Positions 1 through 64,000 of a stretch of 64,000 bases of DNA are shown here, in pieces (within the stretch, counting starts at the first letter, position 1; each line of letters opens with the position of its first letter). The DNA is from a virus. Under the pieces are notes generated by a model that did not search any database, had not been told where the DNA came from, and was given only the letters and a program-made list of their open reading frames with translations. A program made the translations under genes and the position numbers. The stretch spans positions 32,001-96,000 of the IMG/VR virus record IMGVR_UViG_3300026512_000003. One strand, given 5' to 3'.

Positions 1-2
1 TT

Positions 3-371
3 TCTATAATTGCAGGAATAGAAGCTAATGGTAGGGCTTTTACGAGAATCCCGTTGGCAAATTGTGGACTAAAAATTAGAAAAAATAAGGTAGGGCTAGG
101 GGTTCTTTCTATTGAAGGACAAGTGACGATGCAACACGCTATAGGCGAAGTGTTATACCCAGCTAGGACAATATTAGCAAGTAAGCGAAGTCATTTTGAT
201 ATAATTTCAGATAGTGAGAGCTGGACTTTAAATGGTCCGATGATTGCTGAATACAATCAAGGACAATCTGACCTTAAGAGACCAACTGTTATGTTTTCTT
301 GGGAAAACAGAGAAACTTTAGAAGCTAAGGTTTCTACAATGACGGCATCAAGATTGTCAGAAGAAGAATAA
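3..371 (+). CDS. 5'-truncated hypothetical phage protein (possibly tail/baseplate)
   Basis: The frame of ORF 54..371 is open back to position 3, so the true start lies outside the window. It is followed by an AAGGA RBS for the next gene. Confidence 0.6.
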   Translation, partial: SIIAGIEANGRAFTRIPLANCGLKIRKNKVGLGVLSIEGQVTMQHAIGEVLYPARTILASKRSHFDIISDSESWTLNGPMIAEYNQGQSDLKRPTVMFSWENRETLEAKVSTMTASRLSEEE

Positions 372-383
372 AGGATAATATAG

Positions 384-3300
384 ATGGGTAATTTTAAACA
401 AGAACTAATGAATGAAGAAAAAATAGATAATTTATATTCAAATATTACAACATCTTCTGATTTTCTAACAGAAAAAATAGATATTATAGGGGCAAGAACG
501 AGCGATTCTTCATCGTTAGTTATTAATATTGGAGATGGAGAGGTTTTTCCTGTAACTGGGGAACTTCTTGAGAAATGGTCAAAAACGGCTGACTTTATAG
601 GATATTATCCATATTTATTAGATAAATCATGGGAAACCTTCCTTAAAGTATATGAAGGCTTAACACTAAAAGATTCTTTAAAGGAAGATGAAGTAGCTAT
701 GCTAAATACTCTTTCCCTTAAGACTTTGCAAATCAGAAATTTTATTGAAAGAAATAAAATGTCTTTAGGTGGGACAGATTTAGACTCGTATCTTGGTGTA
801 TTATACAGTCAAGCTATAGATTTTCATTCTGGTATTTCTTATGAAAACAATATGTTAAAAAAACAACTATCATCTTTTAATTTAATTAAAATCTCAAGAG
901 AAAAAGCGATAGTAGCTTTTATAGAAAATAAATTAAAACTGGTGGTCCATACTAGTAGATTAAGAGATGATTTTAATGGCATGATAGAGTTTGGAATATT
1001 TACAAGGAATGGAAACGAAAAAAAATTGCTTTTTAAAAAGAAACAATTACTTCTTAACGCTCAAGAAAAAGAATTTTTATTAATAGATATTCCTGAAGGT
1101 CTTTTTATAGGGGAAATATTTACTGAGAATTTTGAATCAAAAATAGATTACTATAGTCATCCAAAAAATAATTCTTTTGTGTTAAGAAACAAGACTCCAG
1201 AAAATATGAAAGTTACACTAAAGAAAGGTTCAACAGTCATGTTAGACCCTTTTGGTATTATAGAAGTTTCTTCTGGGGGAGTTGCAAATATTACGACATT
1301 GTTATCTACTGATGTCGATATTACAAACATATCTTCTTCTACTTCAGATGGATTACTTTTTAAAGACGAAATGAAGCTAGAGCACTATAAAGGATATTTT
1401 TCGCATGATTTTGATGAGATGATAATAGATCCGACTCAAGCAAATGTGCTTAAAGCAAAGTCTAGTTGCCTTAAAAGTAAGAAAATTGGATTTCGATATG
1501 CTAAAATAAATGGTGACTGGGAAAACGCATCTTATGTTGAATTCGGAGATGATGCAGATAAGGAAAAAGGTATAAGAATTGATAGCACAGATTTTATTTA
1601 TAGAGAAAATGAACTTTGGGCAAAGGCAAGCTCTGATCTTAATTTTGAGCAAGTGGTTTATACTAATAAAGAAGCAACAGTAAATGGCGTAAGAATTGAG
1701 AAATATTGTGAACAACCATTTGGAGAATTGTATAAATCTCAAGCAATGATTTATAAGAGAAATTGGCTAATTGAGAATGGTAAGGTAGATGAAATAATAG
1801 AAAAAGTGTTCTCAGTAGAGATAACATCTATAGAGAGAAGGATAGCAGCTGTCTGTGAATGTTCAGATTCTGGCAATCCTCCATTAGATACGATGAATGA
1901 TTCAAAAAACGAATATCATCCTTCAGAAGTCTCAACTTGTATTGCTTCAGAGAAAGGTTTTTTTGTTCATGATAAATTACAAGGAAGCAATAGATATCTC
2001 AACACTTGGCACAGAACAGCTTTGGGTAAATATTGTGAAAATGGATTTAAGATAAAAAGCTTTGGTGTTTATGATAGATTTTTTAATGGAATTCAGGAAC
2101 CACATTTTTTAGATGAACTTATATCCAAAGAAGAGAGACCTTATTCTAGTAAAAAAGAAAAACAAAATAGACATAATATATTTATGTGGACAGTCATTCA
2201 ACAAGACGATGGATTAGAAATTCTATTTGTTGAGCATAGTGATATTAATAGGCAAGATAATAAATTTGTCAAATTGGGATATACTGAAAGTAAAAATAAC
2301 TGTAATGATAAGTATGTATATACGACCCCTAAACTACAGAAGTATGGGAATATCTTAGGATATACATTACTTTATGCAAAAAATCCATTACCAATCCCTA
2401 ATAACCTTACTAAAACTACTTTGCTACCATCCACAACAATATCAAATACTAGTGTGGGCTGTTTAAATTTAGTAGGAAGTGCTACTTTAAATAAAATCGG
2501 AAATATGCAAGTTACATGTGCTTCTGTTCAGAAGCTATCATTCGGAACAGAAACACATTTAATTGATAATTTAGAGATAGTTGATTTCTTCTCAGAAAAT
2601 AAAAAGTATTTAGTATCAGCAGATGTAGGTGCAATTTTTGATATTACAGGGAGAGACATTGAATTAAATGAGGAATCTACAATAACAGAAATAAAAGAGT
2701 GCTATAAGAGAGGCATATCTGTTGTAAATGGAGATATTGAAATTATAGCTGTGTTCAATACTTCGGATCAAAAAGTAACTGCAAGTTATGAACTAAAGAT
2801 TAATGGTGAAAGCATAGTAAGTAGTTCACAAAAATATCCACGAATTGCTGAATATCCAAAAGATGCATATTCTCTAAAAAACACTTTTTCTAAAGATTGT
2901 TGTATTCCTGAAAAATTAGCACAGTTTCTCTATAAAACATATGGTCATGTTCAAGGTATTATAGGTATATGGCAAGAAGAAACGAGTATAAATGATAGTC
3001 TATTGCATGTTACCTCACAGCGACAATCTTTCGGATTTCAAGTGTCTGCAACTATTAACGGAATTTCTCCAGAAATTTGTTTTTGGCAAGTTTTAGAAAC
3101 GACAAGACATTTTAACACTCCTTATCTTATGAGTAAACAAATGTTAATTCGTAGTACAAAAACAGGACTTATTTCTCCGTCAATCTTTAATGATGAGAAA
3201 GATAATGGAATTGCTTTAGCACTAAGAAAAGCGATAATTGGGAACTACTCTTATAATTTTCAGCCTGTAAATTACAACTTGCAGGGGATTTGGACACCTG

Positions 3301-4109
3301 CTGTTGATTTTGTTTTAAAAAATGAAAAAATATTATTGTCTCAAAAATTAAAATACAGTCTATTTCCAGGTACAAGGTTGGGTCTAGATATTAAAATTGG
3401 ATTAACTAATACATTGTTTTGTAGTCAGGAAGGAAATCAGGGTTTACCAATTTATGAAAAAATTGATGGTGTTGTAACAAAAGATAATATTGTAAAAAAT
3501 ATGGTAAGTAGTTTTCAAAAAGGCTCTTATGCACACCATATAAAATATAATTTTCATATTGCTAATGGAAGGTTCGTTAGTAGGGAAATTATTGTTGACT
3601 TAGAAAGATACCCTGCAAAACAAGCTTATCTACAAAATAATGCTGTTCGTGAGCTGCTTAGTCCAGTTAGAGAAGATGCCTTGCAGAAAAAGTTAGATGG
3701 TAGTAGTGTGCTTGTGAAATTCGATACAAGAAGAATAGCAGATTTAAAACACACTTATTTCGATTGGTTTTCTGAAGCACCAACTGCATTATTGTGTGGT
3801 GAAGGAAATGATGAAAGTGTTTTAAACAGAAGCGATAAGCTGTCTTTATATAAAATAGCTAAGGATTCCTTTTCACCTGAAGAATGCAAAGAAGGTGCTA
3901 TCTTTTTTGAAAATAAATCTGATACAGAAAGAGAATTAACAATAAGCTTTAAAAATAATTTTATTGGCTATCTTAAAGATGATGGGATATGCTCATATTC
4001 ATTTACTGATTGTGAAGAACTTTTTGAAGCTAACATACTTTTTAGTGATAAGTATGGTAAAATAAAGAATTCAAAACAGCTAGGAAAAACAATGGGAGTG
4101 CAACAATGA
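384..4109 (+). CDS. large hypothetical protein (1241 aa), probable virion structural protein
   Basis: Long ORF with an AAGGA RBS; TGA stop overlaps the next ATG (ATGA). Beta-rich segments such as LRNKTPENMKVTL...MLDP; no catalytic motif recognised. Confidence 0.7.
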   Translation: MGNFKQELMNEEKIDNLYSNITTSSDFLTEKIDIIGARTSDSSSLVINIGDGEVFPVTGELLEKWSKTADFIGYYPYLLDKSWETFLKVYEGLTLKDSLKEDEVAMLNTLSLKTLQIRNFIERNKMSLGGTDLDSYLGVLYSQAIDFHSGISYENNMLKKQLSSFNLIKISREKAIVAFIENKLKLVVHTSRLRDDFNGMIEFGIFTRNGNEKKLLFKKKQLLLNAQEKEFLLIDIPEGLFIGEIFTENFESKIDYYSHPKNNSFVLRNKTPENMKVTLKKGSTVMLDPFGIIEVSSGGVANITTLLSTDVDITNISSSTSDGLLFKDEMKLEHYKGYFSHDFDEMIIDPTQANVLKAKSSCLKSKKIGFRYAKINGDWENASYVEFGDDADKEKGIRIDSTDFIYRENELWAKASSDLNFEQVVYTNKEATVNGVRIEKYCEQPFGELYKSQAMIYKRNWLIENGKVDEIIEKVFSVEITSIERRIAAVCECSDSGNPPLDTMNDSKNEYHPSEVSTCIASEKGFFVHDKLQGSNRYLNTWHRTALGKYCENGFKIKSFGVYDRFFNGIQEPHFLDELISKEERPYSSKKEKQNRHNIFMWTVIQQDDGLEILFVEHSDINRQDNKFVKLGYTESKNNCNDKYVYTTPKLQKYGNILGYTLLYAKNPLPIPNNLTKTTLLPSTTISNTSVGCLNLVGSATLNKIGNMQVTCASVQKLSFGTETHLIDNLEIVDFFSENKKYLVSADVGAIFDITGRDIELNEESTITEIKECYKRGISVVNGDIEIIAVFNTSDQKVTASYELKINGESIVSSSQKYPRIAEYPKDAYSLKNTFSKDCCIPEKLAQFLYKTYGHVQGIIGIWQEETSINDSLLHVTSQRQSFGFQVSATINGISPEICFWQVLETTRHFNTPYLMSKQMLIRSTKTGLISPSIFNDEKDNGIALALRKAIIGNYSYNFQPVNYNLQGIWTPAVDFVLKNEKILLSQKLKYSLFPGTRLGLDIKIGLTNTLFCSQEGNQGLPIYEKIDGVVTKDNIVKNMVSSFQKGSYAHHIKYNFHIANGRFVSREIIVDLERYPAKQAYLQNNAVRELLSPVREDALQKKLDGSSVLVKFDTRRIADLKHTYFDWFSEAPTALLCGEGNDESVLNRSDKLSLYKIAKDSFSPEECKEGAIFFENKSDTERELTISFKNNFIGYLKDDGICSYSFTDCEELFEANILFSDKYGKIKNSKQLGKTMGVQQ

Positions 4110-5698
4110 TTTGGCTAGATAATAAACTTATAAGTGTAGAGGAAGCGGTGATTGCTCACTGTTTTTCTAAAGATGGGTTACCATTAGGCACAGGAAGCAC
4201 TGGGATTGTATTTAGATATGACAACTGGGTGGGCTATATAGGACTTAAGTTAAATACTTTAGAAATAAAGACTTCTAGAGGAATAAAAACATTTTTAAAT
4301 ATTTCTGAGAGATTTTTAGAAAATATTGACTGCTTATCTAATTCAGAACGCTTATCTTCTGAAAAAAAAGGAACTTCTTCAGATTATGTTCCTGACTTAG
4401 AGAGTAATTTTATCCAAGAAATATTTTTAGAAAATAAAAAATTAAGTATAGATATTCAAGAGCTAGCAAGAAGAATATATGAATACAGCGATACAAGCGA
4501 TATTTATGAACATTTATTTTTAAACAAAGTGTTTAAAATGGGCACAAAAAGAAGTTTTCGAGAAATTCAAAGTAATGAAAATGTTTTATTTGATGGGAAC
4601 ATTGAGACAAGAGCAACGCTATTTACAGGTAAAGAAGAATATTATATAGTTAATGGATATATAATAGAATGTTTGAATGATGAAATTCGATATAATATTT
4701 GGACAACTCCTATTGACAGCGTAGATAACACATACTTTAGAGACAGCAAAGAACTTCCCCTGTGCAAACAATATATATCCGATGTCCACTTGGAAAAAGT
4801 AAAACAAAACAAAGCGTTTCATAACTCTAATTTTGATAGGAGAGAATTTAAAAGAGGATATTGGAATTTGCAAATAGGAAATCCTCTGTTGAATATCGGT
4901 TGGGAGTTTAAAACAAGTTTTATTACTGAAAATAGATGTTTAATAAAAGAAAATTCTTTAGAACTTCTTATGCCAAGCACCCCTATACACATAGAAGATA
5001 CTTCTTTTTTCGATTTAGCTCTGTTTATAGAAAATTATTCAAAGATAGAGCTGAATGATATAACTTTTGCATTAAATGATATTCTTTTCTTAAATATAAA
5101 ATCGCCTTCAGAATTTTATGAAAAAATACATAATGTAGTAGATAATATGGTTGTTTGTACAGAATTACAAAGAAAAAGATTAAATGAGCTAATACATCAA
5201 GTTAGAGTGCCATTGCCTATGTTAAATTATTTAACTTCTTTTGAAAAAATTCCTGAAAATCTTAGTGATTTTGTGATTATTCAAGCGAATCCAATAACAA
5301 AAGAAGCTGTATATTTTGAAGTTACGGAAGGTTCAAAAATAACAAGAGAAGATAACTCTATATTCTTTAGTATCTCAGGACAAAGTTATGGCTTTGAGGT
5401 AAATGGAAGTGATAGTTTTGTTTTATGGAAAAATTTCAAGAAAGATTTTAGGAATGACAACAAAGGGATTCCTGGTGAATTTTCAAAAAAACTTCGTGAT
5501 AATGGTAATGTTTCAAAGAGAAGAATTGCAACCTATAAAGATTTATTTTATGATACAGATGGGGTAGTAATTATGCTACTTAAAAAAACTGATTTACGCA
5601 TAGTGGTAGAGAATACTTATAATGCTTTTGCTAGTGAGTATATTTTTGGAACACAGAGTGGATATATAACAATAGACAGGGAGACACTATGGATTTAG
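4106..5698 (+). CDS. hypothetical protein (530 aa)
   Basis: Long ORF overlapping both neighbours, GGGAG upstream. Confidence 0.7.
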   Translation: MIWLDNKLISVEEAVIAHCFSKDGLPLGTGSTGIVFRYDNWVGYIGLKLNTLEIKTSRGIKTFLNISERFLENIDCLSNSERLSSEKKGTSSDYVPDLESNFIQEIFLENKKLSIDIQELARRIYEYSDTSDIYEHLFLNKVFKMGTKRSFREIQSNENVLFDGNIETRATLFTGKEEYYIVNGYIIECLNDEIRYNIWTTPIDSVDNTYFRDSKELPLCKQYISDVHLEKVKQNKAFHNSNFDRREFKRGYWNLQIGNPLLNIGWEFKTSFITENRCLIKENSLELLMPSTPIHIEDTSFFDLALFIENYSKIELNDITFALNDILFLNIKSPSEFYEKIHNVVDNMVVCTELQRKRLNELIHQVRVPLPMLNYLTSFEKIPENLSDFVIIQANPITKEAVYFEVTEGSKITREDNSIFFSISGQSYGFEVNGSDSFVLWKNFKKDFRNDNKGIPGEFSKKLRDNGNVSKRRIATYKDLFYDTDGVVIMLLKKTDLRIVVENTYNAFASEYIFGTQSGYITIDRETLWI

Positions 5699-8600
5699 AA
5701 AAGGGACACATACAAGAGGAAGAAAAATCTGACTTATGGGAATTAAGAAAAAATGCTTTTTTTGAAATGGTTTCATTAGGAGAAAATTTTACACAAAAGA
5801 GTAATCTTTCGAGCAAATTAAAAAATCTTTCATTGTATATGGGTAATGTAAGTAATACTTTTTTCACAAATACTGCCTTTAGTGGGATTAAATACACAAA
5901 AGAACACCCAGTGGTAATAAAAGAAGTAGTTCATATTGATAGTGAAAATTGGATTATTTACATAGAGACTCACAAAAAAAGAGAGTGTAATATTGTTATA
6001 GAACAAGATATGTCAGATATTAAAAAGTTTGCGGTTGCATATGTGAATGGACAGTTTTATATTACAGCAAAGGGTATAAAGAGAGTTATTGCTCTAACGA
6101 AAGACTTCTATACTCCTTTTATAGGAATTTCACTCAAAGAGCTATTAAGTTTTATGACAAATCGTTATAAAACAGAACCTTTTGCGTTAAAGGATTGTGG
6201 AGAAAATGCGTATCTAATAGATGCTCCTTATGAATTATTTGGAAAACCGACTGTACCTTTTAGGGATGAAGATAATGTGGGTGTGTGGATTTCATTCGGG
6301 ACACTTATTAAAGCTGAACTATCCAATCTGTCTAAAATTAATGTTGATGGTGTTCCTTTAAGCATTGTGGAATCAAAAAATACTTCTTCTGATGTTACAA
6401 TAAAAAAATTACTATCAAATATTTCATATGGCTATAGTTCTATTATTTTAGACAAAAAAGAATTTGCAAAAAAAGTGATGCAAGAAGGTAAAAGCATTAA
6501 TTTTGATAGCAACAAAGAAGATGGGACAAGTATATGTGTCGATAGTATACTAGAAACATTATCTTCCAAAGGAATAATGGGACTACTATATGATGAAATG
6601 GATATTGTAGAAGAGTTTCCAGTATATGCATACGATAAAAGACAAGGGGCGGTTATAGAAAAGTCAAAAACCGTATTGTTGTTTAAGTATAAAAAAGAAC
6701 AAATCTATATGTATCTTGATGATTCTTCTGAGCAGATGGTTTTTATGACATATGCAGGAGATGAAAAATTATATGAAAATGAAAAATTTCAGTATGAGGT
6801 TAAAATTAGAAGTAGTGTTTGGCTGACAAAATTAGAAAATATTAAAGAAGATAATTTTGTATTGTATACAGGATTTGGAAATCTAAAGCATAACAAGATG
6901 CTAGATATCTACTTTGACAATGCAGAAGAAGCGTTTTCCGACTTATCTAATGAGTTTGCCGTAAATGTTACTGAGTTTGATGATAAATATCGAGAATACA
7001 CGGCAACACCAAACACTTTTCCTTATAATGCTAAGAAAACTTTGATTGAAGCATATGGTAACAATATAGTTCCACTAGCTTCAGGGTTGATTGAATATAA
7101 GTTTGAAAAGACAGATGCGTATGGCAACAAATTTTATAATCTTCAAACGCAAGCACACCCAATGTTGTCTAGCTTTATAGATGTGAAAAGCAAATCTCTA
7201 AGGATATTAGAACCAACCATTAAGGCATCCGGCTTATTTAAAGAAGACATATCAAAACTATATGTTGATTTCTTTTTTGAGAAATACATAGATGAGAAGC
7301 TTTTTGGAGAAATATCAAGTGATAGTAGAACTATTAGAGATTGGATTGTAGCAGGAGGTTTTGACTATATAATTAGTTCAGCATATTATAACAATGGATG
7401 GACATTGTATAAAAAAGACAATAATGAGTATAGACTTGTACAGCTAGAACCTGTAAAAATCGAATATTTATCTTCTGAAAGTATGGCAATTTCATGTGAA
7501 GCAGCAGCGGAATCGTTAGTGGACGCAGGTGAAAAAATGTTGAAGAGTATGAGTAAAACTAAAGTTATGGAAGAGCTTAGTAAAATGAGTAAAGACAAAG
7601 CTACCTCTATTGTAACAAAAATATACACAAGGTCAGAACAAATATTTTCTGGTTTTAAAACTGAAGTATTAAAAAAGAATAGTCTTATTCCAAGTGTAGC
7701 TAAAATTGCTGATTATGATTTTTCTTTTAAGAAACACTCCGAAAATAATAATTATTTTATTAATAATAAGCCAGAATCTGAATTGCTTAACCATGCTATT
7801 CTTTACGAAGATGCTTTTAATGAAATTCAGAAGAAGTATGCAGATACTTTTTTACCTTTCAATAACGAAATCAAACAAGAATTAGGATTAGCTTGTCCAT
7901 ATTTTTTAAATATGGTTGCTAGTGTAGATGGTAGTAAAATAAAAGTGGATATAGCAAGTACTATGGCTGTTAATGTGGAAAAATTAGAAAGTTGCAAATT
8001 AGGCATAAGCGTTCTAGGGGATCTTATTTCAAGAGATGATAAGATACAAATAGCTGATGAGCTGATGTTTCCAACCGAAGCGTATACACAGCAAGCTAAA
8101 CTTACATACCTAGGTAATAATGAGATATTGGCCGATGATTATGAAATTTATAGATTGGAAATCAACAGAACTTATACACAAAAAGCTAAAAAAGCTTTTA
8201 CTAGAAGTGTTGAAAGCTCAATAAGAAAGATTTCTGAAGGATATAATATCGACTTCGATAAAGAAAGACAACTTATTCAAGAACAAAGTGGAATAGGAGG
8301 GGAGGTCGAACTCGAACTACCTGAAATCCCAACATCACAGCCAATTTTTATAGGCATTAAGGGGTCAAAATTGGTGATCTCTCTGGATGGCATTAGCTAT
8401 ATCGTCTCAGATACCAGCTATGGAGCAAAAAATCTAACAGCAAGAATAGCTCTCGAAGACAAAGAGAATTTTATAATTGCATTAAGAACACTTGCTTTAA
8501 GTAATCATAATTTTACTACATACGATATGCATTTAAGTGGCATATATGATGATAAAGATGTTTACACTGTTGATGTAAAATCAATGCATGTTGACACAGG

Positions 8601-8988
8601 ATTGTTTTTTTCAGATCATATATTTAAAGTAACTGTTGCTTACAGAGTCGATGATGGTCAGATTGTAGACAAAGAAACCGGCATTCTGTATGAAAAAGAT
8701 GCAATCTTTATGAAAGAATACATAATTGAATGTATCGAATATAATATAGACAATGAAAACGCAGTTGCTAGAATAAATATACCTTTGGATTATTATGTGA
8801 AAATAGAAAATCGAAATATTTTAGAGGAAACAGCTAGTAGTCTGATGAACAATAGTGCTACATATGAGACACGCTTAAATTTACCTTGTACATTAATGTT
8901 TCCTGGTGATGGTGCCGCATTTTCTTCTAAAAACTCGGCTTCACAAGAAGGTATAACTTCTTGGTTTAAATTTAACGGTGAGGATTAA
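5689..8988 (+). CDS. large hypothetical protein (1099 aa)
   Basis: Long ORF, AGGGAG RBS, overlaps the upstream stop. Confidence 0.7.
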   Translation: MDLEKGHIQEEEKSDLWELRKNAFFEMVSLGENFTQKSNLSSKLKNLSLYMGNVSNTFFTNTAFSGIKYTKEHPVVIKEVVHIDSENWIIYIETHKKRECNIVIEQDMSDIKKFAVAYVNGQFYITAKGIKRVIALTKDFYTPFIGISLKELLSFMTNRYKTEPFALKDCGENAYLIDAPYELFGKPTVPFRDEDNVGVWISFGTLIKAELSNLSKINVDGVPLSIVESKNTSSDVTIKKLLSNISYGYSSIILDKKEFAKKVMQEGKSINFDSNKEDGTSICVDSILETLSSKGIMGLLYDEMDIVEEFPVYAYDKRQGAVIEKSKTVLLFKYKKEQIYMYLDDSSEQMVFMTYAGDEKLYENEKFQYEVKIRSSVWLTKLENIKEDNFVLYTGFGNLKHNKMLDIYFDNAEEAFSDLSNEFAVNVTEFDDKYREYTATPNTFPYNAKKTLIEAYGNNIVPLASGLIEYKFEKTDAYGNKFYNLQTQAHPMLSSFIDVKSKSLRILEPTIKASGLFKEDISKLYVDFFFEKYIDEKLFGEISSDSRTIRDWIVAGGFDYIISSAYYNNGWTLYKKDNNEYRLVQLEPVKIEYLSSESMAISCEAAAESLVDAGEKMLKSMSKTKVMEELSKMSKDKATSIVTKIYTRSEQIFSGFKTEVLKKNSLIPSVAKIADYDFSFKKHSENNNYFINNKPESELLNHAILYEDAFNEIQKKYADTFLPFNNEIKQELGLACPYFLNMVASVDGSKIKVDIASTMAVNVEKLESCKLGISVLGDLISRDDKIQIADELMFPTEAYTQQAKLTYLGNNEILADDYEIYRLEINRTYTQKAKKAFTRSVESSIRKISEGYNIDFDKERQLIQEQSGIGGEVELELPEIPTSQPIFIGIKGSKLVISLDGISYIVSDTSYGAKNLTARIALEDKENFIIALRTLALSNHNFTTYDMHLSGIYDDKDVYTVDVKSMHVDTGLFFSDHIFKVTVAYRVDDGQIVDKETGILYEKDAIFMKEYIIECIEYNIDNENAVARINIPLDYYVKIENRNILEETASSLMNNSATYETRLNLPCTLMFPGDGAAFSSKNSASQEGITSWFKFNGED

Positions 8989-8991
8989 AAA

Positions 8992-9645
8992 ATGGATGTG
9001 ATGAATAACTGTAGCATAGAGCTAACAAACATAGAGAATACATCAGAGGGATTAAATACTTCTTCTGAGGGCATTGTTAGTATTTCAAATATAGATGACC
9101 AGAAAGGACTAGAAGAGCTTTTTAAAGAAAACGGAACATTTCTATTTCTTGAATATTTAGGGGAATTCCCAGAAATTAGCTTTGATTACTATAATGATGA
9201 TGTTGTTCTTGGAAATATACTAAAAATTAGTCCACTAAATACAGAAGTAATAAAACTTCACATGAGCTATAGGGCAGATACTGATTACACGCCTGTTGAC
9301 AAAGTCTTTCCAAAAAAATTTTTTCCGACATCCACAACAGTGAAAAATAAAATTTTACTTTGTTTTCAAAATAATGAAGACGGAGTAGGATTGTATTTAT
9401 TCACTCCTGTGAGTCAGCGATGTTTATTCTTTACTAGTCAATCAAGTGTGGAATTTAGTGATGCAAGAAAAAAGATTTTTATTTCTTTCTTACAAGACAC
9501 TAAGATATTAAATATTATTCTTGGTAAAAGAGTTCTTTTTTCGAGTAATGAAAATGTATTCGATGTTATAGATTGGAGAAAAGGAAGTAGTAAGCCTTTT
9601 TTAAGTAAAATATTCAACAAAACAGACAAACTATTTAACAGTTAA
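8992..9645 (+). CDS. hypothetical protein (217 aa)
   Basis: In operon, GAGGA RBS. Confidence 0.65.
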   Translation: MDVMNNCSIELTNIENTSEGLNTSSEGIVSISNIDDQKGLEELFKENGTFLFLEYLGEFPEISFDYYNDDVVLGNILKISPLNTEVIKLHMSYRADTDYTPVDKVFPKKFFPTSTTVKNKILLCFQNNEDGVGLYLFTPVSQRCLFFTSQSSVEFSDARKKIFISFLQDTKILNIILGKRVLFSSNENVFDVIDWRKGSSKPFLSKIFNKTDKLFNS

Positions 9646-9654
9646 GGAAACTAC

Positions 9655-12600
9655 ATGGTACAGATATTTTCAAATGATATTACTCTTGTGAGAAAAGAGT
9701 TTAAAAGAGCAGGTGATTTATTGGCTGCAACATTTTATTTTAAAAGAATTGTTGTAGGGGGGCATACTCCTATAGAAATTTCTTTTATCTATGATGGAAT
9801 TTTAAAAAGCTTCTGTAAGCAGTTGGATACCATACATTTGACTGAGTTTGAAAATGAAATTTACTTTAAGAATGATATTGTTTTTAACCGAGAGACTCTT
9901 TTTGAAGCTATGAGAAACAGTACACAAGTTCAAATTGTAAATAATAAAGAAATTTTTACTTCGCTATTTGGTATAAAGATAGAGCCTAACATAGAAGGTT
10001 TTACATTTGAGAAGACCCTCTTCTTAGACTCTTTTCCTATTAATAGTGGAAGGGGTAATAGCTATGGGGAAGGATACTTGTTTGTGTTTGAAGATTCTCT
10101 TGTGGGAAAACTAAAAAAAGGTTTTTTTATAGGAAATGTAGTTCCTTTTTCAATGAAAGAATTTGAAGACAAAGTGAATAGTTATGGAAAATCAAAAATT
10201 CTTTCTGACATCGAAATTTCCCAGAAAGGTAAAAAAACAATAATAAGTAACAATTCTCCTTTTGAAATAAAACTCAATGTTGGAAGTTATAAATTCAATA
10301 GACATGTTGATATACACAGCGTCACATCATACAAGTACGAAAGTTTAAATGATTTGGAGCTAATTTTACAACCTGGTGACGATATAAAATTAGATACAGA
10401 ATACACTCAAAAAGAAGAGATAGTATCACTTTTGGATAGGGAGTTAGTTATTCCTAAAAAAGAAATAATTCAGGGTACTAGTGAATATGAAAATAACTTT
10501 TATGTTGTCACAAAAAATCCTTTTGAGATAGAGCTTTTAGAGGTTCTTATTCCTTCACAAAGAGTAGAACCAGATAGTTATATTGCTATTTCTCAGTTTG
10601 TAGACATAGAGGATTTGGCGGAAACAAATCTATCAATCTTGAATAAAGATTCTAATTTGGAAAATATAGAGTTAACTAGTACCTCAGGAAAGCTAACTAT
10701 TATTGATGAAGTTAAAGTTAAAAACATTATTGTTGATGGACAAGCTTCTGTTTTTTCAACAGGAATAGATCTAACCTTTAAAACAAAAATGAAAAGAATT
10801 TTTTCATATCTAGGAGAAGATGAAGCAGATTATTTGGTAGAATATGCAAATAAACTAACCTCAAAAAGAGTAATTGCTATTGAGAGGAAGGTTATTTATA
10901 ATGATGTGATTTCATCTCCTATAGACACTTTCTCAGTAGAAATAGGAATGTTTGGGAACATAGATCGCATGCTACAAAAAGCAAAAAGTGTTGTCTACAA
11001 AGATGAAATAAATGAAGAAAAGCTTCCGTGTAAGAAAGTTGCTAAAGATTTTCTAAAGAGACTTTTGACTGTATCCTATAAGGATCAAGGAAAAATAAGA
11101 TTCTCTGCAAATGATATTTTAGAACACTCATCTAAAAAAGTATGCGATGTTCCCGTTAGTCAAACTGGAAATAAAGAATTAGATGATGCTTATAGTCAAT
11201 TTAACTCAACAATAAACAAGAGCGTCTCTGGATTCAGAATGGTTAATGTATCAAATTATATATCAAGTGAGGATGTAGCTACCGTTGAACCACTTTTAAC
11301 AATGAGAGAAGATGAATCTAAAGAGTGTAGAGAAGATTTTGTATATAAAATAGAAGAAAACTTAGCAGAACTAGGATTATCTTATTCTGTAGAACATGCA
11401 CTTGCCCAACTAAGAAAAGCGACCCACTTTTTTAAAAGAAAAGAAGAAGTTGTTGCTACTGTTAGTTTTGGATTGTCAATTGATAAAAAATGGTATTTTT
11501 GCGGAGAAGATTTTGAATTAGCTGAGAATGTTGAAAATCCCAAGGTTTCCACATTTGCTGAGGGAAAAATTATAGAAAAAGCTATATCCAAAGAGCCTGG
11601 AAAAATTTTATTAACAGAAAATAAGAAGTTTCTAGACAGTAATGACTGGGGGGAACACTATAAACAAGAACTTCATGACATGTACAAAGCGTTAGTTACA
11701 GGAACCATAGAAGATAGTTCGTCGGCTACACATTCTGGTATCAGATATTTTGTAGAGCATACAATAGATGCTAATAAAAAACTTACTCTTTCATATAAAG
11801 ATATTAAAGATAATTTTGCAGAAACCATGTATCTTTCAGAAAAAAATGAAATAAAAACAAAAATTCTTTTTCCTAATATTTTTGACATGATGGTGAAACA
11901 AGGAAAAATAGGAGACGGTTCTTTTATAGAAGAGACAAATATGCATACTTTTGGAAAACTTCAAAAAGAATATTATCAAAACTACAGAGATCTACAAATA
12001 AAAGATGCTTATGACTCTGCATATGAAGTTGGGCATAGTGTTTATGTTAGAACAAATTCAAATGTGTTAAAACAGAGCGTTTCTTTGTTTGCTACACAGG
12101 GAACAGAGTTGTTTGGACTAGAGATTAAAACTGATATGCCTGAAAAAATTTCCATTCATCAACGGGAAAATGTAATTGCGAACGGAGAAAAATTTGCATA
12201 TGGGTTAGAGATACTTTTAAACAATGAAAGAATTTCGCTGATTACATATGATTATCTTTCAAAAAAAGCAACAATAGAATTATCTGAAAATGTAAAAATA
12301 GCAGATTATAGTTTCCTTCTATTTTCTTTAGATATGCTAGTGAATAACTACTATGATACCTTGGAGGGAAAAGAAAGAAGTTCTTTAGGAGTGTACGATT
12401 TCTTTAACTCACAAGGTAGATTTACGAAGTCATATTTATTTAGTTCAAAAGAAAATATTAATAGCCCTTCGATGGTGCTTAAAGGTGTTGCCCTTACAGC
12501 TTTCGGTGTAATGAGATATCTATCTAAAGGAGAACAGTCATCGGTAAACGATTGCGAGTTTAAATGGATAGGTGACACAATTAGTGTTAAGTATAACGGT

Positions 12601-12966
12601 CTTACTTTAATTAGCTTTAAGGAGTGTCAATTATTAGGGAAAAACAAAGTAGCTATGATTGCTAATGGTGTGCGTATAGAGCCACTTGTCTCTAAGTTAT
12701 TTCTTCCAGTAGAGTTTCGTGAAAGAAAATTACAGCAATGCTTGTTGCTACAAGGGGGTTTTGCAAAAGGACTTCTTTTTGGAGATGTTCATCTTTTTAG
12801 GGGTAAATATTATTTATTATCAAGTGATGGTTTAGAGAGATGGGAAATTCACAAAGGTCTATTATTAAACCATGAAGTGCTTATCTCACTTGAAGAAATT
12901 TTTGATATAATTGACCAAAATGGAAATGCTAGTTTGCCTGATGGTTTAGTAGTAGAGTTTAAATAA
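9655..12966 (+). CDS. large hypothetical protein (1103 aa), possible Ig-like beta-sandwich segments
   Basis: Long ORF, AAGGA RBS; ISNNSPFEIKL...LILQPGD resembles a beta-sandwich strand pattern. Confidence 0.7.
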   Translation: MVQIFSNDITLVRKEFKRAGDLLAATFYFKRIVVGGHTPIEISFIYDGILKSFCKQLDTIHLTEFENEIYFKNDIVFNRETLFEAMRNSTQVQIVNNKEIFTSLFGIKIEPNIEGFTFEKTLFLDSFPINSGRGNSYGEGYLFVFEDSLVGKLKKGFFIGNVVPFSMKEFEDKVNSYGKSKILSDIEISQKGKKTIISNNSPFEIKLNVGSYKFNRHVDIHSVTSYKYESLNDLELILQPGDDIKLDTEYTQKEEIVSLLDRELVIPKKEIIQGTSEYENNFYVVTKNPFEIELLEVLIPSQRVEPDSYIAISQFVDIEDLAETNLSILNKDSNLENIELTSTSGKLTIIDEVKVKNIIVDGQASVFSTGIDLTFKTKMKRIFSYLGEDEADYLVEYANKLTSKRVIAIERKVIYNDVISSPIDTFSVEIGMFGNIDRMLQKAKSVVYKDEINEEKLPCKKVAKDFLKRLLTVSYKDQGKIRFSANDILEHSSKKVCDVPVSQTGNKELDDAYSQFNSTINKSVSGFRMVNVSNYISSEDVATVEPLLTMREDESKECREDFVYKIEENLAELGLSYSVEHALAQLRKATHFFKRKEEVVATVSFGLSIDKKWYFCGEDFELAENVENPKVSTFAEGKIIEKAISKEPGKILLTENKKFLDSNDWGEHYKQELHDMYKALVTGTIEDSSSATHSGIRYFVEHTIDANKKLTLSYKDIKDNFAETMYLSEKNEIKTKILFPNIFDMMVKQGKIGDGSFIEETNMHTFGKLQKEYYQNYRDLQIKDAYDSAYEVGHSVYVRTNSNVLKQSVSLFATQGTELFGLEIKTDMPEKISIHQRENVIANGEKFAYGLEILLNNERISLITYDYLSKKATIELSENVKIADYSFLLFSLDMLVNNYYDTLEGKERSSLGVYDFFNSQGRFTKSYLFSSKENINSPSMVLKGVALTAFGVMRYLSKGEQSSVNDCEFKWIGDTISVKYNGLTLISFKECQLLGKNKVAMIANGVRIEPLVSKLFLPVEFRERKLQQCLLLQGGFAKGLLFGDVHLFRGKYYLLSSDGLERWEIHKGLLLNHEVLISLEEIFDIIDQNGNASLPDGLVVEFK

Positions 12967-12977
12967 GGAATTGCATC

Positions 12978-15617
12978 TTGATACCATTAATTCATATACT
13001 TCCTGAGGATTTACTTTTTACTGAAGCCTCAGGTATAATAAAATCAATTAGTCCGTCTTTTAATTACACGAAGAACTCAATTTTAGTGGAATTTGAATAT
13101 AATTTAGATGATACTTTTGCATTGGAAGTATTTTTAAACAGTGAAGATTATCCAATATTAGTAAAATTGCATTCATTGTATACTTCAGCTGAAATAGATG
13201 TCTCAGAGGACTTGAATTATCTACTTGCAACAGAAAAAACCGTAGTTAAAATAACGCTAGATTGGTTAGAAAAGCTAATCTATAATACTATGAATGTTGA
13301 TGATTTTAGAGCTGGTTCAACTTTTACATTGAAAATAATTCAAGATAAACAAGAGGTGTCAGATAGAGCAAAAATGACATCATTTCAGATATTGAGTGGC
13401 TTAATTTCAATGACAATAGACAGCAAAGAAGTAGTTTATACTAGTGGAACAAAAGAAACACATTATATACCTAGCCTAACCAGCAATAATGTTGCTTGTG
13501 AACTTTTAAGAATAGAGGGAATGTTTTATATATTTCAACTAACAAATTCACAAGTTATGGTTATTGCCCCACATAGAGCATTTGACAATCATTATCTGTT
13601 TCTTAACAATTTATTTATGAGAGCATTAAAGCTAGAAGATAATAAATTGGAAACAAGAGGCAAGATATTTTCTTTTAAGGATGGAAATATCTTACAGGGA
13701 TTTTCAATAACTTCAATACAAAAATTCTTTGAGGTCCAATATAAAGAGGAGTACAAACAGTACATTTTCAATGCATGCAGAGATAATAATCTTTATAGTG
13801 AAATATCTTGTCTAGCTCCTTCGATCAAACATCATTCAATGACAGTATACGATCTAAAGACTAGTGTTTTATTTTTAGGAAAAACTTCTTTTTCTAGAAA
13901 GTGGGTTAAGAATGAGAATAAATATTATATTGAAATCTTACTTGAAGGAATTAGTCATCGTTCTCAAAAAAGAGAAACAAGACAATTTAAACTCTTAATA
14001 GAACCATTAAGGTCTCTAAAAATCAAATCTAATTCTAAAAATCTTGGTGAATTTGCAACTTTTTTCAGGAAGGAAGATGAAAATTGGATACAAGAACACC
14101 TAAGCGATACAACTATAACACTTCAATCAAACGGATATATAACTGCTTCAAACAACAATTTTGTAGTAAGTTTTAAAACATCCTCTCTTCTTTTTATTAG
14201 AGACTATTTAAGAACGAATTATTCAGCTTACAAAACAGTATCGTCAAGAGATTTTTTATTACCTATGGAATCAATCAGGGAAGTGAATTTTATTGATAAC
14301 AGTATACGAAAAACAAATGGAACTTTTGATAAAAAGCAAAACATAGAAGACTTTATTCAAAGAGGGTTTCATCAAGGTGAAAGTTGTTTTACTGACAGAG
14401 ACCATTTTACAGACTTTGCTGGGCTTACATTTAGCCTCGCTCCTCTTGTGATAAATATGGATAGTGTAAATATTTTAAATCAAGATGAAATTGCACTTCT
14501 CTGTCGTAGTGTAGAAAGTGTGGAATACGGGCTACCTAGGTTAAAAAGAGATTGTCATAATTTTATGTATTCAATGTATCTTCAGTATGATTTCAAAGAA
14601 TTTTTCATTATTCTCAATGTAAAGCAAAAAATAGTGTATTTTATTAACTATTCAAACAAAGAAGTTTTTAAAAATGAAATTCAGGGTGCATTAAGTGGTT
14701 TCATAACAGACTTTAACTATAATCAGCTTAAAGAATTTTTTATAGAAGGTGGCTGGAATTCCATTTCATATGCTTCTAAAAATCTTTTTACAATTCTATC
14801 AGTAGATAACAGTGCTTTTGAACAAGAGGTTTCAGTTGTCTGGAACTATCAAGGTGGTATCTTTGAGAAAATGCTTTTAGATAACACAAAGTGCTCTCCT
14901 ACACAAACTCCAGAGAATACATTGAGAACAAGTTTTGAGAACAAAGAAGATATTTTCCGTGAATTTGCAAAGGGGATGTATGCTTCTAGAGAAGTTTCTG
15001 TTAATCAGATAACTTTAGCTGATTCAAAACTTACGATTGTAATGGATGTCGATGGAACACAAGAAAATCTTAGCATCGAAACCAAGATAGGAAATTTTGA
15101 ATTTAAAAAAAACCTAGCCAAAAAGATAAATTCTACAAGTGAAATTTACACTAGTATTGAACAAATAAATATTAGTAGTTCTCAAGGGATAGCACATCAA
15201 TATCAATGGATGCAATACGCTGTGTGTCAAACACATTTGCAAATTTCTTTTGCATTTGACATGAACATAATAGAAAATATTATAGAGAATGCAACACTTT
15301 TCACTAACGAAACATTTTCTATACTACATGATTCAGAAGGGTATGTTATACATTATACTAATGGGTCAAAAGTTGAAATTGGGGAAAAGATACTTATTGA
15401 TGATAACGAGTTAACTCTTGAAACAGAAGAAGAAGCATGGGCTAATTTGCTGGATACAAGTTCAGAAGTTAAAGATATTTTTACAAAAATAAGTGAATTT
15501 CCAGAAGTTACAACAGAAAATGAAAGACTAAGAGAAGCCATAGTGTTAACTGGTGAAGATTGTAAAATAGCAAAAATTCCAGCTACTCTAATGCAACATA
15601 AAATCATTAAGGAATAA
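12978..15617 (+). CDS. large hypothetical protein (879 aa)
   Basis: TTG start with AAGGA RBS directly after the upstream stop. Confidence 0.7.
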   Translation: MIPLIHILPEDLLFTEASGIIKSISPSFNYTKNSILVEFEYNLDDTFALEVFLNSEDYPILVKLHSLYTSAEIDVSEDLNYLLATEKTVVKITLDWLEKLIYNTMNVDDFRAGSTFTLKIIQDKQEVSDRAKMTSFQILSGLISMTIDSKEVVYTSGTKETHYIPSLTSNNVACELLRIEGMFYIFQLTNSQVMVIAPHRAFDNHYLFLNNLFMRALKLEDNKLETRGKIFSFKDGNILQGFSITSIQKFFEVQYKEEYKQYIFNACRDNNLYSEISCLAPSIKHHSMTVYDLKTSVLFLGKTSFSRKWVKNENKYYIEILLEGISHRSQKRETRQFKLLIEPLRSLKIKSNSKNLGEFATFFRKEDENWIQEHLSDTTITLQSNGYITASNNNFVVSFKTSSLLFIRDYLRTNYSAYKTVSSRDFLLPMESIREVNFIDNSIRKTNGTFDKKQNIEDFIQRGFHQGESCFTDRDHFTDFAGLTFSLAPLVINMDSVNILNQDEIALLCRSVESVEYGLPRLKRDCHNFMYSMYLQYDFKEFFIILNVKQKIVYFINYSNKEVFKNEIQGALSGFITDFNYNQLKEFFIEGGWNSISYASKNLFTILSVDNSAFEQEVSVVWNYQGGIFEKMLLDNTKCSPTQTPENTLRTSFENKEDIFREFAKGMYASREVSVNQITLADSKLTIVMDVDGTQENLSIETKIGNFEFKKNLAKKINSTSEIYTSIEQINISSSQGIAHQYQWMQYAVCQTHLQISFAFDMNIIENIIENATLFTNETFSILHDSEGYVIHYTNGSKVEIGEKILIDDNELTLETEEEAWANLLDTSSEVKDIFTKISEFPEVTTENERLREAIVLTGEDCKIAKIPATLMQHKIIKE

Positions 15618-15621
15618 ACAA

Positions 15622-17544
15622 ATGAGAGCATATCAACTAGCTAATTTTTATATATCAGAAGCTTTTGCGACAGAGCAGAATGTAAGGTTTGCCCCAAGGG
15701 TGGTTATTAGTGATTCTGCGGTTAATTTCTTTCTGTCAAGTGGAGATGCTTTTGGTATTAACAGAGGAAGCTCTAGGGTGATTCTTAGACTTGATGGTGT
15801 TATTTGTAAGATGAAGGTAGCTTCAAATGATGACAATAAAATAACATACGCAATACGCCCTGCAATAACAGATGGCTTTGTTCAATGGAGCGGCGATTTT
15901 AATGCTGATGACATTATTGAAGCATTATATGGTTTTTCTTTTTCGGACCGTCCCGACGATGTAGAATTTCAAATTTCAGAAGAAGGAAAAACTATAGATG
16001 TGACTGGCTCGTGGAGTACAACAGTAACATGGGACGATGATAACTTATATGTAGATGGTACTGAGGTTACTGAGACAACAGAGTTTCAAGGGGACGAAGA
16101 TTTTAAAATAACTATTGACCCAGAAACAACATTAGCTTATCTAAACAAGCAAACTCTTAGCCCTTCTGTGGACAAGACTTCTCTTGAAGGAGATACTACA
16201 AATACATTTACGGAAGTAAATATACCTCAAAGTGTTTTTGAAGAGAAAGAGCTCTCTTGTGATTATAATACAATCGAATTCGATGATTATGGTCATCAGT
16301 ACTTTAAAATTAATGCCTTGGATGCTTACACTTCCACTGAGAATATATGGCTAAAGAATAATTCTCGCCAATATTTAGATAGAGATCAGTCTGCTTTTGT
16401 TGTAGTAGGAGATAACTTCTCTATTCTAAATAGAAGTGATGCAAAATCTTTGGCAACAACAGATTTCGATCATATTAAAGGGCTAGTGTCATGTTCTGAA
16501 GCTATTTTTGTATCTTATGCAAAAGTTTATAGAAGTTATGTATACATTGATTACAGTTTTGTTTATTTTGACGAAGAAGTAAATAGATGTGGGGATCCAG
16601 ATGCTGTTCCTACAATAGAAAGAGCTTGTCGTCTGAAAGTAAAAAATAGTAGCATTACGATGAGTAAAATTAGTGATAAATTAGAGCAAATAAGTCTTAT
16701 AGATGGAGCTCAAGATTTAAGTGCTGCTATGTATGACAAAATTCGTTTTGGGATAGGATGCTTTAAATCAGATTATAAAATATACACATACAAAGATCTT
16801 ATTACAAGTCTGGAAGTTATTTTCAACAGAGAATCTTCTTCAAAATACCTAAAATTGACAGTAGAAGATCAAACTACAAGGTATGCTACAGCTATCTTAA
16901 CAAAAAGTGGATCTAAGGAATCTACAAAAAAAAGGAATATTGGTAGATATACAAATACTGCTGAAAAAAAATTGTCAAGTTCTGTTGTTTTAAATTTAAC
17001 TCTAAAGAAAAGTAACGATATGATAACCGATGACACAGAGACACTGTTTACAAATGGTGCTATTTCATTAGAGAAAGACACCTTAATGTTTCTTTCTAAA
17101 AGATTGTATGTTAATATCCTAGATGTTGCTAAGAGTTTTCCTAGAATTAGACTGTCATATTCTAACTTAGCAGTTGTGGCAATTATTGACGAAGATGGAA
17201 CCGAAAAAGAAATGCAATTAGACTACATAACTCGACAAAGAGTTATTGTTGGAAAAATAGAAGAGGATGATTCCCAGGTAGTTTTAGCTGGAGATGATTT
17301 ACTGGATTTTCTAAATGAAATAAATGTCAAATATGTATTTGAAATAACATGTAAGCCTGCTGTTCTTAAAATTACAGATTTAGATGGTAACGAAAGTAGG
17401 CATACATTTACAGAGGCAACTTTACTAATTATACATTCAGAAATAGTGGATAATTCTCCTCTGAAAAAGATATTTTATACCAATACTACAGACAATGGTA
17501 TTCTTGAAGCACTTAGTTATACTATAGAGGAAGAGGAGGAATAA
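15622..17544 (+). CDS. hypothetical acidic protein (640 aa), probable structural
   Basis: AAGGA RBS; D/E/T-rich beta-strand character. Confidence 0.7.
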   Translation: MRAYQLANFYISEAFATEQNVRFAPRVVISDSAVNFFLSSGDAFGINRGSSRVILRLDGVICKMKVASNDDNKITYAIRPAITDGFVQWSGDFNADDIIEALYGFSFSDRPDDVEFQISEEGKTIDVTGSWSTTVTWDDDNLYVDGTEVTETTEFQGDEDFKITIDPETTLAYLNKQTLSPSVDKTSLEGDTTNTFTEVNIPQSVFEEKELSCDYNTIEFDDYGHQYFKINALDAYTSTENIWLKNNSRQYLDRDQSAFVVVGDNFSILNRSDAKSLATTDFDHIKGLVSCSEAIFVSYAKVYRSYVYIDYSFVYFDEEVNRCGDPDAVPTIERACRLKVKNSSITMSKISDKLEQISLIDGAQDLSAAMYDKIRFGIGCFKSDYKIYTYKDLITSLEVIFNRESSSKYLKLTVEDQTTRYATAILTKSGSKESTKKRNIGRYTNTAEKKLSSSVVLNLTLKKSNDMITDDTETLFTNGAISLEKDTLMFLSKRLYVNILDVAKSFPRIRLSYSNLAVVAIIDEDGTEKEMQLDYITRQRVIVGKIEEDDSQVVLAGDDLLDFLNEINVKYVFEITCKPAVLKITDLDGNESRHTFTEATLLIIHSEIVDNSPLKKIFYTNTTDNGILEALSYTIEEEEE

Positions 17545-19026
17545 ATGGTACCAAAAAGCAGATTATATTACAAGGGGTGCAACCCTGAAGTTGAACCAAA
17601 CTATATAGATAATGAAAAAACAGAAATAGGAAAATCCTATGGCAATAGATTTTTTACAAGGCTTTCTCAGATAGTAACTGAACAAGAAATTGGCAATAGA
17701 AACAACTTAATCTTTTATAGAAGAAAAATAGAATGGACAGAAGATAAAATAGTAAAAACAAGTCATTTGCATGTAGATTTGAATGCTGGAACAAACAACT
17801 ATGGAAAGATTGCATGGAACAGTATATTGAAAAAAGATATAACAGCAAGCGTAGATATCGGCAATAATAATAAAATTAATTTAGACTTAAGACAAAATAA
17901 CGATGTGGTTTGTGGAGACAATAATATTTTGCATGGTTCTTTTTCCAACTTAAACAATGCTGTTGTAGTTGGGAGCGATAATATTTTGGTTAATTTTAGA
18001 ACACACACAAAAGAGAATGAGCAACTAATTGGCCTGTCTAGGTTAGGAAGTCTTATGTTTTCCACAGAAATAGTAGAGCCAAGCAGCATAGGTGATACTT
18101 GTATTCAAGTTCTGTCTTGCAAAAAAGTTATGCTTGGAAGGGAGATCTTTTTTGGGACAGAACGAAAAGCATATGTATCAAGGATTGTTACAAAAGTGGA
18201 AGATGGTTATGTTTATTTTAATATACCAATTGCTGCAGGTGAAACTTCTAGAGTGGGTACTAGAGTATTTAATGAGCATTACGAGGTTCTACCAGCATTC
18301 CATAGTATTTTAGAAAGAGAGCTTCAACCATATTCAAAAAGAGCATTTTTTGGAGCAAATAAAGAGCTTTTCTTGAGAGACATAAAAATAGGGGATAATT
18401 TTATCACAAAAGTATTATTTGTTAGAGAAACTGATAATATGAGTATACTAAAAAACATTAGTCAAGATGTGATACCTATTGGAACAGAAGTATCTGCAGA
18501 GGAAGACAATCCATATATCGCATGGTCTGTTTCAATAGAAAACATTGAAGATAATAAATGTGATTTCAGTGGAAAAGGGTATCCTTTTGTAGGTAGAACA
18601 GCAATTATTGAAAATGAGTCTTATTCGATAACTGAATTTACTGAGAATACTATCAGTTTTGATAAACCTTTACCTGAAAGTGTAACAAGTATTAACTTTA
18701 GTGAAATAGAAGAATATAAAGGTGATTTAGCTAATTCTAGCAAAATAACTACACTTACTTCTTTTACGAATACAACAATTCCAGTAGAGGAACCAACTAA
18801 CTTTTTCGTTGGACAGACAGTCTACTTTAGCACAGTAAATACACCTATGCAGATTATAGAGATTGGCGATAATGAAATAATTGTTGATAATCCTGTATTC
18901 ACTGGCACAATTAATAATTCTTTTTTTGTAGGAGCAAGAAAACTTGTAGTATCTACTCATACTCTTGAAGATTTAGCAAATAATACAGCAGAGTTTTTAT
19001 ATGAAGGAATAGACGATGAAAATTAG
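17545..19026 (+). CDS. putative tail fibre/baseplate appendage protein
   Basis: Short beta-helix-like repeats (VDIGNNNKI, VVCGDNNIL, VVVGSDNIL) and repeated small beta domains (GDTCIQVLS...MLGREIFF; NTTIPVEEPTNFFVGQTVYF); GGAGG RBS. Confidence 0.5.
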   Translation: MVPKSRLYYKGCNPEVEPNYIDNEKTEIGKSYGNRFFTRLSQIVTEQEIGNRNNLIFYRRKIEWTEDKIVKTSHLHVDLNAGTNNYGKIAWNSILKKDITASVDIGNNNKINLDLRQNNDVVCGDNNILHGSFSNLNNAVVVGSDNILVNFRTHTKENEQLIGLSRLGSLMFSTEIVEPSSIGDTCIQVLSCKKVMLGREIFFGTERKAYVSRIVTKVEDGYVYFNIPIAAGETSRVGTRVFNEHYEVLPAFHSILERELQPYSKRAFFGANKELFLRDIKIGDNFITKVLFVRETDNMSILKNISQDVIPIGTEVSAEEDNPYIAWSVSIENIEDNKCDFSGKGYPFVGRTAIIENESYSITEFTENTISFDKPLPESVTSINFSEIEEYKGDLANSSKITTLTSFTNTTIPVEEPTNFFVGQTVYFSTVNTPMQIIEIGDNEIIVDNPVFTGTINNSFFVGARKLVVSTHTLEDLANNTAEFLYEGIDDEN

Positions 19027-20206
19027 TATAACACCAAAAGGAGTTGATTTTTTTGATAGAACTCTTGTGGCAAATATTTCAAATGAAATAGTTAAGCCTG
19101 AGGATAATATATGGGAATCACAACATGATTTTGCGATCTACACACAGAACCATATAATTTTCATATCCTTGGGAGAGGATACTCTCTATAGTATTGCTTT
19201 TGTGCAAGAAAAAGTAGTTTATGGACCTTATACTAGTATTGAAGAAATGTGTTCTCTGCATTTATTCGGAATATATGATGGGTTAATCACATTTATGAAA
19301 AAAAGTATTCTTTTTTCAGATAATAGTAGTTATCTTAAGATTGATAATTTTGAATATTTTGGGCACACAACACATTGTACAGGAAGCCCAAGTGGAATAG
19401 CAAGAAAAATAGCTTACAATATAAGAAAATTATATGATTCGTTTGAATATGAATTTTCACCAAAAACAATGATTTCTGATTCTACAGTTATAACATTTCT
19501 TAACAAGCTACATAATATGTTTTCAGGTTCTAATTTTCCTGAAAGTATTAAAAAAAATAGGTTTGAAAGTATTGTTAAAGTTTATAAAAATAGTGTTAAA
19601 TCTCTAAATAGGGATAATAAAGTCGCTATTATTATGAATACTGGAAAATCGAGACATGCTGTAGTTACAGTTCCTGATGTAATTTATCAAGGACAATATA
19701 TATTCTCAAGCAATTCTGACGAAGGGCTTGATCTTATTGAAAAACTTGTTACTAATGCTGAAACTGTAACTATTAGTAATGCGGTAGAGGTAGAACAGCT
19801 TGAAATTGATTTTGGAATAAAAGAAAAAGTTAATACAGTTCAGCTTATAGCACAAAAAATGTTTAACAATTTGATTGCAGTAGTAGCCTTTGAGAAGGAG
19901 TTGTGTTTTATAATTGAAGATAACAATGCTTTGTTTTGTATACGCAGAACGCTCCCCTCAAATGAATTTGTGGTTGAACCATTTGCTAATTTTACTATGA
20001 ATGGATTGAATGTTACAAACTCAGGTATAAAATTAATGATAAACTCTTCAGAAGAACCTCTTTTGGGAAATGTTACCATAAAAATACAAGAAAAAACATA
20101 TCAGATAGACACATTTTTAAACAGATGTTTTACTGAAGACAATAATATATATTGTCTGGAATTCTTAGAAGATTCCACTAAGTACAATCTAATAGGAGAA
20201 CTTTAA
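19016..20206 (+). CDS. hypothetical protein (396 aa)
   Basis: Overlaps the upstream gene, AAGGA RBS. Confidence 0.65.
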   Translation: MKISITPKGVDFFDRTLVANISNEIVKPEDNIWESQHDFAIYTQNHIIFISLGEDTLYSIAFVQEKVVYGPYTSIEEMCSLHLFGIYDGLITFMKKSILFSDNSSYLKIDNFEYFGHTTHCTGSPSGIARKIAYNIRKLYDSFEYEFSPKTMISDSTVITFLNKLHNMFSGSNFPESIKKNRFESIVKVYKNSVKSLNRDNKVAIIMNTGKSRHAVVTVPDVIYQGQYIFSSNSDEGLDLIEKLVTNAETVTISNAVEVEQLEIDFGIKEKVNTVQLIAQKMFNNLIAVVAFEKELCFIIEDNNALFCIRRTLPSNEFVVEPFANFTMNGLNVTNSGIKLMINSSEEPLLGNVTIKIQEKTYQIDTFLNRCFTEDNNIYCLEFLEDSTKYNLIGEL

Positions 20207-20443
20207 ATGTATATAAATGAAGCAAGTGGAGAATTGATTGACAATTCAAACAGAGTTCCAGAAGGTTCCATCCATAGGGAGATTACAGAAACTTTTAAAA
20301 AAGGGGATGCTTTGAAAAAAGTTTCTCTTTCGGACGAAACAAAAATTACTATTGTCTCTAGTTTTCCTAAAAAAAACTTTCCATTGACCGAGAAAGATAA
20401 CACCTTGATTAAGCAAAAATACGGTACAATTTCTCAAAAATAA
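20207..20443 (+). CDS. small hypothetical protein (78 aa)
   Basis: AGGAG RBS; fills the gap in the operon exactly. Confidence 0.6.
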   Translation: MYINEASGELIDNSNRVPEGSIHREITETFKKGDALKKVSLSDETKITIVSSFPKKNFPLTEKDNTLIKQKYGTISQK

Positions 20444-20458
20444 TAACAAGGAGTCTCT

Positions 20459-21688
20459 ATGTTCTTAGAGCAAGTGTTTTACACATTTTCACCATATGTT
20501 TTCTCTGGAAAAAGAATATATAATTTTTGTTTTGGCTCTACAGAACCTGTAGCTTATCTAAATCTATATGTCATCTTTGATAGAAACACTTATACTATAT
20601 ATGGGCAACCATCTTTAAATAATATCAGTAATACTGATATCGTAAGCCTGTCTAAACCGCTTGCATCAAATATAGAAATTGGCAATACAGTACAAATAAC
20701 CGTCAGTAATGATAATATTAAGGGGATGAGTAGTTTTATCAATGTTTCATTAAAGATAACAGATAAGCCTGTTGTAGAGTTATCCTCGAATGATTCGTTC
20801 GATGCTATCAAATATTTAGAAGAAGCAGTAGATCCTTTAATACAAGAAGCGAAGTTGTTTACCTTAAGAAATATAGCACTTGTAGAAATTCTTTCTAAAC
20901 TAAACCTTCTTAAGAAAACGAATAGTGCGCTCGATGAAAAAAAGGCTACTTTAGCTCTAGTGCAAGATTTCTTTTCTCAAAAAAGTCTTTTAGCATCTTA
21001 TGCAAAAATAGATAGTTCATTACTTCAAGATTTTTTTACTAGAAACAGACTTCAAGCAAAAGAAGGAAATGTGTGCCAATTTTTTGCAGACATAGTAGTT
21101 CTAAGTGAACATTTGTTTAATTCTGATATAGTTTTGGAAAAAATCCCATATCAAGTGAGTGACACTATCATGTTGAAGTGGTTAAAGACAAAAGACGATA
21201 GTTATATTACGAGACTGAAAGTTTGTTCAGAAAATGTTGAAATAACAAAACAAATAGAACTCAATTTAGCAACATGTGAAACTAAAGAAAAAGTCAAAGA
21301 GATAATAAGGATTCTTTCAAGCTTCACATATGTGTCAGAAATAACTCTTACAAATAGTGAAGGAGAGACCAAACATATATCAATTGAAAAAATATATACA
21401 CCATCTTGTTTTCAATTTGATTCAAGTAGCTGTTCCCAAAATAAAGGATTGCATGGGACAGAAGGTGAGAATGTTATTTTTTCTGTTTCATATGGAACAG
21501 CTTGCGATTATTTTGTAGGAGTAATGGTAGTACATAACAATTCTGAATATGGTATTGAACGGAAGGTCGTTTACGGCGAAACTCCTATAAAAACATGGGC
21601 TACATACTGGGGTGACGCAGAAGTAGCGTTTAACTCAGGAACAGTAAACACAGACTATAAGCTAACAGTTGATATAAAAGGAGTATAA
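20459..21688 (+). CDS. structural protein with N-terminal putative Ig/cadherin-like (He_PIG-type) domain
   Basis: IFDRNTYTIYGQPS...VQITVSND matches the FD..T.TI.G.P...I.ITVSD pattern of putative Ig domains; AAGGAG RBS. Confidence 0.5.
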   Translation: MFLEQVFYTFSPYVFSGKRIYNFCFGSTEPVAYLNLYVIFDRNTYTIYGQPSLNNISNTDIVSLSKPLASNIEIGNTVQITVSNDNIKGMSSFINVSLKITDKPVVELSSNDSFDAIKYLEEAVDPLIQEAKLFTLRNIALVEILSKLNLLKKTNSALDEKKATLALVQDFFSQKSLLASYAKIDSSLLQDFFTRNRLQAKEGNVCQFFADIVVLSEHLFNSDIVLEKIPYQVSDTIMLKWLKTKDDSYITRLKVCSENVEITKQIELNLATCETKEKVKEIIRILSSFTYVSEITLTNSEGETKHISIEKIYTPSCFQFDSSSCSQNKGLHGTEGENVIFSVSYGTACDYFVGVMVVHNNSEYGIERKVVYGETPIKTWATYWGDAEVAFNSGTVNTDYKLTVDIKGV

Positions 21689-21689
21689 C

Positions 21690-22385
21690 ATGCGAAATAT
21701 TCTTCCCGATTTAGCTGTAAGCTTAAGAAACAGGGTAATGTCTGTTGGAAATGAACATTTAAAAGAACTATTACTTTCCGAAGAAAATCTACCATGCATA
21801 TTGGCTTATTATGGAGCATTTTCCATTTTAGGCGAAGATATGTTAGCTTATGAAAGTGAATCAATTCAGTATATTCTTCTAAGTAACAGAATATCTGTTA
21901 AAAACATTAATAAAATTGTTCAACTAAATATACTTTTATCCGATACAGATTATATTTTGAGTACAGCCGATGGCTTCAGAACCTTTGTTGAATTAGTTAA
22001 CGATGATGAAGTAAAATCAGGAACACTTTCATATGAAGAGCCTGAAAAGATTGCGTTTGCTATACTTGTGGCAATAGCTATTCTTAACTCAATAAATATC
22101 CCAATAGTATCAGATGCTGTTAAATACAGTGTTGCGTGTTTAAAAGAAGATGGTTGGGAAATGCCACCTCTATTTTTTAATAGTGACAAATTTTTTCCAT
22201 TTTTTGACAATTTTGATAAGCATTTATATGAACAAGTTTCATTTAGTAGCAAAACATTTGCGATTCATTGTAGTAAAGATGCAAAAATAGATGCATCTTC
22301 TGCCATAGAAAATTTTGCTGAAAGACACAAGACATTTCTTCAGTATATTGAGTATAAGATAAAGGAAATAAAGGGATATTTGTAA
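21690..22385 (+). CDS. hypothetical protein upstream of the terminase (231 aa)
   Basis: AAGGAG RBS; 1 nt from both neighbours; function not recognisable. Confidence 0.65.
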   Translation: MRNILPDLAVSLRNRVMSVGNEHLKELLLSEENLPCILAYYGAFSILGEDMLAYESESIQYILLSNRISVKNINKIVQLNILLSDTDYILSTADGFRTFVELVNDDEVKSGTLSYEEPEKIAFAILVAIAILNSINIPIVSDAVKYSVACLKEDGWEMPPLFFNSDKFFPFFDNFDKHLYEQVSFSSKTFAIHCSKDAKIDASSAIENFAERHKTFLQYIEYKIKEIKGYL

Positions 22386-22386
22386 A

Positions 22387-23997
22387 ATGAAAACAAACCC
22401 TAGAGTTTCAAAATTTATGTTAGACTACGCTTTTATTGACGGAAGAAAGCTTGATTTTGAAAAATATGAAGCATTTAAGCTTCCTTACGAGGTTGATGAG
22501 AGGCAGGTTTTGCTTACAGCAGGAAGACAGGTTGGTAAGACAGTTTATCTAGCTGGAAAACTTGCTGTGAAATCTGTTTTAAAAAAAGGTTCGAGAGCGT
22601 TATATGTTGCACCATTGGAGTCTCAGACAAAGACCTTCTCAAAAACAAAACTTCAGAAAATAATAGATGATACAAAACAGTTAAAAGCAGCATATACTGG
22701 AAAAGGTACACAAAATGATGTGTTCTTTAAGCAAAACATTTTAGGAAGCTATATCGAGCTTACTTATGCTTCTGTCACAGGGATGGACCCTGTCAGGGTT
22801 AGGGGTAAGTCTGCAGATGATTTATTTATAGATGAAGCACAAGATATTGATTATGACATTTTGCCAGCAATACAAGAAGTTACAACATCTGCGGAAGACC
22901 CAACTGTGACATATGCCGGTACAGCAAAAAGCCTTGATAATACAACAGGAGTAATCTGGGATTTGTCTACAAAATTGGAAAGAATGGTTTATTGTAAACA
23001 TTGTGGACATTGGAATATTTTAGACAGAAGAAACATATCAAAAGAAGGTCTTGTCTGCAATAGAATGAAATGTCGAAGACCTATTTCTGTTAGGGATGCA
23101 AAATGGATGATTACGGGTGATAAGCACGCTACATATCAAGCTTTCAGAATACCTCAAATTTGTCTTCCAATGCATACTGAATCGAAAAGTCATTGGAATT
23201 CTGTATGGAACAAATATGTAGATTATCCTCCAGAGATTTTTAATCAAGAAATACTGGGAATTCCAAGTGGAGCAGGAGATAGACTCTTAAATCTTGAAAA
23301 ACTAAAAGCTCTTTGCACAGGTGGAAGAATGACAGTGTATCCAGATGAAGGTTTTTTCCAAAAATATCATGGTCTTTTCATGGGGATAGACTGGACAGGT
23401 GACGGAGTTCTTCTTAAATCAAGAACTGTTGCTACTGTGATTGGCCATAGAAAAGATGGAAAGCTTGAATTGGTATGGGGGAAAATCTTTCCACCAGGAA
23501 GCGTTAATGAGCAGCCTAAAGAGCTTATTAAAATTGCTAACCTTTTTAGATGCTCTGTTGTAGGAGCCGATGCTGGTATGGGTATGATGCAAAATGGGGA
23601 AATAACTCAAGCATTAGGAATAAGTAGGTTTAGAGCTATACAATATATTGCGGGGAATACTCCTTTTACTTTTGACTTTGAAAACAATACTATTAAATTG
23701 AACAAAACCCAAGCAATTGATACAGTTATGATGTTGTTCTTAAAAAAGTTTAAACCTAAAAATTTTGGGGGATCTGCAAGAAATTACTCTGGTCATGGGG
23801 TATTAGAGATTGTATTTCCAGAATATGATGATATGAGACTTTTTATACAAGATATCTTAGCTGAATTTGAACAGGAAACTGCAAAACACACTAAAATATG
23901 GACTCATAGCAACATGAAGCCCGACGATACTCTTCATGCAATAGTTTTTGGTTTTTATGCATATATGCATCATCGTAATACTGTGAGCTTTTACTAG
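22387..23997 (+). CDS. terL: terminase large subunit (lambda GpA-like, with Zn ribbon)
   Basis: Walker A AGRQVGKT, Walker B LFIDEAQD, coupling motif YAGT, CKHC...CNRMKC Zn ribbon, RNase H-like nuclease MGIDW and C-terminal PDDTLHA. Confidence 0.93.
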   Translation: MKTNPRVSKFMLDYAFIDGRKLDFEKYEAFKLPYEVDERQVLLTAGRQVGKTVYLAGKLAVKSVLKKGSRALYVAPLESQTKTFSKTKLQKIIDDTKQLKAAYTGKGTQNDVFFKQNILGSYIELTYASVTGMDPVRVRGKSADDLFIDEAQDIDYDILPAIQEVTTSAEDPTVTYAGTAKSLDNTTGVIWDLSTKLERMVYCKHCGHWNILDRRNISKEGLVCNRMKCRRPISVRDAKWMITGDKHATYQAFRIPQICLPMHTESKSHWNSVWNKYVDYPPEIFNQEILGIPSGAGDRLLNLEKLKALCTGGRMTVYPDEGFFQKYHGLFMGIDWTGDGVLLKSRTVATVIGHRKDGKLELVWGKIFPPGSVNEQPKELIKIANLFRCSVVGADAGMGMMQNGEITQALGISRFRAIQYIAGNTPFTFDFENNTIKLNKTQAIDTVMMLFLKKFKPKNFGGSARNYSGHGVLEIVFPEYDDMRLFIQDILAEFEQETAKHTKIWTHSNMKPDDTLHAIVFGFYAYMHHRNTVSFY

Positions 23998-24020
23998 GAA
24001 GGCAAAAACAGGGTTTTTTA

Positions 24021-24049
24021 TTGCTTTTGAGGATTTTTTATGATACTAT
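24021..24049 (+). promoter_or_regulatory. sigma70-type promoter for the capsid operon: TTGCTT-N17-TACTAT with extended -10 TG
   Basis: Read directly in the 84-nt intergenic gap; the same TTTATTGCTTTT -35 context occurs at 42279-42290 on the - strand. Confidence 0.65.
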
Positions 24050-24081
24050 TTGAATTGATAATAATCTAGACAGGAGAGAAG

Positions 24082-24384
24082 ATGACTAGTAGACAAGAGG
24101 TAGCATTATCGTTAAGACAAGCTGCAGCACAAATCAAAGATCTTTCACAAGTGAATGTAGAATTGGAAGCTAAAAATAAAGAGTTATTGATAAAAGTAGC
24201 TTCGATGGAAAATAAAGAAGATCAACCTGCATTGCAGAAAGAAGCAGGTAGTTTTTCATTCAATGAAAGATCTGGATTTGGTCAAGTTGATGAAGGGCTC
24301 CCCGTGATAGGGACAAACTTAACAGCTGAACAGCGATTAGAAATGATCTTGAATGGCGAAAGTCCTTCTGACTATTTAGATTAA
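24082..24384 (+). CDS. putative scaffold/head-assembly coiled-coil protein
   Basis: First gene of the capsid operon, heptad-like N-terminus, carries LIKVAS and LQKEAG motifs; AGGAG RBS. Confidence 0.5.
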   Translation: MTSRQEVALSLRQAAAQIKDLSQVNVELEAKNKELLIKVASMENKEDQPALQKEAGSFSFNERSGFGQVDEGLPVIGTNLTAEQRLEMILNGESPSDYLD

Positions 24385-24404
24385 TATAAAAATAAGGAGA
24401 ACCT

Positions 24405-24836
24405 ATGGGTTACGCAACAGATAAAGTATTTGGTAGAAGAGAAACGGTACATATTGTATCTCCAGATTTCTTAGCATTACCAAAAATGGAAATAGATTTA
24501 GGAGCAGACACAGTTATTAAAGCTGGTCAATTTGTAGGGGTTGATGGAAAGTTAGCTACATTAACTGACACAGCCAAAGCAGTGTATTTAGTAACAGAAG
24601 GATCTCACTACGAAGATATGCTTAAAAGACCTAAGCCTTCAAAAGTTATAGAAGGATTTTTTGGTGAAATGCTTGTTCATACAAAAGTATTTAACGAAGC
24701 TGGGACAGTTTTTGCAATAGGTGACAAAATTTCAGTAGCAGAGGGAGTAATTGTGCATAAAAATGACACAAACACCATAGCTATTGGCGAAGTAGTTAAA
24801 AGAGGCGATGATTGGATCGCGGTAGTTTTAGGTTAG
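24405..24836 (+). CDS. putative capsid decoration/cement protein
   Basis: 143 aa, beta-rich (IKAGQFVG, FAIGDKISV...AIGEVV), immediately upstream of the major capsid gene, as expected for beta-tulip decoration proteins. Confidence 0.6.
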   Translation: MGYATDKVFGRRETVHIVSPDFLALPKMEIDLGADTVIKAGQFVGVDGKLATLTDTAKAVYLVTEGSHYEDMLKRPKPSKVIEGFFGEMLVHTKVFNEAGTVFAIGDKISVAEGVIVHKNDTNTIAIGEVVKRGDDWIAVVLG

Positions 24837-24848
24837 TAAGGAGTAAAT

Positions 24849-25826
24849 ATGCAACCAGCAGTATCAACAACAGTTAGTTCAAACCAATTTGTTTCAAGAT
24901 TATTCGATGACGAAGGTTTTGTAAAAGAAGCAGCAGATGCTCTATCACTTTTTATCCAAGATAAAATTCGTGAAAAAGGATTTGCTCGTAAAATAGTTAA
25001 ACCTACTCCTGTTTCAGCAAAAGATTTAGTGCCTACAGAGCATACTGATCAACCTGCAATCATGGTAGAAAGAGATGTGGATGCTCGTGCAATGACAGTT
25101 CCTCTTCGTGGTCGTGGTGAATTCAGATATCATGAAACAGACAGATATATGGTTTATTTTGAAAAAGTTGTTTCTGAAAAAATTAGAAAATCAAAAATGG
25201 AAATGATGACAGTTAAAACTGATTATAAAAAACTTTTCCAAGATAGAATTTCTGAAGCAATGTACGAAGTAGAAGACTTAACAGTTATGGGTGGTGTAAA
25301 AAGTGCTCTTGCTAATGAGGAAGCTGCATATAAAGAAGCAAATGGTGGTGATTTAGCTTCTCAAGGAAATAAAACTTTCTCAGCTCAGACAGTTTACTTT
25401 GGAGAAGGTGAAACATTAGACAAATCGAATCTAGTATTCCTATTCCAACTTCCAACAAGAAATAGAATTAGTAATAAAACAGTTCTATTAACAGAAACAC
25501 TTCTACAAGAGTTAATGCATATGACTATGCAAGAAGTCGGTGATAGTGTTGTTTCTAAATTCTGGCAAGATGGTGTTGATAATATTTCAGAGTTCTGGAA
25601 TAAACAAGTAGTAACAACAATTAAATCACACATCATTAAAAATAATGAAATCTACACATTTGCTTCTCCAGAGATGTATGGACATTTCTTTATCTTACAA
25701 GACCACACTTCGTATTTCGAAATTGATCGAGACATGATGACTATGGATAGTGAAGCATATATTGCTCATGCAATTGGAAACACTAAAGGTGTTTACAAAG
25801 GTGTGTTTACAGATATCGCTGAATAG
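24849..25826 (+). CDS. major capsid protein (HK97 fold, encapsulin/phage G-like type)
   Basis: Position after terL, scaffold and decoration genes; IQDKIREKGFARKI...YFEKVVSEKI...DRISEAMYEVED pattern recalls short HK97-fold capsids; highly-expressed codon bias; strong AAGGAG RBS. Confidence 0.8.
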   Translation: MQPAVSTTVSSNQFVSRLFDDEGFVKEAADALSLFIQDKIREKGFARKIVKPTPVSAKDLVPTEHTDQPAIMVERDVDARAMTVPLRGRGEFRYHETDRYMVYFEKVVSEKIRKSKMEMMTVKTDYKKLFQDRISEAMYEVEDLTVMGGVKSALANEEAAYKEANGGDLASQGNKTFSAQTVYFGEGETLDKSNLVFLFQLPTRNRISNKTVLLTETLLQELMHMTMQEVGDSVVSKFWQDGVDNISEFWNKQVVTTIKSHIIKNNEIYTFASPEMYGHFFILQDHTSYFEIDRDMMTMDSEAYIAHAIGNTKGVYKGVFTDIAE

Positions 25827-25839
25827 TAGGAGGTAACAC

Positions 25840-26112
25840 ATGCTGCCTTTTTTCAACATTGAGAATCGTACGAAGCAGAACATAGCAATCGGCACCGTGA
25901 TCATTCACGGTGGTGAAATAAAGTCTATTAGTAGCAGCTTATATTACAGAAAACATTCTTATGTGGAAAGAATGATAAAAGAAGGAAGACTTGCATTGGC
26001 TGGTCAATCTGAAAAGAAAGAGCCTTTGGAGCCAAAGACAAAAGGTTTTGCTCCCGTTCAACCCACAATAAAAGGGTATGTTTTAGTAGAAAAGCTAAAC
26101 AAAGACTCATAA
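25840..26112 (+). CDS. small head-associated hypothetical protein (90 aa)
   Basis: AGGAGGT RBS; last gene before a terminator. Confidence 0.6.
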   Translation: MLPFFNIENRTKQNIAIGTVIIHGGEIKSISSSLYYRKHSYVERMIKEGRLALAGQSEKKEPLEPKTKGFAPVQPTIKGYVLVEKLNKDS

Positions 26113-26114
26113 AA

Positions 26115-26146
26115 GAAAAAAAGGGGTAAGTATTCCCCTTCTTTTC
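26115..26146 (+). terminator. intrinsic terminator ending the capsid operon
   Basis: AAGGGG-taagtatt-CCCCTT stem (26121-26140) followed by CTTTTC and preceded by an A-run. Confidence 0.65.
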
Positions 26147-26184
26147 ACAGTATTAAGTAAAAATTTTTTTTAAGGATGTTTAAA

Positions 26185-26292
26185 ATGCCAGAAGAACTCG
26201 CCATAGTTATCAAAGAAGAAGTAAAAAAACAAGTGCTAATGTTTCTGTTGACTCATTATTTAAAAAGACTTGCGGAGGGCCAGAGATGTTAA
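26185..26292 (+). CDS. possible unlisted 35-aa ORF (MPEELAIVIKEEVKKQVLMFLLTHYLKRLAEGQRC)
   Basis: AAGGA upstream; open frame whose stop overlaps the start of 26286; below the ORF-track cutoff. Confidence 0.35.
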   Translation: MPEELAIVIKEEVKKQVLMFLLTHYLKRLAEGQRC

Positions 26293-27260
26293 TAGATATT
26301 GTAAATGATTTAGGGCAAAAAGTTTTAATGGAAAAAGTTGCTAGTTCTGAAGATGTAAAAGGAAGATTGGCTCGTATTTCTAATTTAACTATTCCAGAGC
26401 GAGATTCTTTAACTAAAGAGGCTTTTGCGTGGCCAGAGGAAAAGCTGTTTCCTATTCATACACCTGAACAAGCATTAGTAAGTAGTGCTTACCTATCTTC
26501 TAATCCTGATGTGCCAAGCTTCGTTAAAACAGCTTGTGAAGAAGCGTGCCAACTATGGGGATATGATGTAACAATAGAACCTTTTATAAAAGAAGCTGCT
26601 GCAAAAGAAGTTCCTGAAGATATTTTTCTGCTTCCAATACAAAGAAAATTGCCTGTGGTAGACAGAGAAAGTTTTATTCGCTCAAAAGGTATTCTAGAGA
26701 AACATGCAAGCGACCTAAGTATAGGTGATACTGTTCTTGCATATAGACAACTTACAAAAAGAGCTTCTGCATTAGGAGAGACTGTCAATGAAAAAGAATC
26801 CATTTTAGGTCTTTATGGTGGAATAAAAAAAGACAGTGCTTGTGAGCAACTTAGGCTAAGGTCTTTAGAAACTGGTGATGAGAGATATGAAAAAATTGCA
26901 AGCAGTATTCAGTTAAACTTACTTACGAACCCTACTGATATTTCAAATTTTATTTTTGATGTTTCTGAAATAGATGAAGATAATAATTTCGTAAAAACTG
27001 CGTCAGAAACAATTCTTGATTTTATTGATCCAACTATACCACAAGAAGATGTATTTACTGTAGGCGATAAGTGCTTTTCTCTTGAAAAAGTTGCTAGTCT
27101 TCAGCCGAATGATTTAATAGAAATATTCAGTGAGACAGATCTTGAAAGTTTGTATCTTACTGGTAATTTGGATATAATGTCTTTACAAAAATTTGCTGAA
27201 GAGTCTCCTTCAGAAGTGCAAGAGCTTCTAGGTGATTTTATTCAAGAAAAAATACAATAG
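26286..27260 (+). CDS. putative prohead core/scaffold-like protein with ten K-x-A motifs
   Basis: MEKVAS, LTKEAF, FVKTAC, FIKEAA, LEKHAS, LTKRAS, YEKIAS, FVKTAS, LEKVAS, LQKFAE; GGAGG RBS. Confidence 0.55.
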   Translation: MLIDIVNDLGQKVLMEKVASSEDVKGRLARISNLTIPERDSLTKEAFAWPEEKLFPIHTPEQALVSSAYLSSNPDVPSFVKTACEEACQLWGYDVTIEPFIKEAAAKEVPEDIFLLPIQRKLPVVDRESFIRSKGILEKHASDLSIGDTVLAYRQLTKRASALGETVNEKESILGLYGGIKKDSACEQLRLRSLETGDERYEKIASSIQLNLLTNPTDISNFIFDVSEIDEDNNFVKTASETILDFIDPTIPQEDVFTVGDKCFSLEKVASLQPNDLIEIFSETDLESLYLTGNLDIMSLQKFAEESPSEVQELLGDFIQEKIQ

Positions 27261-27269
27261 GAGTTTATC

Positions 27270-27533
27270 ATGTCAGTAATGATGGATTATAGATCGGGTC
27301 AGCAACATTCAATTTCTCCATTCTATGGAGCTGGAACAGCACATATGATTGATGTCATTCATAGGAATGAAGGTAAGGTGATTAGTGCTCAAGGATTGGT
27401 GGAAGATATTTCATCAGTAGATAATGAAAACGACGGTAATAAAATAGTTAGAAGTGCATCTGTTCAAGGAATTAGTGGGTACACTAAATACCAAGGAAGT
27501 GTAGAGATGGTAGAAATACCTCTTGAAAACTAA
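27270..27533 (+). CDS. small hypothetical protein (87 aa)
   Basis: AGGAG RBS, in operon. Confidence 0.6.
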   Translation: MSVMMDYRSGQQHSISPFYGAGTAHMIDVIHRNEGKVISAQGLVEDISSVDNENDGNKIVRSASVQGISGYTKYQGSVEMVEIPLEN

Positions 27534-27547
27534 TAAAGGAATGAAAA

Positions 27548-27859
27548 ATGGCAACTGTACCATCAAATGAACCAGCATTAAATACAGAAGGTTTTTCATC
27601 TGTATCTGGAGCAATCACATTACAAAAACAAATTCAAGCAGTTAGAAAAGCAGATCCTATTTTTGCGATAGGCGATGAGAACCTAAAGGGTTATGTTGCT
27701 TTAAAAATGTATGATCAAACAACAGCATCTGTTATTAACTCGGAAGATCTTGACCCAACAGACTTCGACTTATTTAGAGGAGAAAGTTACGCAAGTGGCC
27801 AACCATATGTAACAAACGAGGCAACTTGGGCTAGTGGTGGAGACCTTGCAGACTTATAA
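27548..27859 (+). CDS. small acidic hypothetical protein (103 aa)
   Basis: AAGGA RBS, in operon. Confidence 0.6.
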   Translation: MATVPSNEPALNTEGFSSVSGAITLQKQIQAVRKADPIFAIGDENLKGYVALKMYDQTTASVINSEDLDPTDFDLFRGESYASGQPYVTNEATWASGGDLADL

Positions 27860-28454
27860 TAGCGATGGCACTATAGAACACTTTAAGAAAAAATTCTCTT
27901 CTTCTTTACCACCCTCTGAGCTTGAATATCTTTTGTTCAAGGGGTTTAATAATGCAAAAGCTACTTTTGACGCTTCAAAAGGGGCAGGATTTGCAACCCA
28001 TTTATCTAATCATTTACAAAGACTTTACAGGGACGCAGAGTCAACAAAAAGCTCATTAAAGACAAGCGAGGGTTCTTTATTAAAAGACAATAAAGTTCTC
28101 CGTGCGAAAGATGAACTATATATGCGTTTTGGGACTGAGCCTTCAAATGAAGAAATCGCTAAACATTTAAAAATGCCTCTGAAGGACATTTCAAAGTCAC
28201 TACGAAATTCAGGAAGACAAAATGTTAAAGTTAAAGAGTATAAAAGCAAGCAAATACAAATAGATGTACCTACTCTTTTACCTTCAATTAAAAAAGATGA
28301 GCAAAAAATAGCAGATACAATTGCTAAAGGCATGAACCTGCAGCAAAGTCTTAAGCATACAGGTATGTCTAAGAGTGAGTTTTATCGACAGCAAGGCACA
28401 TTTAAAGATAAGCTTAGGCAATCATACTTACGAACAGCCGAAAGGGAGAGTTAA
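27834..28454 (+). CDS. phage sigma70-family (sigma28/SigF-like) RNA polymerase sigma factor
   Basis: Region 2 FDASKGAGFATHL (cf. FDPSKG.KFSTYA), region 3 GTEPSNEEIAKHL, region 4-like HTH GMNLQQSLKHTGMSKSEFYR. GTG start position uncertain. Confidence 0.8.
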   Translation: MVETLQTYNSDGTIEHFKKKFSSSLPPSELEYLLFKGFNNAKATFDASKGAGFATHLSNHLQRLYRDAESTKSSLKTSEGSLLKDNKVLRAKDELYMRFGTEPSNEEIAKHLKMPLKDISKSLRNSGRQNVKVKEYKSKQIQIDVPTLLPSIKKDEQKIADTIAKGMNLQQSLKHTGMSKSEFYRQQGTFKDKLRQSYLRTAERES

Positions 28455-28913
28455 ATGATAGCAAAAGTTTTTGCCAATCCCAACTTCGGGTCAATAAAAT
28501 TACAAGAACAAGAGGATATCCTTGTTAGAATTAATGAATACTTTTATTCTATAGAAGAACTTTTTCTCTCAATCAAGAATCAGATTACATCAAAAGGATT
28601 TGTTATGGCACAAATAGAGTTAGAGCAGGCTTCAAGTTATCATGATATAATGGAAGTGTCCGAAAGAAACATAGTAAAAATTAATACTTTTTTGCAAAAT
28701 TTAGATGCAACACTTCAGGATAACTATCTTTTATCAAAAGAAATACTTCAGACAACCAAAGTTGATTATGTTAATGGTATGGGAATAGGCTCTATTTCTG
28801 TGTCAGAAAAAACTATTACTATTAATCCCAATGCAAACACGGTAGTTGTACTAAATGAAGATGGAATAACTATCGACAAAGATGGGGTAACAAAAGAAGT
28901 TTCCTATGATTAA
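28455..28913 (+). CDS. hypothetical protein (152 aa)
   Basis: GGGAG RBS; C-terminal short beta repeats (ISVSEKTITI, VVLNEDGITI). Confidence 0.6.
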   Translation: MIAKVFANPNFGSIKLQEQEDILVRINEYFYSIEELFLSIKNQITSKGFVMAQIELEQASSYHDIMEVSERNIVKINTFLQNLDATLQDNYLLSKEILQTTKVDYVNGMGIGSISVSEKTITINPNANTVVVLNEDGITIDKDGVTKEVSYD

Positions 28914-29667
28914 AATTGGTGTAAAAAAATTAACGAATTCCAGTTTTGAAGTTGTTCTAAAAGAAGATTTTGATTATTCGGAAGTGAAAATTTATCTCAA
29001 AGTGAAGGAATTTGAAGATTTTATTCCATTTGGAAGATGTAAAACAAATGGAGAACATGAAGCTGGGTTATCATTAAAAGATGGTGTTTTTAAAATTAAT
29101 GTCACTAGTTTAATTTTTGAAGACATCTATGATAAAGTGTTTTATTTTGCCTTCTTTGATGATAGTGGTGATTTAATAGACGCTAGCGAGCATTTTAAGG
29201 TGTTTCCTGAGGTTAATAAGGCACTCAAAGGTGTTTCCAATAAACTTAGACATGATTTTGAAATATCATCTAAGTTTTCAGGTGTATTTCTTCAGCTGTA
29301 TATTCCTAATCTATTAGAAGCAAAATGTGCTAAGTGTTGGGATTATGAGTTGGAGCAAAAAATATCTTCAAAATGTGATTGCCAAGGAGAAAGATACTTT
29401 AAAGTTCCTTTCTTATCTAAAAAGACAAAAACTCAAACATCTCAGGTATTCGAAAAAAGTGGTCAAGTAACTAGAGAGGTTGTACTATTTCAGACTTATG
29501 CTAGACTTGATTTCACAAAAGGTCTTTTTATCAAAGATCCAACCAATGGTGAATATTTTGAAATACAAGACAGAACAGTTGCAAATATTGGTGGGAACAG
29601 AACCTCAACAGTTCTTCAGTTAACTACTCTAAATGCAAATGACATCAGAATAGCTAACTTAATTTAA
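28906..29667 (+). CDS. putative neck/head-closure protein with Zn finger
   Basis: CAKCWD...KCDCQG followed by a beta-barrel-like segment (FIKDPTNGEYFEIQDR) typical of head-tail joining proteins. Confidence 0.5.
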   Translation: MIKIGVKKLTNSSFEVVLKEDFDYSEVKIYLKVKEFEDFIPFGRCKTNGEHEAGLSLKDGVFKINVTSLIFEDIYDKVFYFAFFDDSGDLIDASEHFKVFPEVNKALKGVSNKLRHDFEISSKFSGVFLQLYIPNLLEAKCAKCWDYELEQKISSKCDCQGERYFKVPFLSKKTKTQTSQVFEKSGQVTREVVLFQTYARLDFTKGLFIKDPTNGEYFEIQDRTVANIGGNRTSTVLQLTTLNANDIRIANLI

Positions 29668-31287
29668 AATCATTTCAACAACCTTAGCTGTGTTTTTTTG
29701 ATTTGATAATGAAGATTTACAACCTTCCATCGTAGTGTAACTTGATGCTATGTGGTTAAGAACAAAAGAAATAATTCTACATAGGTATAAATCAGGCTGG
29801 CGTTTCTTTAATAATCGTACAGTATTTTTACTACTCTTTGTTAAGTTATGCTCCATATTCTTAAAAATAGACTTTGAGTTTATAAAGAGGATTTTGTTCT
29901 CAACAAATACAAAGTATTGAACAATGTTAAAAAAAGCATCTTGTGTAATACTTGTGTTATCACTAACATGAGAAATACATAGCTGATACTCTATTTTAAA
30001 AATAGTGCATACTATACAAGAAATTATCTCAGATAACAGTTTTTTTTCAGGTGCTTTAAGAATAGTAGAAAGTACCTTTATGCGGCTACTATTACCTACC
30101 GGCTTCTTTCTAAATTTTTTATTGATTAGCTCTTGACTGAATCTAGAGTTAGTGCCATCGCTTAAGTGAATACAGTTATGAGTGAAGTCAAACTCAAAAG
30201 AACCTGAGTGTCCACTAAATATATTGGATAATTTAGTAGATGCAATCTGAGCAATTTTTTTATCACATATTTTAAGGGGAGAGTTGCGAAATAATTTTCT
30301 AAAAAAAGAATTTTTTTTGAGTTTACGGGCTGCATTTCTCGAGGTAATCGTTCTATTGTTATTTAACTTATCAAACACTTTTCCGTCAGAGAAAGCATAT
30401 AGGCTTAGAATCGCATTTTTTTCTTTGTCAGGGATATGAATGTGTTCTAATTCATCAGGAGATACATAGCTTAGTAATTCTACGGGAATATTAGTAGGAT
30501 GTATAGTTGCTTCTTTTATGAAATTTCGTAATGTAGAGATACTTAAGAATTCTCTGTTCTTGTACAATAATTCAGATAAAGGAATATCATTAAAGTGAGT
30601 GTCTATATATTGTGCAAGTTCGTTACAAAGAATAATTTTTCTGAGTATACTAACAGTAATACTCTTTGAAAAGATTATTTGCTTCGCAAAGGTTGATGAT
30701 AATTCAAAATACAATGTTTCTATAGAACCAACAAAAATAATATTCTCCCTTTTTGAGGAAGTCGCTTTTACGCTCTTTTGTATGTGTAAAGCTTTTTCTT
30801 TCGGATTAAACCTAAAAGGTCTTGCTTTGTACCCGCTCATTAGAAGAATTTCGGATGATTTTCCGTTTGTAACGGAAGCAAAACCTATTGGCAACCCTTC
30901 GTAATTATGCATTATTATATATGTGGTGTTCTTTCTGAAAACACCATTATTTAGAAATTCTACAGAAAATGTTTTTGTCGAAAAATAGACATCTTTTTCT
31001 ATTTTTTTCAAAGAGTTGTCATATATAAGAGTCCCTATTAACTCATTCCAATTGTAATGTTTAGCATTTGGGATAGAACATTTTAGGTACTTATGTCGCA
31101 TAGAATTAAAAATTCTTTTTTCTTGAAGAAGGTCCTCGAAGGCAAATCTAATTCCTTTGAAGTCAAGCAAAGATCTTAAATTATCTGTCTTAAATCCTTC
31201 TTCGGTTTCAAAAACTCCATTCCTGTATACAACTGTAATGTCAAAGAAATCAGTAATCAAAGAAACTTCTGTTTGAGTGAATAACAT
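29659..31287 (-). CDS. hypothetical basic protein (about 542 aa)
   Basis: ORF 29659..31365. The ATG at 31287 (MLFTQ...) has an AAGGA RBS and follows the upstream stop, so the start is re-called. Converges on the + strand block with a 9-nt overlap. Confidence 0.65.
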   Translation of the reverse strand: MLFTQTEVSLITDFFDITVVYRNGVFETEEGFKTDNLRSLLDFKGIRFAFEDLLQEKRIFNSMRHKYLKCSIPNAKHYNWNELIGTLIYDNSLKKIEKDVYFSTKTFSVEFLNNGVFRKNTTYIIMHNYEGLPIGFASVTNGKSSEILLMSGYKARPFRFNPKEKALHIQKSVKATSSKRENIIFVGSIETLYFELSSTFAKQIIFSKSITVSILRKIILCNELAQYIDTHFNDIPLSELLYKNREFLSISTLRNFIKEATIHPTNIPVELLSYVSPDELEHIHIPDKEKNAILSLYAFSDGKVFDKLNNNRTITSRNAARKLKKNSFFRKLFRNSPLKICDKKIAQIASTKLSNIFSGHSGSFEFDFTHNCIHLSDGTNSRFSQELINKKFRKKPVGNSSRIKVLSTILKAPEKKLLSEIISCIVCTIFKIEYQLCISHVSDNTSITQDAFFNIVQYFVFVENKILFINSKSIFKNMEHNLTKSSKNTVRLLKKRQPDLYLCRIISFVLNHIASSYTTMEGCKSSLSNQKNTAKVVEMILN

Positions 31288-31288
31288 T

Positions 31289-31534
31289 CTATAATCCTTG
31301 TTGAAGTTTATCAACCATGTCCATAACATCTCTAGAGTCAGACTTATTAACAGCAAGTAGTCCACCTTTTATCAAAGCTAAAGCAGAGTATATTTTATCT
31401 TCTTTTGCTTTTCTAAACCGTGCTACTAATAAATTATTGTAGCAAGAGGATTGAAAACTATCGGCTGGTGGTGTCACTAAACTATCAATATATTTATAGC
31501 CCCAAATAGCTACTGCTGGGGCTGTTCTAGCAAA
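31289..31534 (-). CDS. frameshift extension (gpT-like part) of the tail assembly chaperone
   Basis: The -1 frame is open from the slippery site through ORF 31289..31477: FARTAPAVAIWGYKYIDSLVTPPADSF...KLQQGL. Confidence 0.7.
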   Translation of the reverse strand, partial: FARTAPAVAIWGYKYIDSLVTPPADSFQSSCYNNLLVARFRKAKEDKIYSALALIKGGLLAVNKSDSRDVMDMVDKLQQGL

Positions 31535-31537
31535 AAA
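31498..31537 (-). promoter_or_regulatory. -1 programmed ribosomal frameshift signal
   Basis: Slippery heptamer T TTT TTG (31537-31531), 7-nt spacer, hairpin AGCCCCA...TGGGGCT (31523-31498). Confidence 0.75.
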
Positions 31538-32166
31538 TCAGTCAGTCCTGGATGAAGAAGAAGATGTGAAATTCTCCAAAAATCAACACTTTGTTGGATA
31601 ATCATTGTAATTTTGGCATCAGACATAGCGTATAAAAATTGAAATTTATCCTCTATTTCCATTTCTGACAAATCATCACCATCAATTTCAACAAGAGCAT
31701 ATGATAAGTTTCGAATTTGAGTGAGTGTTTCATATTGTTTTTCTGTAATTGGATCAACCATCAACCTTCTAACATATTCTAAATAATCAGTAAAATCATT
31801 AATAGTTTTGCTTCTAAGAGTGAAAGTACTACCAAATGGTAACTTATATGATTTTTCAAAATATCCTAAAGGGGATAAGACTTCTCTAGCTGCTTTTATG
31901 ACATCTTCTTCGTCTACTTCTAAGTTAGATACTGCTAACTCAAAAGGTTGTTCACTAATCTCATCCATAAGTTCCTTATAGCGTTCTTCGTCTGTTCTCG
32001 TATCTACTTCTTCTTGCTGTTCAATATCATCAACATCTTCTTTTTTGTCTTCAGCTGTTTTATTGGACGCATATTTATTTTTTTCTACAAAAGAACTATC
32101 TTCAAAATCAATTGCTTCTGTTGAGATAGAGTCTTCTGTTAAAGTTTCTTGTGCTACATCTTGCAT
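31510..32166 (-). CDS. tail assembly chaperone (gpG-like)
   Basis: Acidic 218-aa protein with TFTLRSKT and LSYALVEIDG segments typical of tail chaperones, ending in a D-F slippery site. Confidence 0.65.
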   Translation of the reverse strand: MQDVAQETLTEDSISTEAIDFEDSSFVEKNKYASNKTAEDKKEDVDDIEQQEEVDTRTDEERYKELMDEISEQPFELAVSNLEVDEEDVIKAAREVLSPLGYFEKSYKLPFGSTFTLRSKTINDFTDYLEYVRRLMVDPITEKQYETLTQIRNLSYALVEIDGDDLSEMEIEDKFQFLYAMSDAKITMIIQQSVDFWRISHLLLHPGLTDFLLEQPQQ

Positions 32167-32179
32167 ATTTCTTTCCTTT

Positions 32180-33601
32180 TTATTGTTTTATCATGACGAC
32201 AGCTTTTGTTTTTCCAAGTAGAAAACTTAACTCTAAGGCTTGTTTTAAAACAGTGCTGACAACTTTTGTAGGGTCGAGAGCTTTATTTTTATTACCACCG
32301 CATTTCTCAAACAGAGCCAATCCTGCTTGATACAGATCTGTCTTCGTCTGTAAGCCTTTTAAAGCATCACGGTATGCTACGGCTCCTCCTGGAACCACTC
32401 CACCTGCTAAAGCCAAGGAAACAGCATTTACGCAATCGTCAGCTCGATCTTTTCTTTCCACAAGAGAACTTTTACTGTCTCCTCCAAGAATTACGCTTAC
32501 AGATTTTTGCTTCACAATCGAAGTTAAAATTTTATACATATCACGCTCTTCGTCAGTAGTGGCGTCACCCTGCAGTTCTAGGTATCTATTAGCTAAAAGA
32601 TTACATTTGTCGCTATCTCCATTACCTATAAATCTAACACTATTTTTGTTCATAGAAAAATTTTGAATTTCTGGACATCTTTCGATATCAATATCACCTA
32701 TCTCTATCCCTCTAGAATCTCCCAAAATTGAATCCTGACCACAAGCAGTACTTAATGCTTCAGCCAAAAGACTATTTCCTACCGCTGAACCACCATTGTA
32801 GATAACAGGAGCAATATTAATAGAATGTCCATTGTTTAGCATCATAGTAGACAGTGAATTCACAGCGAAACCAGGTGCTATAATAATTAAATTTTCAATT
32901 TCTGTCTCTACACATTTGTTTATCAAATTAAATACTGTATCCTCCCCTATAATTTCAGAATCAGAGATTACAACCGAAGCTTGGTCAAAAAATACCTCGT
33001 ATCCATTTGCTTTATGCAAAAAAGAATCATTCGCAAGGTACCCTGAAAATGCTATTCCATTATAAGTAGAGACAGCTGATTTATGACCAACTTTCATTTC
33101 CACAATAACAGTGCCTAGATTATCTTCGTCTGCTTTGTGGTAAGCATCCAATATAAGGCCTGCGAGTTCAGAGTCTCCAGCTACAGATGTTTCAGCAACT
33201 TGTAACAACTCTTTTGAGTTAATAGAAACAGGGACTGACATTTTCTTAAGATTATTTTCAATATTTTTCAAAATATTTGTTTTATTCATATAATCTTCAG
33301 CCTTAAACCTTTTGTAAATCTCATTTGCAAGTAATATTGTAGATGTTGTCCCATCTCCTACAATTGCAAGAGTATTTAAAGAAGCCTCTTTGATTATTTC
33401 AAGGACTCCGTTTTCTGAAAGATCATCAGAATAAAGAGATCTTAATACAGATACCCCATCTTTAGTTATTACAGATTTTTTTCCTGAAGTTAGGATTACA
33501 AAGTCGCCTTTTGCTCCATATGTCTGTTCAACAAGTAGCGCTGCTCCAGTAATGGCACTACCTACAATGTTACTTCTTGATTGTAAAGTTGCTTGAATCA
33601 T
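32180..33601 (-). CDS. groEL: phage-encoded GroEL-like chaperonin (473 aa)
   Basis: TYGAKG, ITKDGVSV, GDGTTST, ERKDRADD, GVVPGGAVA, LDPTKVV motifs; divergent and shortened. Confidence 0.92.
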   Translation of the reverse strand: MIQATLQSRSNIVGSAITGAALLVEQTYGAKGDFVILTSGKKSVITKDGVSVLRSLYSDDLSENGVLEIIKEASLNTLAIVGDGTTSTILLANEIYKRFKAEDYMNKTNILKNIENNLKKMSVPVSINSKELLQVAETSVAGDSELAGLILDAYHKADEDNLGTVIVEMKVGHKSAVSTYNGIAFSGYLANDSFLHKANGYEVFFDQASVVISDSEIIGEDTVFNLINKCVETEIENLIIIAPGFAVNSLSTMMLNNGHSINIAPVIYNGGSAVGNSLLAEALSTACGQDSILGDSRGIEIGDIDIERCPEIQNFSMNKNSVRFIGNGDSDKCNLLANRYLELQGDATTDEERDMYKILTSIVKQKSVSVILGGDSKSSLVERKDRADDCVNAVSLALAGGVVPGGAVAYRDALKGLQTKTDLYQAGLALFEKCGGNKNKALDPTKVVSTVLKQALELSFLLGKTKAVVMIKQ

Positions 33602-33849
33602 TATTGAACTCCTGCAATGATATCTTCTGGAGTAATATAGACATAATCTTCATTTTCATATTCAAATTCCATTCCACTAAACCGAGCTATTAAATATTTC
33701 TCGTTTTTTTTCACATTTTCTACAGCACTTGAAAGGATAATCACCTCTAAAGGTTTCTCTTTATTTGAAGATGTTCTTTTTACTCCATTTTTGTTCTCGG
33801 TCTCTGTTCCAATTCTGCGACAAAGAATTCCTGAATAGGGAAATAACAT
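33601..33849 (-). CDS. groES: GroES-like co-chaperonin (82 aa)
   Basis: LFP...ILCRR, VKKNEKYLIARFSGMEFEYENEDYVYITPEDIIAGV matches the GroES C-terminus. Start re-called to the ATG at 33849 behind AAGGAG; TAATG overlap with groEL. Confidence 0.85.
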   Translation of the reverse strand: MLFPYSGILCRRIGTETENKNGVKRTSSNKEKPLEVIILSSAVENVKKNEKYLIARFSGMEFEYENEDYVYITPEDIIAGVQ

Positions 33850-33923
33850 AGTAGCTCCTTTTTTAAACATAAGTATAGCCATATATTCTTAAAAATCTTT
33901 GAATAAAAGCGAAGTATTAGGCA

Positions 33924-36900
33924 TTATCCCCTAGAAACTACAACTTTTTGTGTTGATGTTTTACTATTGATTTCTTTCAGCACAGCTAGTATCTGACCCC
34001 ATATATCTGTTAATGATGAGGTGCTTTTATCTTCTGATGAACCTACTTTTGAAGTTTTGGACATATCTGAAACCTTAGGACTAGAAACACCTACATTTAA
34101 ATCAAGTTTCGATTGGAAATCCTGAAGACTTTCTTTGTCTACGGCACCAGTTCCTCCATTGTGTCGAGCTTCTCTTTCTAAGGTATGTCGAATTTCTAAA
34201 TTTCTAGCATATTTTACAGCTTCTGTTTCAAAAGATTTTTTAGTCTCAACTTTTTTTATTTCTATATTTGCACTAGAATCTTTAGTGATATCGTAACTAT
34301 GTCTTCTGTGTTCTGTATGAGATACTATTGAATCATCAACATGAGTTAACCTTTTATTATTGTTTTCAGACTTCTTAGAGGAAACGCTATGAGAAACATC
34401 TATCTTAGTTGTTTTGGCTTCTGTTCTGAATACTTTAAGGCTAGAGAGTTCTATATTTTCATCTCTAACTTTAACAGACTCTTTTTTTCCTGTTAAATGA
34501 AGATAAATACTCGCTGTATTTTGTTCAATTTTTGCTAAATGATTTTCGATAGGACTTCCTCCACCATTTAGATTCTGAGAAAGCATACCTAGAGTTCCTC
34601 CAGTATTTCCAGACATATCAAACATCTGTCTAGCTATAGCCGAACCACTCTTCTTGTCATCCCCTGATAAAGCGTCTCTAGCTTCTAATAAGTTATTGTC
34701 GAAAGCTGTTCTATCCTCTGTCTTTTTAGCTTCAGCAACTTTTACATCTTTCATGATGTCTAAATTTGTTTTAGCATAATAATTACCATCTTTCCCTTTT
34801 TTTAATAATCCCATGATGGACTCTGCCATCTCTAGCTTGTTTTTAGAACCAAATGTTTCTCCAAAAGCTTTAGATGTTGCATCAGCTAGGTTAGTACCAG
34901 CTGCAATTTTAGAGGATTTTGTTGCAAATTCAGACAAGTTATCAACAATATGAGAATTTCCTGCAAGAGACATTACAGCACTTTCTTCTTTTTCTGATAA
35001 GTTAAATTTTTTAAGAATTTTCATTGAATGTATTTGGTCTGTAACAACAGATCTGTCTGTACCTCTAGCTTTGTAATCGTCAGATATTGTTTGAAGGGCC
35101 TCTGTCATAGAGTCTTTCTTTTTAGATCCACTAAATATAGTTGTTGCTCTAGATAGATCTTGAGATCCTAAGATTTCTTTTGACAATTTCCCCATTTGTC
35201 CTGTATGTTCTAAACTAAAAACCTCTGATGGGGAATATTGCCCTATAGCGGATGCTTCTGCGTTCTTCGTCAGTAAATTGCCTGCAGCTTTTTGAAAAGT
35301 AACAGCTTCATCTTTCGAGAAGCCTTTTTTTAGCAAACTATCATAAAATTCACTTTCTTTTAGGTCCTTTGCAAACTTCTGTCTTTCTTCTACAGTAACC
35401 TTTCCTTTATAATCATAACCCATTGATGATAAAACAGAATGCATACTGTATCCAGAATGCTTAATACTTTCAGCTCCTCTCAAATTTAGTTTTTCCTGAG
35501 CCTGATTGTATTCTCCGTAAGCTTTCTCTTTTATTCCTTTTGTGATACCAATTAAGCTATTTGCCCCTAATTTGCTTCTTGTGTCGGAGTCTATAGTATC
35601 ATAAATTTCTTTTCCATACTTAACAGTTGCTTTTTCTGTGCCGTATTGCTCAGACAGTTCATCAAAGCGATCTTGTTTAAAAAGATTTGCACCTATTATT
35701 TTTGAAACAACATTTTGTTTCTTTTTATAAGAAAGTTCTTGTAGTTCTGCATGAGATTTTGTCATACTCTTGACATTGCTACCTTGTTTCAATTTGTTTA
35801 AATCATACATACTCCAACCAGAAGCACTTGTTTCAAGTTCAGAGGCACCTTTTTTTGCTAGGTAATCAAAAGATGAGAAAAATTTATTGTCCTCATTCAT
35901 AATGTCTTTATTGAATTTCTCAGAAGATGAAATATTTAAAGAAGTGTCGACAAGTTTCTTAACTTGAGTAAGACTTTTTTTACCTTCAAGATCTTCTACT
36001 GATTGTAGTTCTTTTGCATGTATATCATTTAGGTTGTCGTTTTGATATTTATAACCATGTGCATATCTTATCATTGTGGAAGTTCTATTGCCATTGTATA
36101 TTTGCCATTTACCATGAGCTGCATTGTTTATGTAGTTAAAATCCTTGTCTCTAACATCGTCTTTTGTCCATCCAAGACCTCTACCAATAGCATGTAAACT
36201 ATCAAAAGAGTTAAGAAAAGTCCCAGCGTTATCTACTCCTGCTCCAACAGCAGAAAATATTCCATTTATATCGTGCTTCTGTTTTCCAACTGCATCTCTA
36301 GCTCTCTCGAGTGCAAACCCCTCGTCTGTACTACGAAATAAATTTCTTGTAGTATCTAAAAGAGTACCCTCATTTTTTTTCCTTACAGCTGCATATTTTA
36401 TAGCATTATCCATGTCTTCTGAGGTTACATCTCTTTTCTTTTCAAATCTATTTGTTCCAGAAAGAATAAACCAATCTAACCCTTGAGCTGTAGCAAGTTT
36501 TGCTTTTTCAATTCTATTTGCAAAAGTATTAGTTTTCCTAGAGTGACTTTCTTGTTCAATTTTCCTTGCGGCTTCATTTTGGTCTCTGTAAACAGAAATC
36601 CCTTTATTATACTCATCTGCGTAGTCTGAAACACCTTGATTATACTGTACATGGTTAATTGCACGGAATGTGGAATCTTCTTGTAGCCTAAAAACTTTTT
36701 CTTGTTGTTTTGCTAAAAACTCTGTATTTTTCTCATTTACATTAATTCTTGCGCTAGATGCTGAATTTGTCAGGGTTCTAGTGTCGCCTTGATATATAGC
36801 AGTCCATTCTGTTAATCCAAGTGCTCCAGAATTATGTAAGCTATCCGTTTTTTTCTGTAGACTTCCACCAGCTTCTACATATTCAGAAAGTCTTGACATG

Positions 36901-38114
36901 GCTTCGTTATCTTTTTTGTTTCGTTGTTTCTTTGTAAGTTTTCCCCATTTTTCATCACCACCAACAGATTCTATAGCATCTGCATGTGATAAGACTTCTA
37001 AAGCACTGACAGAAAGCACATTTTTTTCTAAAAAGCTATATCTTCCTTTCTCCCCTGAAGTAAAAGAAGCTGCCATATTAAAAGCATCCTGTTGTGCTTG
37101 TTTATGATCATCTTTATTCATAAAATGGCTACCTGCTCCAGAAGTAAATCCTCTATCCCCAAACATAGCAAGTTTCATGTATGTAGATGCTTTCATAACC
37201 CCAGCTTGTTCTTGGCTTTGACCCCTCTGAAGATTATGTTCCATATAATCTTTTTCTTTAACTCCTAAGGCTCGAGCAGTAACACCAAGCGCTCTTGCCG
37301 CTTCCATACCTTTTCTGTCACTAAGCCCTATACCATTAAGTTTTCTCATAGTGTCCATTATGACACCTATGTTAGAATCTCCCATTATTTCAACAAGGCT
37401 TTTTGCTGTTTGGGTCATTTCTTTCAGTTTACTTTTGATTCCAGAAGTATTAGTTGTTCCCTTAACTGCTCCTGTCCTAATACCTTCATCGAGTATTCTT
37501 CCTATTTGTCCCATACTCATAGATTGGTCCTGCATAAACATGTCTTCTATCCCAGAATTAACTTCTTTTGCTTGTTTCATGTTGTATCCGAAACTTCCAT
37601 AAGAAGATTTTGCATTTCCTAATCTCATAAGAGAGGAATGGGTATTTGCTATTCTATTTCCTCTCCTTGCTATTGATTCACCTACAAACCCTCCAATGGT
37701 ATCTCCAGCTACTGTTCCGAGTATCATGCCTGGAAGTCCACCAAGCTTAGAACCAACAAAGCCACCAAGTATACTACCTGACTCATCTATTAATCCCGCT
37801 TCAATAGATGTTTTAGCCCTAAAGCTAGAGTTTTCCATATGAGCTCTATAAAAACCTCCTTGAGATGCTTGTGGTGTAGGAACAATTCCCATAGTTTGCT
37901 TAAATGAATCCATGAAGTGATTTCTATATAACCCAGAATAAGGACCGTTAAGAGGACTTTGTTGTTGCCCACCAAAGACACTTTTCATTGTAGGAAGCGT
38001 GTCGTAAGACATGTAGCCTTGTGCTCCACTGGTCATCATTCCTGGTGTAGCAGTATATCCTTGCCATGGGTTCATATACATAGCACTAGTGGTTTGTTGC
38101 ATTAATGGGTCCAA
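33924..38114 (-). CDS. tail tape measure protein (1396 aa)
   Basis: Long, helical, A/G/K/S-rich protein; Gly-rich hydrophobic stretch ILGGFVGSKLGGLPGMILGTVAG; C-terminal QILAVLKEINSK; TTG start with AAGGAG RBS. Confidence 0.7.
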   Translation of the reverse strand: MDPLMQQTTSAMYMNPWQGYTATPGMMTSGAQGYMSYDTLPTMKSVFGGQQQSPLNGPYSGLYRNHFMDSFKQTMGIVPTPQASQGGFYRAHMENSSFRAKTSIEAGLIDESGSILGGFVGSKLGGLPGMILGTVAGDTIGGFVGESIARRGNRIANTHSSLMRLGNAKSSYGSFGYNMKQAKEVNSGIEDMFMQDQSMSMGQIGRILDEGIRTGAVKGTTNTSGIKSKLKEMTQTAKSLVEIMGDSNIGVIMDTMRKLNGIGLSDRKGMEAARALGVTARALGVKEKDYMEHNLQRGQSQEQAGVMKASTYMKLAMFGDRGFTSGAGSHFMNKDDHKQAQQDAFNMAASFTSGEKGRYSFLEKNVLSVSALEVLSHADAIESVGGDEKWGKLTKKQRNKKDNEAMSRLSEYVEAGGSLQKKTDSLHNSGALGLTEWTAIYQGDTRTLTNSASSARINVNEKNTEFLAKQQEKVFRLQEDSTFRAINHVQYNQGVSDYADEYNKGISVYRDQNEAARKIEQESHSRKTNTFANRIEKAKLATAQGLDWFILSGTNRFEKKRDVTSEDMDNAIKYAAVRKKNEGTLLDTTRNLFRSTDEGFALERARDAVGKQKHDINGIFSAVGAGVDNAGTFLNSFDSLHAIGRGLGWTKDDVRDKDFNYINNAAHGKWQIYNGNRTSTMIRYAHGYKYQNDNLNDIHAKELQSVEDLEGKKSLTQVKKLVDTSLNISSSEKFNKDIMNEDNKFFSSFDYLAKKGASELETSASGWSMYDLNKLKQGSNVKSMTKSHAELQELSYKKKQNVVSKIIGANLFKQDRFDELSEQYGTEKATVKYGKEIYDTIDSDTRSKLGANSLIGITKGIKEKAYGEYNQAQEKLNLRGAESIKHSGYSMHSVLSSMGYDYKGKVTVEERQKFAKDLKESEFYDSLLKKGFSKDEAVTFQKAAGNLLTKNAEASAIGQYSPSEVFSLEHTGQMGKLSKEILGSQDLSRATTIFSGSKKKDSMTEALQTISDDYKARGTDRSVVTDQIHSMKILKKFNLSEKEESAVMSLAGNSHIVDNLSEFATKSSKIAAGTNLADATSKAFGETFGSKNKLEMAESIMGLLKKGKDGNYYAKTNLDIMKDVKVAEAKKTEDRTAFDNNLLEARDALSGDDKKSGSAIARQMFDMSGNTGGTLGMLSQNLNGGGSPIENHLAKIEQNTASIYLHLTGKKESVKVRDENIELSSLKVFRTEAKTTKIDVSHSVSSKKSENNNKRLTHVDDSIVSHTEHRRHSYDITKDSSANIEIKKVETKKSFETEAVKYARNLEIRHTLEREARHNGGTGAVDKESLQDFQSKLDLNVGVSSPKVSDMSKTSKVGSSEDKSTSSLTDIWGQILAVLKEINSKTSTQKVVVSRG

Positions 38115-38127
38115 AACAGCTCCTTTG

Positions 38128-38871
38128 TTAATTGTCTAAAATAACAGTGTGATTTGCTTCGATAATTATACTATTTTGTAACTCTTGATAAGCTTTTTTC
38201 AAGTGAATGATAAGCATCTGATTTTCAAATTCTATGTTCACAGGTGAATCTATTGGTTCGTCTATAGGAATCGAATCGCCTATTTCTTTTGAAAAAGCTA
38301 ATGGATATTTTAAGTTATATGTGTTTGTGTCTGTGGAAACAATATCTCTTTCTTGTGATATGTCAGTTATATCTTCTGTTTTTTTAGAAAAAGTTACTTG
38401 GATTCTTTCTTGAAGTAGTCTTAAATATTTATTCGAGCCAACCATGGTATGAATTTTACCTTCAATATCAATATTCTTTGAAAAGATTACTTGAAATAAA
38501 TTAGGATCCTGCTCTATTTGAGTTAGTAATACTGTTTTGTCCTCAGTAAACCATTCTAACGACTTATCAAAAGGACCACTCGCATCTACTTGATACCATG
38601 TGCCAAGTATATGAACCCTAGAAATAGTATTTGATATATCTTCACCAAAAAAATTTTCTAAAACAAACTCAGTGTCTGATATGCTTTTAATTATAGAAGG
38701 AAGAATAACTTTTCCAAGACCCATATTTTTTAAAGAAAAAATTATAGCCTGTTCTATATCTAAAATCATTTTTGTGCTAACTTGCACATAAGGATCTTCT
38801 TTGAAAATTTGAGCTCTATAAGGATAAAGTATGTTATAAGGTGACAACATCGCCAGTCTCTTCAATAACAA
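38128..38871 (-). CDS. putative baseplate wedge protein
   Basis: Follows and overlaps the baseplate-like gene; call is mainly positional. Confidence 0.4.
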   Translation of the reverse strand: MLLKRLAMLSPYNILYPYRAQIFKEDPYVQVSTKMILDIEQAIIFSLKNMGLGKVILPSIIKSISDTEFVLENFFGEDISNTISRVHILGTWYQVDASGPFDKSLEWFTEDKTVLLTQIEQDPNLFQVIFSKNIDIEGKIHTMVGSNKYLRLLQERIQVTFSKKTEDITDISQERDIVSTDTNTYNLKYPLAFSKEIGDSIPIDEPIDSPVNIEFENQMLIIHLKKAYQELQNSIIIEANHTVILDN

Positions 38872-40075
38872 CAGTTAAAGCTTTCAGAAAAGATGCTTCT
38901 GGCGTAATCCATCTAGCTACAGAGTTTGTTCCTACATCAAATCCTTCTCTATTTAAGAGTGCTTTTTTCTTTGTTAAAGGATTTACATATAAATCAACTT
39001 CTGTTTTTATAACAAAATTGTGCATTTTAACAAGTTGTTCCCCTAACAATTCAATATTCTGTGAAAAAACATTACCTATAACAGCTTTTGAAAAAATCTT
39101 TTTTACAAGTTCTAAGCCACTCGTGTTACGAAGAAAAATGGTAGCTTTACCATATGTATGTCCTCTAAAAAAAATTTGATATGCAGGATATTGTAATTTA
39201 ATATCAGATTCTTGGAGGTCATCACTTTCATAATAATACCCTACAAACTGAAGACTTGAATTTGGAGGAATAGTAAAAGAGATTGCTTGGCTTTCACATC
39301 CTACATATGTTTCCAGAGAATCACACTTTACGCCATTTGTGTAGTTGAACATGTCAAAGTATGCCCATTTTCTTTTTTTAAGTTGTAGAACATCAGCATC
39401 ATCTGTAGTGCTTATTGAAAATGATTTTTTTATAAGAGTTGGTTTCGTTAGAATATCTAAAGTACCAGACACATTTCCACCCATCTTTAAGTTAGCTAAC
39501 AACGATATGTCTTCACCGGTTAATGGAGTATTTTCTAGCTCAAGAACAGGAATATCTTGCTTTAAATTCTCTACAACAAGAGGAGCAATAAATTTGCTCT
39601 TCCTAAATTTCTGTAACTCTATTGATGTTCTTAATAGATTAATACTTGCTCCATAGATACTTCCAAAAGAATAACCATATGTATCTAAAATGCTTCTTGA
39701 AATTTTTCCTATTTCTAATGTTGTCAAAGACATCTTACTCTCAATCAGCCCTACGAGTTCATGAGTTGTTTTTTCTTCTATATTTATCCCCATAGATGAT
39801 GCGAATGAACTAACTATTGTATCTATTGTTGTTTGCGAAATATCGGGGTTGTTTATAGTTTCAGTTAAACTAAAAGGTGTTGTCATTTGTGTGAGGCTAT
39901 AATTGTGAAAAAGCATTACATAAAAAAGGGGTTGTTCTAAAAAATTTTCTACTAAAACACTCTCATCGGTAGTCATATTTTGAGGTAACACTGACTGAAC
40001 CTGACGAACCACATCTGCATGAATAGCCTGCTTCATGTCATCGGAAACAACTAGCTCTAAATCTTTGAGTACCAC
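38834..40075 (-). CDS. putative baseplate wedge (gpJ/gp6-like) protein
   Basis: N-terminal helical segment (VQSVLPQNMTTDESVLVENFLEQPL) resembles baseplate J N-termini; adjacent to the tape measure gene. Confidence 0.4.
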   Translation of the reverse strand: MVLKDLELVVSDDMKQAIHADVVRQVQSVLPQNMTTDESVLVENFLEQPLFYVMLFHNYSLTQMTTPFSLTETINNPDISQTTIDTIVSSFASSMGINIEEKTTHELVGLIESKMSLTTLEIGKISRSILDTYGYSFGSIYGASINLLRTSIELQKFRKSKFIAPLVVENLKQDIPVLELENTPLTGEDISLLANLKMGGNVSGTLDILTKPTLIKKSFSISTTDDADVLQLKKRKWAYFDMFNYTNGVKCDSLETYVGCESQAISFTIPPNSSLQFVGYYYESDDLQESDIKLQYPAYQIFFRGHTYGKATIFLRNTSGLELVKKIFSKAVIGNVFSQNIELLGEQLVKMHNFVIKTEVDLYVNPLTKKKALLNREGFDVGTNSVARWITPEASFLKALTVVIEETGDVVTL

Positions 40076-41086
40076 TTACATTATCCCTAACATCTTGTCA
40101 TAATTATCTACCTTGCCTGCCACAGAAGCACCTGTTATCCCAGCACCTCCATAAAACATAGCTCTATCTAGACCATTTAATTTTTTTTTAGGGCCTTTTT
40201 TGAAAAGAGACAAAGTGGAATGTCCTATATCCTGTGCTTTGTTTATAGATTTTATTGTACCTTTTGTTGCTGAAAGTGCCCCTTTTCCAAGAGCTCCCAC
40301 TCCAGTCAACCCCCAATTTAATATTTTGGAAGTAAGCATAGCGATAGCTTCTTTGTCTGAACCTTCTTTTAATAGCATATCTAACTGATGAACAGAAGAG
40401 AGGGTGTCGACCATATTTGAATGCTTTTCCCCAGAGAATTCATCTGTAGCAACTTTCGTAAGAACTTGCTCATTCATATTTAATCTGTTCACTATTAAAG
40501 GAAGAGAGTCCACTAGGTCATGTTCCATTGCAACTTTTACTAAGCCTCTAACCTCTTCTTCTGAATTAAGACTGTTTGCTATTTTGTCACAAGCAAAATC
40601 AAGAGTTTCTTTTGCTTTAAATATTAAGCTATTCTCTCTTTTTTTGTTTGTCTCAGCCTGTATGTCTTGAGCTGAAGCTATCTTCGTCATAAGAAATTTG
40701 TCGTCAGCTTCTTTTAAGAGTGTCGTGCTTGAAGATGTTTTTGCTTTAAATCTTTTAGAAGACTGTAATACGAACATATCATCAGTAATAATAAATTCAG
40801 GACGAACACCACTCCCTACATCATCAGAGGCCGTCTTAGTTAAAACAGACGCTGTCTTCTGTATGGAGCTATTAGCAGCACTGTCTGTTGACGACGGAGT
40901 TATAACATCAAAAGAAATATCACCATCTGTGGATTTATCAGCAATTCTACTTAAAAAGAATTGCTTATTTACCTCTCTAGCTAAACTAACCTGATGTGTT
41001 TCATCTAAGGCTGCGGCTTCTTTGCTAAAATCAGTATACGGATCCTCAGAGGACGCTATTTGTATTGCCAATTGTTTAATGTCCAT
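40076..41086 (-). CDS. putative internal head/ejection protein with K-x-A-rich leader
   Basis: Seven strict and two relaxed K-x-A motifs, then a basic Gly-rich tail with two hydrophobic segments. Confidence 0.55.
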   Translation of the reverse strand: MDIKQLAIQIASSEDPYTDFSKEAAALDETHQVSLAREVNKQFFLSRIADKSTDGDISFDVITPSSTDSAANSSIQKTASVLTKTASDDVGSGVRPEFIITDDMFVLQSSKRFKAKTSSSTTLLKEADDKFLMTKIASAQDIQAETNKKRENSLIFKAKETLDFACDKIANSLNSEEEVRGLVKVAMEHDLVDSLPLIVNRLNMNEQVLTKVATDEFSGEKHSNMVDTLSSVHQLDMLLKEGSDKEAIAMLTSKILNWGLTGVGALGKGALSATKGTIKSINKAQDIGHSTLSLFKKGPKKKLNGLDRAMFYGGAGITGASVAGKVDNYDKMLGIM

Positions 41087-41101
41087 TCTCTCATCCTTGT
41101 T

Positions 41102-41144
41102 GTGTATTCTAGTGTTGCCACCGAAGTGACAACTAAGAATACAC
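41102..41144 (-). other. intergenic RNA hairpin with C(UUCG)G tetraloop
   Basis: GTGTATTCTTAG-TTGTCAC-TTCG-GTGGCAA-CACTAGAATACAC; no U-tract follows. Confidence 0.7.
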
Positions 41145-42202
41145 TAGTTGCGCGCTCTATTGTATCCGTATGCAGCTCCAGCTCCAGCTCCAGCCAAAGC
41201 AGTTCCTGCTAATCCAGCAGCAGCTAAGTATTTGTTCTTTTTGCTAAGATTTCTTAGAGACCCTCTAAGAGATCCTCCTAATTCTTTTGCAGCTTCCGTC
41301 TTACCTTTACTGAGCCCTTCTGTATTACCTATACTACGCCAATGTTTGATAGTATCTTTTCTAGCAGCAGCGGCTGGACTAGTTTTTGCCCTCTTCGCTG
41401 CTTTTTGTTGAAGCTTGTATGCTTCCCTTTGTTCTGGTGTCATTCTGCGTTGAAAGTTTGTCTCACCATTCAGCTTTCGAGCTTTTTGAACTCTAGGAGT
41501 AACTGGTTTCTTTTTCCCAGGAACACTATACTCAGTATTTTTATAAAGCTCACGATTTGCGGCTATTCTTGCTTCTGTATTAGACATATCATTCAAGACA
41601 CCAGCTTCTTTGTCATACGCAATCATCGCATCTTCAGGGTGAACAACTTCTAAATCCATAAGGAAATCTTGAACTTGAGCAAGTTTGTCCTCCATATCAG
41701 CATCAAGATCACTATACTCACTCGCAATTTTTTCACCTTCTTCAGGAGACCCAATATTGTTTAGATCAGTAATTAAAGTAATTGCTGAAACAGGATCAAT
41801 GCCGTTTTCTTCTAAAAACGCATGAGCTTCTGCAACTTTATCTAAGTCTCTGTCAAGGGCAATCTCTTCCATTTGTCCATTTAGAGCTTCAGCCACTTTT
41901 TCATAGTCTTCAACTTCTAAGCCATAAGAAGCTAATTCAGCCATCGCATCTTCATCAGAATAGTTATCACTCGCCATCTTTTCAAAAACATTCACTGCAC
42001 CTAGCAGTGCACTTGGCTCAATTTCTTCTGCAATCTTAATAAGGTTCTCACCTGTGAAAAGATTTCCTTGTGTAAGGTTGTGATGAACGATTAAATCATT
42101 CACAGTCACTCCGCTGTCTTCAGCTACTTTTACCAGTCCGTCAAAATCAGCTGCGGCATCTGAAGCCATAGCAAAACTTTCAACTCTATCATAAAATGTC
42201 AT
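41144..42202 (-). CDS. putative internal head protein: acidic K-x-A leader plus basic C-terminal cargo
   Basis: Residues 1-200 very acidic with eight K-x-A copies; residues 201-352 K/R-rich, ending YLAAAGLAGTALAGAGAGAAYGY; own promoter. Confidence 0.6.
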   Translation of the reverse strand: MTFYDRVESFAMASDAAADFDGLVKVAEDSGVTVNDLIVHHNLTQGNLFTGENLIKIAEEIEPSALLGAVNVFEKMASDNYSDEDAMAELASYGLEVEDYEKVAEALNGQMEEIALDRDLDKVAEAHAFLEENGIDPVSAITLITDLNNIGSPEEGEKIASEYSDLDADMEDKLAQVQDFLMDLEVVHPEDAMIAYDKEAGVLNDMSNTEARIAANRELYKNTEYSVPGKKKPVTPRVQKARKLNGETNFQRRMTPEQREAYKLQQKAAKRAKTSPAAAARKDTIKHWRSIGNTEGLSKGKTEAAKELGGSLRGSLRNLSKKNKYLAAAGLAGTALAGAGAGAAYGYNRARN

Positions 42203-42257
42203 TATGCATTCCTTGTGTGTTAAGATTTTTGCGTATTCTCTGTGAAATACTTAAGGT

Positions 42258-42286
42258 ATTGTAACTAAAAGATATGAAAAAAGCAA
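42258..42286 (-). promoter_or_regulatory. sigma70-type promoter TTGCTT-N17-TACAAT
   Basis: Intergenic; same -35 and spacing as the capsid-operon promoter. Confidence 0.65.
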
Positions 42287-42307
42287 TAAATTTATAAGAG
42301 GGTTGTG

Positions 42308-42336
42308 TAATTCCTTGGGAGACTCCCAAGAAATTA
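42308..42336 (-). terminator. 13-bp hairpin after the 277-aa gene (terminator or 3' stabiliser)
   Basis: TAATTTCTTGGGA-GTC-TCCCAAGGAATTA, 6 nt after the stop; lacks a clear U-tract. Confidence 0.5.
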
Positions 42337-42342
42337 AGAGGA

Positions 42343-43176
42343 CTACGCTTCTCTTAAGTAAGAAACACGACAAGTTTTGCCGTCATAATCACCAGAAGTT
42401 GCAGGGACAAGCTTCCATTCAGTAGCAGAATCTCCAGCAGTAACATCAACAACATCAAATGTTCCATCATCTACTTCAACTTCAGCAGTTAACCCTACAA
42501 TAGAACCTAGCACATCATGAGCAACAGTAAAGTCGTCACCAGTAATAGCAAGACCAGTCTCTACTTCCATTACAGTAACAGAACCTTTATTGTCAATAAG
42601 GCTTTTTAATGTCTTTCCTTGCTCAGCAGACAATGGAGCTTCTGTTCCACCAGTTGTAAGATCATCAACAATTGAAGATTTTAAAACTAGAGTATCTGTA
42701 TCAATGTCTTGTCCAAGAATTTGAAGTAATTTCCAACCGTCACCTTCTTTGTACATATATGCAGCTGATTGACCTTCAAAGTCACCTAAATCAGTGTCTC
42801 CTGTAGTATCAAGAACATATGCAATCATTGTTTCAAAAGGATCAGAAATTTCATTTCTTGCATCAATTGTATCAACCATGATTGAATCATCTACAGATGC
42901 AACATAAGATTTAATTTTATCAACAGACCAAGTAGTGTCAGAACCATCAGTAGCAGTATCATCAATCATACCATCAGTAGTCTGCTCTACAGCATCAAGT
43001 CTCGATGTAATATCATCAGAAAATGTTTTAAAAGCAGCAGTAGCCACAACAGTAGTTGCATTGTTAGCATCTAAGACATCACTCAAAGTTGCTTTGATTG
43101 CAGCTTTTTCTAATTTTAATCCGAGCGCAGACTCTAAGCCACTTACGGCCCCTATTCTTCTTCTATGTAAACTCAT
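42343..43176 (-). CDS. acidic virion fibre/whisker-type protein with phage-tail-repeat motif
   Basis: IVDDLTTGGTEAPLSAEQGKTLKSLID (phage tail repeat-like) and DTTWSVDKIKSY; strong GGAGG RBS, own promoter and downstream hairpin. Confidence 0.65.
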   Translation of the reverse strand: MSLHRRRIGAVSGLESALGLKLEKAAIKATLSDVLDANNATTVVATAAFKTFSDDITSRLDAVEQTTDGMIDDTATDGSDTTWSVDKIKSYVASVDDSIMVDTIDARNEISDPFETMIAYVLDTTGDTDLGDFEGQSAAYMYKEGDGWKLLQILGQDIDTDTLVLKSSIVDDLTTGGTEAPLSAEQGKTLKSLIDNKGSVTVMEVETGLAITGDDFTVAHDVLGSIVGLTAEVEVDDGTFDVVDVTAGDSATEWKLVPATSGDYDGKTCRVSYLREA

Positions 43177-43206
43177 GGTTTACCTCCTGTGTTTTTTTGA
43201 AATGTC

Positions 43207-43215
43207 ATTATATCA
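43207..43215 (-). promoter_or_regulatory. extended -10 promoter TGATATAAT
   Basis: Intergenic, about 30 nt upstream of the 43176 ATG; identical 9-mer at 58621-58629. Confidence 0.6.
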
Positions 43216-43224
43216 CACTTTCTT

Positions 43225-43536
43225 TTAATCTTCTACATTTTCATATACAAACTTTAATTTCAAATAAAGGTTTCTTTTTTTTGTTCCATCTATAGTTGAT
43301 ACATGAACAAAAAGCGTATTTTGCGTTGTTACTATACTTTCGGTATCAAATAAAAAAGTTAGTTGACCGTCGTTCGAATCTGTTGGTTCAACTTGAAGAA
43401 CAAGATCAGTAAGTCCTTCTGAAAAACTCTTTGTTTTATACATAGCTAACATTGAGTTTGTCAGTGTATGCTCTGTATTTTCAAAGGACACGGTAAGCTC
43501 AACAGTGTTTCCGATAGTTATATATTTTGTGATCAT
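43225..43536 (-). CDS. small Ig-like/BppU-like structural protein
   Basis: YITIGNTVELTVSF...DGQLTFLFDTE beta-sandwich pattern; AGGAG RBS. Confidence 0.45.
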   Translation of the reverse strand: MITKYITIGNTVELTVSFENTEHTLTNSMLAMYKTKSFSEGLTDLVLQVEPTDSNDGQLTFLFDTESIVTTQNTLFVHVSTIDGTKKRNLYLKLKFVYENVED

Positions 43537-43548
43537 TATAAACTCTCC

Positions 43549-44874
43549 TTAGTATGGACTATATTGAATACTTGTTGAAAGTATACCATTTTGTGCTATG
43601 ACCGATTGCCCTGTAATAAAATATTTTCCTGAAGGTGGTAGAACAAAGGTAGATTCTTCTGAAAAGCCTCCACTAGAGAAGACACCGGTAGGAATTTCAA
43701 TGGAACTAGTAAAGCTTATCTTTTCAAAGCACTCACCCACTACACCGTCAACAGTAACGCTCATAGGACGAGCTAAAGCAAGAGCTTTCAAGGCAGTTGC
43801 TTTCTGAAGATATTCAAGGAGTTTTACTGTGATTTCCGTAACTACCCCAGAATAATTTTCCACTATTTCTTCAGTTCCTGCTTCCCATGGCTTATTTTTT
43901 TTGGTTATAGCTCCTTTTACAGGCTTGCAAACTATAGGTTTGTTAAGAAAAGTAAGCTCTTGATTAGACAACTTGAATACATCTATCCGGAGCAAAGAAG
44001 GTACAGAATCGACCTGTAAATTTGCTACTTCTCCTACTGCTATAGATCTTCCAAAATCATACTCAAAAGCTTGTGTAAAATAGTGAGCACTTCCTTTCAT
44101 AGAGGAATTTTCCATTATCGCTTGTGTCATATTTGAAGATGCCTGACTATTTGCTAAATCAGAATCTATTATTGTACCTTCTCCAGATAAGTGTAATGTT
44201 TGTGTTTTAGGAAGAGCTCTAAAATCAGTTGACATTGATCCTTCTATTATGTCTTCCATACTGATTTCGCTTTCATTTTCTTTAGGTGAGAACAATCTTA
44301 ACACAAACTTGTCATTTGAAGTTTGGTCTATATATAAATTAAGCCCCCTATACACAGTAGATAAGAAACTTGCTATTGTAAATTTTGTTGTTCGACCAAC
44401 CTGATTTATCATTTCTACTGAAGGCTTAAAAAATTCATCAATATTTTTAAAGAGTTCTATCACTTCTGGATCAGCTACGAAAGTGTAACTAGATTCTCCA
44501 GATATAACGATATCTGCTAAGGTAGATAGTGCAGTATTTATGTCAAGAATGCTATTCCCTAATTGCATAGCTTCTTCAGGCGACATAATTTTATATGGAG
44601 TGTTTACATCTTCTGTTGCAGAAACAATAATCACTTTTTGCAGATCTTGGATAATTGCCGGAATAAAGGTTGCTGCAGAAGTTGTTCCTCCTGTAGAAAA
44701 ATTTGTTCCTGAAGAGGCTAATAAATATCCTTCAGGAGGGACAACCGTTGTTCCAAGAAAACAAGTTACAGAAAGTGTAAAAAAATTTATAATTCCATTA
44801 AAAGTACTTCTTGCTTCTACGGAGATTACTTCTTCTCCTATAACAGACTCAACTAAATCACTCCCTACTCCCAT
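43549..44874 (-). CDS. putative baseplate hub (gpD/gp27-like) protein
   Basis: C-terminal SGKYFITGQSVIAQNGILSTSIQ resembles hub C-termini; context supports it. Confidence 0.4.
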   Translation of the reverse strand: MGVGSDLVESVIGEEVISVEARSTFNGIINFFTLSVTCFLGTTVVPPEGYLLASSGTNFSTGGTTSAATFIPAIIQDLQKVIIVSATEDVNTPYKIMSPEEAMQLGNSILDINTALSTLADIVISGESSYTFVADPEVIELFKNIDEFFKPSVEMINQVGRTTKFTIASFLSTVYRGLNLYIDQTSNDKFVLRLFSPKENESEISMEDIIEGSMSTDFRALPKTQTLHLSGEGTIIDSDLANSQASSNMTQAIMENSSMKGSAHYFTQAFEYDFGRSIAVGEVANLQVDSVPSLLRIDVFKLSNQELTFLNKPIVCKPVKGAITKKNKPWEAGTEEIVENYSGVVTEITVKLLEYLQKATALKALALARPMSVTVDGVVGECFEKISFTSSIEIPTGVFSSGGFSEESTFVLPPSGKYFITGQSVIAQNGILSTSIQYSPY

Positions 44875-46211
44875 TCCACAATCTCCACTATGCTTGTTTG
44901 CATTTTTACTACATCTAATAAATTTTCTACTGTACCAATTGCAGATTCTGTGTTAATAATCATAGGTCTGTTCGAAAATACTTTTTGTGTTTCCGATATA
45001 TATAAAGAGTGATTTTGAGTTACTTTCGTAAAAAGGTCTTCTTTGTGAAAAAGTTGATTATTTTTCAAGTAAAGCAAAACCGAACCGATATTTACAACAT
45101 CTGAAAATGTGAGTGCAAAATCATGAGCTTCAGCATTTTCTATTTTCAGTTGGTTATCTTCAGTGTATACACCTAAAACTCTTTTTAAAGCAACAGGAAG
45201 ATTGCTAATAGTCACATCTACTTCATCATGCAAACCTTTTGAAATTTCCGATACTTCTAATAGATTTGTAGGAACCCCTAGAAGATTTAACATATCGCTA
45301 GAAAAAAGCTGGGTATTTGTTATAGCTGAGCTTGTTTGTGCTATTGTTATGTTTGAAGATAAAAAAGACTGAGCTGTAGATGCTATTTGTTCTAGTAAAT
45401 CCTCAGTACATACAGTATCATCTGAATCTGTTGTCCCTATTCGAATAGGCATCCAATTGCTACCATCCTTAAACAGGCAAACGCTTCCTATATTAGTAGG
45501 AGTAACTAAACTTGTAGAGATAGAACATGAGGTTGCATTAACATTAGAGGCCACCACAAGAGGAATATCGTTAGTAATAGATATGTTGTCATTTGCAACT
45601 GAAACAACATTGCTGATTAACACCTCAGATGAAGCAGATAATGTTTTTTTATCGAGATTAATAGCGCTCATCTTTTTTGCCATTTCCAATGAAACTCCAG
45701 AATTCATATCGGAGCTATCAGAATGAGATATAACCTTCCGTGTAATAAACGGAGCTTTTTTTGTTAAAAAATTGTCTTCATAATATTTAATATCAACAAT
45801 ATCATCATCTTCAAAAGATAAATCTTGAGAGTACATAAGTTCTATTTGAGGACTTGTCTCGTCTTTTTTAATAAAATCTTCTGCTAAATATTCAATTTGT
45901 GAGGTAGTGATTTTTTTTGGGAAAAGTGAGAAATCTGATACTGTAGCATGCTCATTAATTATCAGTTCACCAATTGCGTTCTCAATGTATATTCCAGCTG
46001 GAGCTTCAACTATTCTTGATGTAGGTACAGTATTAAGGATACCGATCTGAATTGATTCTATATCTGTAGAATGCCGAACAAGATTACATGTTGCATTCTG
46101 TCTAGCAAAGATAGTATTATCAATCAGCTCTTGAAGTGACACAGAAACACCTATTGATGAAACCCTTATAAAGTCAACTATAGATTTGTATTTTGTAAAA
46201 TCAAATTTCAT
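44865..46211 (-). CDS. hypothetical protein (448 aa), probably baseplate/tail
   Basis: AAGGAG RBS; overlaps the hub-like gene. Confidence 0.6.
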   Translation of the reverse strand: MKFDFTKYKSIVDFIRVSSIGVSVSLQELIDNTIFARQNATCNLVRHSTDIESIQIGILNTVPTSRIVEAPAGIYIENAIGELIINEHATVSDFSLFPKKITTSQIEYLAEDFIKKDETSPQIELMYSQDLSFEDDDIVDIKYYEDNFLTKKAPFITRKVISHSDSSDMNSGVSLEMAKKMSAINLDKKTLSASSEVLISNVVSVANDNISITNDIPLVVASNVNATSCSISTSLVTPTNIGSVCLFKDGSNWMPIRIGTTDSDDTVCTEDLLEQIASTAQSFLSSNITIAQTSSAITNTQLFSSDMLNLLGVPTNLLEVSEISKGLHDEVDVTISNLPVALKRVLGVYTEDNQLKIENAEAHDFALTFSDVVNIGSVLLYLKNNQLFHKEDLFTKVTQNHSLYISETQKVFSNRPMIINTESAIGTVENLLDVVKMQTSIVEIVEWE

Positions 46212-46221
46212 TGAGTACTCC

Positions 46222-46896
46222 TTAAACTTCGGCTAAAACATGCTTATTCAGATCAAAAGTTTGTTGCTCTAAATCAGATGTTTTTTTATATAGATTTCTA
46301 TCTAATGCAGGAAAAGGAAGAGCGCTTTTAAAAATATTAGCTGCTTCTTGGTCCTGTATTCGCATATTATATATTGTGGATGTTTTTGTTCCAGGTCTCA
46401 TAGTGTACCATTTTCCAACTTTAAAGTCACAAGTAAAAACAAAACCCTCGCTGTTATTAATCACTATTTTATCTTTAGATGAAAGAACATAAATAAAGAG
46501 TCTTGTTTTTTTTGGGAAAACCTCAGCTATCCCTTTTGCTTTTGCTTGCTCTTTAGCATAACCTCCTCTTTCAAGTTTTGCTCCGACCGAAGGAAGCTCA
46601 TACACATCTGTTAAATCTTCTTTTGCTAAAATCTTACCTCTTTTTACAGATATTTCATATGTAGAAATAAAAACACCTATGTTGATGTTATCTGCTTTTT
46701 TTGGTGAGGTTAGAAAAAACATTCTTGCATTTTTGTCATACCTCAATCCTGCAATATGTTTAGATTTGTCTTTGTATTCCACATTTCTAACATCCATAAA
46801 ACCAATTATACTTTTTCCTCTAAGTGCTGTTGCTATTCCAGAAGCTTTATCTTTGTAGTACTTAGACAAGCTTGCATTTATTACTATATTCGCCAT
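46222..46896 (-). CDS. basic hypothetical protein (224 aa)
   Basis: GGAG RBS, TAATG coupling. Confidence 0.6.
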   Translation of the reverse strand: MANIVINASLSKYYKDKASGIATALRGKSIIGFMDVRNVEYKDKSKHIAGLRYDKNARMFFLTSPKKADNINIGVFISTYEISVKRGKILAKEDLTDVYELPSVGAKLERGGYAKEQAKAKGIAEVFPKKTRLFIYVLSSKDKIVINNSEGFVFTCDFKVGKWYTMRPGTKTSTIYNMRIQDQEAANIFKSALPFPALDRNLYKKTSDLEQQTFDLNKHVLAEV

Positions 46897-47207
46897 TAAT
46901 ATTCTCCATGTGTATATTTTATTTCAAAAGGGAAAATATTCCCTTTAAAGATATGCTGACATTCGAATAAAATAGAACCATACGATTGAACTGAATTCAC
47001 GACTTTTAGATTTCTTATTCTTAAAATATTGCGTAAAACAACCCCAATATTAGAAACATCAGACAGCCCATACATAAACATGTTTAGTTTCTTTAACTCA
47101 AGAGGTGGTGTTTTTGGCAAAATGCCTTTTTTATTATCGAAACGATCTAAACTTCTTGTATCAGAAAGAACATTTGTCTCATAAAGAGACACTATTTGAG
47201 TATTCAT
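46896..47207 (-). CDS. hypothetical protein (103 aa)
   Basis: AAGGA RBS, coupled. Confidence 0.55.
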   Translation of the reverse strand: MNTQIVSLYETNVLSDTRSLDRFDNKKGILPKTPPLELKKLNMFMYGLSDVSNIGVVLRNILRIRNLKVVNSVQSYGSILFECQHIFKGNIFPFEIKYTHGEY

Positions 47208-47216
47208 TATTGTTCC

Positions 47217-47423
47217 TTAATATTGGTATGTCACTAGCTTTGTCAGCACGCCATACTGATCCCAGTTTTCAATTTCGGACAGTAGCATTTTTTCGGTGTC
47301 TGTGGCAATCAAAGTAAGCAACTCCTCATACATAGCAATGTCATCAGTATCATTTAAGATAAACTGTTGAACTCTTATTCTAGGAGGCTTAGAAGTAAAT
47401 AAGTACTTCTTTACCCAACGCAT
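47217..47423 (-). CDS. small hypothetical protein (68 aa)
   Basis: TAATG coupling with the upstream gene. Confidence 0.55.
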   Translation of the reverse strand: MRWVKKYLFTSKPPRIRVQQFILNDTDDIAMYEELLTLIATDTEKMLLSEIENWDQYGVLTKLVTYQY

Positions 47424-47623
47424 TATTGTCTTCCAATCTTTTGATCAAGGAAACTAAATAAACGGCTCATATTGGCATATGCTTCTTTGCTGCATCTATA
47501 TAATTTTCTTTTTATTATTTGCAAATCACTTAAAGTGATATTATCGGCTAACCATGCTACTCTTTTTTCCTCAAGCAAATTTCTCATTTTTGTGCAACTC
47601 ATTGATTGTATATCTATTGCCAT
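47423..47623 (-). CDS. small hypothetical protein (66 aa)
   Basis: AAGGAG RBS. Confidence 0.55.
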   Translation of the reverse strand: MAIDIQSMSCTKMRNLLEEKRVAWLADNITLSDLQIIKRKLYRCSKEAYANMSRLFSFLDQKIGRQ

Positions 47624-47639
47624 GATTACATTCTCCTTT

Positions 47640-47861
47640 TTATTCGACTATAATATCTGCAATTGTCTCATAAAGTCGCTTCGAATGACCTTTTGCTAGC
47701 AAAGAATCACAATGTCCAAGAATATCTCTGTTTGTTATCCCATCTTTTTCAGAAAAAGGTTTTCTTTCACTTGATTTAGTATCCACAAAAAAATTATATA
47801 CTTTTGACAAAGAAGATAATTCCTTTTGAGATAGATTCTGTTGCTGTTTCGCTATTTTCAT
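47640..47861 (-). CDS. small hypothetical protein (73 aa)
   Basis: AGGGAG RBS. Confidence 0.55.
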   Translation of the reverse strand: MKIAKQQQNLSQKELSSLSKVYNFFVDTKSSERKPFSEKDGITNRDILGHCDSLLAKGHSKRLYETIADIIVE

Positions 47862-47881
47862 AATTTCAACTCCCTACTTAG

Positions 47882-50800
47882 TTATGCTGTATGATATGTC
47901 ATATAATCTTGACTAGTATGTGTTTTTCCAAAAATATCTATAAACTTTACTTTAAATTGAACTTCACCTGAGCCATCTCCAGAATAGGTAGCTTTAAAAG
48001 TATTTCCTGGATTACTGGTTTCAACTAAAGTAAGCTTAGTAATATCAAAGTCAGAGATAGTACTTGAAACATCCTCGAAACCTACTGCATTCATGTCTTT
48101 TAGTAAAAGTCCATCAGGCGTGAAACCAAGAAAAGCTTTATAAGGAAAATCTTGTCCAAAATCAACAGACGAAGAACATTCAATTAAAATAATCACATCT
48201 TCATCTGAACGAACATGCACATCTAACTCCATTTTTTTTGAAGAGCCATTAAGAGATGCTGAGAAATATGACAGAATTTCTTGTTTTTTAAATATATCGT
48301 TTTCTTGTACAAAACACGCTTCTTTAAAAAGTGTGCCAGACATAGTTGGAAAAACATTACTAAAAGCATCTTCTATATCCGTAGAATAAGAAAATGCTTT
48401 TGAGCCAGAAATTAAGCATATCCAAACAAGAAACCAATCATAAGGTAGTAAATCTGTTTTCTCCTCATCATCAGTAAATAAAAGCCCTGTAATTGAATCA
48501 AAATTTGTCTTCCAATCAGAGTAAGCAATACTATCCCCTTTACTTTTTAAATAAAAGAATATTTTTAAAAAAATTGTATGTAGAGCATTTTTATGATTAG
48601 TGTTATTTTGTGTCATAATAGTATTTAGTAGAAGAAGTGTTCCGAGTTCCTCTTTTGTTAAGACAGTTGTGTATGAATGATAAAGCGTTTGTAGCATAGA
48701 CTTAGCGCTATTTATAGAGACTATGTCTCCCCCATCAGTAATCTCAACAGCATCCATTAAAATACTCCATAGGGAATCTTTATGTTTTTTTGAATATCCT
48801 GAAAGAGAATGGTTTATAGCCAGACTTAAACTATCAGCAAAATATCCTTTTCTTACTATCTCACCATAACAGTAATCCTCAGCAGAAGAATCACTTATTT
48901 TTGCTTGAAGTTGATATTTCGTTATTTTATGTTGGCATAAAGACAATGGAACTTTTTCTTCAAGATATCTATCTTGTATATAAAGACTTTTATTGCTTTC
49001 TATGTTGGATATCTCAAAATCTCCTTGAAAAAGAAGAGCTGTATAACTATCTATTAACATGCTAGCATCAAACGGATATACTTTTTCTGTTAAAGGCAAT
49101 GCCATTTTTCTAAAGTTTCTAAAATACAAATCTTTCACTGTTACATGAGAATCTATAGGAACACCATCTATGCCATAATTGTTATCTGGACTATCTTCAG
49201 GGTCATCTGTTCCAAAAAGTTCTATTGCTAGGTCTTCTTGCACAAAAAATTCAGTGAGATAATAGTATGGTGCCACAAAAGCACTTGCTAATGCAATAAA
49301 GCGTTCTTCTCGTAGATCATCGTCAAGAGAAGCCGCTAATCTAAAAAGAAATGTGTATTGTTTTTTGCTATATTTCTTTTGAGGTACCCTTGCATCCATA
49401 ACAAAGTTTTCAATAGTTTCCTCCGATACTCCATAGCTGTCTTCAATCCAGCATTTTTCATAGTTAGAAAAAAAAGCTTTCTTGTCGGCATGTTTTTTGA
49501 CACTTATATCTTCAGTACACAGAGCGTTTAGACTACCAAAAATTTTATTCCCCTTGTATAGTCTTTCAGATAAAATTTCAGAAAAAGTGTTGTTTTCAGT
49601 TCCAAGAATTTTTTTCTCGTATACCACAGGAGCAATCGTTGTGAGAACCTCTCGGAGGGAATCTTTTGTAGCTAAACAATTAGAGCCTGCTTCTGCAAAA
49701 AACCATCTATCGGCTAGACCAGCTTGAGTAGAATTAAAAGGAGTTTCTATAACTGCACTTCCTCTAGGTACAGGATTAATACCCTCTGAAGAATGAATTA
49801 GATTTTCTGAACTAGCATTGATTATTTTAGATGCTTTTCTAATAAATCTACCTACAGAACAAACACTGTTTTCACTTGATGAAATTGGATGAGAAAGTAT
49901 TGGTCTGAAAACATTTGAGGGGTTTGCTAAAATACCATCAAATGTAAGTTGTTGAGCCTCATATTTATTTAAAGGCATTTTCTTATGATAGATTTGCCCA
50001 TGTTGTTTTTTTAAAAATGAAAGCTCAAACGAATCTAATTTAGGAAGTTCTTTAAGATCATTTCTCAAAATAGTGTTTCTTTCTACAGGGATAGTGTAAT
50101 TATTTTCGCCAGAGTTTGACAAGGTTATCTGTTCCCCAGCCGTCGTTGCAGTCAATACTATTTTTGCACCTTCTGTATTAGAATTCATAGAGAGATTTGC
50201 ATCATTTATTTTGGTCTCAAAAAGAGAAGCTAGTTCGCTTTCTGAACTCACTGCTTCCTGAGAGGCATCAATCGCCGTTTCGGTATCTGCTAATGTAATA
50301 GAAAAAGTATCTTCTTTGTTGAATTTAACAATTGTACATTCTGAAATTTGAGGGGTTGCTGCATTATAATTAGAAATATCAGTAACTTCGACTTGCCATG
50401 TATCCCCAGAGACAAAAGAAACATCAGCATCTCTAGTAAAGGAAATTTGCATCTTACTCTGAAACTGTTCCAATGTGACTGTGTCATTATAGGGATATTC
50501 GTCATCGTCCTTAAATCCATCCATCTTTATTACTTCAAACGGAGCTTCATCAAAAGTATTAACAAGATCAACGATATCAGCAATCAATGGATATACAACA
50601 TCTGAGCCATCATGCTCAAAAGTAATCGTTATTTTTTTTCCTCCACTGTCTGTATCAGAAGCCTCTATAGTTAAATCGTGTTCATCTGAAGGAGTAATCA
50701 TTTCCACTATATATTCTACATCTTCAGTTTCATCCCGAACTAACCAGTTAAAAACTTTATCACCATCATCATCCTTAAAAAGCATAGAGTAATATCCCAT

Positions 50801-51700
50801 TGTTGCTACAATGTCAATTCCGTCAACTTCAGCCAAAGCATCTTCAAGACCCGCTTCAATATCATCCAATGTATCATCAGTAGCATAAGTGTAAGTATAA
50901 TCTGTTCCATCTATTCTAATGGAATGATTCACTTCTTTTAATCTAATCAAGTTAATAATAGTAACATCGTCTGTTCCAGCTACAGGTTCCTGTGTTGTTA
51001 CAAATTGAGATATTTTAGAGCCACTACCATTTAATTCTGCATCTGTTAAATTTTGATTTATCTCTCCAACAGTTGCATCAGATAGCTCTATCCCTGCAAT
51101 ATCTTTCTCGAAAGAAAGTTTGATGTTTTTCATTCTACCAAATCTAGGGAGTATATTAAACCTGTTAGAAAAGGAGTTTCTTGAAATCATATAGTTTGGG
51201 CTTAGAACATCTTCTGATACAATACTTTTGGTTACAGCAATCTGTTCTCCCGTTTTAAAAATTGCATTACTTTTTTTTGAAAGCTGTTTTTTTGTTAGTG
51301 TGTTGGAAATCCAGGAATATTCAGTACTTATTTTATCGTCAAGTGTTATTTTTTTTGGAACAAAAGTACTTATCATTTTATTTTTAATATTTGCACCTGT
51401 CCATGCATCTTGAGATTGAGAAGTATAAGCAGACGCAACAACAGAAATGTCACTTGTCTCTAGGTGAAATTTATTTCCAGTTCCTATCTCTGTGTCACTT
51501 ATTGATTTTATAATTCCAACAAGTTCTTTTGTGACTATTTTTTTGTTGCTCATCCCTAACCCCTGTTTAAAATAATTATTTTTGTCTTTTTGCAGTTTAC
51601 TCATCATATTATCAAAGCTACAGACAATGCCTTCAACACTTTTTGAAAGACCTTGAAGACTTCTCCCAACAGATAGTGCTTCATGTTCCTGAGAGGTCAT
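47882..51700 (-). CDS. large virion protein (1272 aa) with acidic sheath-insert/Ig-like repeats
   Basis: Acidic central region with HSIRIDGTDYTYTYATDDTLDDIEAGL and DTFSITLAD...LFETKINDA...KIVLTATTAG modules, as seen in tail-associated proteins. Confidence 0.55.
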   Translation of the reverse strand: MTSQEHEALSVGRSLQGLSKSVEGIVCSFDNMMSKLQKDKNNYFKQGLGMSNKKIVTKELVGIIKSISDTEIGTGNKFHLETSDISVVASAYTSQSQDAWTGANIKNKMISTFVPKKITLDDKISTEYSWISNTLTKKQLSKKSNAIFKTGEQIAVTKSIVSEDVLSPNYMISRNSFSNRFNILPRFGRMKNIKLSFEKDIAGIELSDATVGEINQNLTDAELNGSGSKISQFVTTQEPVAGTDDVTIINLIRLKEVNHSIRIDGTDYTYTYATDDTLDDIEAGLEDALAEVDGIDIVATMGYYSMLFKDDDGDKVFNWLVRDETEDVEYIVEMITPSDEHDLTIEASDTDSGGKKITITFEHDGSDVVYPLIADIVDLVNTFDEAPFEVIKMDGFKDDDEYPYNDTVTLEQFQSKMQISFTRDADVSFVSGDTWQVEVTDISNYNAATPQISECTIVKFNKEDTFSITLADTETAIDASQEAVSSESELASLFETKINDANLSMNSNTEGAKIVLTATTAGEQITLSNSGENNYTIPVERNTILRNDLKELPKLDSFELSFLKKQHGQIYHKKMPLNKYEAQQLTFDGILANPSNVFRPILSHPISSSENSVCSVGRFIRKASKIINASSENLIHSSEGINPVPRGSAVIETPFNSTQAGLADRWFFAEAGSNCLATKDSLREVLTTIAPVVYEKKILGTENNTFSEILSERLYKGNKIFGSLNALCTEDISVKKHADKKAFFSNYEKCWIEDSYGVSEETIENFVMDARVPQKKYSKKQYTFLFRLAASLDDDLREERFIALASAFVAPYYYLTEFFVQEDLAIELFGTDDPEDSPDNNYGIDGVPIDSHVTVKDLYFRNFRKMALPLTEKVYPFDASMLIDSYTALLFQGDFEISNIESNKSLYIQDRYLEEKVPLSLCQHKITKYQLQAKISDSSAEDYCYGEIVRKGYFADSLSLAINHSLSGYSKKHKDSLWSILMDAVEITDGGDIVSINSAKSMLQTLYHSYTTVLTKEELGTLLLLNTIMTQNNTNHKNALHTIFLKIFFYLKSKGDSIAYSDWKTNFDSITGLLFTDDEEKTDLLPYDWFLVWICLISGSKAFSYSTDIEDAFSNVFPTMSGTLFKEACFVQENDIFKKQEILSYFSASLNGSSKKMELDVHVRSDEDVIILIECSSSVDFGQDFPYKAFLGFTPDGLLLKDMNAVGFEDVSSTISDFDITKLTLVETSNPGNTFKATYSGDGSGEVQFKVKFIDIFGKTHTSQDYMTYHTA

Positions 51701-53491
51701 TTAGTCTTCCAAATTCTCTAATCTATCATAAATGTCATCAAAGTTGTTTTTCTGACTATTTGTTAGTGCTACTATTTTATCTCTAACGACCTCTTGACCT
51801 TCTATGAGAGCCTCTACACTATCCATAATATCAGTAATTAATGCTGATGCTTTTGTTTGCATCACAGAAACATCATTATCTCTATATATAACTTCTAAAG
51901 GAACAAGTAACGGATCTGTTTCATCAGTAATTTCTACAAAATCAATTTCAAAAGCAGAACAGTTTCTAATATATAATGCAATACGACAGTCACTGTAAGC
52001 TGCTTCGGATAAGTTCATATGTGATCCTTGCATTTTTTCAGAATAACCACCAAATAATTTTCTACAAGAAGTAACTTTACCTATTGGACTAAAACTAACA
52101 GTCATCTCATATTTTTCCTCTCCATTTGTAATAAGAGAACCTTCTAATGGAATATGTCCACTAGTCATCCCTGTTCCTTTTATGTCGTATATGAAATCTT
52201 GCCCACTTTTGTCTTTTGAAAGGATTGTTCCTTTCATTACTTCGGGAATCGCTTCAAAAAGTGTATCATGATTATTACTGCCTACAATAATTGGCCAAGA
52301 ATGATCAGAAATATCACTAAATGTTTGCATTGACTCAGGAAGTGATCCTTTTTGGATACCAAACATTATATTGAATCCACCTCTCTCTTGAAGCATTGGG
52401 TAGTTTTCAAAAGCATCATTCCAACTGTTTGCTGTTTTTTTACTACCAGATGTACCTGTCAACACATCATTAACACTACTAGGAACATTACCTATTTCAA
52501 CAAAACTAAGATTGTTTACAATCCCGATAGACCAACCATTTCCAGCTACCACATCTAAGAAAAAATTTCCATTCTCCCCAGTAATAGTATTAGTTCCATC
52601 CACATCTTTGCCCCAGGTAATAATCTCACCATTCTCTGTGATAGCACTTATTATTTGTTCTCCACAAGATACTTTTTTCGCAGTAATATTAGGCTTGTCA
52701 TCAACTTGCCCAAACTCATTATCTCCAAAAATATCAAAAGTACCATCTGTATGTAGAAGTGCAAGATTGTTGCCTTGCCCTGTAATTTGCACTGCTTTAT
52801 TGTCATCCCCTATATCTAAACCAATCACTGATACATTTCCTGAGTTAAAAATAGCTGCATAGAAATCTTCACCTGCACAAATATCAACTATCATATTCTC
52901 ATCTACCGTAGTCCATTCTGTTGGGAGAGCCAAATCTCCATCTCTATCGGAACCATAAAAAGTAACTGTGCCATTTTGTCTGAGTGCAATAGTAAAACCT
53001 GCGCCAGTTGCAATTTGAGAAATAGTTTCTAAGTCTTCAAGGTCTAGCTCAGCATTATCATTTGAACCTTGAAATCCAAATAGAGAACCTGATTTCACAA
53101 TAGTGTGAGTAGAAGAAGTGTCTACCCCATAAAAAGTTCTTCTTTGATATGAGTCTACATTCTCTCGGCGATCTTCTTTTTGACACCCATCAGACAAATC
53201 ATTTCCTGACCAGAGGTTATCACTATTGGGAGCCTTAGTAAGGAAAGCAAAATTGTCTCCAAATGAACTTCCAAAAGTACCAGAACGAACAAAAGGAGAA
53301 AAAGGCTGTGCTTTAAACACAATTCTTAATGTTTTGTTTGCTGCTGATAAGTCGAAAGATTCTCGAGAAACAATACCAATCAAATAATCATCTGTTTCTT
53401 CTCTTTCTATGAATAAAGAGCCATCTGTTCTTGCTTGCACTGCATTGCTATTTGAAACAAAGTCAGAACTAGTTAATACGGTAGTCGCCAT
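51701..53491 (-). CDS. RCC1/BLIP-II repeat beta-propeller protein
   Basis: Repeats ISQIATGAGFTIALRQNGTVTFYG, IVDICAGEDFYAAIFNSGNV, AVQITGQGNNLALLHTDGTFDIFGDNEFGQ, KKVSCGEQIISAITENGEIITWG, FLDVVAGNGWSIGI; C-terminal coiled coil. Confidence 0.8.
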   Translation of the reverse strand: MATTVLTSSDFVSNSNAVQARTDGSLFIEREETDDYLIGIVSRESFDLSAANKTLRIVFKAQPFSPFVRSGTFGSSFGDNFAFLTKAPNSDNLWSGNDLSDGCQKEDRRENVDSYQRRTFYGVDTSSTHTIVKSGSLFGFQGSNDNAELDLEDLETISQIATGAGFTIALRQNGTVTFYGSDRDGDLALPTEWTTVDENMIVDICAGEDFYAAIFNSGNVSVIGLDIGDDNKAVQITGQGNNLALLHTDGTFDIFGDNEFGQVDDKPNITAKKVSCGEQIISAITENGEIITWGKDVDGTNTITGENGNFFLDVVAGNGWSIGIVNNLSFVEIGNVPSSVNDVLTGTSGSKKTANSWNDAFENYPMLQERGGFNIMFGIQKGSLPESMQTFSDISDHSWPIIVGSNNHDTLFEAIPEVMKGTILSKDKSGQDFIYDIKGTGMTSGHIPLEGSLITNGEEKYEMTVSFSPIGKVTSCRKLFGGYSEKMQGSHMNLSEAAYSDCRIALYIRNCSAFEIDFVEITDETDPLLVPLEVIYRDNDVSVMQTKASALITDIMDSVEALIEGQEVVRDKIVALTNSQKNNFDDIYDRLENLED

Positions 53492-53493
53492 AA

Positions 53494-53862
53494 TTATGCT
53501 CCTATCTCATGTCTAAAACGATTATCTAGTTGCTCAAAAATAGCATCTCCTAAAGTAGTTGCAATTGTAGATATGTAAGCTAAATCAGAATTACCAGCTT
53601 CTTCAGCAATCTTAATGATGTCTTCAGGTGTAGTAGCCTGTTCCATTTGAGAAGCAACTTTTTCTAGAGTTTCGCTTAAATCAAGTGGCGCACCTATCTC
53701 TTGTTCTATTTGAGTCGCAACATCTAGTGTTTCCTCAGCTTCTTTTACTAAAGCAGTTCCTTGTGCAAGTGAGCTTAAGCTAAGATCTTTAGCACTCGCT
53801 GTTTTTTGTAACGACTGTTCTTCGCTTACTGATTGAATTAGATTACCTATATTTACTTCCAT
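53494..53862 (-). CDS. acidic K-x-A-motif protein (putative prohead core/scaffold)
   Basis: LQKTAS, LVKEAE, LEKVAS, IIKIAE in 122 aa. Confidence 0.55.
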   Translation of the reverse strand: MEVNIGNLIQSVSEEQSLQKTASAKDLSLSSLAQGTALVKEAEETLDVATQIEQEIGAPLDLSETLEKVASQMEQATTPEDIIKIAEEAGNSDLAYISTIATTLGDAIFEQLDNRFRHEIGA

Positions 53863-53875
53863 TTTGTATTCCTTT

Positions 53876-54406
53876 TTAGTTTGGTTTAGAGTAGATACCT
53901 TGAATAATTAGTGTTATTTTACCTAAAATCTGGCAAGAACTCAAGACAGATCCCTCACCTTCAAGTTTTTCTGTTTGACCCCAAAGTACAAGATCTGCTC
54001 CAGATATATTAGGATGTTCTGTCTTTAAGGCACCCATTGCGGATGTTAAAAGTGTCTCAACAACGATATTGCTTATTTTTTCTGTCTCTAAATAAGAGTT
54101 CCCTACACAAGTGAATTGAATAGGGTAGTCTATAACATGCATAGTGTTGTAAATATTTGAATTTGTATTGACATCGAATATTTTTTGTTCATTCATCATA
54201 AGAGATTTTGGTACATGAGACAATTGTCCTCTTTCTATAATAACAAGAGGTGCCCTCTGTGGATTTTTTTTAAACGAATCTCTCACCACTATTTCTGTAT
54301 CCGTATTTCCAAGATTAGCAAACTCTTCAGACAAAAACTTTTTATAAATAGAAAGCATATCTCTGAATAGTAAAAGCCTATCTCCAGTATCTCCTCTAAC
54401 AAACAC
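53876..54406 (-). CDS. putative tail completion/neck protein
   Basis: IVVRDSF...PLVIIERG...YPIQFTCVGNSYLETEKISNIV pattern of gpU/tail-terminator-like folds. Confidence 0.5.
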   Translation of the reverse strand: MFVRGDTGDRLLLFRDMLSIYKKFLSEEFANLGNTDTEIVVRDSFKKNPQRAPLVIIERGQLSHVPKSLMMNEQKIFDVNTNSNIYNTMHVIDYPIQFTCVGNSYLETEKISNIVVETLLTSAMGALKTEHPNISGADLVLWGQTEKLEGEGSVLSSCQILGKITLIIQGIYSKPN

Positions 54407-54409
54407 AAC

Positions 54410-54865
54410 TTACTCTTTTATATGATACTTATCAGACAAAGCTTTTTTGTATGCTTTTGCCCTATCTGTATCTTTGCCTACAAGGTTTTCTCTTGCTCCT
54501 TGCTGTTTATTATATTCACTTCGCTGTTTTTTTAAAGATAACACTCCTGAAGCAAGAGCTCCAAGACCTCCAATAATCCCTTTTTTTCTTGTTGCAGAAA
54601 AAATTTTTCCAGAGTCTTTGTTAATTAAAGTATTACCCATTAGGTAAGCAAGCGATCCACCTGTAGCAATATCTTTTGTCGTCTCTTCTGAAGAAGAGGG
54701 AGCTGAACGCTTACCTTTTACATCTGCTAATAATTCGAGTTGTGCAAGTCTCTTATTTTCTAAAGAACCCTGGTCATCTGCTATTTTGTCCCCAGTTACA
54801 GGATCAAAATTTTCAAAAGCAAGTAGTCCTATTTTTTTATTTTTATTTTTCTTATATTTCTGCAT
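54410..54865 (-). CDS. basic protein with glycine-zipper segments (possible ejection protein)
   Basis: IATGGSLAYLMG and GIIGGLGALASGVL flanked by K/R residues. Confidence 0.5.
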   Translation of the reverse strand: MQKYKKNKNKKIGLLAFENFDPVTGDKIADDQGSLENKRLAQLELLADVKGKRSAPSSSEETTKDIATGGSLAYLMGNTLINKDSGKIFSATRKKGIIGGLGALASGVLSLKKQRSEYNKQQGARENLVGKDTDRAKAYKKALSDKYHIKE

Positions 54866-54866
54866 C

Positions 54867-55472
54867 TTATATTTCCCTAATCGAAGTGTCGTATGACTTT
54901 TGTGCTGAACCTAGCAAGCCATAAGTATTTTGAAAAGCGTTATTGCTTCTCCCTCCTCTTTGTTGAATCTCTGCAAGGTTTTTGCTAGTTGCTATATCAA
55001 CTCCACCAACAGCATGTGCTGTTGTCAAAAAAGTTGTAGCAAGTTCAGGATCTTTAGCTGCTCTAGGAGCGATAGTGTGAGCACTGTTCAGCCAATTTCT
55101 TAGTTTGCTATCTTTTACAGTTCTCAATGAAGGATTTGTTTGCTTTGCATATGCAATTAAGCCTGGTACTTTTTTCCTAAATTTCATATCATTATATTCA
55201 TCTGTCAAAGCTTCTGCACCAAGCCCAACTCCTGTTAGGGCTACAGCCATTGGTACAGCTTCAGCTAAAGCTGTTCCAATATGACCAAAACTAAAAGAAG
55301 CTTCTTTTTGTATTTCGTCTGAAATTGTAGGACTGTCTTTAAGCATTTTCAGCAAAGTATTCGCTTGTGCAATTTTTACAAAAGTTGTTTCAGAATCTTC
55401 TGAGAATCCATTTTTTTCAACTTCTTCCGCTAATTTTATTAATATCTTTTCCATATTATTAATGTCCTTCAT
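54867..55472 (-). CDS. putative internal head/ejection protein with K-x-A leader
   Basis: LIKLAE, FVKIAQ, IQKEAS followed by hydrophobic FSFGHIGTALAEAVPMAVALTGVGLGA. Confidence 0.55.
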   Translation of the reverse strand: MKDINNMEKILIKLAEEVEKNGFSEDSETTFVKIAQANTLLKMLKDSPTISDEIQKEASFSFGHIGTALAEAVPMAVALTGVGLGAEALTDEYNDMKFRKKVPGLIAYAKQTNPSLRTVKDSKLRNWLNSAHTIAPRAAKDPELATTFLTTAHAVGGVDIATSKNLAEIQQRGGRSNNAFQNTYGLLGSAQKSYDTSIREI

Positions 55473-55785
55473 CTGTACTTATTGTTTTTTCTGTTATCTC
55501 TAATAAACGGTTGTGTTCATTTATTAGTAATAATAGCTCTTTTATTCTTTCTTTTCTCTGAATACACTTAGCTGATATTTTTTCAAGATCGTTTTTTGAA
55601 ATCACAAATTTGTTAATATCCATCTTTTTTATTGTGATATTAATATCGGTAAGTGCATCTGATTCCGATACATAAATTTTCTCTCCAACAGGAATTAATG
55701 ATTGCTGATGAACCACAGTACTACATCCAGCGAATAACAGACTAAAGAGAAAGAGTAATGCTTTGTTCTTTTTGCGCATGTTCAA
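55459..55785 (-). CDS. o-spanin-like lipoprotein (Rz1-like)
   Basis: Signal peptide MRKKNKALLFLFSLLFAGC with lipobox; overlaps the 3' end of the i-spanin gene. Confidence 0.7.
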   Translation of the reverse strand: MNMRKKNKALLFLFSLLFAGCSTVVHQQSLIPVGEKIYVSESDALTDINITIKKMDINKFVISKNDLEKISAKCIQRKERIKELLLLINEHNRLLEITEKTISTDEGH

Positions 55786-56041
55786 TCTCCTGTATTGCTT
55801 TTTTAATTTCTTTACTCGACGAGATTTTATTTTGAAGTATTTTTTTTGCAGTTTCTCTATGTAATCCAGCTCTTTTTTCTTGAATGAGCATTTTCTTTGT
55901 AGAGGCTTTCACATTTTCTTTCAAAATATTATTTTCTTGAGACAAAGCGTCAATCTTTGACTGTTTAATGTTACTACTTATTTTAAAATAAGCGGTAACT
56001 ATACTTAAAACAGCCATAATGGCAATTGTTATATCAGACAT
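55742..56041 (-). CDS. i-spanin-like protein (Rz-like)
   Basis: Single N-terminal TM (ITIAIMAVLSIVTAYF) plus coiled coil; lies between holin and lipoprotein. Confidence 0.65.
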   Translation of the reverse strand: MSDITIAIMAVLSIVTAYFKISSNIKQSKIDALSQENNILKENVKASTKKMLIQEKRAGLHRETAKKILQNKISSSKEIKKAIQEIEHAQKEQSITLSL

Positions 56042-56285
56042 CTTCAGTTACTTTTTCTTGAAGAGATGTTGTAGTTACTGTTCGCAAATAAGCACCTATT
56101 CCTGCGATAAGTATCATAAATACACCAAAACTTCCTTGAGAACCAAATAAAGATTCTATTTTTCCTGAATACAATTGAATTGCTCCTACTAATGCAAGTC
56201 CAATATTAAACAACATTGTTTTACTTTTCACAACTATCTTTGTAGTCTTTACTAATTTTTTCTTTGCTTTATTAAAAAAGTTCAT
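56034..56285 (-). CDS. putative holin (2 TM)
   Basis: 83 aa, basic N-terminus, two hydrophobic helices (MLFNIGLALVGAIQLY; FGVFMILIAGIGAYL). Confidence 0.65.
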   Translation of the reverse strand: MNFFNKAKKKLVKTTKIVVKSKTMLFNIGLALVGAIQLYSGKIESLFGSQGSFGVFMILIAGIGAYLRTVTTTSLQEKVTEDV

Positions 56286-56303
56286 AGAATTATCCTTTAT
56301 TTG

Positions 56304-58046
56304 CTATAGTCTTCCAAGTAGAAGCTGGGCTCTATCGGAATGAATGTTTGATAAATTTTCATTATCACCTGAAGTTACATTTTGAGAGAGACCTTTTTTG
56401 ATTCCTCTGTAATTAATTTGTTGCCATATACTTTTCCCATTCATAGGGCGTTGTTCGTATGTTTTAAAAATTGTTTCATAATTCGGCTTGGAATGAGAGA
56501 CAGAGATTTCTTTTACACCGGCTTTTCTCAAATTAGAAATAGTGTCTTTTGTGATTTTATGGCCAATACTGTAATGTAGTTTTGGTTCAGCAAGAAACTT
56601 TTTAACTATTTGTCTGTCTCCCACTTTCATATTTACAATATTACTTCCTTTTAAATCACCAATGGATTCATCATAAGTCATCAAAGAATGCTCTCCATTA
56701 AGACCTTTTGGCTTAATAAGGTTTAGATACCCTCTACTAATAACTTCTAAATTTCTCTTATCTATTACGCCTCCGGTAGACTTTTGTAAAGCATTTGATA
56801 AGTAATGACGAGCTTCTACTACCCCTCTGTGTAAAAGGATATCTTTAGTGGAAGCTATTCCGTTTGTTAGGATATCTCCCTCTTCCACTGTATGTCCAAC
56901 TGAAACCTTTGGAGAAATTCCTGGAATTACATAATGATCTTTCCCAGCAATCGTCATGTTATATCCACCCGTAGGGAGCTTGGAGATTTTCGTTACAGTT
57001 CCTTGAGTGGTAGCTACAGTTGCTTTTCCTTTAAATTTCTCGGTAGAATTTAATAGAATTTTAGTTGCTTCAAAACCACTTGGAATATGGGAAGATTCTT
57101 TTCCTGCAACATTATGTTTAGCACTTAATACTAACTGTGTTGCTTTTTCAGCTAATGACTGAGAAGATTCTATTCCTATATTATGCCCAGTGTTATGAAA
57201 TTGCCCTGTTGAATTTTTTCCAAAACATAAAGCACAAACCCCATGTTTCGCTCGGCATGTTTCAACTGTTCTGGCAACGACATTCTTAACTCCCTTTGAT
57301 TTAAGAGATTTCAAATATTGTTCATCTAAGACTTTGTTTGTCTTAGCTTCAACTCTTCCTATTAAGTCACGATCATTTATAGAAAACAATTTTCCATTAG
57401 TTGTCCCACAATCATGCATAACAACTTTTAAATCTTCAGTGTTAGCAATTAGTACTTTTCCCATTGCCCCTGGTTCTGAAGTTGAAACAGCTGCTTGTAC
57501 TGCAGCATATCTAGCTTGTCCCCCTGAAGCATATTGTTCATGGGCACTTAGTCCATTTGATAAACTATTTTTTATCAAAAAAGGATATGGTTCGGAATTC
57601 ATATCAACAGCAAAACCTACAGCTCCTGTAACCCTTGTTGCAGTAGAAGGATTTCCTCTAGCTTTAGATAAAGCTTGAATTACAATACCATTGTTTTTGT
57701 TTTTAAGTGTCATACCTTGCAACTTGTTAAATGTTGAAATTAGATGTCTCTTTGCTTCCTTCTCTGGAAGTCTCGATATAATCTTGTCTTGCACATCTAA
57801 AAAGTTTTTGATTTCCTTGTGATTGCTTAGGTGCAAATCATTAATACCCATGTTGTGACCACTCAGATAAGCTAACTCTTCCCCAAGATCTCCAATTTTG
57901 TGTATGTTCTCAGAATATTGCAAAGGATATTTTTTTGCAAACGATTGAAGTCTTGCATTCACTTTTGGCTTGGTTAAAGGAGCATCACTGTTTTTAAAAT
58001 GAAGCTCCGTAGGTAGATATTTGTTTATCTCTCGAATGGAAGTCAT
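56304..58046 (-). CDS. rpoC: DNA-directed RNA polymerase beta' subunit, C-terminal half (split rpoC)
   Basis: SKARG, bridge helix GLSAHEQYASGGQARYAAVQAAVSTSEPG, DCGT, Zn site RTVETC...GVCALCFG, trigger loop GIESSQSLAEKATQLVLSAKH, SBHM (VSVGHTVEEGDILTNG), IDKRNLEVI. No NADFDGD motif. Confidence 0.9.
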   Translation of the reverse strand: MTSIREINKYLPTELHFKNSDAPLTKPKVNARLQSFAKKYPLQYSENIHKIGDLGEELAYLSGHNMGINDLHLSNHKEIKNFLDVQDKIISRLPEKEAKRHLISTFNKLQGMTLKNKNNGIVIQALSKARGNPSTATRVTGAVGFAVDMNSEPYPFLIKNSLSNGLSAHEQYASGGQARYAAVQAAVSTSEPGAMGKVLIANTEDLKVVMHDCGTTNGKLFSINDRDLIGRVEAKTNKVLDEQYLKSLKSKGVKNVVARTVETCRAKHGVCALCFGKNSTGQFHNTGHNIGIESSQSLAEKATQLVLSAKHNVAGKESSHIPSGFEATKILLNSTEKFKGKATVATTQGTVTKISKLPTGGYNMTIAGKDHYVIPGISPKVSVGHTVEEGDILTNGIASTKDILLHRGVVEARHYLSNALQKSTGGVIDKRNLEVISRGYLNLIKPKGLNGEHSLMTYDESIGDLKGSNIVNMKVGDRQIVKKFLAEPKLHYSIGHKITKDTISNLRKAGVKEISVSHSKPNYETIFKTYEQRPMNGKSIWQQINYRGIKKGLSQNVTSGDNENLSNIHSDRAQLLLGRL

Positions 58047-58057
58047 AAGGCTATCTC

Positions 58058-58579
58058 TTAATCTCCGTCATCTTCAGACAGATTATCTATTTTGGCTTGA
58101 ATTGCTGCAACCAAATCAGTAAGACCCTGTTTTGTTGACATAATTATATCTCTAGGACTTTTCTCAATATGATTAAGAAGAATCTTCTGATCTGTAATAA
58201 GAGGCGAACTTGTATCAGTAGCAATTTGCTGTGCAAGTGCAGGTAACGCATAATCTTTAAAGAACACACTATTTGGATTGTATGATATATGCAATTTACT
58301 TGTCAAATCTGGTGAACAATTGAATACATATCCACCTTGAATATTTTTCTTTAAAGAAATTGTAACATCAGGTGCATCAGTATTTGTTGTGATGAGATCT
58401 TCAATTGTTGTGATAGCAGTAGCTATTTCTGTAACTGAAGAAGATAATTGCTGAACAGTTCCACTTAAGCATTGCAAATAGCATAAGTTTAATTGAACAT
58501 CATAAATATTGTTCGGTTCCCAGAGAGTGTAGTTACATTTTTGTAACTCAGCCTGTATTTTTTCCGAAGTTGTTGCCAT
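58058..58579 (-). CDS. hypothetical protein (173 aa)
   Basis: AGGAG RBS; first gene after the TGATATAAT promoter. Confidence 0.65.
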   Translation of the reverse strand: MATTSEKIQAELQKCNYTLWEPNNIYDVQLNLCYLQCLSGTVQQLSSSVTEIATAITTIEDLITTNTDAPDVTISLKKNIQGGYVFNCSPDLTSKLHISYNPNSVFFKDYALPALAQQIATDTSSPLITDQKILLNHIEKSPRDIIMSTKQGLTDLVAAIQAKIDNLSEDDGD

Positions 58580-58620
58580 AATAGGTCTCCTGTTTTTTAA
58601 ATATCGAAATTTACTTTGCT

Positions 58621-58629
58621 ATTATATCA
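58621..58629 (-). promoter_or_regulatory. extended -10 promoter TGATATAAT
   Basis: Intergenic, preceded by a T-tract, upstream of the 173-aa gene/RNAP/lysis block. Confidence 0.6.
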
Positions 58630-58644
58630 AAAAAACTACATTTT

Positions 58645-60015
58645 CTAAAGAGTTACAGCCGATGAGCCAAGCCTATCTACCTTAATTCCTCTACCTCCAC
58701 CTGCAATAAGAGTAGAATCTGCAGCATTTAATTCAATTTTACTACCTGCAAAGATAGAAAAGTCTTCTGTAACGGAAATTGACAGACTACCATCCCAAAT
58801 TATATTAGAAATAGGAACTCTATCACCACAAAATCCTGTAGCAGTCTTGCTTATGTTTATATTAGGAATAATAACATTATTAAAACTTAATTCGGAAACC
58901 TCTGAGTAAAGTGCTGATTTATTTGAAGAAGTCCATTGCCTAGAACATAGAGTTCCAAGAGTAGAGGCATATACCCTTTTATTTGCTGAATATTCAGTAA
59001 CATTACCATTTTGTGTTCTTATAGATAAAAAAGAAATCTTGTATACTTGACCACCTATTTTTATCTCAGGTTTTTTTATTTGTCCGATTGTTTCACTTTG
59101 GCAATCTGGAACACGAACAAAGGAAAGAGGTTCTGAATCTCCAGAAGTCGATAAGTCGAAGCTAATGGATTCTATAGATTTATCTCTGTATGCAGATTGT
59201 GTATAGGAAAAAAGTTCTGTAACATCTCCCACAGAACTAAAAATATCAGAAAAAGCACTCATGCTTCCTGAAAATTCAATCTTTTTTATTTGCAATGTCA
59301 ATAGGATTTCAGATAATTGTAATCCAAAAAATTTTAAAAAAGGCTGATAAGAACTGTTTGCTATTGTTTCTAAAAAGGCTTGAGTGTATGTTTTATTAGG
59401 TACATAATTATTGTTCTGAGTTCTCATATTGGATTCGGGCATCATAAGATCATAAATAGACTGTTTTATTTCATCTAAATCAACAGGAGAATCTACAGAA
59501 AAGTTTGCAATTTCCAATCTTATAGTAATGTCATCAGGAAGAGATGATACAAAGACATGCCTACCTTGTAATGATGCAAAATGAATAGAAAATTGTTCGC
59601 TTACTCCATCATCTCGTAATATAAATTTTGAAGTAGGTGAAACAACTAATCCCACTTCTCTATCTGAGATATATACAATTTCACCTGTCTCACCCTTAAT
59701 ACTATTAGTAATAGGAGGTAGGTCTGCATAACTAGAACCCATAATCTCTCCAACTGTACCTGAAGACATATCAGTAGAAGGAGTGTCGAAATAAAAGTTC
59801 ACGAATTTACTATCGTTTATCTCTCGATAAACAGGTTTTGCTTTGCGTATTTTAAGAACTCCATTCTCTGAAATAAGTTCCACACCCTCATGTAAAGAAA
59901 ATTTATCTTGGATATTATCCATCTTTACAATATTAGTTATCCCTTCCCCAGTAGTAACTGTTATTTCCCTAGATTCATTTGAAACAGCAGTAATATATCC
60001 CTTAGTTATTTTCAT
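58645..60015 (-). CDS. putative baseplate central spike (gpV/gp5-like)
   Basis: N-terminal OB-like GYITAVSNESREITV; C-terminal beta-helix repeats DGSLSISVTEDFSIFAGSKIELNAADSTLIAG. Confidence 0.55.
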   Translation of the reverse strand: MKITKGYITAVSNESREITVTTGEGITNIVKMDNIQDKFSLHEGVELISENGVLKIRKAKPVYREINDSKFVNFYFDTPSTDMSSGTVGEIMGSSYADLPPITNSIKGETGEIVYISDREVGLVVSPTSKFILRDDGVSEQFSIHFASLQGRHVFVSSLPDDITIRLEIANFSVDSPVDLDEIKQSIYDLMMPESNMRTQNNNYVPNKTYTQAFLETIANSSYQPFLKFFGLQLSEILLTLQIKKIEFSGSMSAFSDIFSSVGDVTELFSYTQSAYRDKSIESISFDLSTSGDSEPLSFVRVPDCQSETIGQIKKPEIKIGGQVYKISFLSIRTQNGNVTEYSANKRVYASTLGTLCSRQWTSSNKSALYSEVSELSFNNVIIPNINISKTATGFCGDRVPISNIIWDGSLSISVTEDFSIFAGSKIELNAADSTLIAGGGRGIKVDRLGSSAVTL

Positions 60016-60020
60016 GATAT

Positions 60021-61274
60021 TTACCTATACACGATTTGTTCGTATCCTTCTGGCGAAATACCAATAAGTGCACTCGCATAACCTTTATCTATCATATCCA
60101 TATACTTTGGATTTGGCTCTCCTCTTGACATAGAAAGCCATCCAGTATTCCCTGTTGTTGTCGAGTTTCCATCAGGGAAAACAATCTTATACTCAGGATA
60201 TTCCCTCTGTCTGAGATTTTTTCTTTGAGCCTTTCTTAGTTCTTTGTCAGCCGCTGTTTTTAAAAGATAAGTTCTCGTGCTTAACTTACTTAGTGTTTCA
60301 TTTGAGTACATTTCTAAAGATGCTTCTTTAAGAAAAGGGCACTCTTGAGCAGAGAGAGCTTGATCTAATAACATAGTAATAATAGTATCTTTTCTCGCTT
60401 CTGATTTAAGTTTAGGAAATTCGGAATGATGAATACTACTTGCAAGAAACATTGCCTCTTCAGGGAGAAGTTGAATATTATGAGATCTAACAAGCTTTAT
60501 TATTGTTTTTTTAGGAAATCTATCTCTAAAAGTAGATAATTCCTTAGGACTAACAGCTTCAGGCATAGTGTCTATTGCTTCAATCCTTTTAATAAGCTCC
60601 GCTGTTTTGCTTTCCAATAGATTTTCAGCACTAGCAACCTTCTGAAACAAAGCATGCCCTTGAGCATCAGCCGGTCTTCTTACTATAGATATGTCAAAAA
60701 AATTCATAGGGGGCTTATTTATTGCATAGACTATTTGTCCATTTGGCATTTGCTGGTGCATCATAAACTTTAAATGGTCGCATCTGTTTGCTATAGACCC
60801 CTTAGTTATGGCTCCACAAAAAGAACAAATTTCTTGGGGTACTCGCACGCCCATGGACACCTTATATCGCATTCCACTTTTAATCCCTTCGTATATGTCA
60901 GGCGCTTTGTTTTTTGAAATTTCCAAAATGAGTTCTACTCTATGCATATGAGAGTTATAAATAGCTTTAAGTACCTTACCTAGTGTTTTACTTGGGTCTT
61001 TATTGTCATGTTGCATAAAGATACCAGCAGTTTCAAATGTTTTATAATATTCTTGAAGGTCTTTTTCATAAAAGAAATCACCATTATTGTTTTCTCCGTA
61101 GTAATCACCTGCACCCATTGCAATAACAAGCAAATAGGCATGGTCTTTTTTCTGTTTTATTTCCTCAAGGGGGTTGCTTTCTGCAGTTTTTTGAAGAGGA
61201 CAGTTTCCCCCAAAACAACTAGCATGTCCTATTTCTATATTCTCTATTGTGAAGTCTATTCTTTTTTCTAACAT
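60021..61274 (-). CDS. prohead maturation serine protease with Zn ribbon
   Basis: N.NGDFF, His in FMQHDN, Ser in VSMGV, CSFCG...RCDH, and FFDISIVRRPAD, the conserved end of HK97-type prohead proteases. Confidence 0.85.
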   Translation of the reverse strand: MLEKRIDFTIENIEIGHASCFGGNCPLQKTAESNPLEEIKQKKDHAYLLVIAMGAGDYYGENNNGDFFYEKDLQEYYKTFETAGIFMQHDNKDPSKTLGKVLKAIYNSHMHRVELILEISKNKAPDIYEGIKSGMRYKVSMGVRVPQEICSFCGAITKGSIANRCDHLKFMMHQQMPNGQIVYAINKPPMNFFDISIVRRPADAQGHALFQKVASAENLLESKTAELIKRIEAIDTMPEAVSPKELSTFRDRFPKKTIIKLVRSHNIQLLPEEAMFLASSIHHSEFPKLKSEARKDTIITMLLDQALSAQECPFLKEASLEMYSNETLSKLSTRTYLLKTAADKELRKAQRKNLRQREYPEYKIVFPDGNSTTTGNTGWLSMSRGEPNPKYMDMIDKGYASALIGISPEGYEQIVYR

Positions 61275-61282
61275 ATTTTTCC

Positions 61283-61495
61283 CTAATAAATAATCTGTGC
61301 GTTTGTTTCTAAGTCTCTTATAATCTGAGTAACTCTATTGAAAGATATTTTTGACTCTGAAAAACAGTTGTCGTCAATATTAACTTCAATAGAATTGCTA
61401 CTAGTTCTAGTAACATGATGTGTAACTTTTTTTATTTCTCTTAAAAGAGAATCAGAGATTTTCTCTGACTCACCTAATTTTACCACAATTATCAT
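61283..61495 (-). CDS. small hypothetical protein (70 aa)
   Basis: ATGA coupling with the upstream gene. Confidence 0.55.
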   Translation of the reverse strand: MIIVVKLGESEKISDSLLREIKKVTHHVTRTSSNSIEVNIDDNCFSESKISFNRVTQIIRDLETNAQIIY

Positions 61496-62679
61496 GATGT
61501 TGCGCTGTCCCAGTTCATTTCTATGTCATTGTCTAAAACAAGAATAGAGAAAGTATTAGGTTCATATATTTTAAGCTCTTCGTTATAAGAACATAATGGG
61601 AGATCATTTTGACTTTCTAATTCTGTCATATAATCTGGAGTGTATACAAAATTACATTCTCTTCCAGAAAATTTATCAACTCCAGAAATAAAAGATACAG
61701 GATAATCAACACCTGAAGCTTCTTTTAGCATAGGAATAAGAGTGTTGCCTACTGTGGCTATTTTTCCATCTTCAGTAGCTGGGATATTTAAAAATGCAAG
61801 ATTCCATTGATTCTTAAGAAGTTTAAGAGCACCTTTTTCAATTTGAGAGTTGACATGAGAAATGACAAGTTTTTTGTCCTCTTCTGAATAAGCATCACCT
61901 GTAAGTTGTATCACGACACCTGATACACTACTAGTAAGGTCAAATTTGATACCAGTCATATCTCTAACAGAACTAAGTAGTGTAATAGGTATAGAAAGAG
62001 AATATTCTATAGAACTAACCTTTGAAACAATTTGGTAATTAGAAGAATAAACAGTGCTTTTTAAATCAACATTTGGAAGTGAATCTTTTTCTACAAGGAA
62101 CGAGAGAGCCTCTACTGTGATTCCTTGGAGAATAGATGTGCGTAGTAGAAAGTCTTTTGTTGATAGTTTACTTTTAATGAAAATTGGGTTGTCTTCTATG
62201 GAAATTTTCGTCGCATAGTAGGGTTTGGCTTGAAAAACATTCATTGTTGTTCTTAAAGGAAAAGAGAAATCAAGGTTAGAGATGTCTGCTTTTAAAGAAA
62301 ATGAGAAATCAAGGTTATTGATGTCTGTTTTGGTGCAAATGTTTGTATTTAAAAGCACCTCAGGTAAATCTATTTCTATAATTTCATTTTTAGAACTAAC
62401 TATAGTTTGTTTTACAGTACCGTCTATAATCTCATTTTTAGAACTAACTATAGTTTGTTTTACAGTACCGTCTATAATCTCGCCATATATATTTTGAGTA
62501 GCAATAGAATTTTCAAAAACAGTTCCGCTAATGTGTTGTTGCATCTCGGTAACTTCATTAGATATAACATTGGAATTTACAGAAAAGCTTAAATCATTCT
62601 CAAAAACTGTGAACATTGCAGGATAATTAGGGGTACAAACCCCCATTCTACTTTGCATAAAAGGTAGGTTTGTAATCAT
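61492..62679 (-). CDS. structural protein with internal tandem repeats
   Basis: AGGAG RBS; two internal duplications; C-terminal LKLLKNQWNLAFL beta-domain motif. Confidence 0.6.
   Translation of the reverse strand: MITNLPFMQSRMGVCTPNYPAMFTVFENDLSFSVNSNVISNEVTEMQQHISGTVFENSIATQNIYGEIIDGTVKQTIVSSKNEIIDGTVKQTIVSSKNEIIEIDLPEVLLNTNICTKTDINNLDFSFSLKADISNLDFSFPLRTTMNVFQAKPYYATKISIEDNPIFIKSKLSTKDFLLRTSILQGITVEALSFLVEKDSLPNVDLKSTVYSSNYQIVSKVSSIEYSLSIPITLLSSVRDMTGIKFDLTSSVSGVVIQLTGDAYSEEDKKLVISHVNSQIEKGALKLLKNQWNLAFLNIPATEDGKIATVGNTLIPMLKEASGVDYPVSFISGVDKFSGRECNFVYTPDYMTELESQNDLPLCSYNEELKIYEPNTFSILVLDNDIEMNWDSATS
62253..62330. repeat. imperfect 39-bp tandem duplication (13 aa)
   Basis: KTDINNLDFSFSL / KADISNLDFSFPL. 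Confidence 0.85.
62384..62481. repeat. perfect 48-bp tandem duplication (16 aa)
   Basis: tcatttttagaactaactatagtttgttttacagtaccgtctataatc x2, encoding EIIDGTVKQTIVSSKN x2. Confidence 0.95.
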
Positions 62680-62688
62680 TTTATACTC

Positions 62689-63999
62689 CTATAGAGCGTT
62701 TACTGAAAAATCGTATTTCAACCAGTTTTCGCCATCTGTAAAAACAAATCTGTCTTCACCACTTACTTTACAAAGAATAATATCTTGAGCAAATCTTAGA
62801 TCTGTTATTTCAGCAGAGATATCAACAATTGTTGCATCAATTTTAACTTCTTTAAGCTCAGAAGCATCTGTTAATACAATCAATCTATCTCTTAAAACAA
62901 ATATGTCTGTAGCAACTATATCAGATGTTGTAGTATATTCTTCAAGACCATCTTTTGTTACTTTCTGAATTTTACCATCAGTATCTAATGCAAGCATAAT
63001 ACCATTGAAAATGACAGCTTTTGAGAGAGCATCTTTGTTCTCAGCCAACTTGCCTACAATTGCTTGTTTATCTTCACCTAGATTTCCAATAAAATAGAAA
63101 TTCGCAGAAGTTCTGATAATTATCGCATTTTCCGTAACAGAAACTGATTGTATTTCTTCTTCACCAATATTTATGTCAGTAACAAATTTTGAAGAAATTA
63201 CTTTCCCTTCTTCTGTTATCCCAACAACATGTCCAACAACATCTCTTAAAAATTGATAACTATAGTCAGTAAATTTAGTGTATAAATTTAAACTATTAGC
63301 GTCTTCAACAACAATTTGTGCAAAAAGATCGAGAGCTAAAGCTGAACCATTGTTTAAAACAACAGGAGCAGAGAATACTCTTTCATCGAGATTATTTTTC
63401 GAAACGCTACCAACTTTTGTCTCAGAAAAATCGCTTAAACTAACAAGAAGTTGTTTTAAAGCAAGATTGTCATCAGCATAATCAACAGTTAATGTTCCAT
63501 CTTTTAAGAGAGCACTGTATTTTTGAGTCACTGACATTTTTGCTAATATTGCTTCTTTGAATGGAACTTGAAGACTAGATGTAAAATTAGCTTTACCAAA
63601 AAATCTAACCAAATCTCTATTTCTTACAAAAGCATTTCTTACATCAACAAGAGAATCATCAAAAAAGATATTAGAAACTGTGACAACAGAATCGAGGCCA
63701 AGTTCTTTGGAAGCAATTACTCCAAAATTTTCATCATTATTAATAATGTGAGTAAACATTTTAGAATCTTCTACAGAAATCATAGCTTTTACAGATAATA
63801 CTGCTGAAAGATATCCTTCATCCTCATCTAAAGTGGTTATAGTATCATCATTTTCTGCAATTTCATCAAGATTAAGACTACTAAAAATAAACATCATTCT
63901 AGATTGTACACCGAATATAGAAGATTGTTCTATTTCTGCAGCTTCTGAAACTTCCAAAATTGTTGTCATTGCAGGTGTGTCTTCAGCCAAAAATTTAAG
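62689..63999 (-). CDS. 5'-truncated hypothetical protein with propeller-like C-terminus
   Basis: Frame open to the right edge; C-terminal short beta blades (LALDTDGKI, IVLTDASEL, VFTDGENW). Confidence 0.6.
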   Translation of the reverse strand, partial: LKFLAEDTPAMTTILEVSEAAEIEQSSIFGVQSRMMFIFSSLNLDEIAENDDTITTLDEDEGYLSAVLSVKAMISVEDSKMFTHIINNDENFGVIASKELGLDSVVTVSNIFFDDSLVDVRNAFVRNRDLVRFFGKANFTSSLQVPFKEAILAKMSVTQKYSALLKDGTLTVDYADDNLALKQLLVSLSDFSETKVGSVSKNNLDERVFSAPVVLNNGSALALDLFAQIVVEDANSLNLYTKFTDYSYQFLRDVVGHVVGITEEGKVISSKFVTDINIGEEEIQSVSVTENAIIIRTSANFYFIGNLGEDKQAIVGKLAENKDALSKAVIFNGIMLALDTDGKIQKVTKDGLEEYTTTSDIVATDIFVLRDRLIVLTDASELKEVKIDATIVDISAEITDLRFAQDIILCKVSGEDRFVFTDGENWLKYDFSVNAL

Positions 64000-64000
64000 G

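Follow-up and report, generated by a model that had tools for sequence, protein, structure and literature searches.

The 64,000-nucleotide stretch of DNA analyzed here (the window) belongs to the 165-kb genome of an Arash-like phage, probably one of Campylobacterota, and raises the question of why several head proteins join an acidic front to a basic, glycine-rich tail across a Lys-x-Ala site. The phage is uncultured and is kin to Salmonella phage Arash, its nearest cultured relative and a myovirus with a contractile tail. In these precursors, the Lys-x-Ala site is probably the target of the phage's own head protease, and the basic glycine-rich tail is probably retained in the capsid. The precursors at the center of the question are as follows.

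40076..41086, minus strand: 40076, putative head-core precursor of 336 aa, counterpart of Arash gp220 (profile E 1.8e-6) and of Vibrio phage D69 0268
40346..40354, minus strand: 40076 boundary K-E-A (residues 245-247); the Lys column conserved in the family follows two residues later
40079..40345, minus strand: predicted mature 40076 peptide, 89 aa, net +9, Gly 17%
41144..42202, minus strand: 41144 precursor, 352 aa, with an acidic repeat leader, seven K-x-A sites, and a 152-aa tail
41603..41611, minus strand: 41144 boundary K-E-A (residues 198-200), K-E-A in every tail-bearing family member examined
41147..41602, minus strand: predicted mature 41144 peptide, 152 aa, net +21, Lys/Arg-rich
54867..55472, minus strand: 54867 precursor, 201 aa, homolog of Arash gp221 (profile E 4e-13) and D69 0269 (3e-8)
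55299..55307, minus strand: 54867 boundary K-E-A (residues 56-58), with K56, A58, and F60 kept in 90% or more of the 24 homologs

These three open reading frames, the stretches quoted from them in a preliminary description of this DNA, and their K-E-A triads lie where that description had placed them. The 40076 protein consists of a conserved domain (residues 1-62), a leader with eight K-x-A sites (six of them strong), and an 89-aa cationic amphipathic tail. The 54867 protein, whose true start is probably Met7, has a 58-aa leader with three sites, an amphipathic and then hydrophobic helix (residues 59-90), and a conserved helical domain (residues 91-175); its mature part is mostly a soluble-looking helical domain, confidently folded in the model. 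All 41144-type tails end in an uncharged Gly/Ala run of 16-24 residues (24 in 41144 itself). Leader lengths in the three precursors range from 58 to 247 aa, and net charge switches from leader to tail in each (-39/+21 in 41144, -13/+9 in 40076, and -4/+4 in 54867). The abrupt compositional change reported at the boundary was borne out for 41144 and 40076, which were matched by 0 of 300 shuffles, ranked 1 and 4 among 171 genome proteins, and had their best change point 11 residues past K-E-A, but not for 54867, whose best change point (residue 57) was equalled by 91 of 300 shuffles and is not significant alone. Across the 40076 family, 19 of 20 homologs have their change point no more than 10 residues from the boundary, every leader is acidic, and every tail is basic (+5 to +15), at a length of 27-113 aa and about 24% identity.

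The preliminary description also gave K-E-A a special role as the last motif copy, which its variation among homologs does not support. The triad is constant in the 41144 family alone, whereas the boundary reads KIA (4), KVA (4), KEA (3), KKA (3), or other triads (6) in the 40076 family (n = 20) and KEA (10), KTA (5), KNA (2), KQA (2), or others in the 54867 family (n = 24), with K-S-A in Arash gp221. Judged from these sequences, the boundary is a Lys-x-Ala with a variable middle residue, not specifically K-E-A. Nor does the motif series stop there, because literal K-x-A recurs at residues 267 and 270 of 41144 and 268 of 40076; these later copies have low scores in a site matrix trained on proteins other than those scored, in which a score of at least 3 was reached by 48% of leader sites, 4% of other genome sites, and 0% of tail sites. 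The full form of the site is hydrophobic-x-K-[VTEI]-A-[SE], and genome-wide counts (observed/expected) are enriched for K-E-A (43/20.5), K-I-A (33/19.7), K-T-A (24/15.2), and K-V-A (24/15.9). This one short motif is common to the cargo leaders and to the protease, the capsid N terminus, and the core proteins, listed here with a cargo-like neighbor.

60021..61274, minus strand: putative prohead protease of the phage G gp19/Arash gp222 family (phrog_18299, head maturation protease, E 3e-13)
24849..25826, plus strand: major capsid protein, with an invariant K-E-A at residues 26-28 (nt 24924-24932)
24082..24384, plus strand: 24082, scaffold-like protein of 100 aa, two sites, tail acidic, counterpart of Arash gp225 by position
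26286..27260, plus strand: 26286, 324-aa acidic protein with 10 K-x-A versus 1.3 expected (p 1e-6), without cargo
53494..53862, minus strand: 53494, 122-aa acidic protein, leader only, four sites
54410..54865, minus strand: 54410, basic protein of 151 aa that is Gly-rich in two short stretches, cargo-like in composition without a clear cut site

The protease and the capsid protein tie the motif to head maturation. In six proteases, down to 28% identical, K-x-A is invariant at residues 29-31, 212-214, and 223-225 of 60021, flanking a protease domain with invariant His89, Ser140, and four Cys/His residues (150, 153, 165, and 167). Phage G gp19, a homolog at 99.7% probability, keeps two of the three flanking sites, and 60021 reached no cut-off in curated Pfam or NCBIfam. 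In the capsid protein, K-E-A 26-28 is likely the maturation site, as suggested by alignment with the phage G capsid, which matures from 282 to 255 aa as found by N-terminal sequencing (PMC5646251). The mature phage G N terminus aligns one residue past this K-E-A, and the phage G cut follows A-L-A, without Lys at P3. The further claim that the capsid series ends on K-E-A is not borne out at residue 162, where the triad is K-A-A in close relatives, unaligned in Arash and D69, and scores -8.5. Both 26286, which resembles Arash gp242 by eye, and 53494 are probable core proteins. The 24082 tail (net -6) is scaffold-like rather than cationic cargo, and the residues that it has in common with 54867 past K-E-A are not positionally kept in homologs. 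The neighboring 54410, put forward for its similar glycine-zipper helices, has a single weak K-I-A and no composition switch.

Cargo of the same type also occurs with much shorter leaders. Of seven other basic Gly/Ala-rich genes in the genome, four begin with a short leader that terminates in the motif, compared with 18 of 207 (p 0.002); such cargo has leaders of 6-8 residues or none, one ortholog pair exists with and without a leader, and lengths over all leaders span 6 to about 270 aa. In the 41144 family, four relatives are leader-cargo-leader-cargo polyproteins, and in the two that were checked the duplication begins exactly at K-x-A, which places the motif at either end of the first cargo; the junction motif is not fully independent evidence, because it was copied together with the duplicated leader. 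Another relative consists of the leader alone, without a tail. Two separate genes, one with acidic repeats and the other basic and Gly-rich, adjoin each other in Arash and D69, and 41144 corresponds to Arash gp223 plus gp224 by position and composition, without detectable homology.

We consider it fairly likely that 40076, 41144, and 54867 are head-core precursors that the prohead protease trims, leaving cationic peptides inside. The precursor architecture of the preliminary description, K-x-A between an acidic leader and a basic Gly/Ala-rich part and tied to head maturation, stands. In the mechanism that we propose, the acidic leaders would join 26286, 53494, and 24082 in the prohead core, and 60021 would cut K-x-A sites in itself, the capsid protein, and the leaders, at a bond placed either after Ala or after Lys. 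HK97 gp4 protease cuts gp5 after Lys103, and hydrophobic-x-Lys fits the HK97 cut rule too. The acidic parts would be shredded and then exit the head, and the last site would set the N terminus of the basic Gly/Ala-rich mature part, which is proposed to survive and stay with the DNA because it is devoid of the motif. A 41144-type tail would most likely bind and neutralize DNA and leave the head along with it at ejection. In tails of the 40076 and 54867 types, the initial helix would be surface-seeking and, instead of building a dedicated channel, would most likely attach peripherally to anionic membrane, either while heads assemble or once the tails have been ejected.

By analogy, the system would work like the trimmed internal proteins of T4, with a predicted cut code that is undescribed; the literature searched contained no account of the K-x-A motif in this phage lineage. 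In the T4 head core (gp22, gp67, gp68, IPI-III, and Alt), gp21 cuts after L/I-x-E, and capsid-targeting sequences are used (PMC9026906). Alike are a three-residue motif repeated in acidic core proteins and shared with the capsid protein and protease, and a short N-terminal cargo leader. However, the motif here is hydrophobic-x-K-x-A, sequence similarity to T4 proteins is absent, the cargo is cationic and Gly/Ala-rich with leaders of 6 to about 270 aa and some polyproteins, and targeting and cutting are predicted. Membership in the T4 capsid-targeting sequence/IP family, which requires a 10-19-residue leader ending in L/I-x-E, was rejected. Cores of both T4 and SPN3US are matured by protease trimming (PMC9026906, PMC10052503), and the ejection proteins of SPN3US and phiKZ have long propeptides that gp245 cuts at A-x-E (PMC10052503). 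Points of resemblance to the present phage are propeptides (20-254 residues) that carry the motif many times and are cut repeatedly, and a large head with a virion RNA polymerase; the protease family and motif differ, and the mature parts of the present precursors would be either short and basic or a single small helical domain. Arash (OQ632216; gp220-gp222, gp223/224, gp225, and gp213) and Vibrio phages D69, D148, and D181 encode homologs of the capsid protein, the protease, and the 54867 and 40076 types, with an identical boundary; the genes are contiguous in Arash and D69 but scattered here. Phage G shares the motifs flanking gp19, K-x-A repeats in gp7, gp11, and gp21, and the aligned cut in gp27, although cleavage there occurs after A-L-A, and the 24 kb around gp19 showed no basic Gly-rich cargo. 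The mature parts of the precursors matched no family in PHROG or Pfam.

That such proteins occur in virions agrees with the Arash mass-spectrometry table, which contains gp220, gp221, gp213, and gp224 (PMC10585845), and the corresponding proteins would be packaged in the present phage. Ratios of observed to possible peptides are the lowest of 22 proteins for gp220 (0.30) and gp225 (0.15), and 8 peptides were seen for gp221, whose mature form offers 8; these values come from a preparation of 116 proteins including many metabolic enzymes, with implausibly high coverage and unpublished peptide identities. Arash also packages a large virion RNA polymerase (PMC10585845). Its chains have no K-x-A leader, and the tag is therefore dispensable for some packaged proteins.

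What the tails do is a matter of several readings. It is possible, if doubtful, that they are pore-forming or fusion-like peptides that the acidic leader keeps inert until the head protease activates them. Once ejected, they would open or remodel the host envelope, making either a protective compartment or a conduit through which DNA and the large virion RNA polymerase pass. Prepro-antimicrobial peptides possess acidic pro-pieces followed, as here, by a cationic amphipathic peptide. An 11-mer that would be surface-seeking occurs within the first 20 residues of the mature part in 13 of 20 members of the 40076 family and 12 of 24 of the 54867 family, against a background of 9%, and these amphipathic N termini tentatively suggest a membrane role in two families. 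The 40076 family continues F/I/L-L/G/I-G directly past the boundary, helix 59-90 of 54867 is 50% conserved, all tails are cationic, those of the 41144 type end in the uncharged run, Arash has a large polymerase to deliver, and pores are made by ejection proteins of podophages, T7 gp14 among them (PMC8954989). The amphipathic and cationic cargo of the preliminary description is borne out for charge in all tails and, in part, for the helix in two families, but not in the 41144 family (1 of 9 members); the window's own 40076 and 54867 N termini fall slightly below the surface-seeking line. Cargo made with 6-8-residue leaders or none argues against leaders holding it inert in cis. A glycine zipper is not supported, as lag-4 Gly pairs are unenriched over shuffles in the three families (observed/expected 13/10.8, 0/8.2, and 9/11.2). 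A conduit or compartment is likewise disfavored by hydrophobic stretches (KD19 1.17-1.56) weaker than the phage's holin/spanin-like segments (1.69-1.93), by the soluble-looking 54867 domain, by the variable length and low identity of the 40076 tail, and by the contractile Arash tail, which already spans the envelope. T7 (gp14) and P22 (gp7) likewise keep small proteins of partly hydrophobic or amphipathic character in the head. Those of the gp14 type carry 2-5 predicted transmembrane helices, are constant in size, and belong to a three-gene operon of short-tailed phages (PMC8954989); a T7 gp14/gp15/gp16-type ejectosome was rejected given scattered genes, at most one marginal hydrophobic run each, 40076 tails of variable length, and a myovirus as the nearest cultured relative. 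We regard as unlikely the broader proposal that in Arash-like phages the head protease matures a capsid-stored library of cationic amphipathic peptides, some from polyproteins. After ejection, these would target the inner membrane of the host and let in the genome and polymerase or depolarize the cell, as a prepro-peptide delivery system.

Viewed with similar reserve is the possibility that the leaders are the functional part, as a size-determining core or scaffold, and that the tails are remnants of low information content or electrostatic glue, aiding condensation of the acidic core or tethering it to the inner membrane in the course of assembly, and inactive after infection like T4 core fragments and IPII/IPIII. 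Consistent with this, the N-terminal 62 residues of 40076 are 48% conserved versus 24% for the tail, one 41144 relative is leader-only, the acidic and basic genes are separate in Arash and D69, T4 and SPN3US proheads form at the inner membrane, and T4 IPII and IPIII are non-essential. However, the mature part of 54867, with its folded domain, is more conserved (50-61%) than its leader (41%), many independent cargo genes have short leaders, and whole cargo units have been duplicated. That K-x-A is instead a short motif for binding capsid, scaffold, or protease, in proteins that remain uncut, appears quite improbable: all possible peptides were recovered from the motif-rich Arash gp242 and gp218 (ratio 1.0), the 54867 leader sites lie inside or at the end of helices in a low-confidence model, and phage G is cut without Lys at P3, but the motif brackets the protease domain, lies within one residue of the reported capsid cut, and is depleted in tails, and SPN3US keeps some propeptide peptides although its cutting is proven. 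Very unlikely is a mature 54867 that partners the packaged RNA polymerase through a domain like sigma-factor domain 2 instead of being membrane cargo. In its favor, when residues 91-160 were compared with sigma70 domain 2, sigma-factor chains accounted for about 15 of the top 50 structural matches (the best with Z 6.1 and an rmsd of 2.6 across 69 residues), and the beta-prime gene is encoded about 0.8 kb upstream in the same orientation. Against it, Z near 6 is common for small helical bundles, unrelated bundles and a T1-like head-tail adaptor (Z 6.0) tie, none of the 24 family members matches sigma in Pfam, PHROGs, or PDB sequences (profile-profile probability 0.4%), and the phage carries a separate sigma gene.

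Together, trimming of core precursors at K-x-A offers a testable maturation code for the lineage of Arash, Vibrio phage D69, and probably phage G, whose head proteins have been published merely as "structural proteins", the Arash counterparts without motif, processing, or function (PMC10585845). Because exact mature N termini are predicted in a cultured phage, one mass-spectrometry re-search could confirm or refute it. If leaders of 6-8 residues are enough for cargo loading, they would constitute a second capsid-targeting tag beside that of T4, and if the tails act on membranes, they would bear on how a large RNA polymerase gets from a myovirus into the cell and may provide a new source of cationic peptides.

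The three open reading frames of the head precursors 40076, 41144, and 54867 (handles are start positions in the window) and the stretches quoted from them were located where the preliminary description had placed them. The leader-to-tail change in composition that it had reported stood for 41144 (net charge -39 in the leader and +21 in the tail) and 40076 (-13 and +9), which rank 1 and 4 in switch strength among 171 genome proteins and were equaled by 0 of 300 shuffles, but not for 54867 taken alone (-4 and +4), whose best change point, residue 57, adjoins the site and was matched by 91 of 300 shuffles (not significant). Of 20 homologs in the 40076 family, which are related and not independent, 19 have their change point no more than 10 residues from the boundary. 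K-x-A triads, with x being E, I, T, or V, are enriched genome-wide, and a matrix built from other proteins alone (the scaffold- or core-like proteins 24082, 26286, and 53494, the putative prohead protease 60021, one protein from outside the window, plus homologs) yielded hydrophobic-x-K-[VTEI]-A-[SE]. On this matrix, a score of at least 3 is reached by 48% of the leader sites of the 40076 family, by no tail site, and by 4% of sites elsewhere in the genome, so the motif is genuine, abundant throughout the leaders, and absent from the tails.

The boundary is K-x-A in general, and K-E-A, previously singled out as a special terminal signal, loses that status. For example, the 20 members of the 40076 family carry KIA, KVA, KEA, KKA, and other triads there, the K-E-A of 40076 itself lying two residues upstream of the conserved Lys column of the family, and K56, A58, and F60 stay the same in at least 90% of the 24 members of the 54867 family, the residue between Lys and Ala being variable; the 41144 family alone keeps K-E-A. 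The second K-E-A of the major capsid protein (24849), at residue 162, is not conserved and is rejected as a cut site, the invariant copy being at 26-28. Nor is 24082 a sister cargo of 54867, given that its tail is acidic and that the residues shared with 54867 shift in homologs, and the neighbor 54410, thought to be similar, is without a leader switch. Because none of the three families is enriched in Gly pairs spaced four residues apart, the supposed Gly zippers are Gly/Ala-rich uncharged runs.

The window spans bases 32,001-96,000 of a 165,427-base phage contig, for which the closest cultured phages, judged from the capsid protein 24849 and the protease 60021, are Salmonella phage Arash and Vibrio phages D69, D148, and D181; further matches to 60021 are found in phage G (gp19) and in cluster C mycobacteriophages. 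Genes common to this phage and Arash further include those for the portal, the terminase, a sigma factor, and the two RNA polymerase chains, which in Arash, a myovirus, rank among the virion proteins detected most (PMC10585845). A Campylobacterota host is suggested by the single-strand binding protein, which shares 65-75% identity with counterparts from Sulfurimonas, Sulfurospirillum, and other members of that group. Scans of the three precursors against PHROGs and Pfam families gave no meaningful match, tblastn against cultured phages gave none, the ESM Atlas held no usable match, and scans for 54867 gained no additional genomes; their links to Arash were obtained by local phmmer and profile searches. 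The window also encodes GroEL-like and GroES-like proteins (32180-33882; homologs at the same position match Cpn60 and Cpn10), with another GroES-like gene at G000:C1:154489 on the whole contig, and an RCC1-like repeat protein (51701-53491), possibly part of a tail fiber or spike. A tape-measure-like protein of 1396 aa (33924-38114) is hydrophobic and Gly-rich over a stretch near residues 110-145, and its composition changes strongly at 179, next to a weak K-Q-A; Arash gp4 opens similarly. A sigma-factor-like gene among the head genes (27834-28454; Sigma70_r3, E 1e-9) is a homolog of Arash gp10, which is present in the Arash virion table (PMC10585845). At 55459-58046, the gene for the C-terminal beta-prime chain of RNA polymerase directly precedes those for holin-like, inner-spanin-like, and lipoprotein products, with 54867 next, in a single strand-continuous run kept in three related genomes (G001-G003).

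K-x-A is the predicted cut site of the head protease. Six proteases with identity down to 28% all keep it at positions 29-31, 212-214, and 223-225 of 60021, sites that bracket the domain with invariant His89 and Ser140, and in phage G gp19 the first two of these sites occupy equivalent places. The protease gene (60021-61274) also encodes an invariant Cys-x2-Cys...Cys-x-His insert at residues 150-167, likely a zinc finger, which is found in phage G gp19 and mycobacteriophage Catera gp94 as well. K-x-A repeats occur in phage G gp7, gp11, gp19, and gp21; by eye, Catera gp93 and gp94 appear to use R-T-A alongside K-x-A, which hints at a basic-x-Ala code across the wider family. The phage G capsid protein loses 27 residues, as established by N-terminal sequencing (PMC5646251). 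Its mature N terminus aligns one residue past K-E-A in the present phage, and phage G itself reads A-L-A there. The bond cut at K-x-A could follow Ala or Lys; the HK97 head protease cuts after Lys. In the Arash virion table, gp220 (counterpart of 40076) and gp225 (counterpart of 24082) reach 0.30 and 0.15 of possible peptides, the lowest among 22 proteins, and gp221, counterpart of 54867, has a peptide count equal to what its mature part could yield, the peptide identities being unpublished (PMC10585845). We gave no weight to the Arash coverage percentages when judging whether cutting occurs. For gp242 and gp218, both rich in the motif, all possible peptides were recovered (PMC10585845), and because this holds for gp218, some proteins of this kind may remain in the particle. 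A motif-rich 790-aa homolog of gp218 is encoded at G000:C1 157436-159808.

Four 41144 relatives are chains of leader, cargo, leader, and cargo. In the two chains checked, the duplication starts exactly at K-x-A and the first cargo is motif-flanked on both ends, which is suggestive of cutting and not proof, because the junction motif arrived with the duplicated leader. A short leader that ends in the motif stands at the start of 4 of 7 basic Gly/Ala-rich genes from other parts of the genome, compared with 18 of 207 (p 0.002), and is likewise found in genes of G001 and D69. Basic, mostly Cys-free, Gly/Ala-rich genes outside the window begin at G000:C1 4336, 9216, 11214, 19010, 100508, 153120, 156380, 157163, and 160578; four have a 7-28-residue leader ending in K-x-A, 156380 has a longer one, and the others have none, and several end like 41144 with a Gly/Ala run, Tyr, and a basic tail. 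An additional cargo gene of 82-86 aa lies between the 41144 and 40076 homologs in two related genomes:

G001:C1 147502-147762, cargo gene (86 aa) with a six-residue K-E-A leader
G002:C1 42085-42333, ortholog in which the leader is absent

In this phage, the gap between 41144 and 40076 is filled by a long, imperfectly paired hairpin whose loop is C(UUCG)G (window 41102-41144, minus strand), just upstream of the 40076 ribosome site; as no T-run follows, it is not a plain terminator. Promoter-like sites near 40076 and 41144 were at chance level.

If leaders kept a toxic tail inert, as first proposed, they should always be present and large, and neither holds: because a leader can be six residues long or absent, this role is not borne out. 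One 41144 relative is leader only, and Arash and D69 have an acidic repeat gene followed directly by a basic Gly-rich gene, a pair equated with 41144 by position and composition only. The first 62 residues of 40076 are its most conserved part (48%). These leaders would fit a role both as handles for loading and as material of the core or scaffold, by analogy with T4 and SPN3US. Because the packaged RNA polymerase of Arash is without such a leader, the K-x-A leader is not the sole route into the head.

The tails are three different things. The 40076-type tail (27-113 aa, +5 to +15, ~24% identity between members) opens F/I/L-L/G/I-G, and a surface-seeking helix lies within its first 20 residues in 13 of 20 family members, against a background of 9%. 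The 41144-type tail (86-152 aa, +13 to +21) has an uncharged terminal run of 16-24 residues, and such a helix was found at just one of nine N termini. The 54867-type tail (~140 aa) consists of a helix that is first amphipathic and then hydrophobic, and of a small helical domain, predicted with high confidence, which is its best-conserved part. AlphaFold gave a poor model of 54867 from four sequences and later one confident only for about residues 91-160; fold searches with the domain returned one uncharacterized phage protein and otherwise weak helical-bundle matches, including sigma domain 2 and a head-tail adaptor (Z about 6).

Together, these data make it probable that the precursors co-assemble through their acidic leaders in the prohead core, where 60021 would cleave at K-x-A, the cut leaders would exit, and the basic tails would stay behind. 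Judging from composition, the 41144 tail would most likely bind DNA, and the N termini of the 40076 and 54867 tails would most likely bind membrane peripherally. That the tails are membrane-permeabilizing cargo, the strong form of the original proposal, is rather doubtful; hydrophobic peaks in all three (1.17-1.56) are lower than in the holin/spanin-like genes of this phage (1.69-1.93). Equally tentative is the view of the tails as assembly-only remnants, and both readings qualify co-assembly and trimming and do not exclude it. It is improbable that K-x-A is a binding motif that is not cut. A polymerase partner, proposed for 54867 only, is very unlikely, its weak structural match to sigma domain 2 having no sequence support.

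Protease-trimmed internal proteins are an already known kind of system; in the literature searched, nothing relevant was found on the K-x-A motif, nor were the lineage, the cationic Gly-rich cargo, or the polyprotein forms. With Arash available as a cultured phage, a direct test is feasible.
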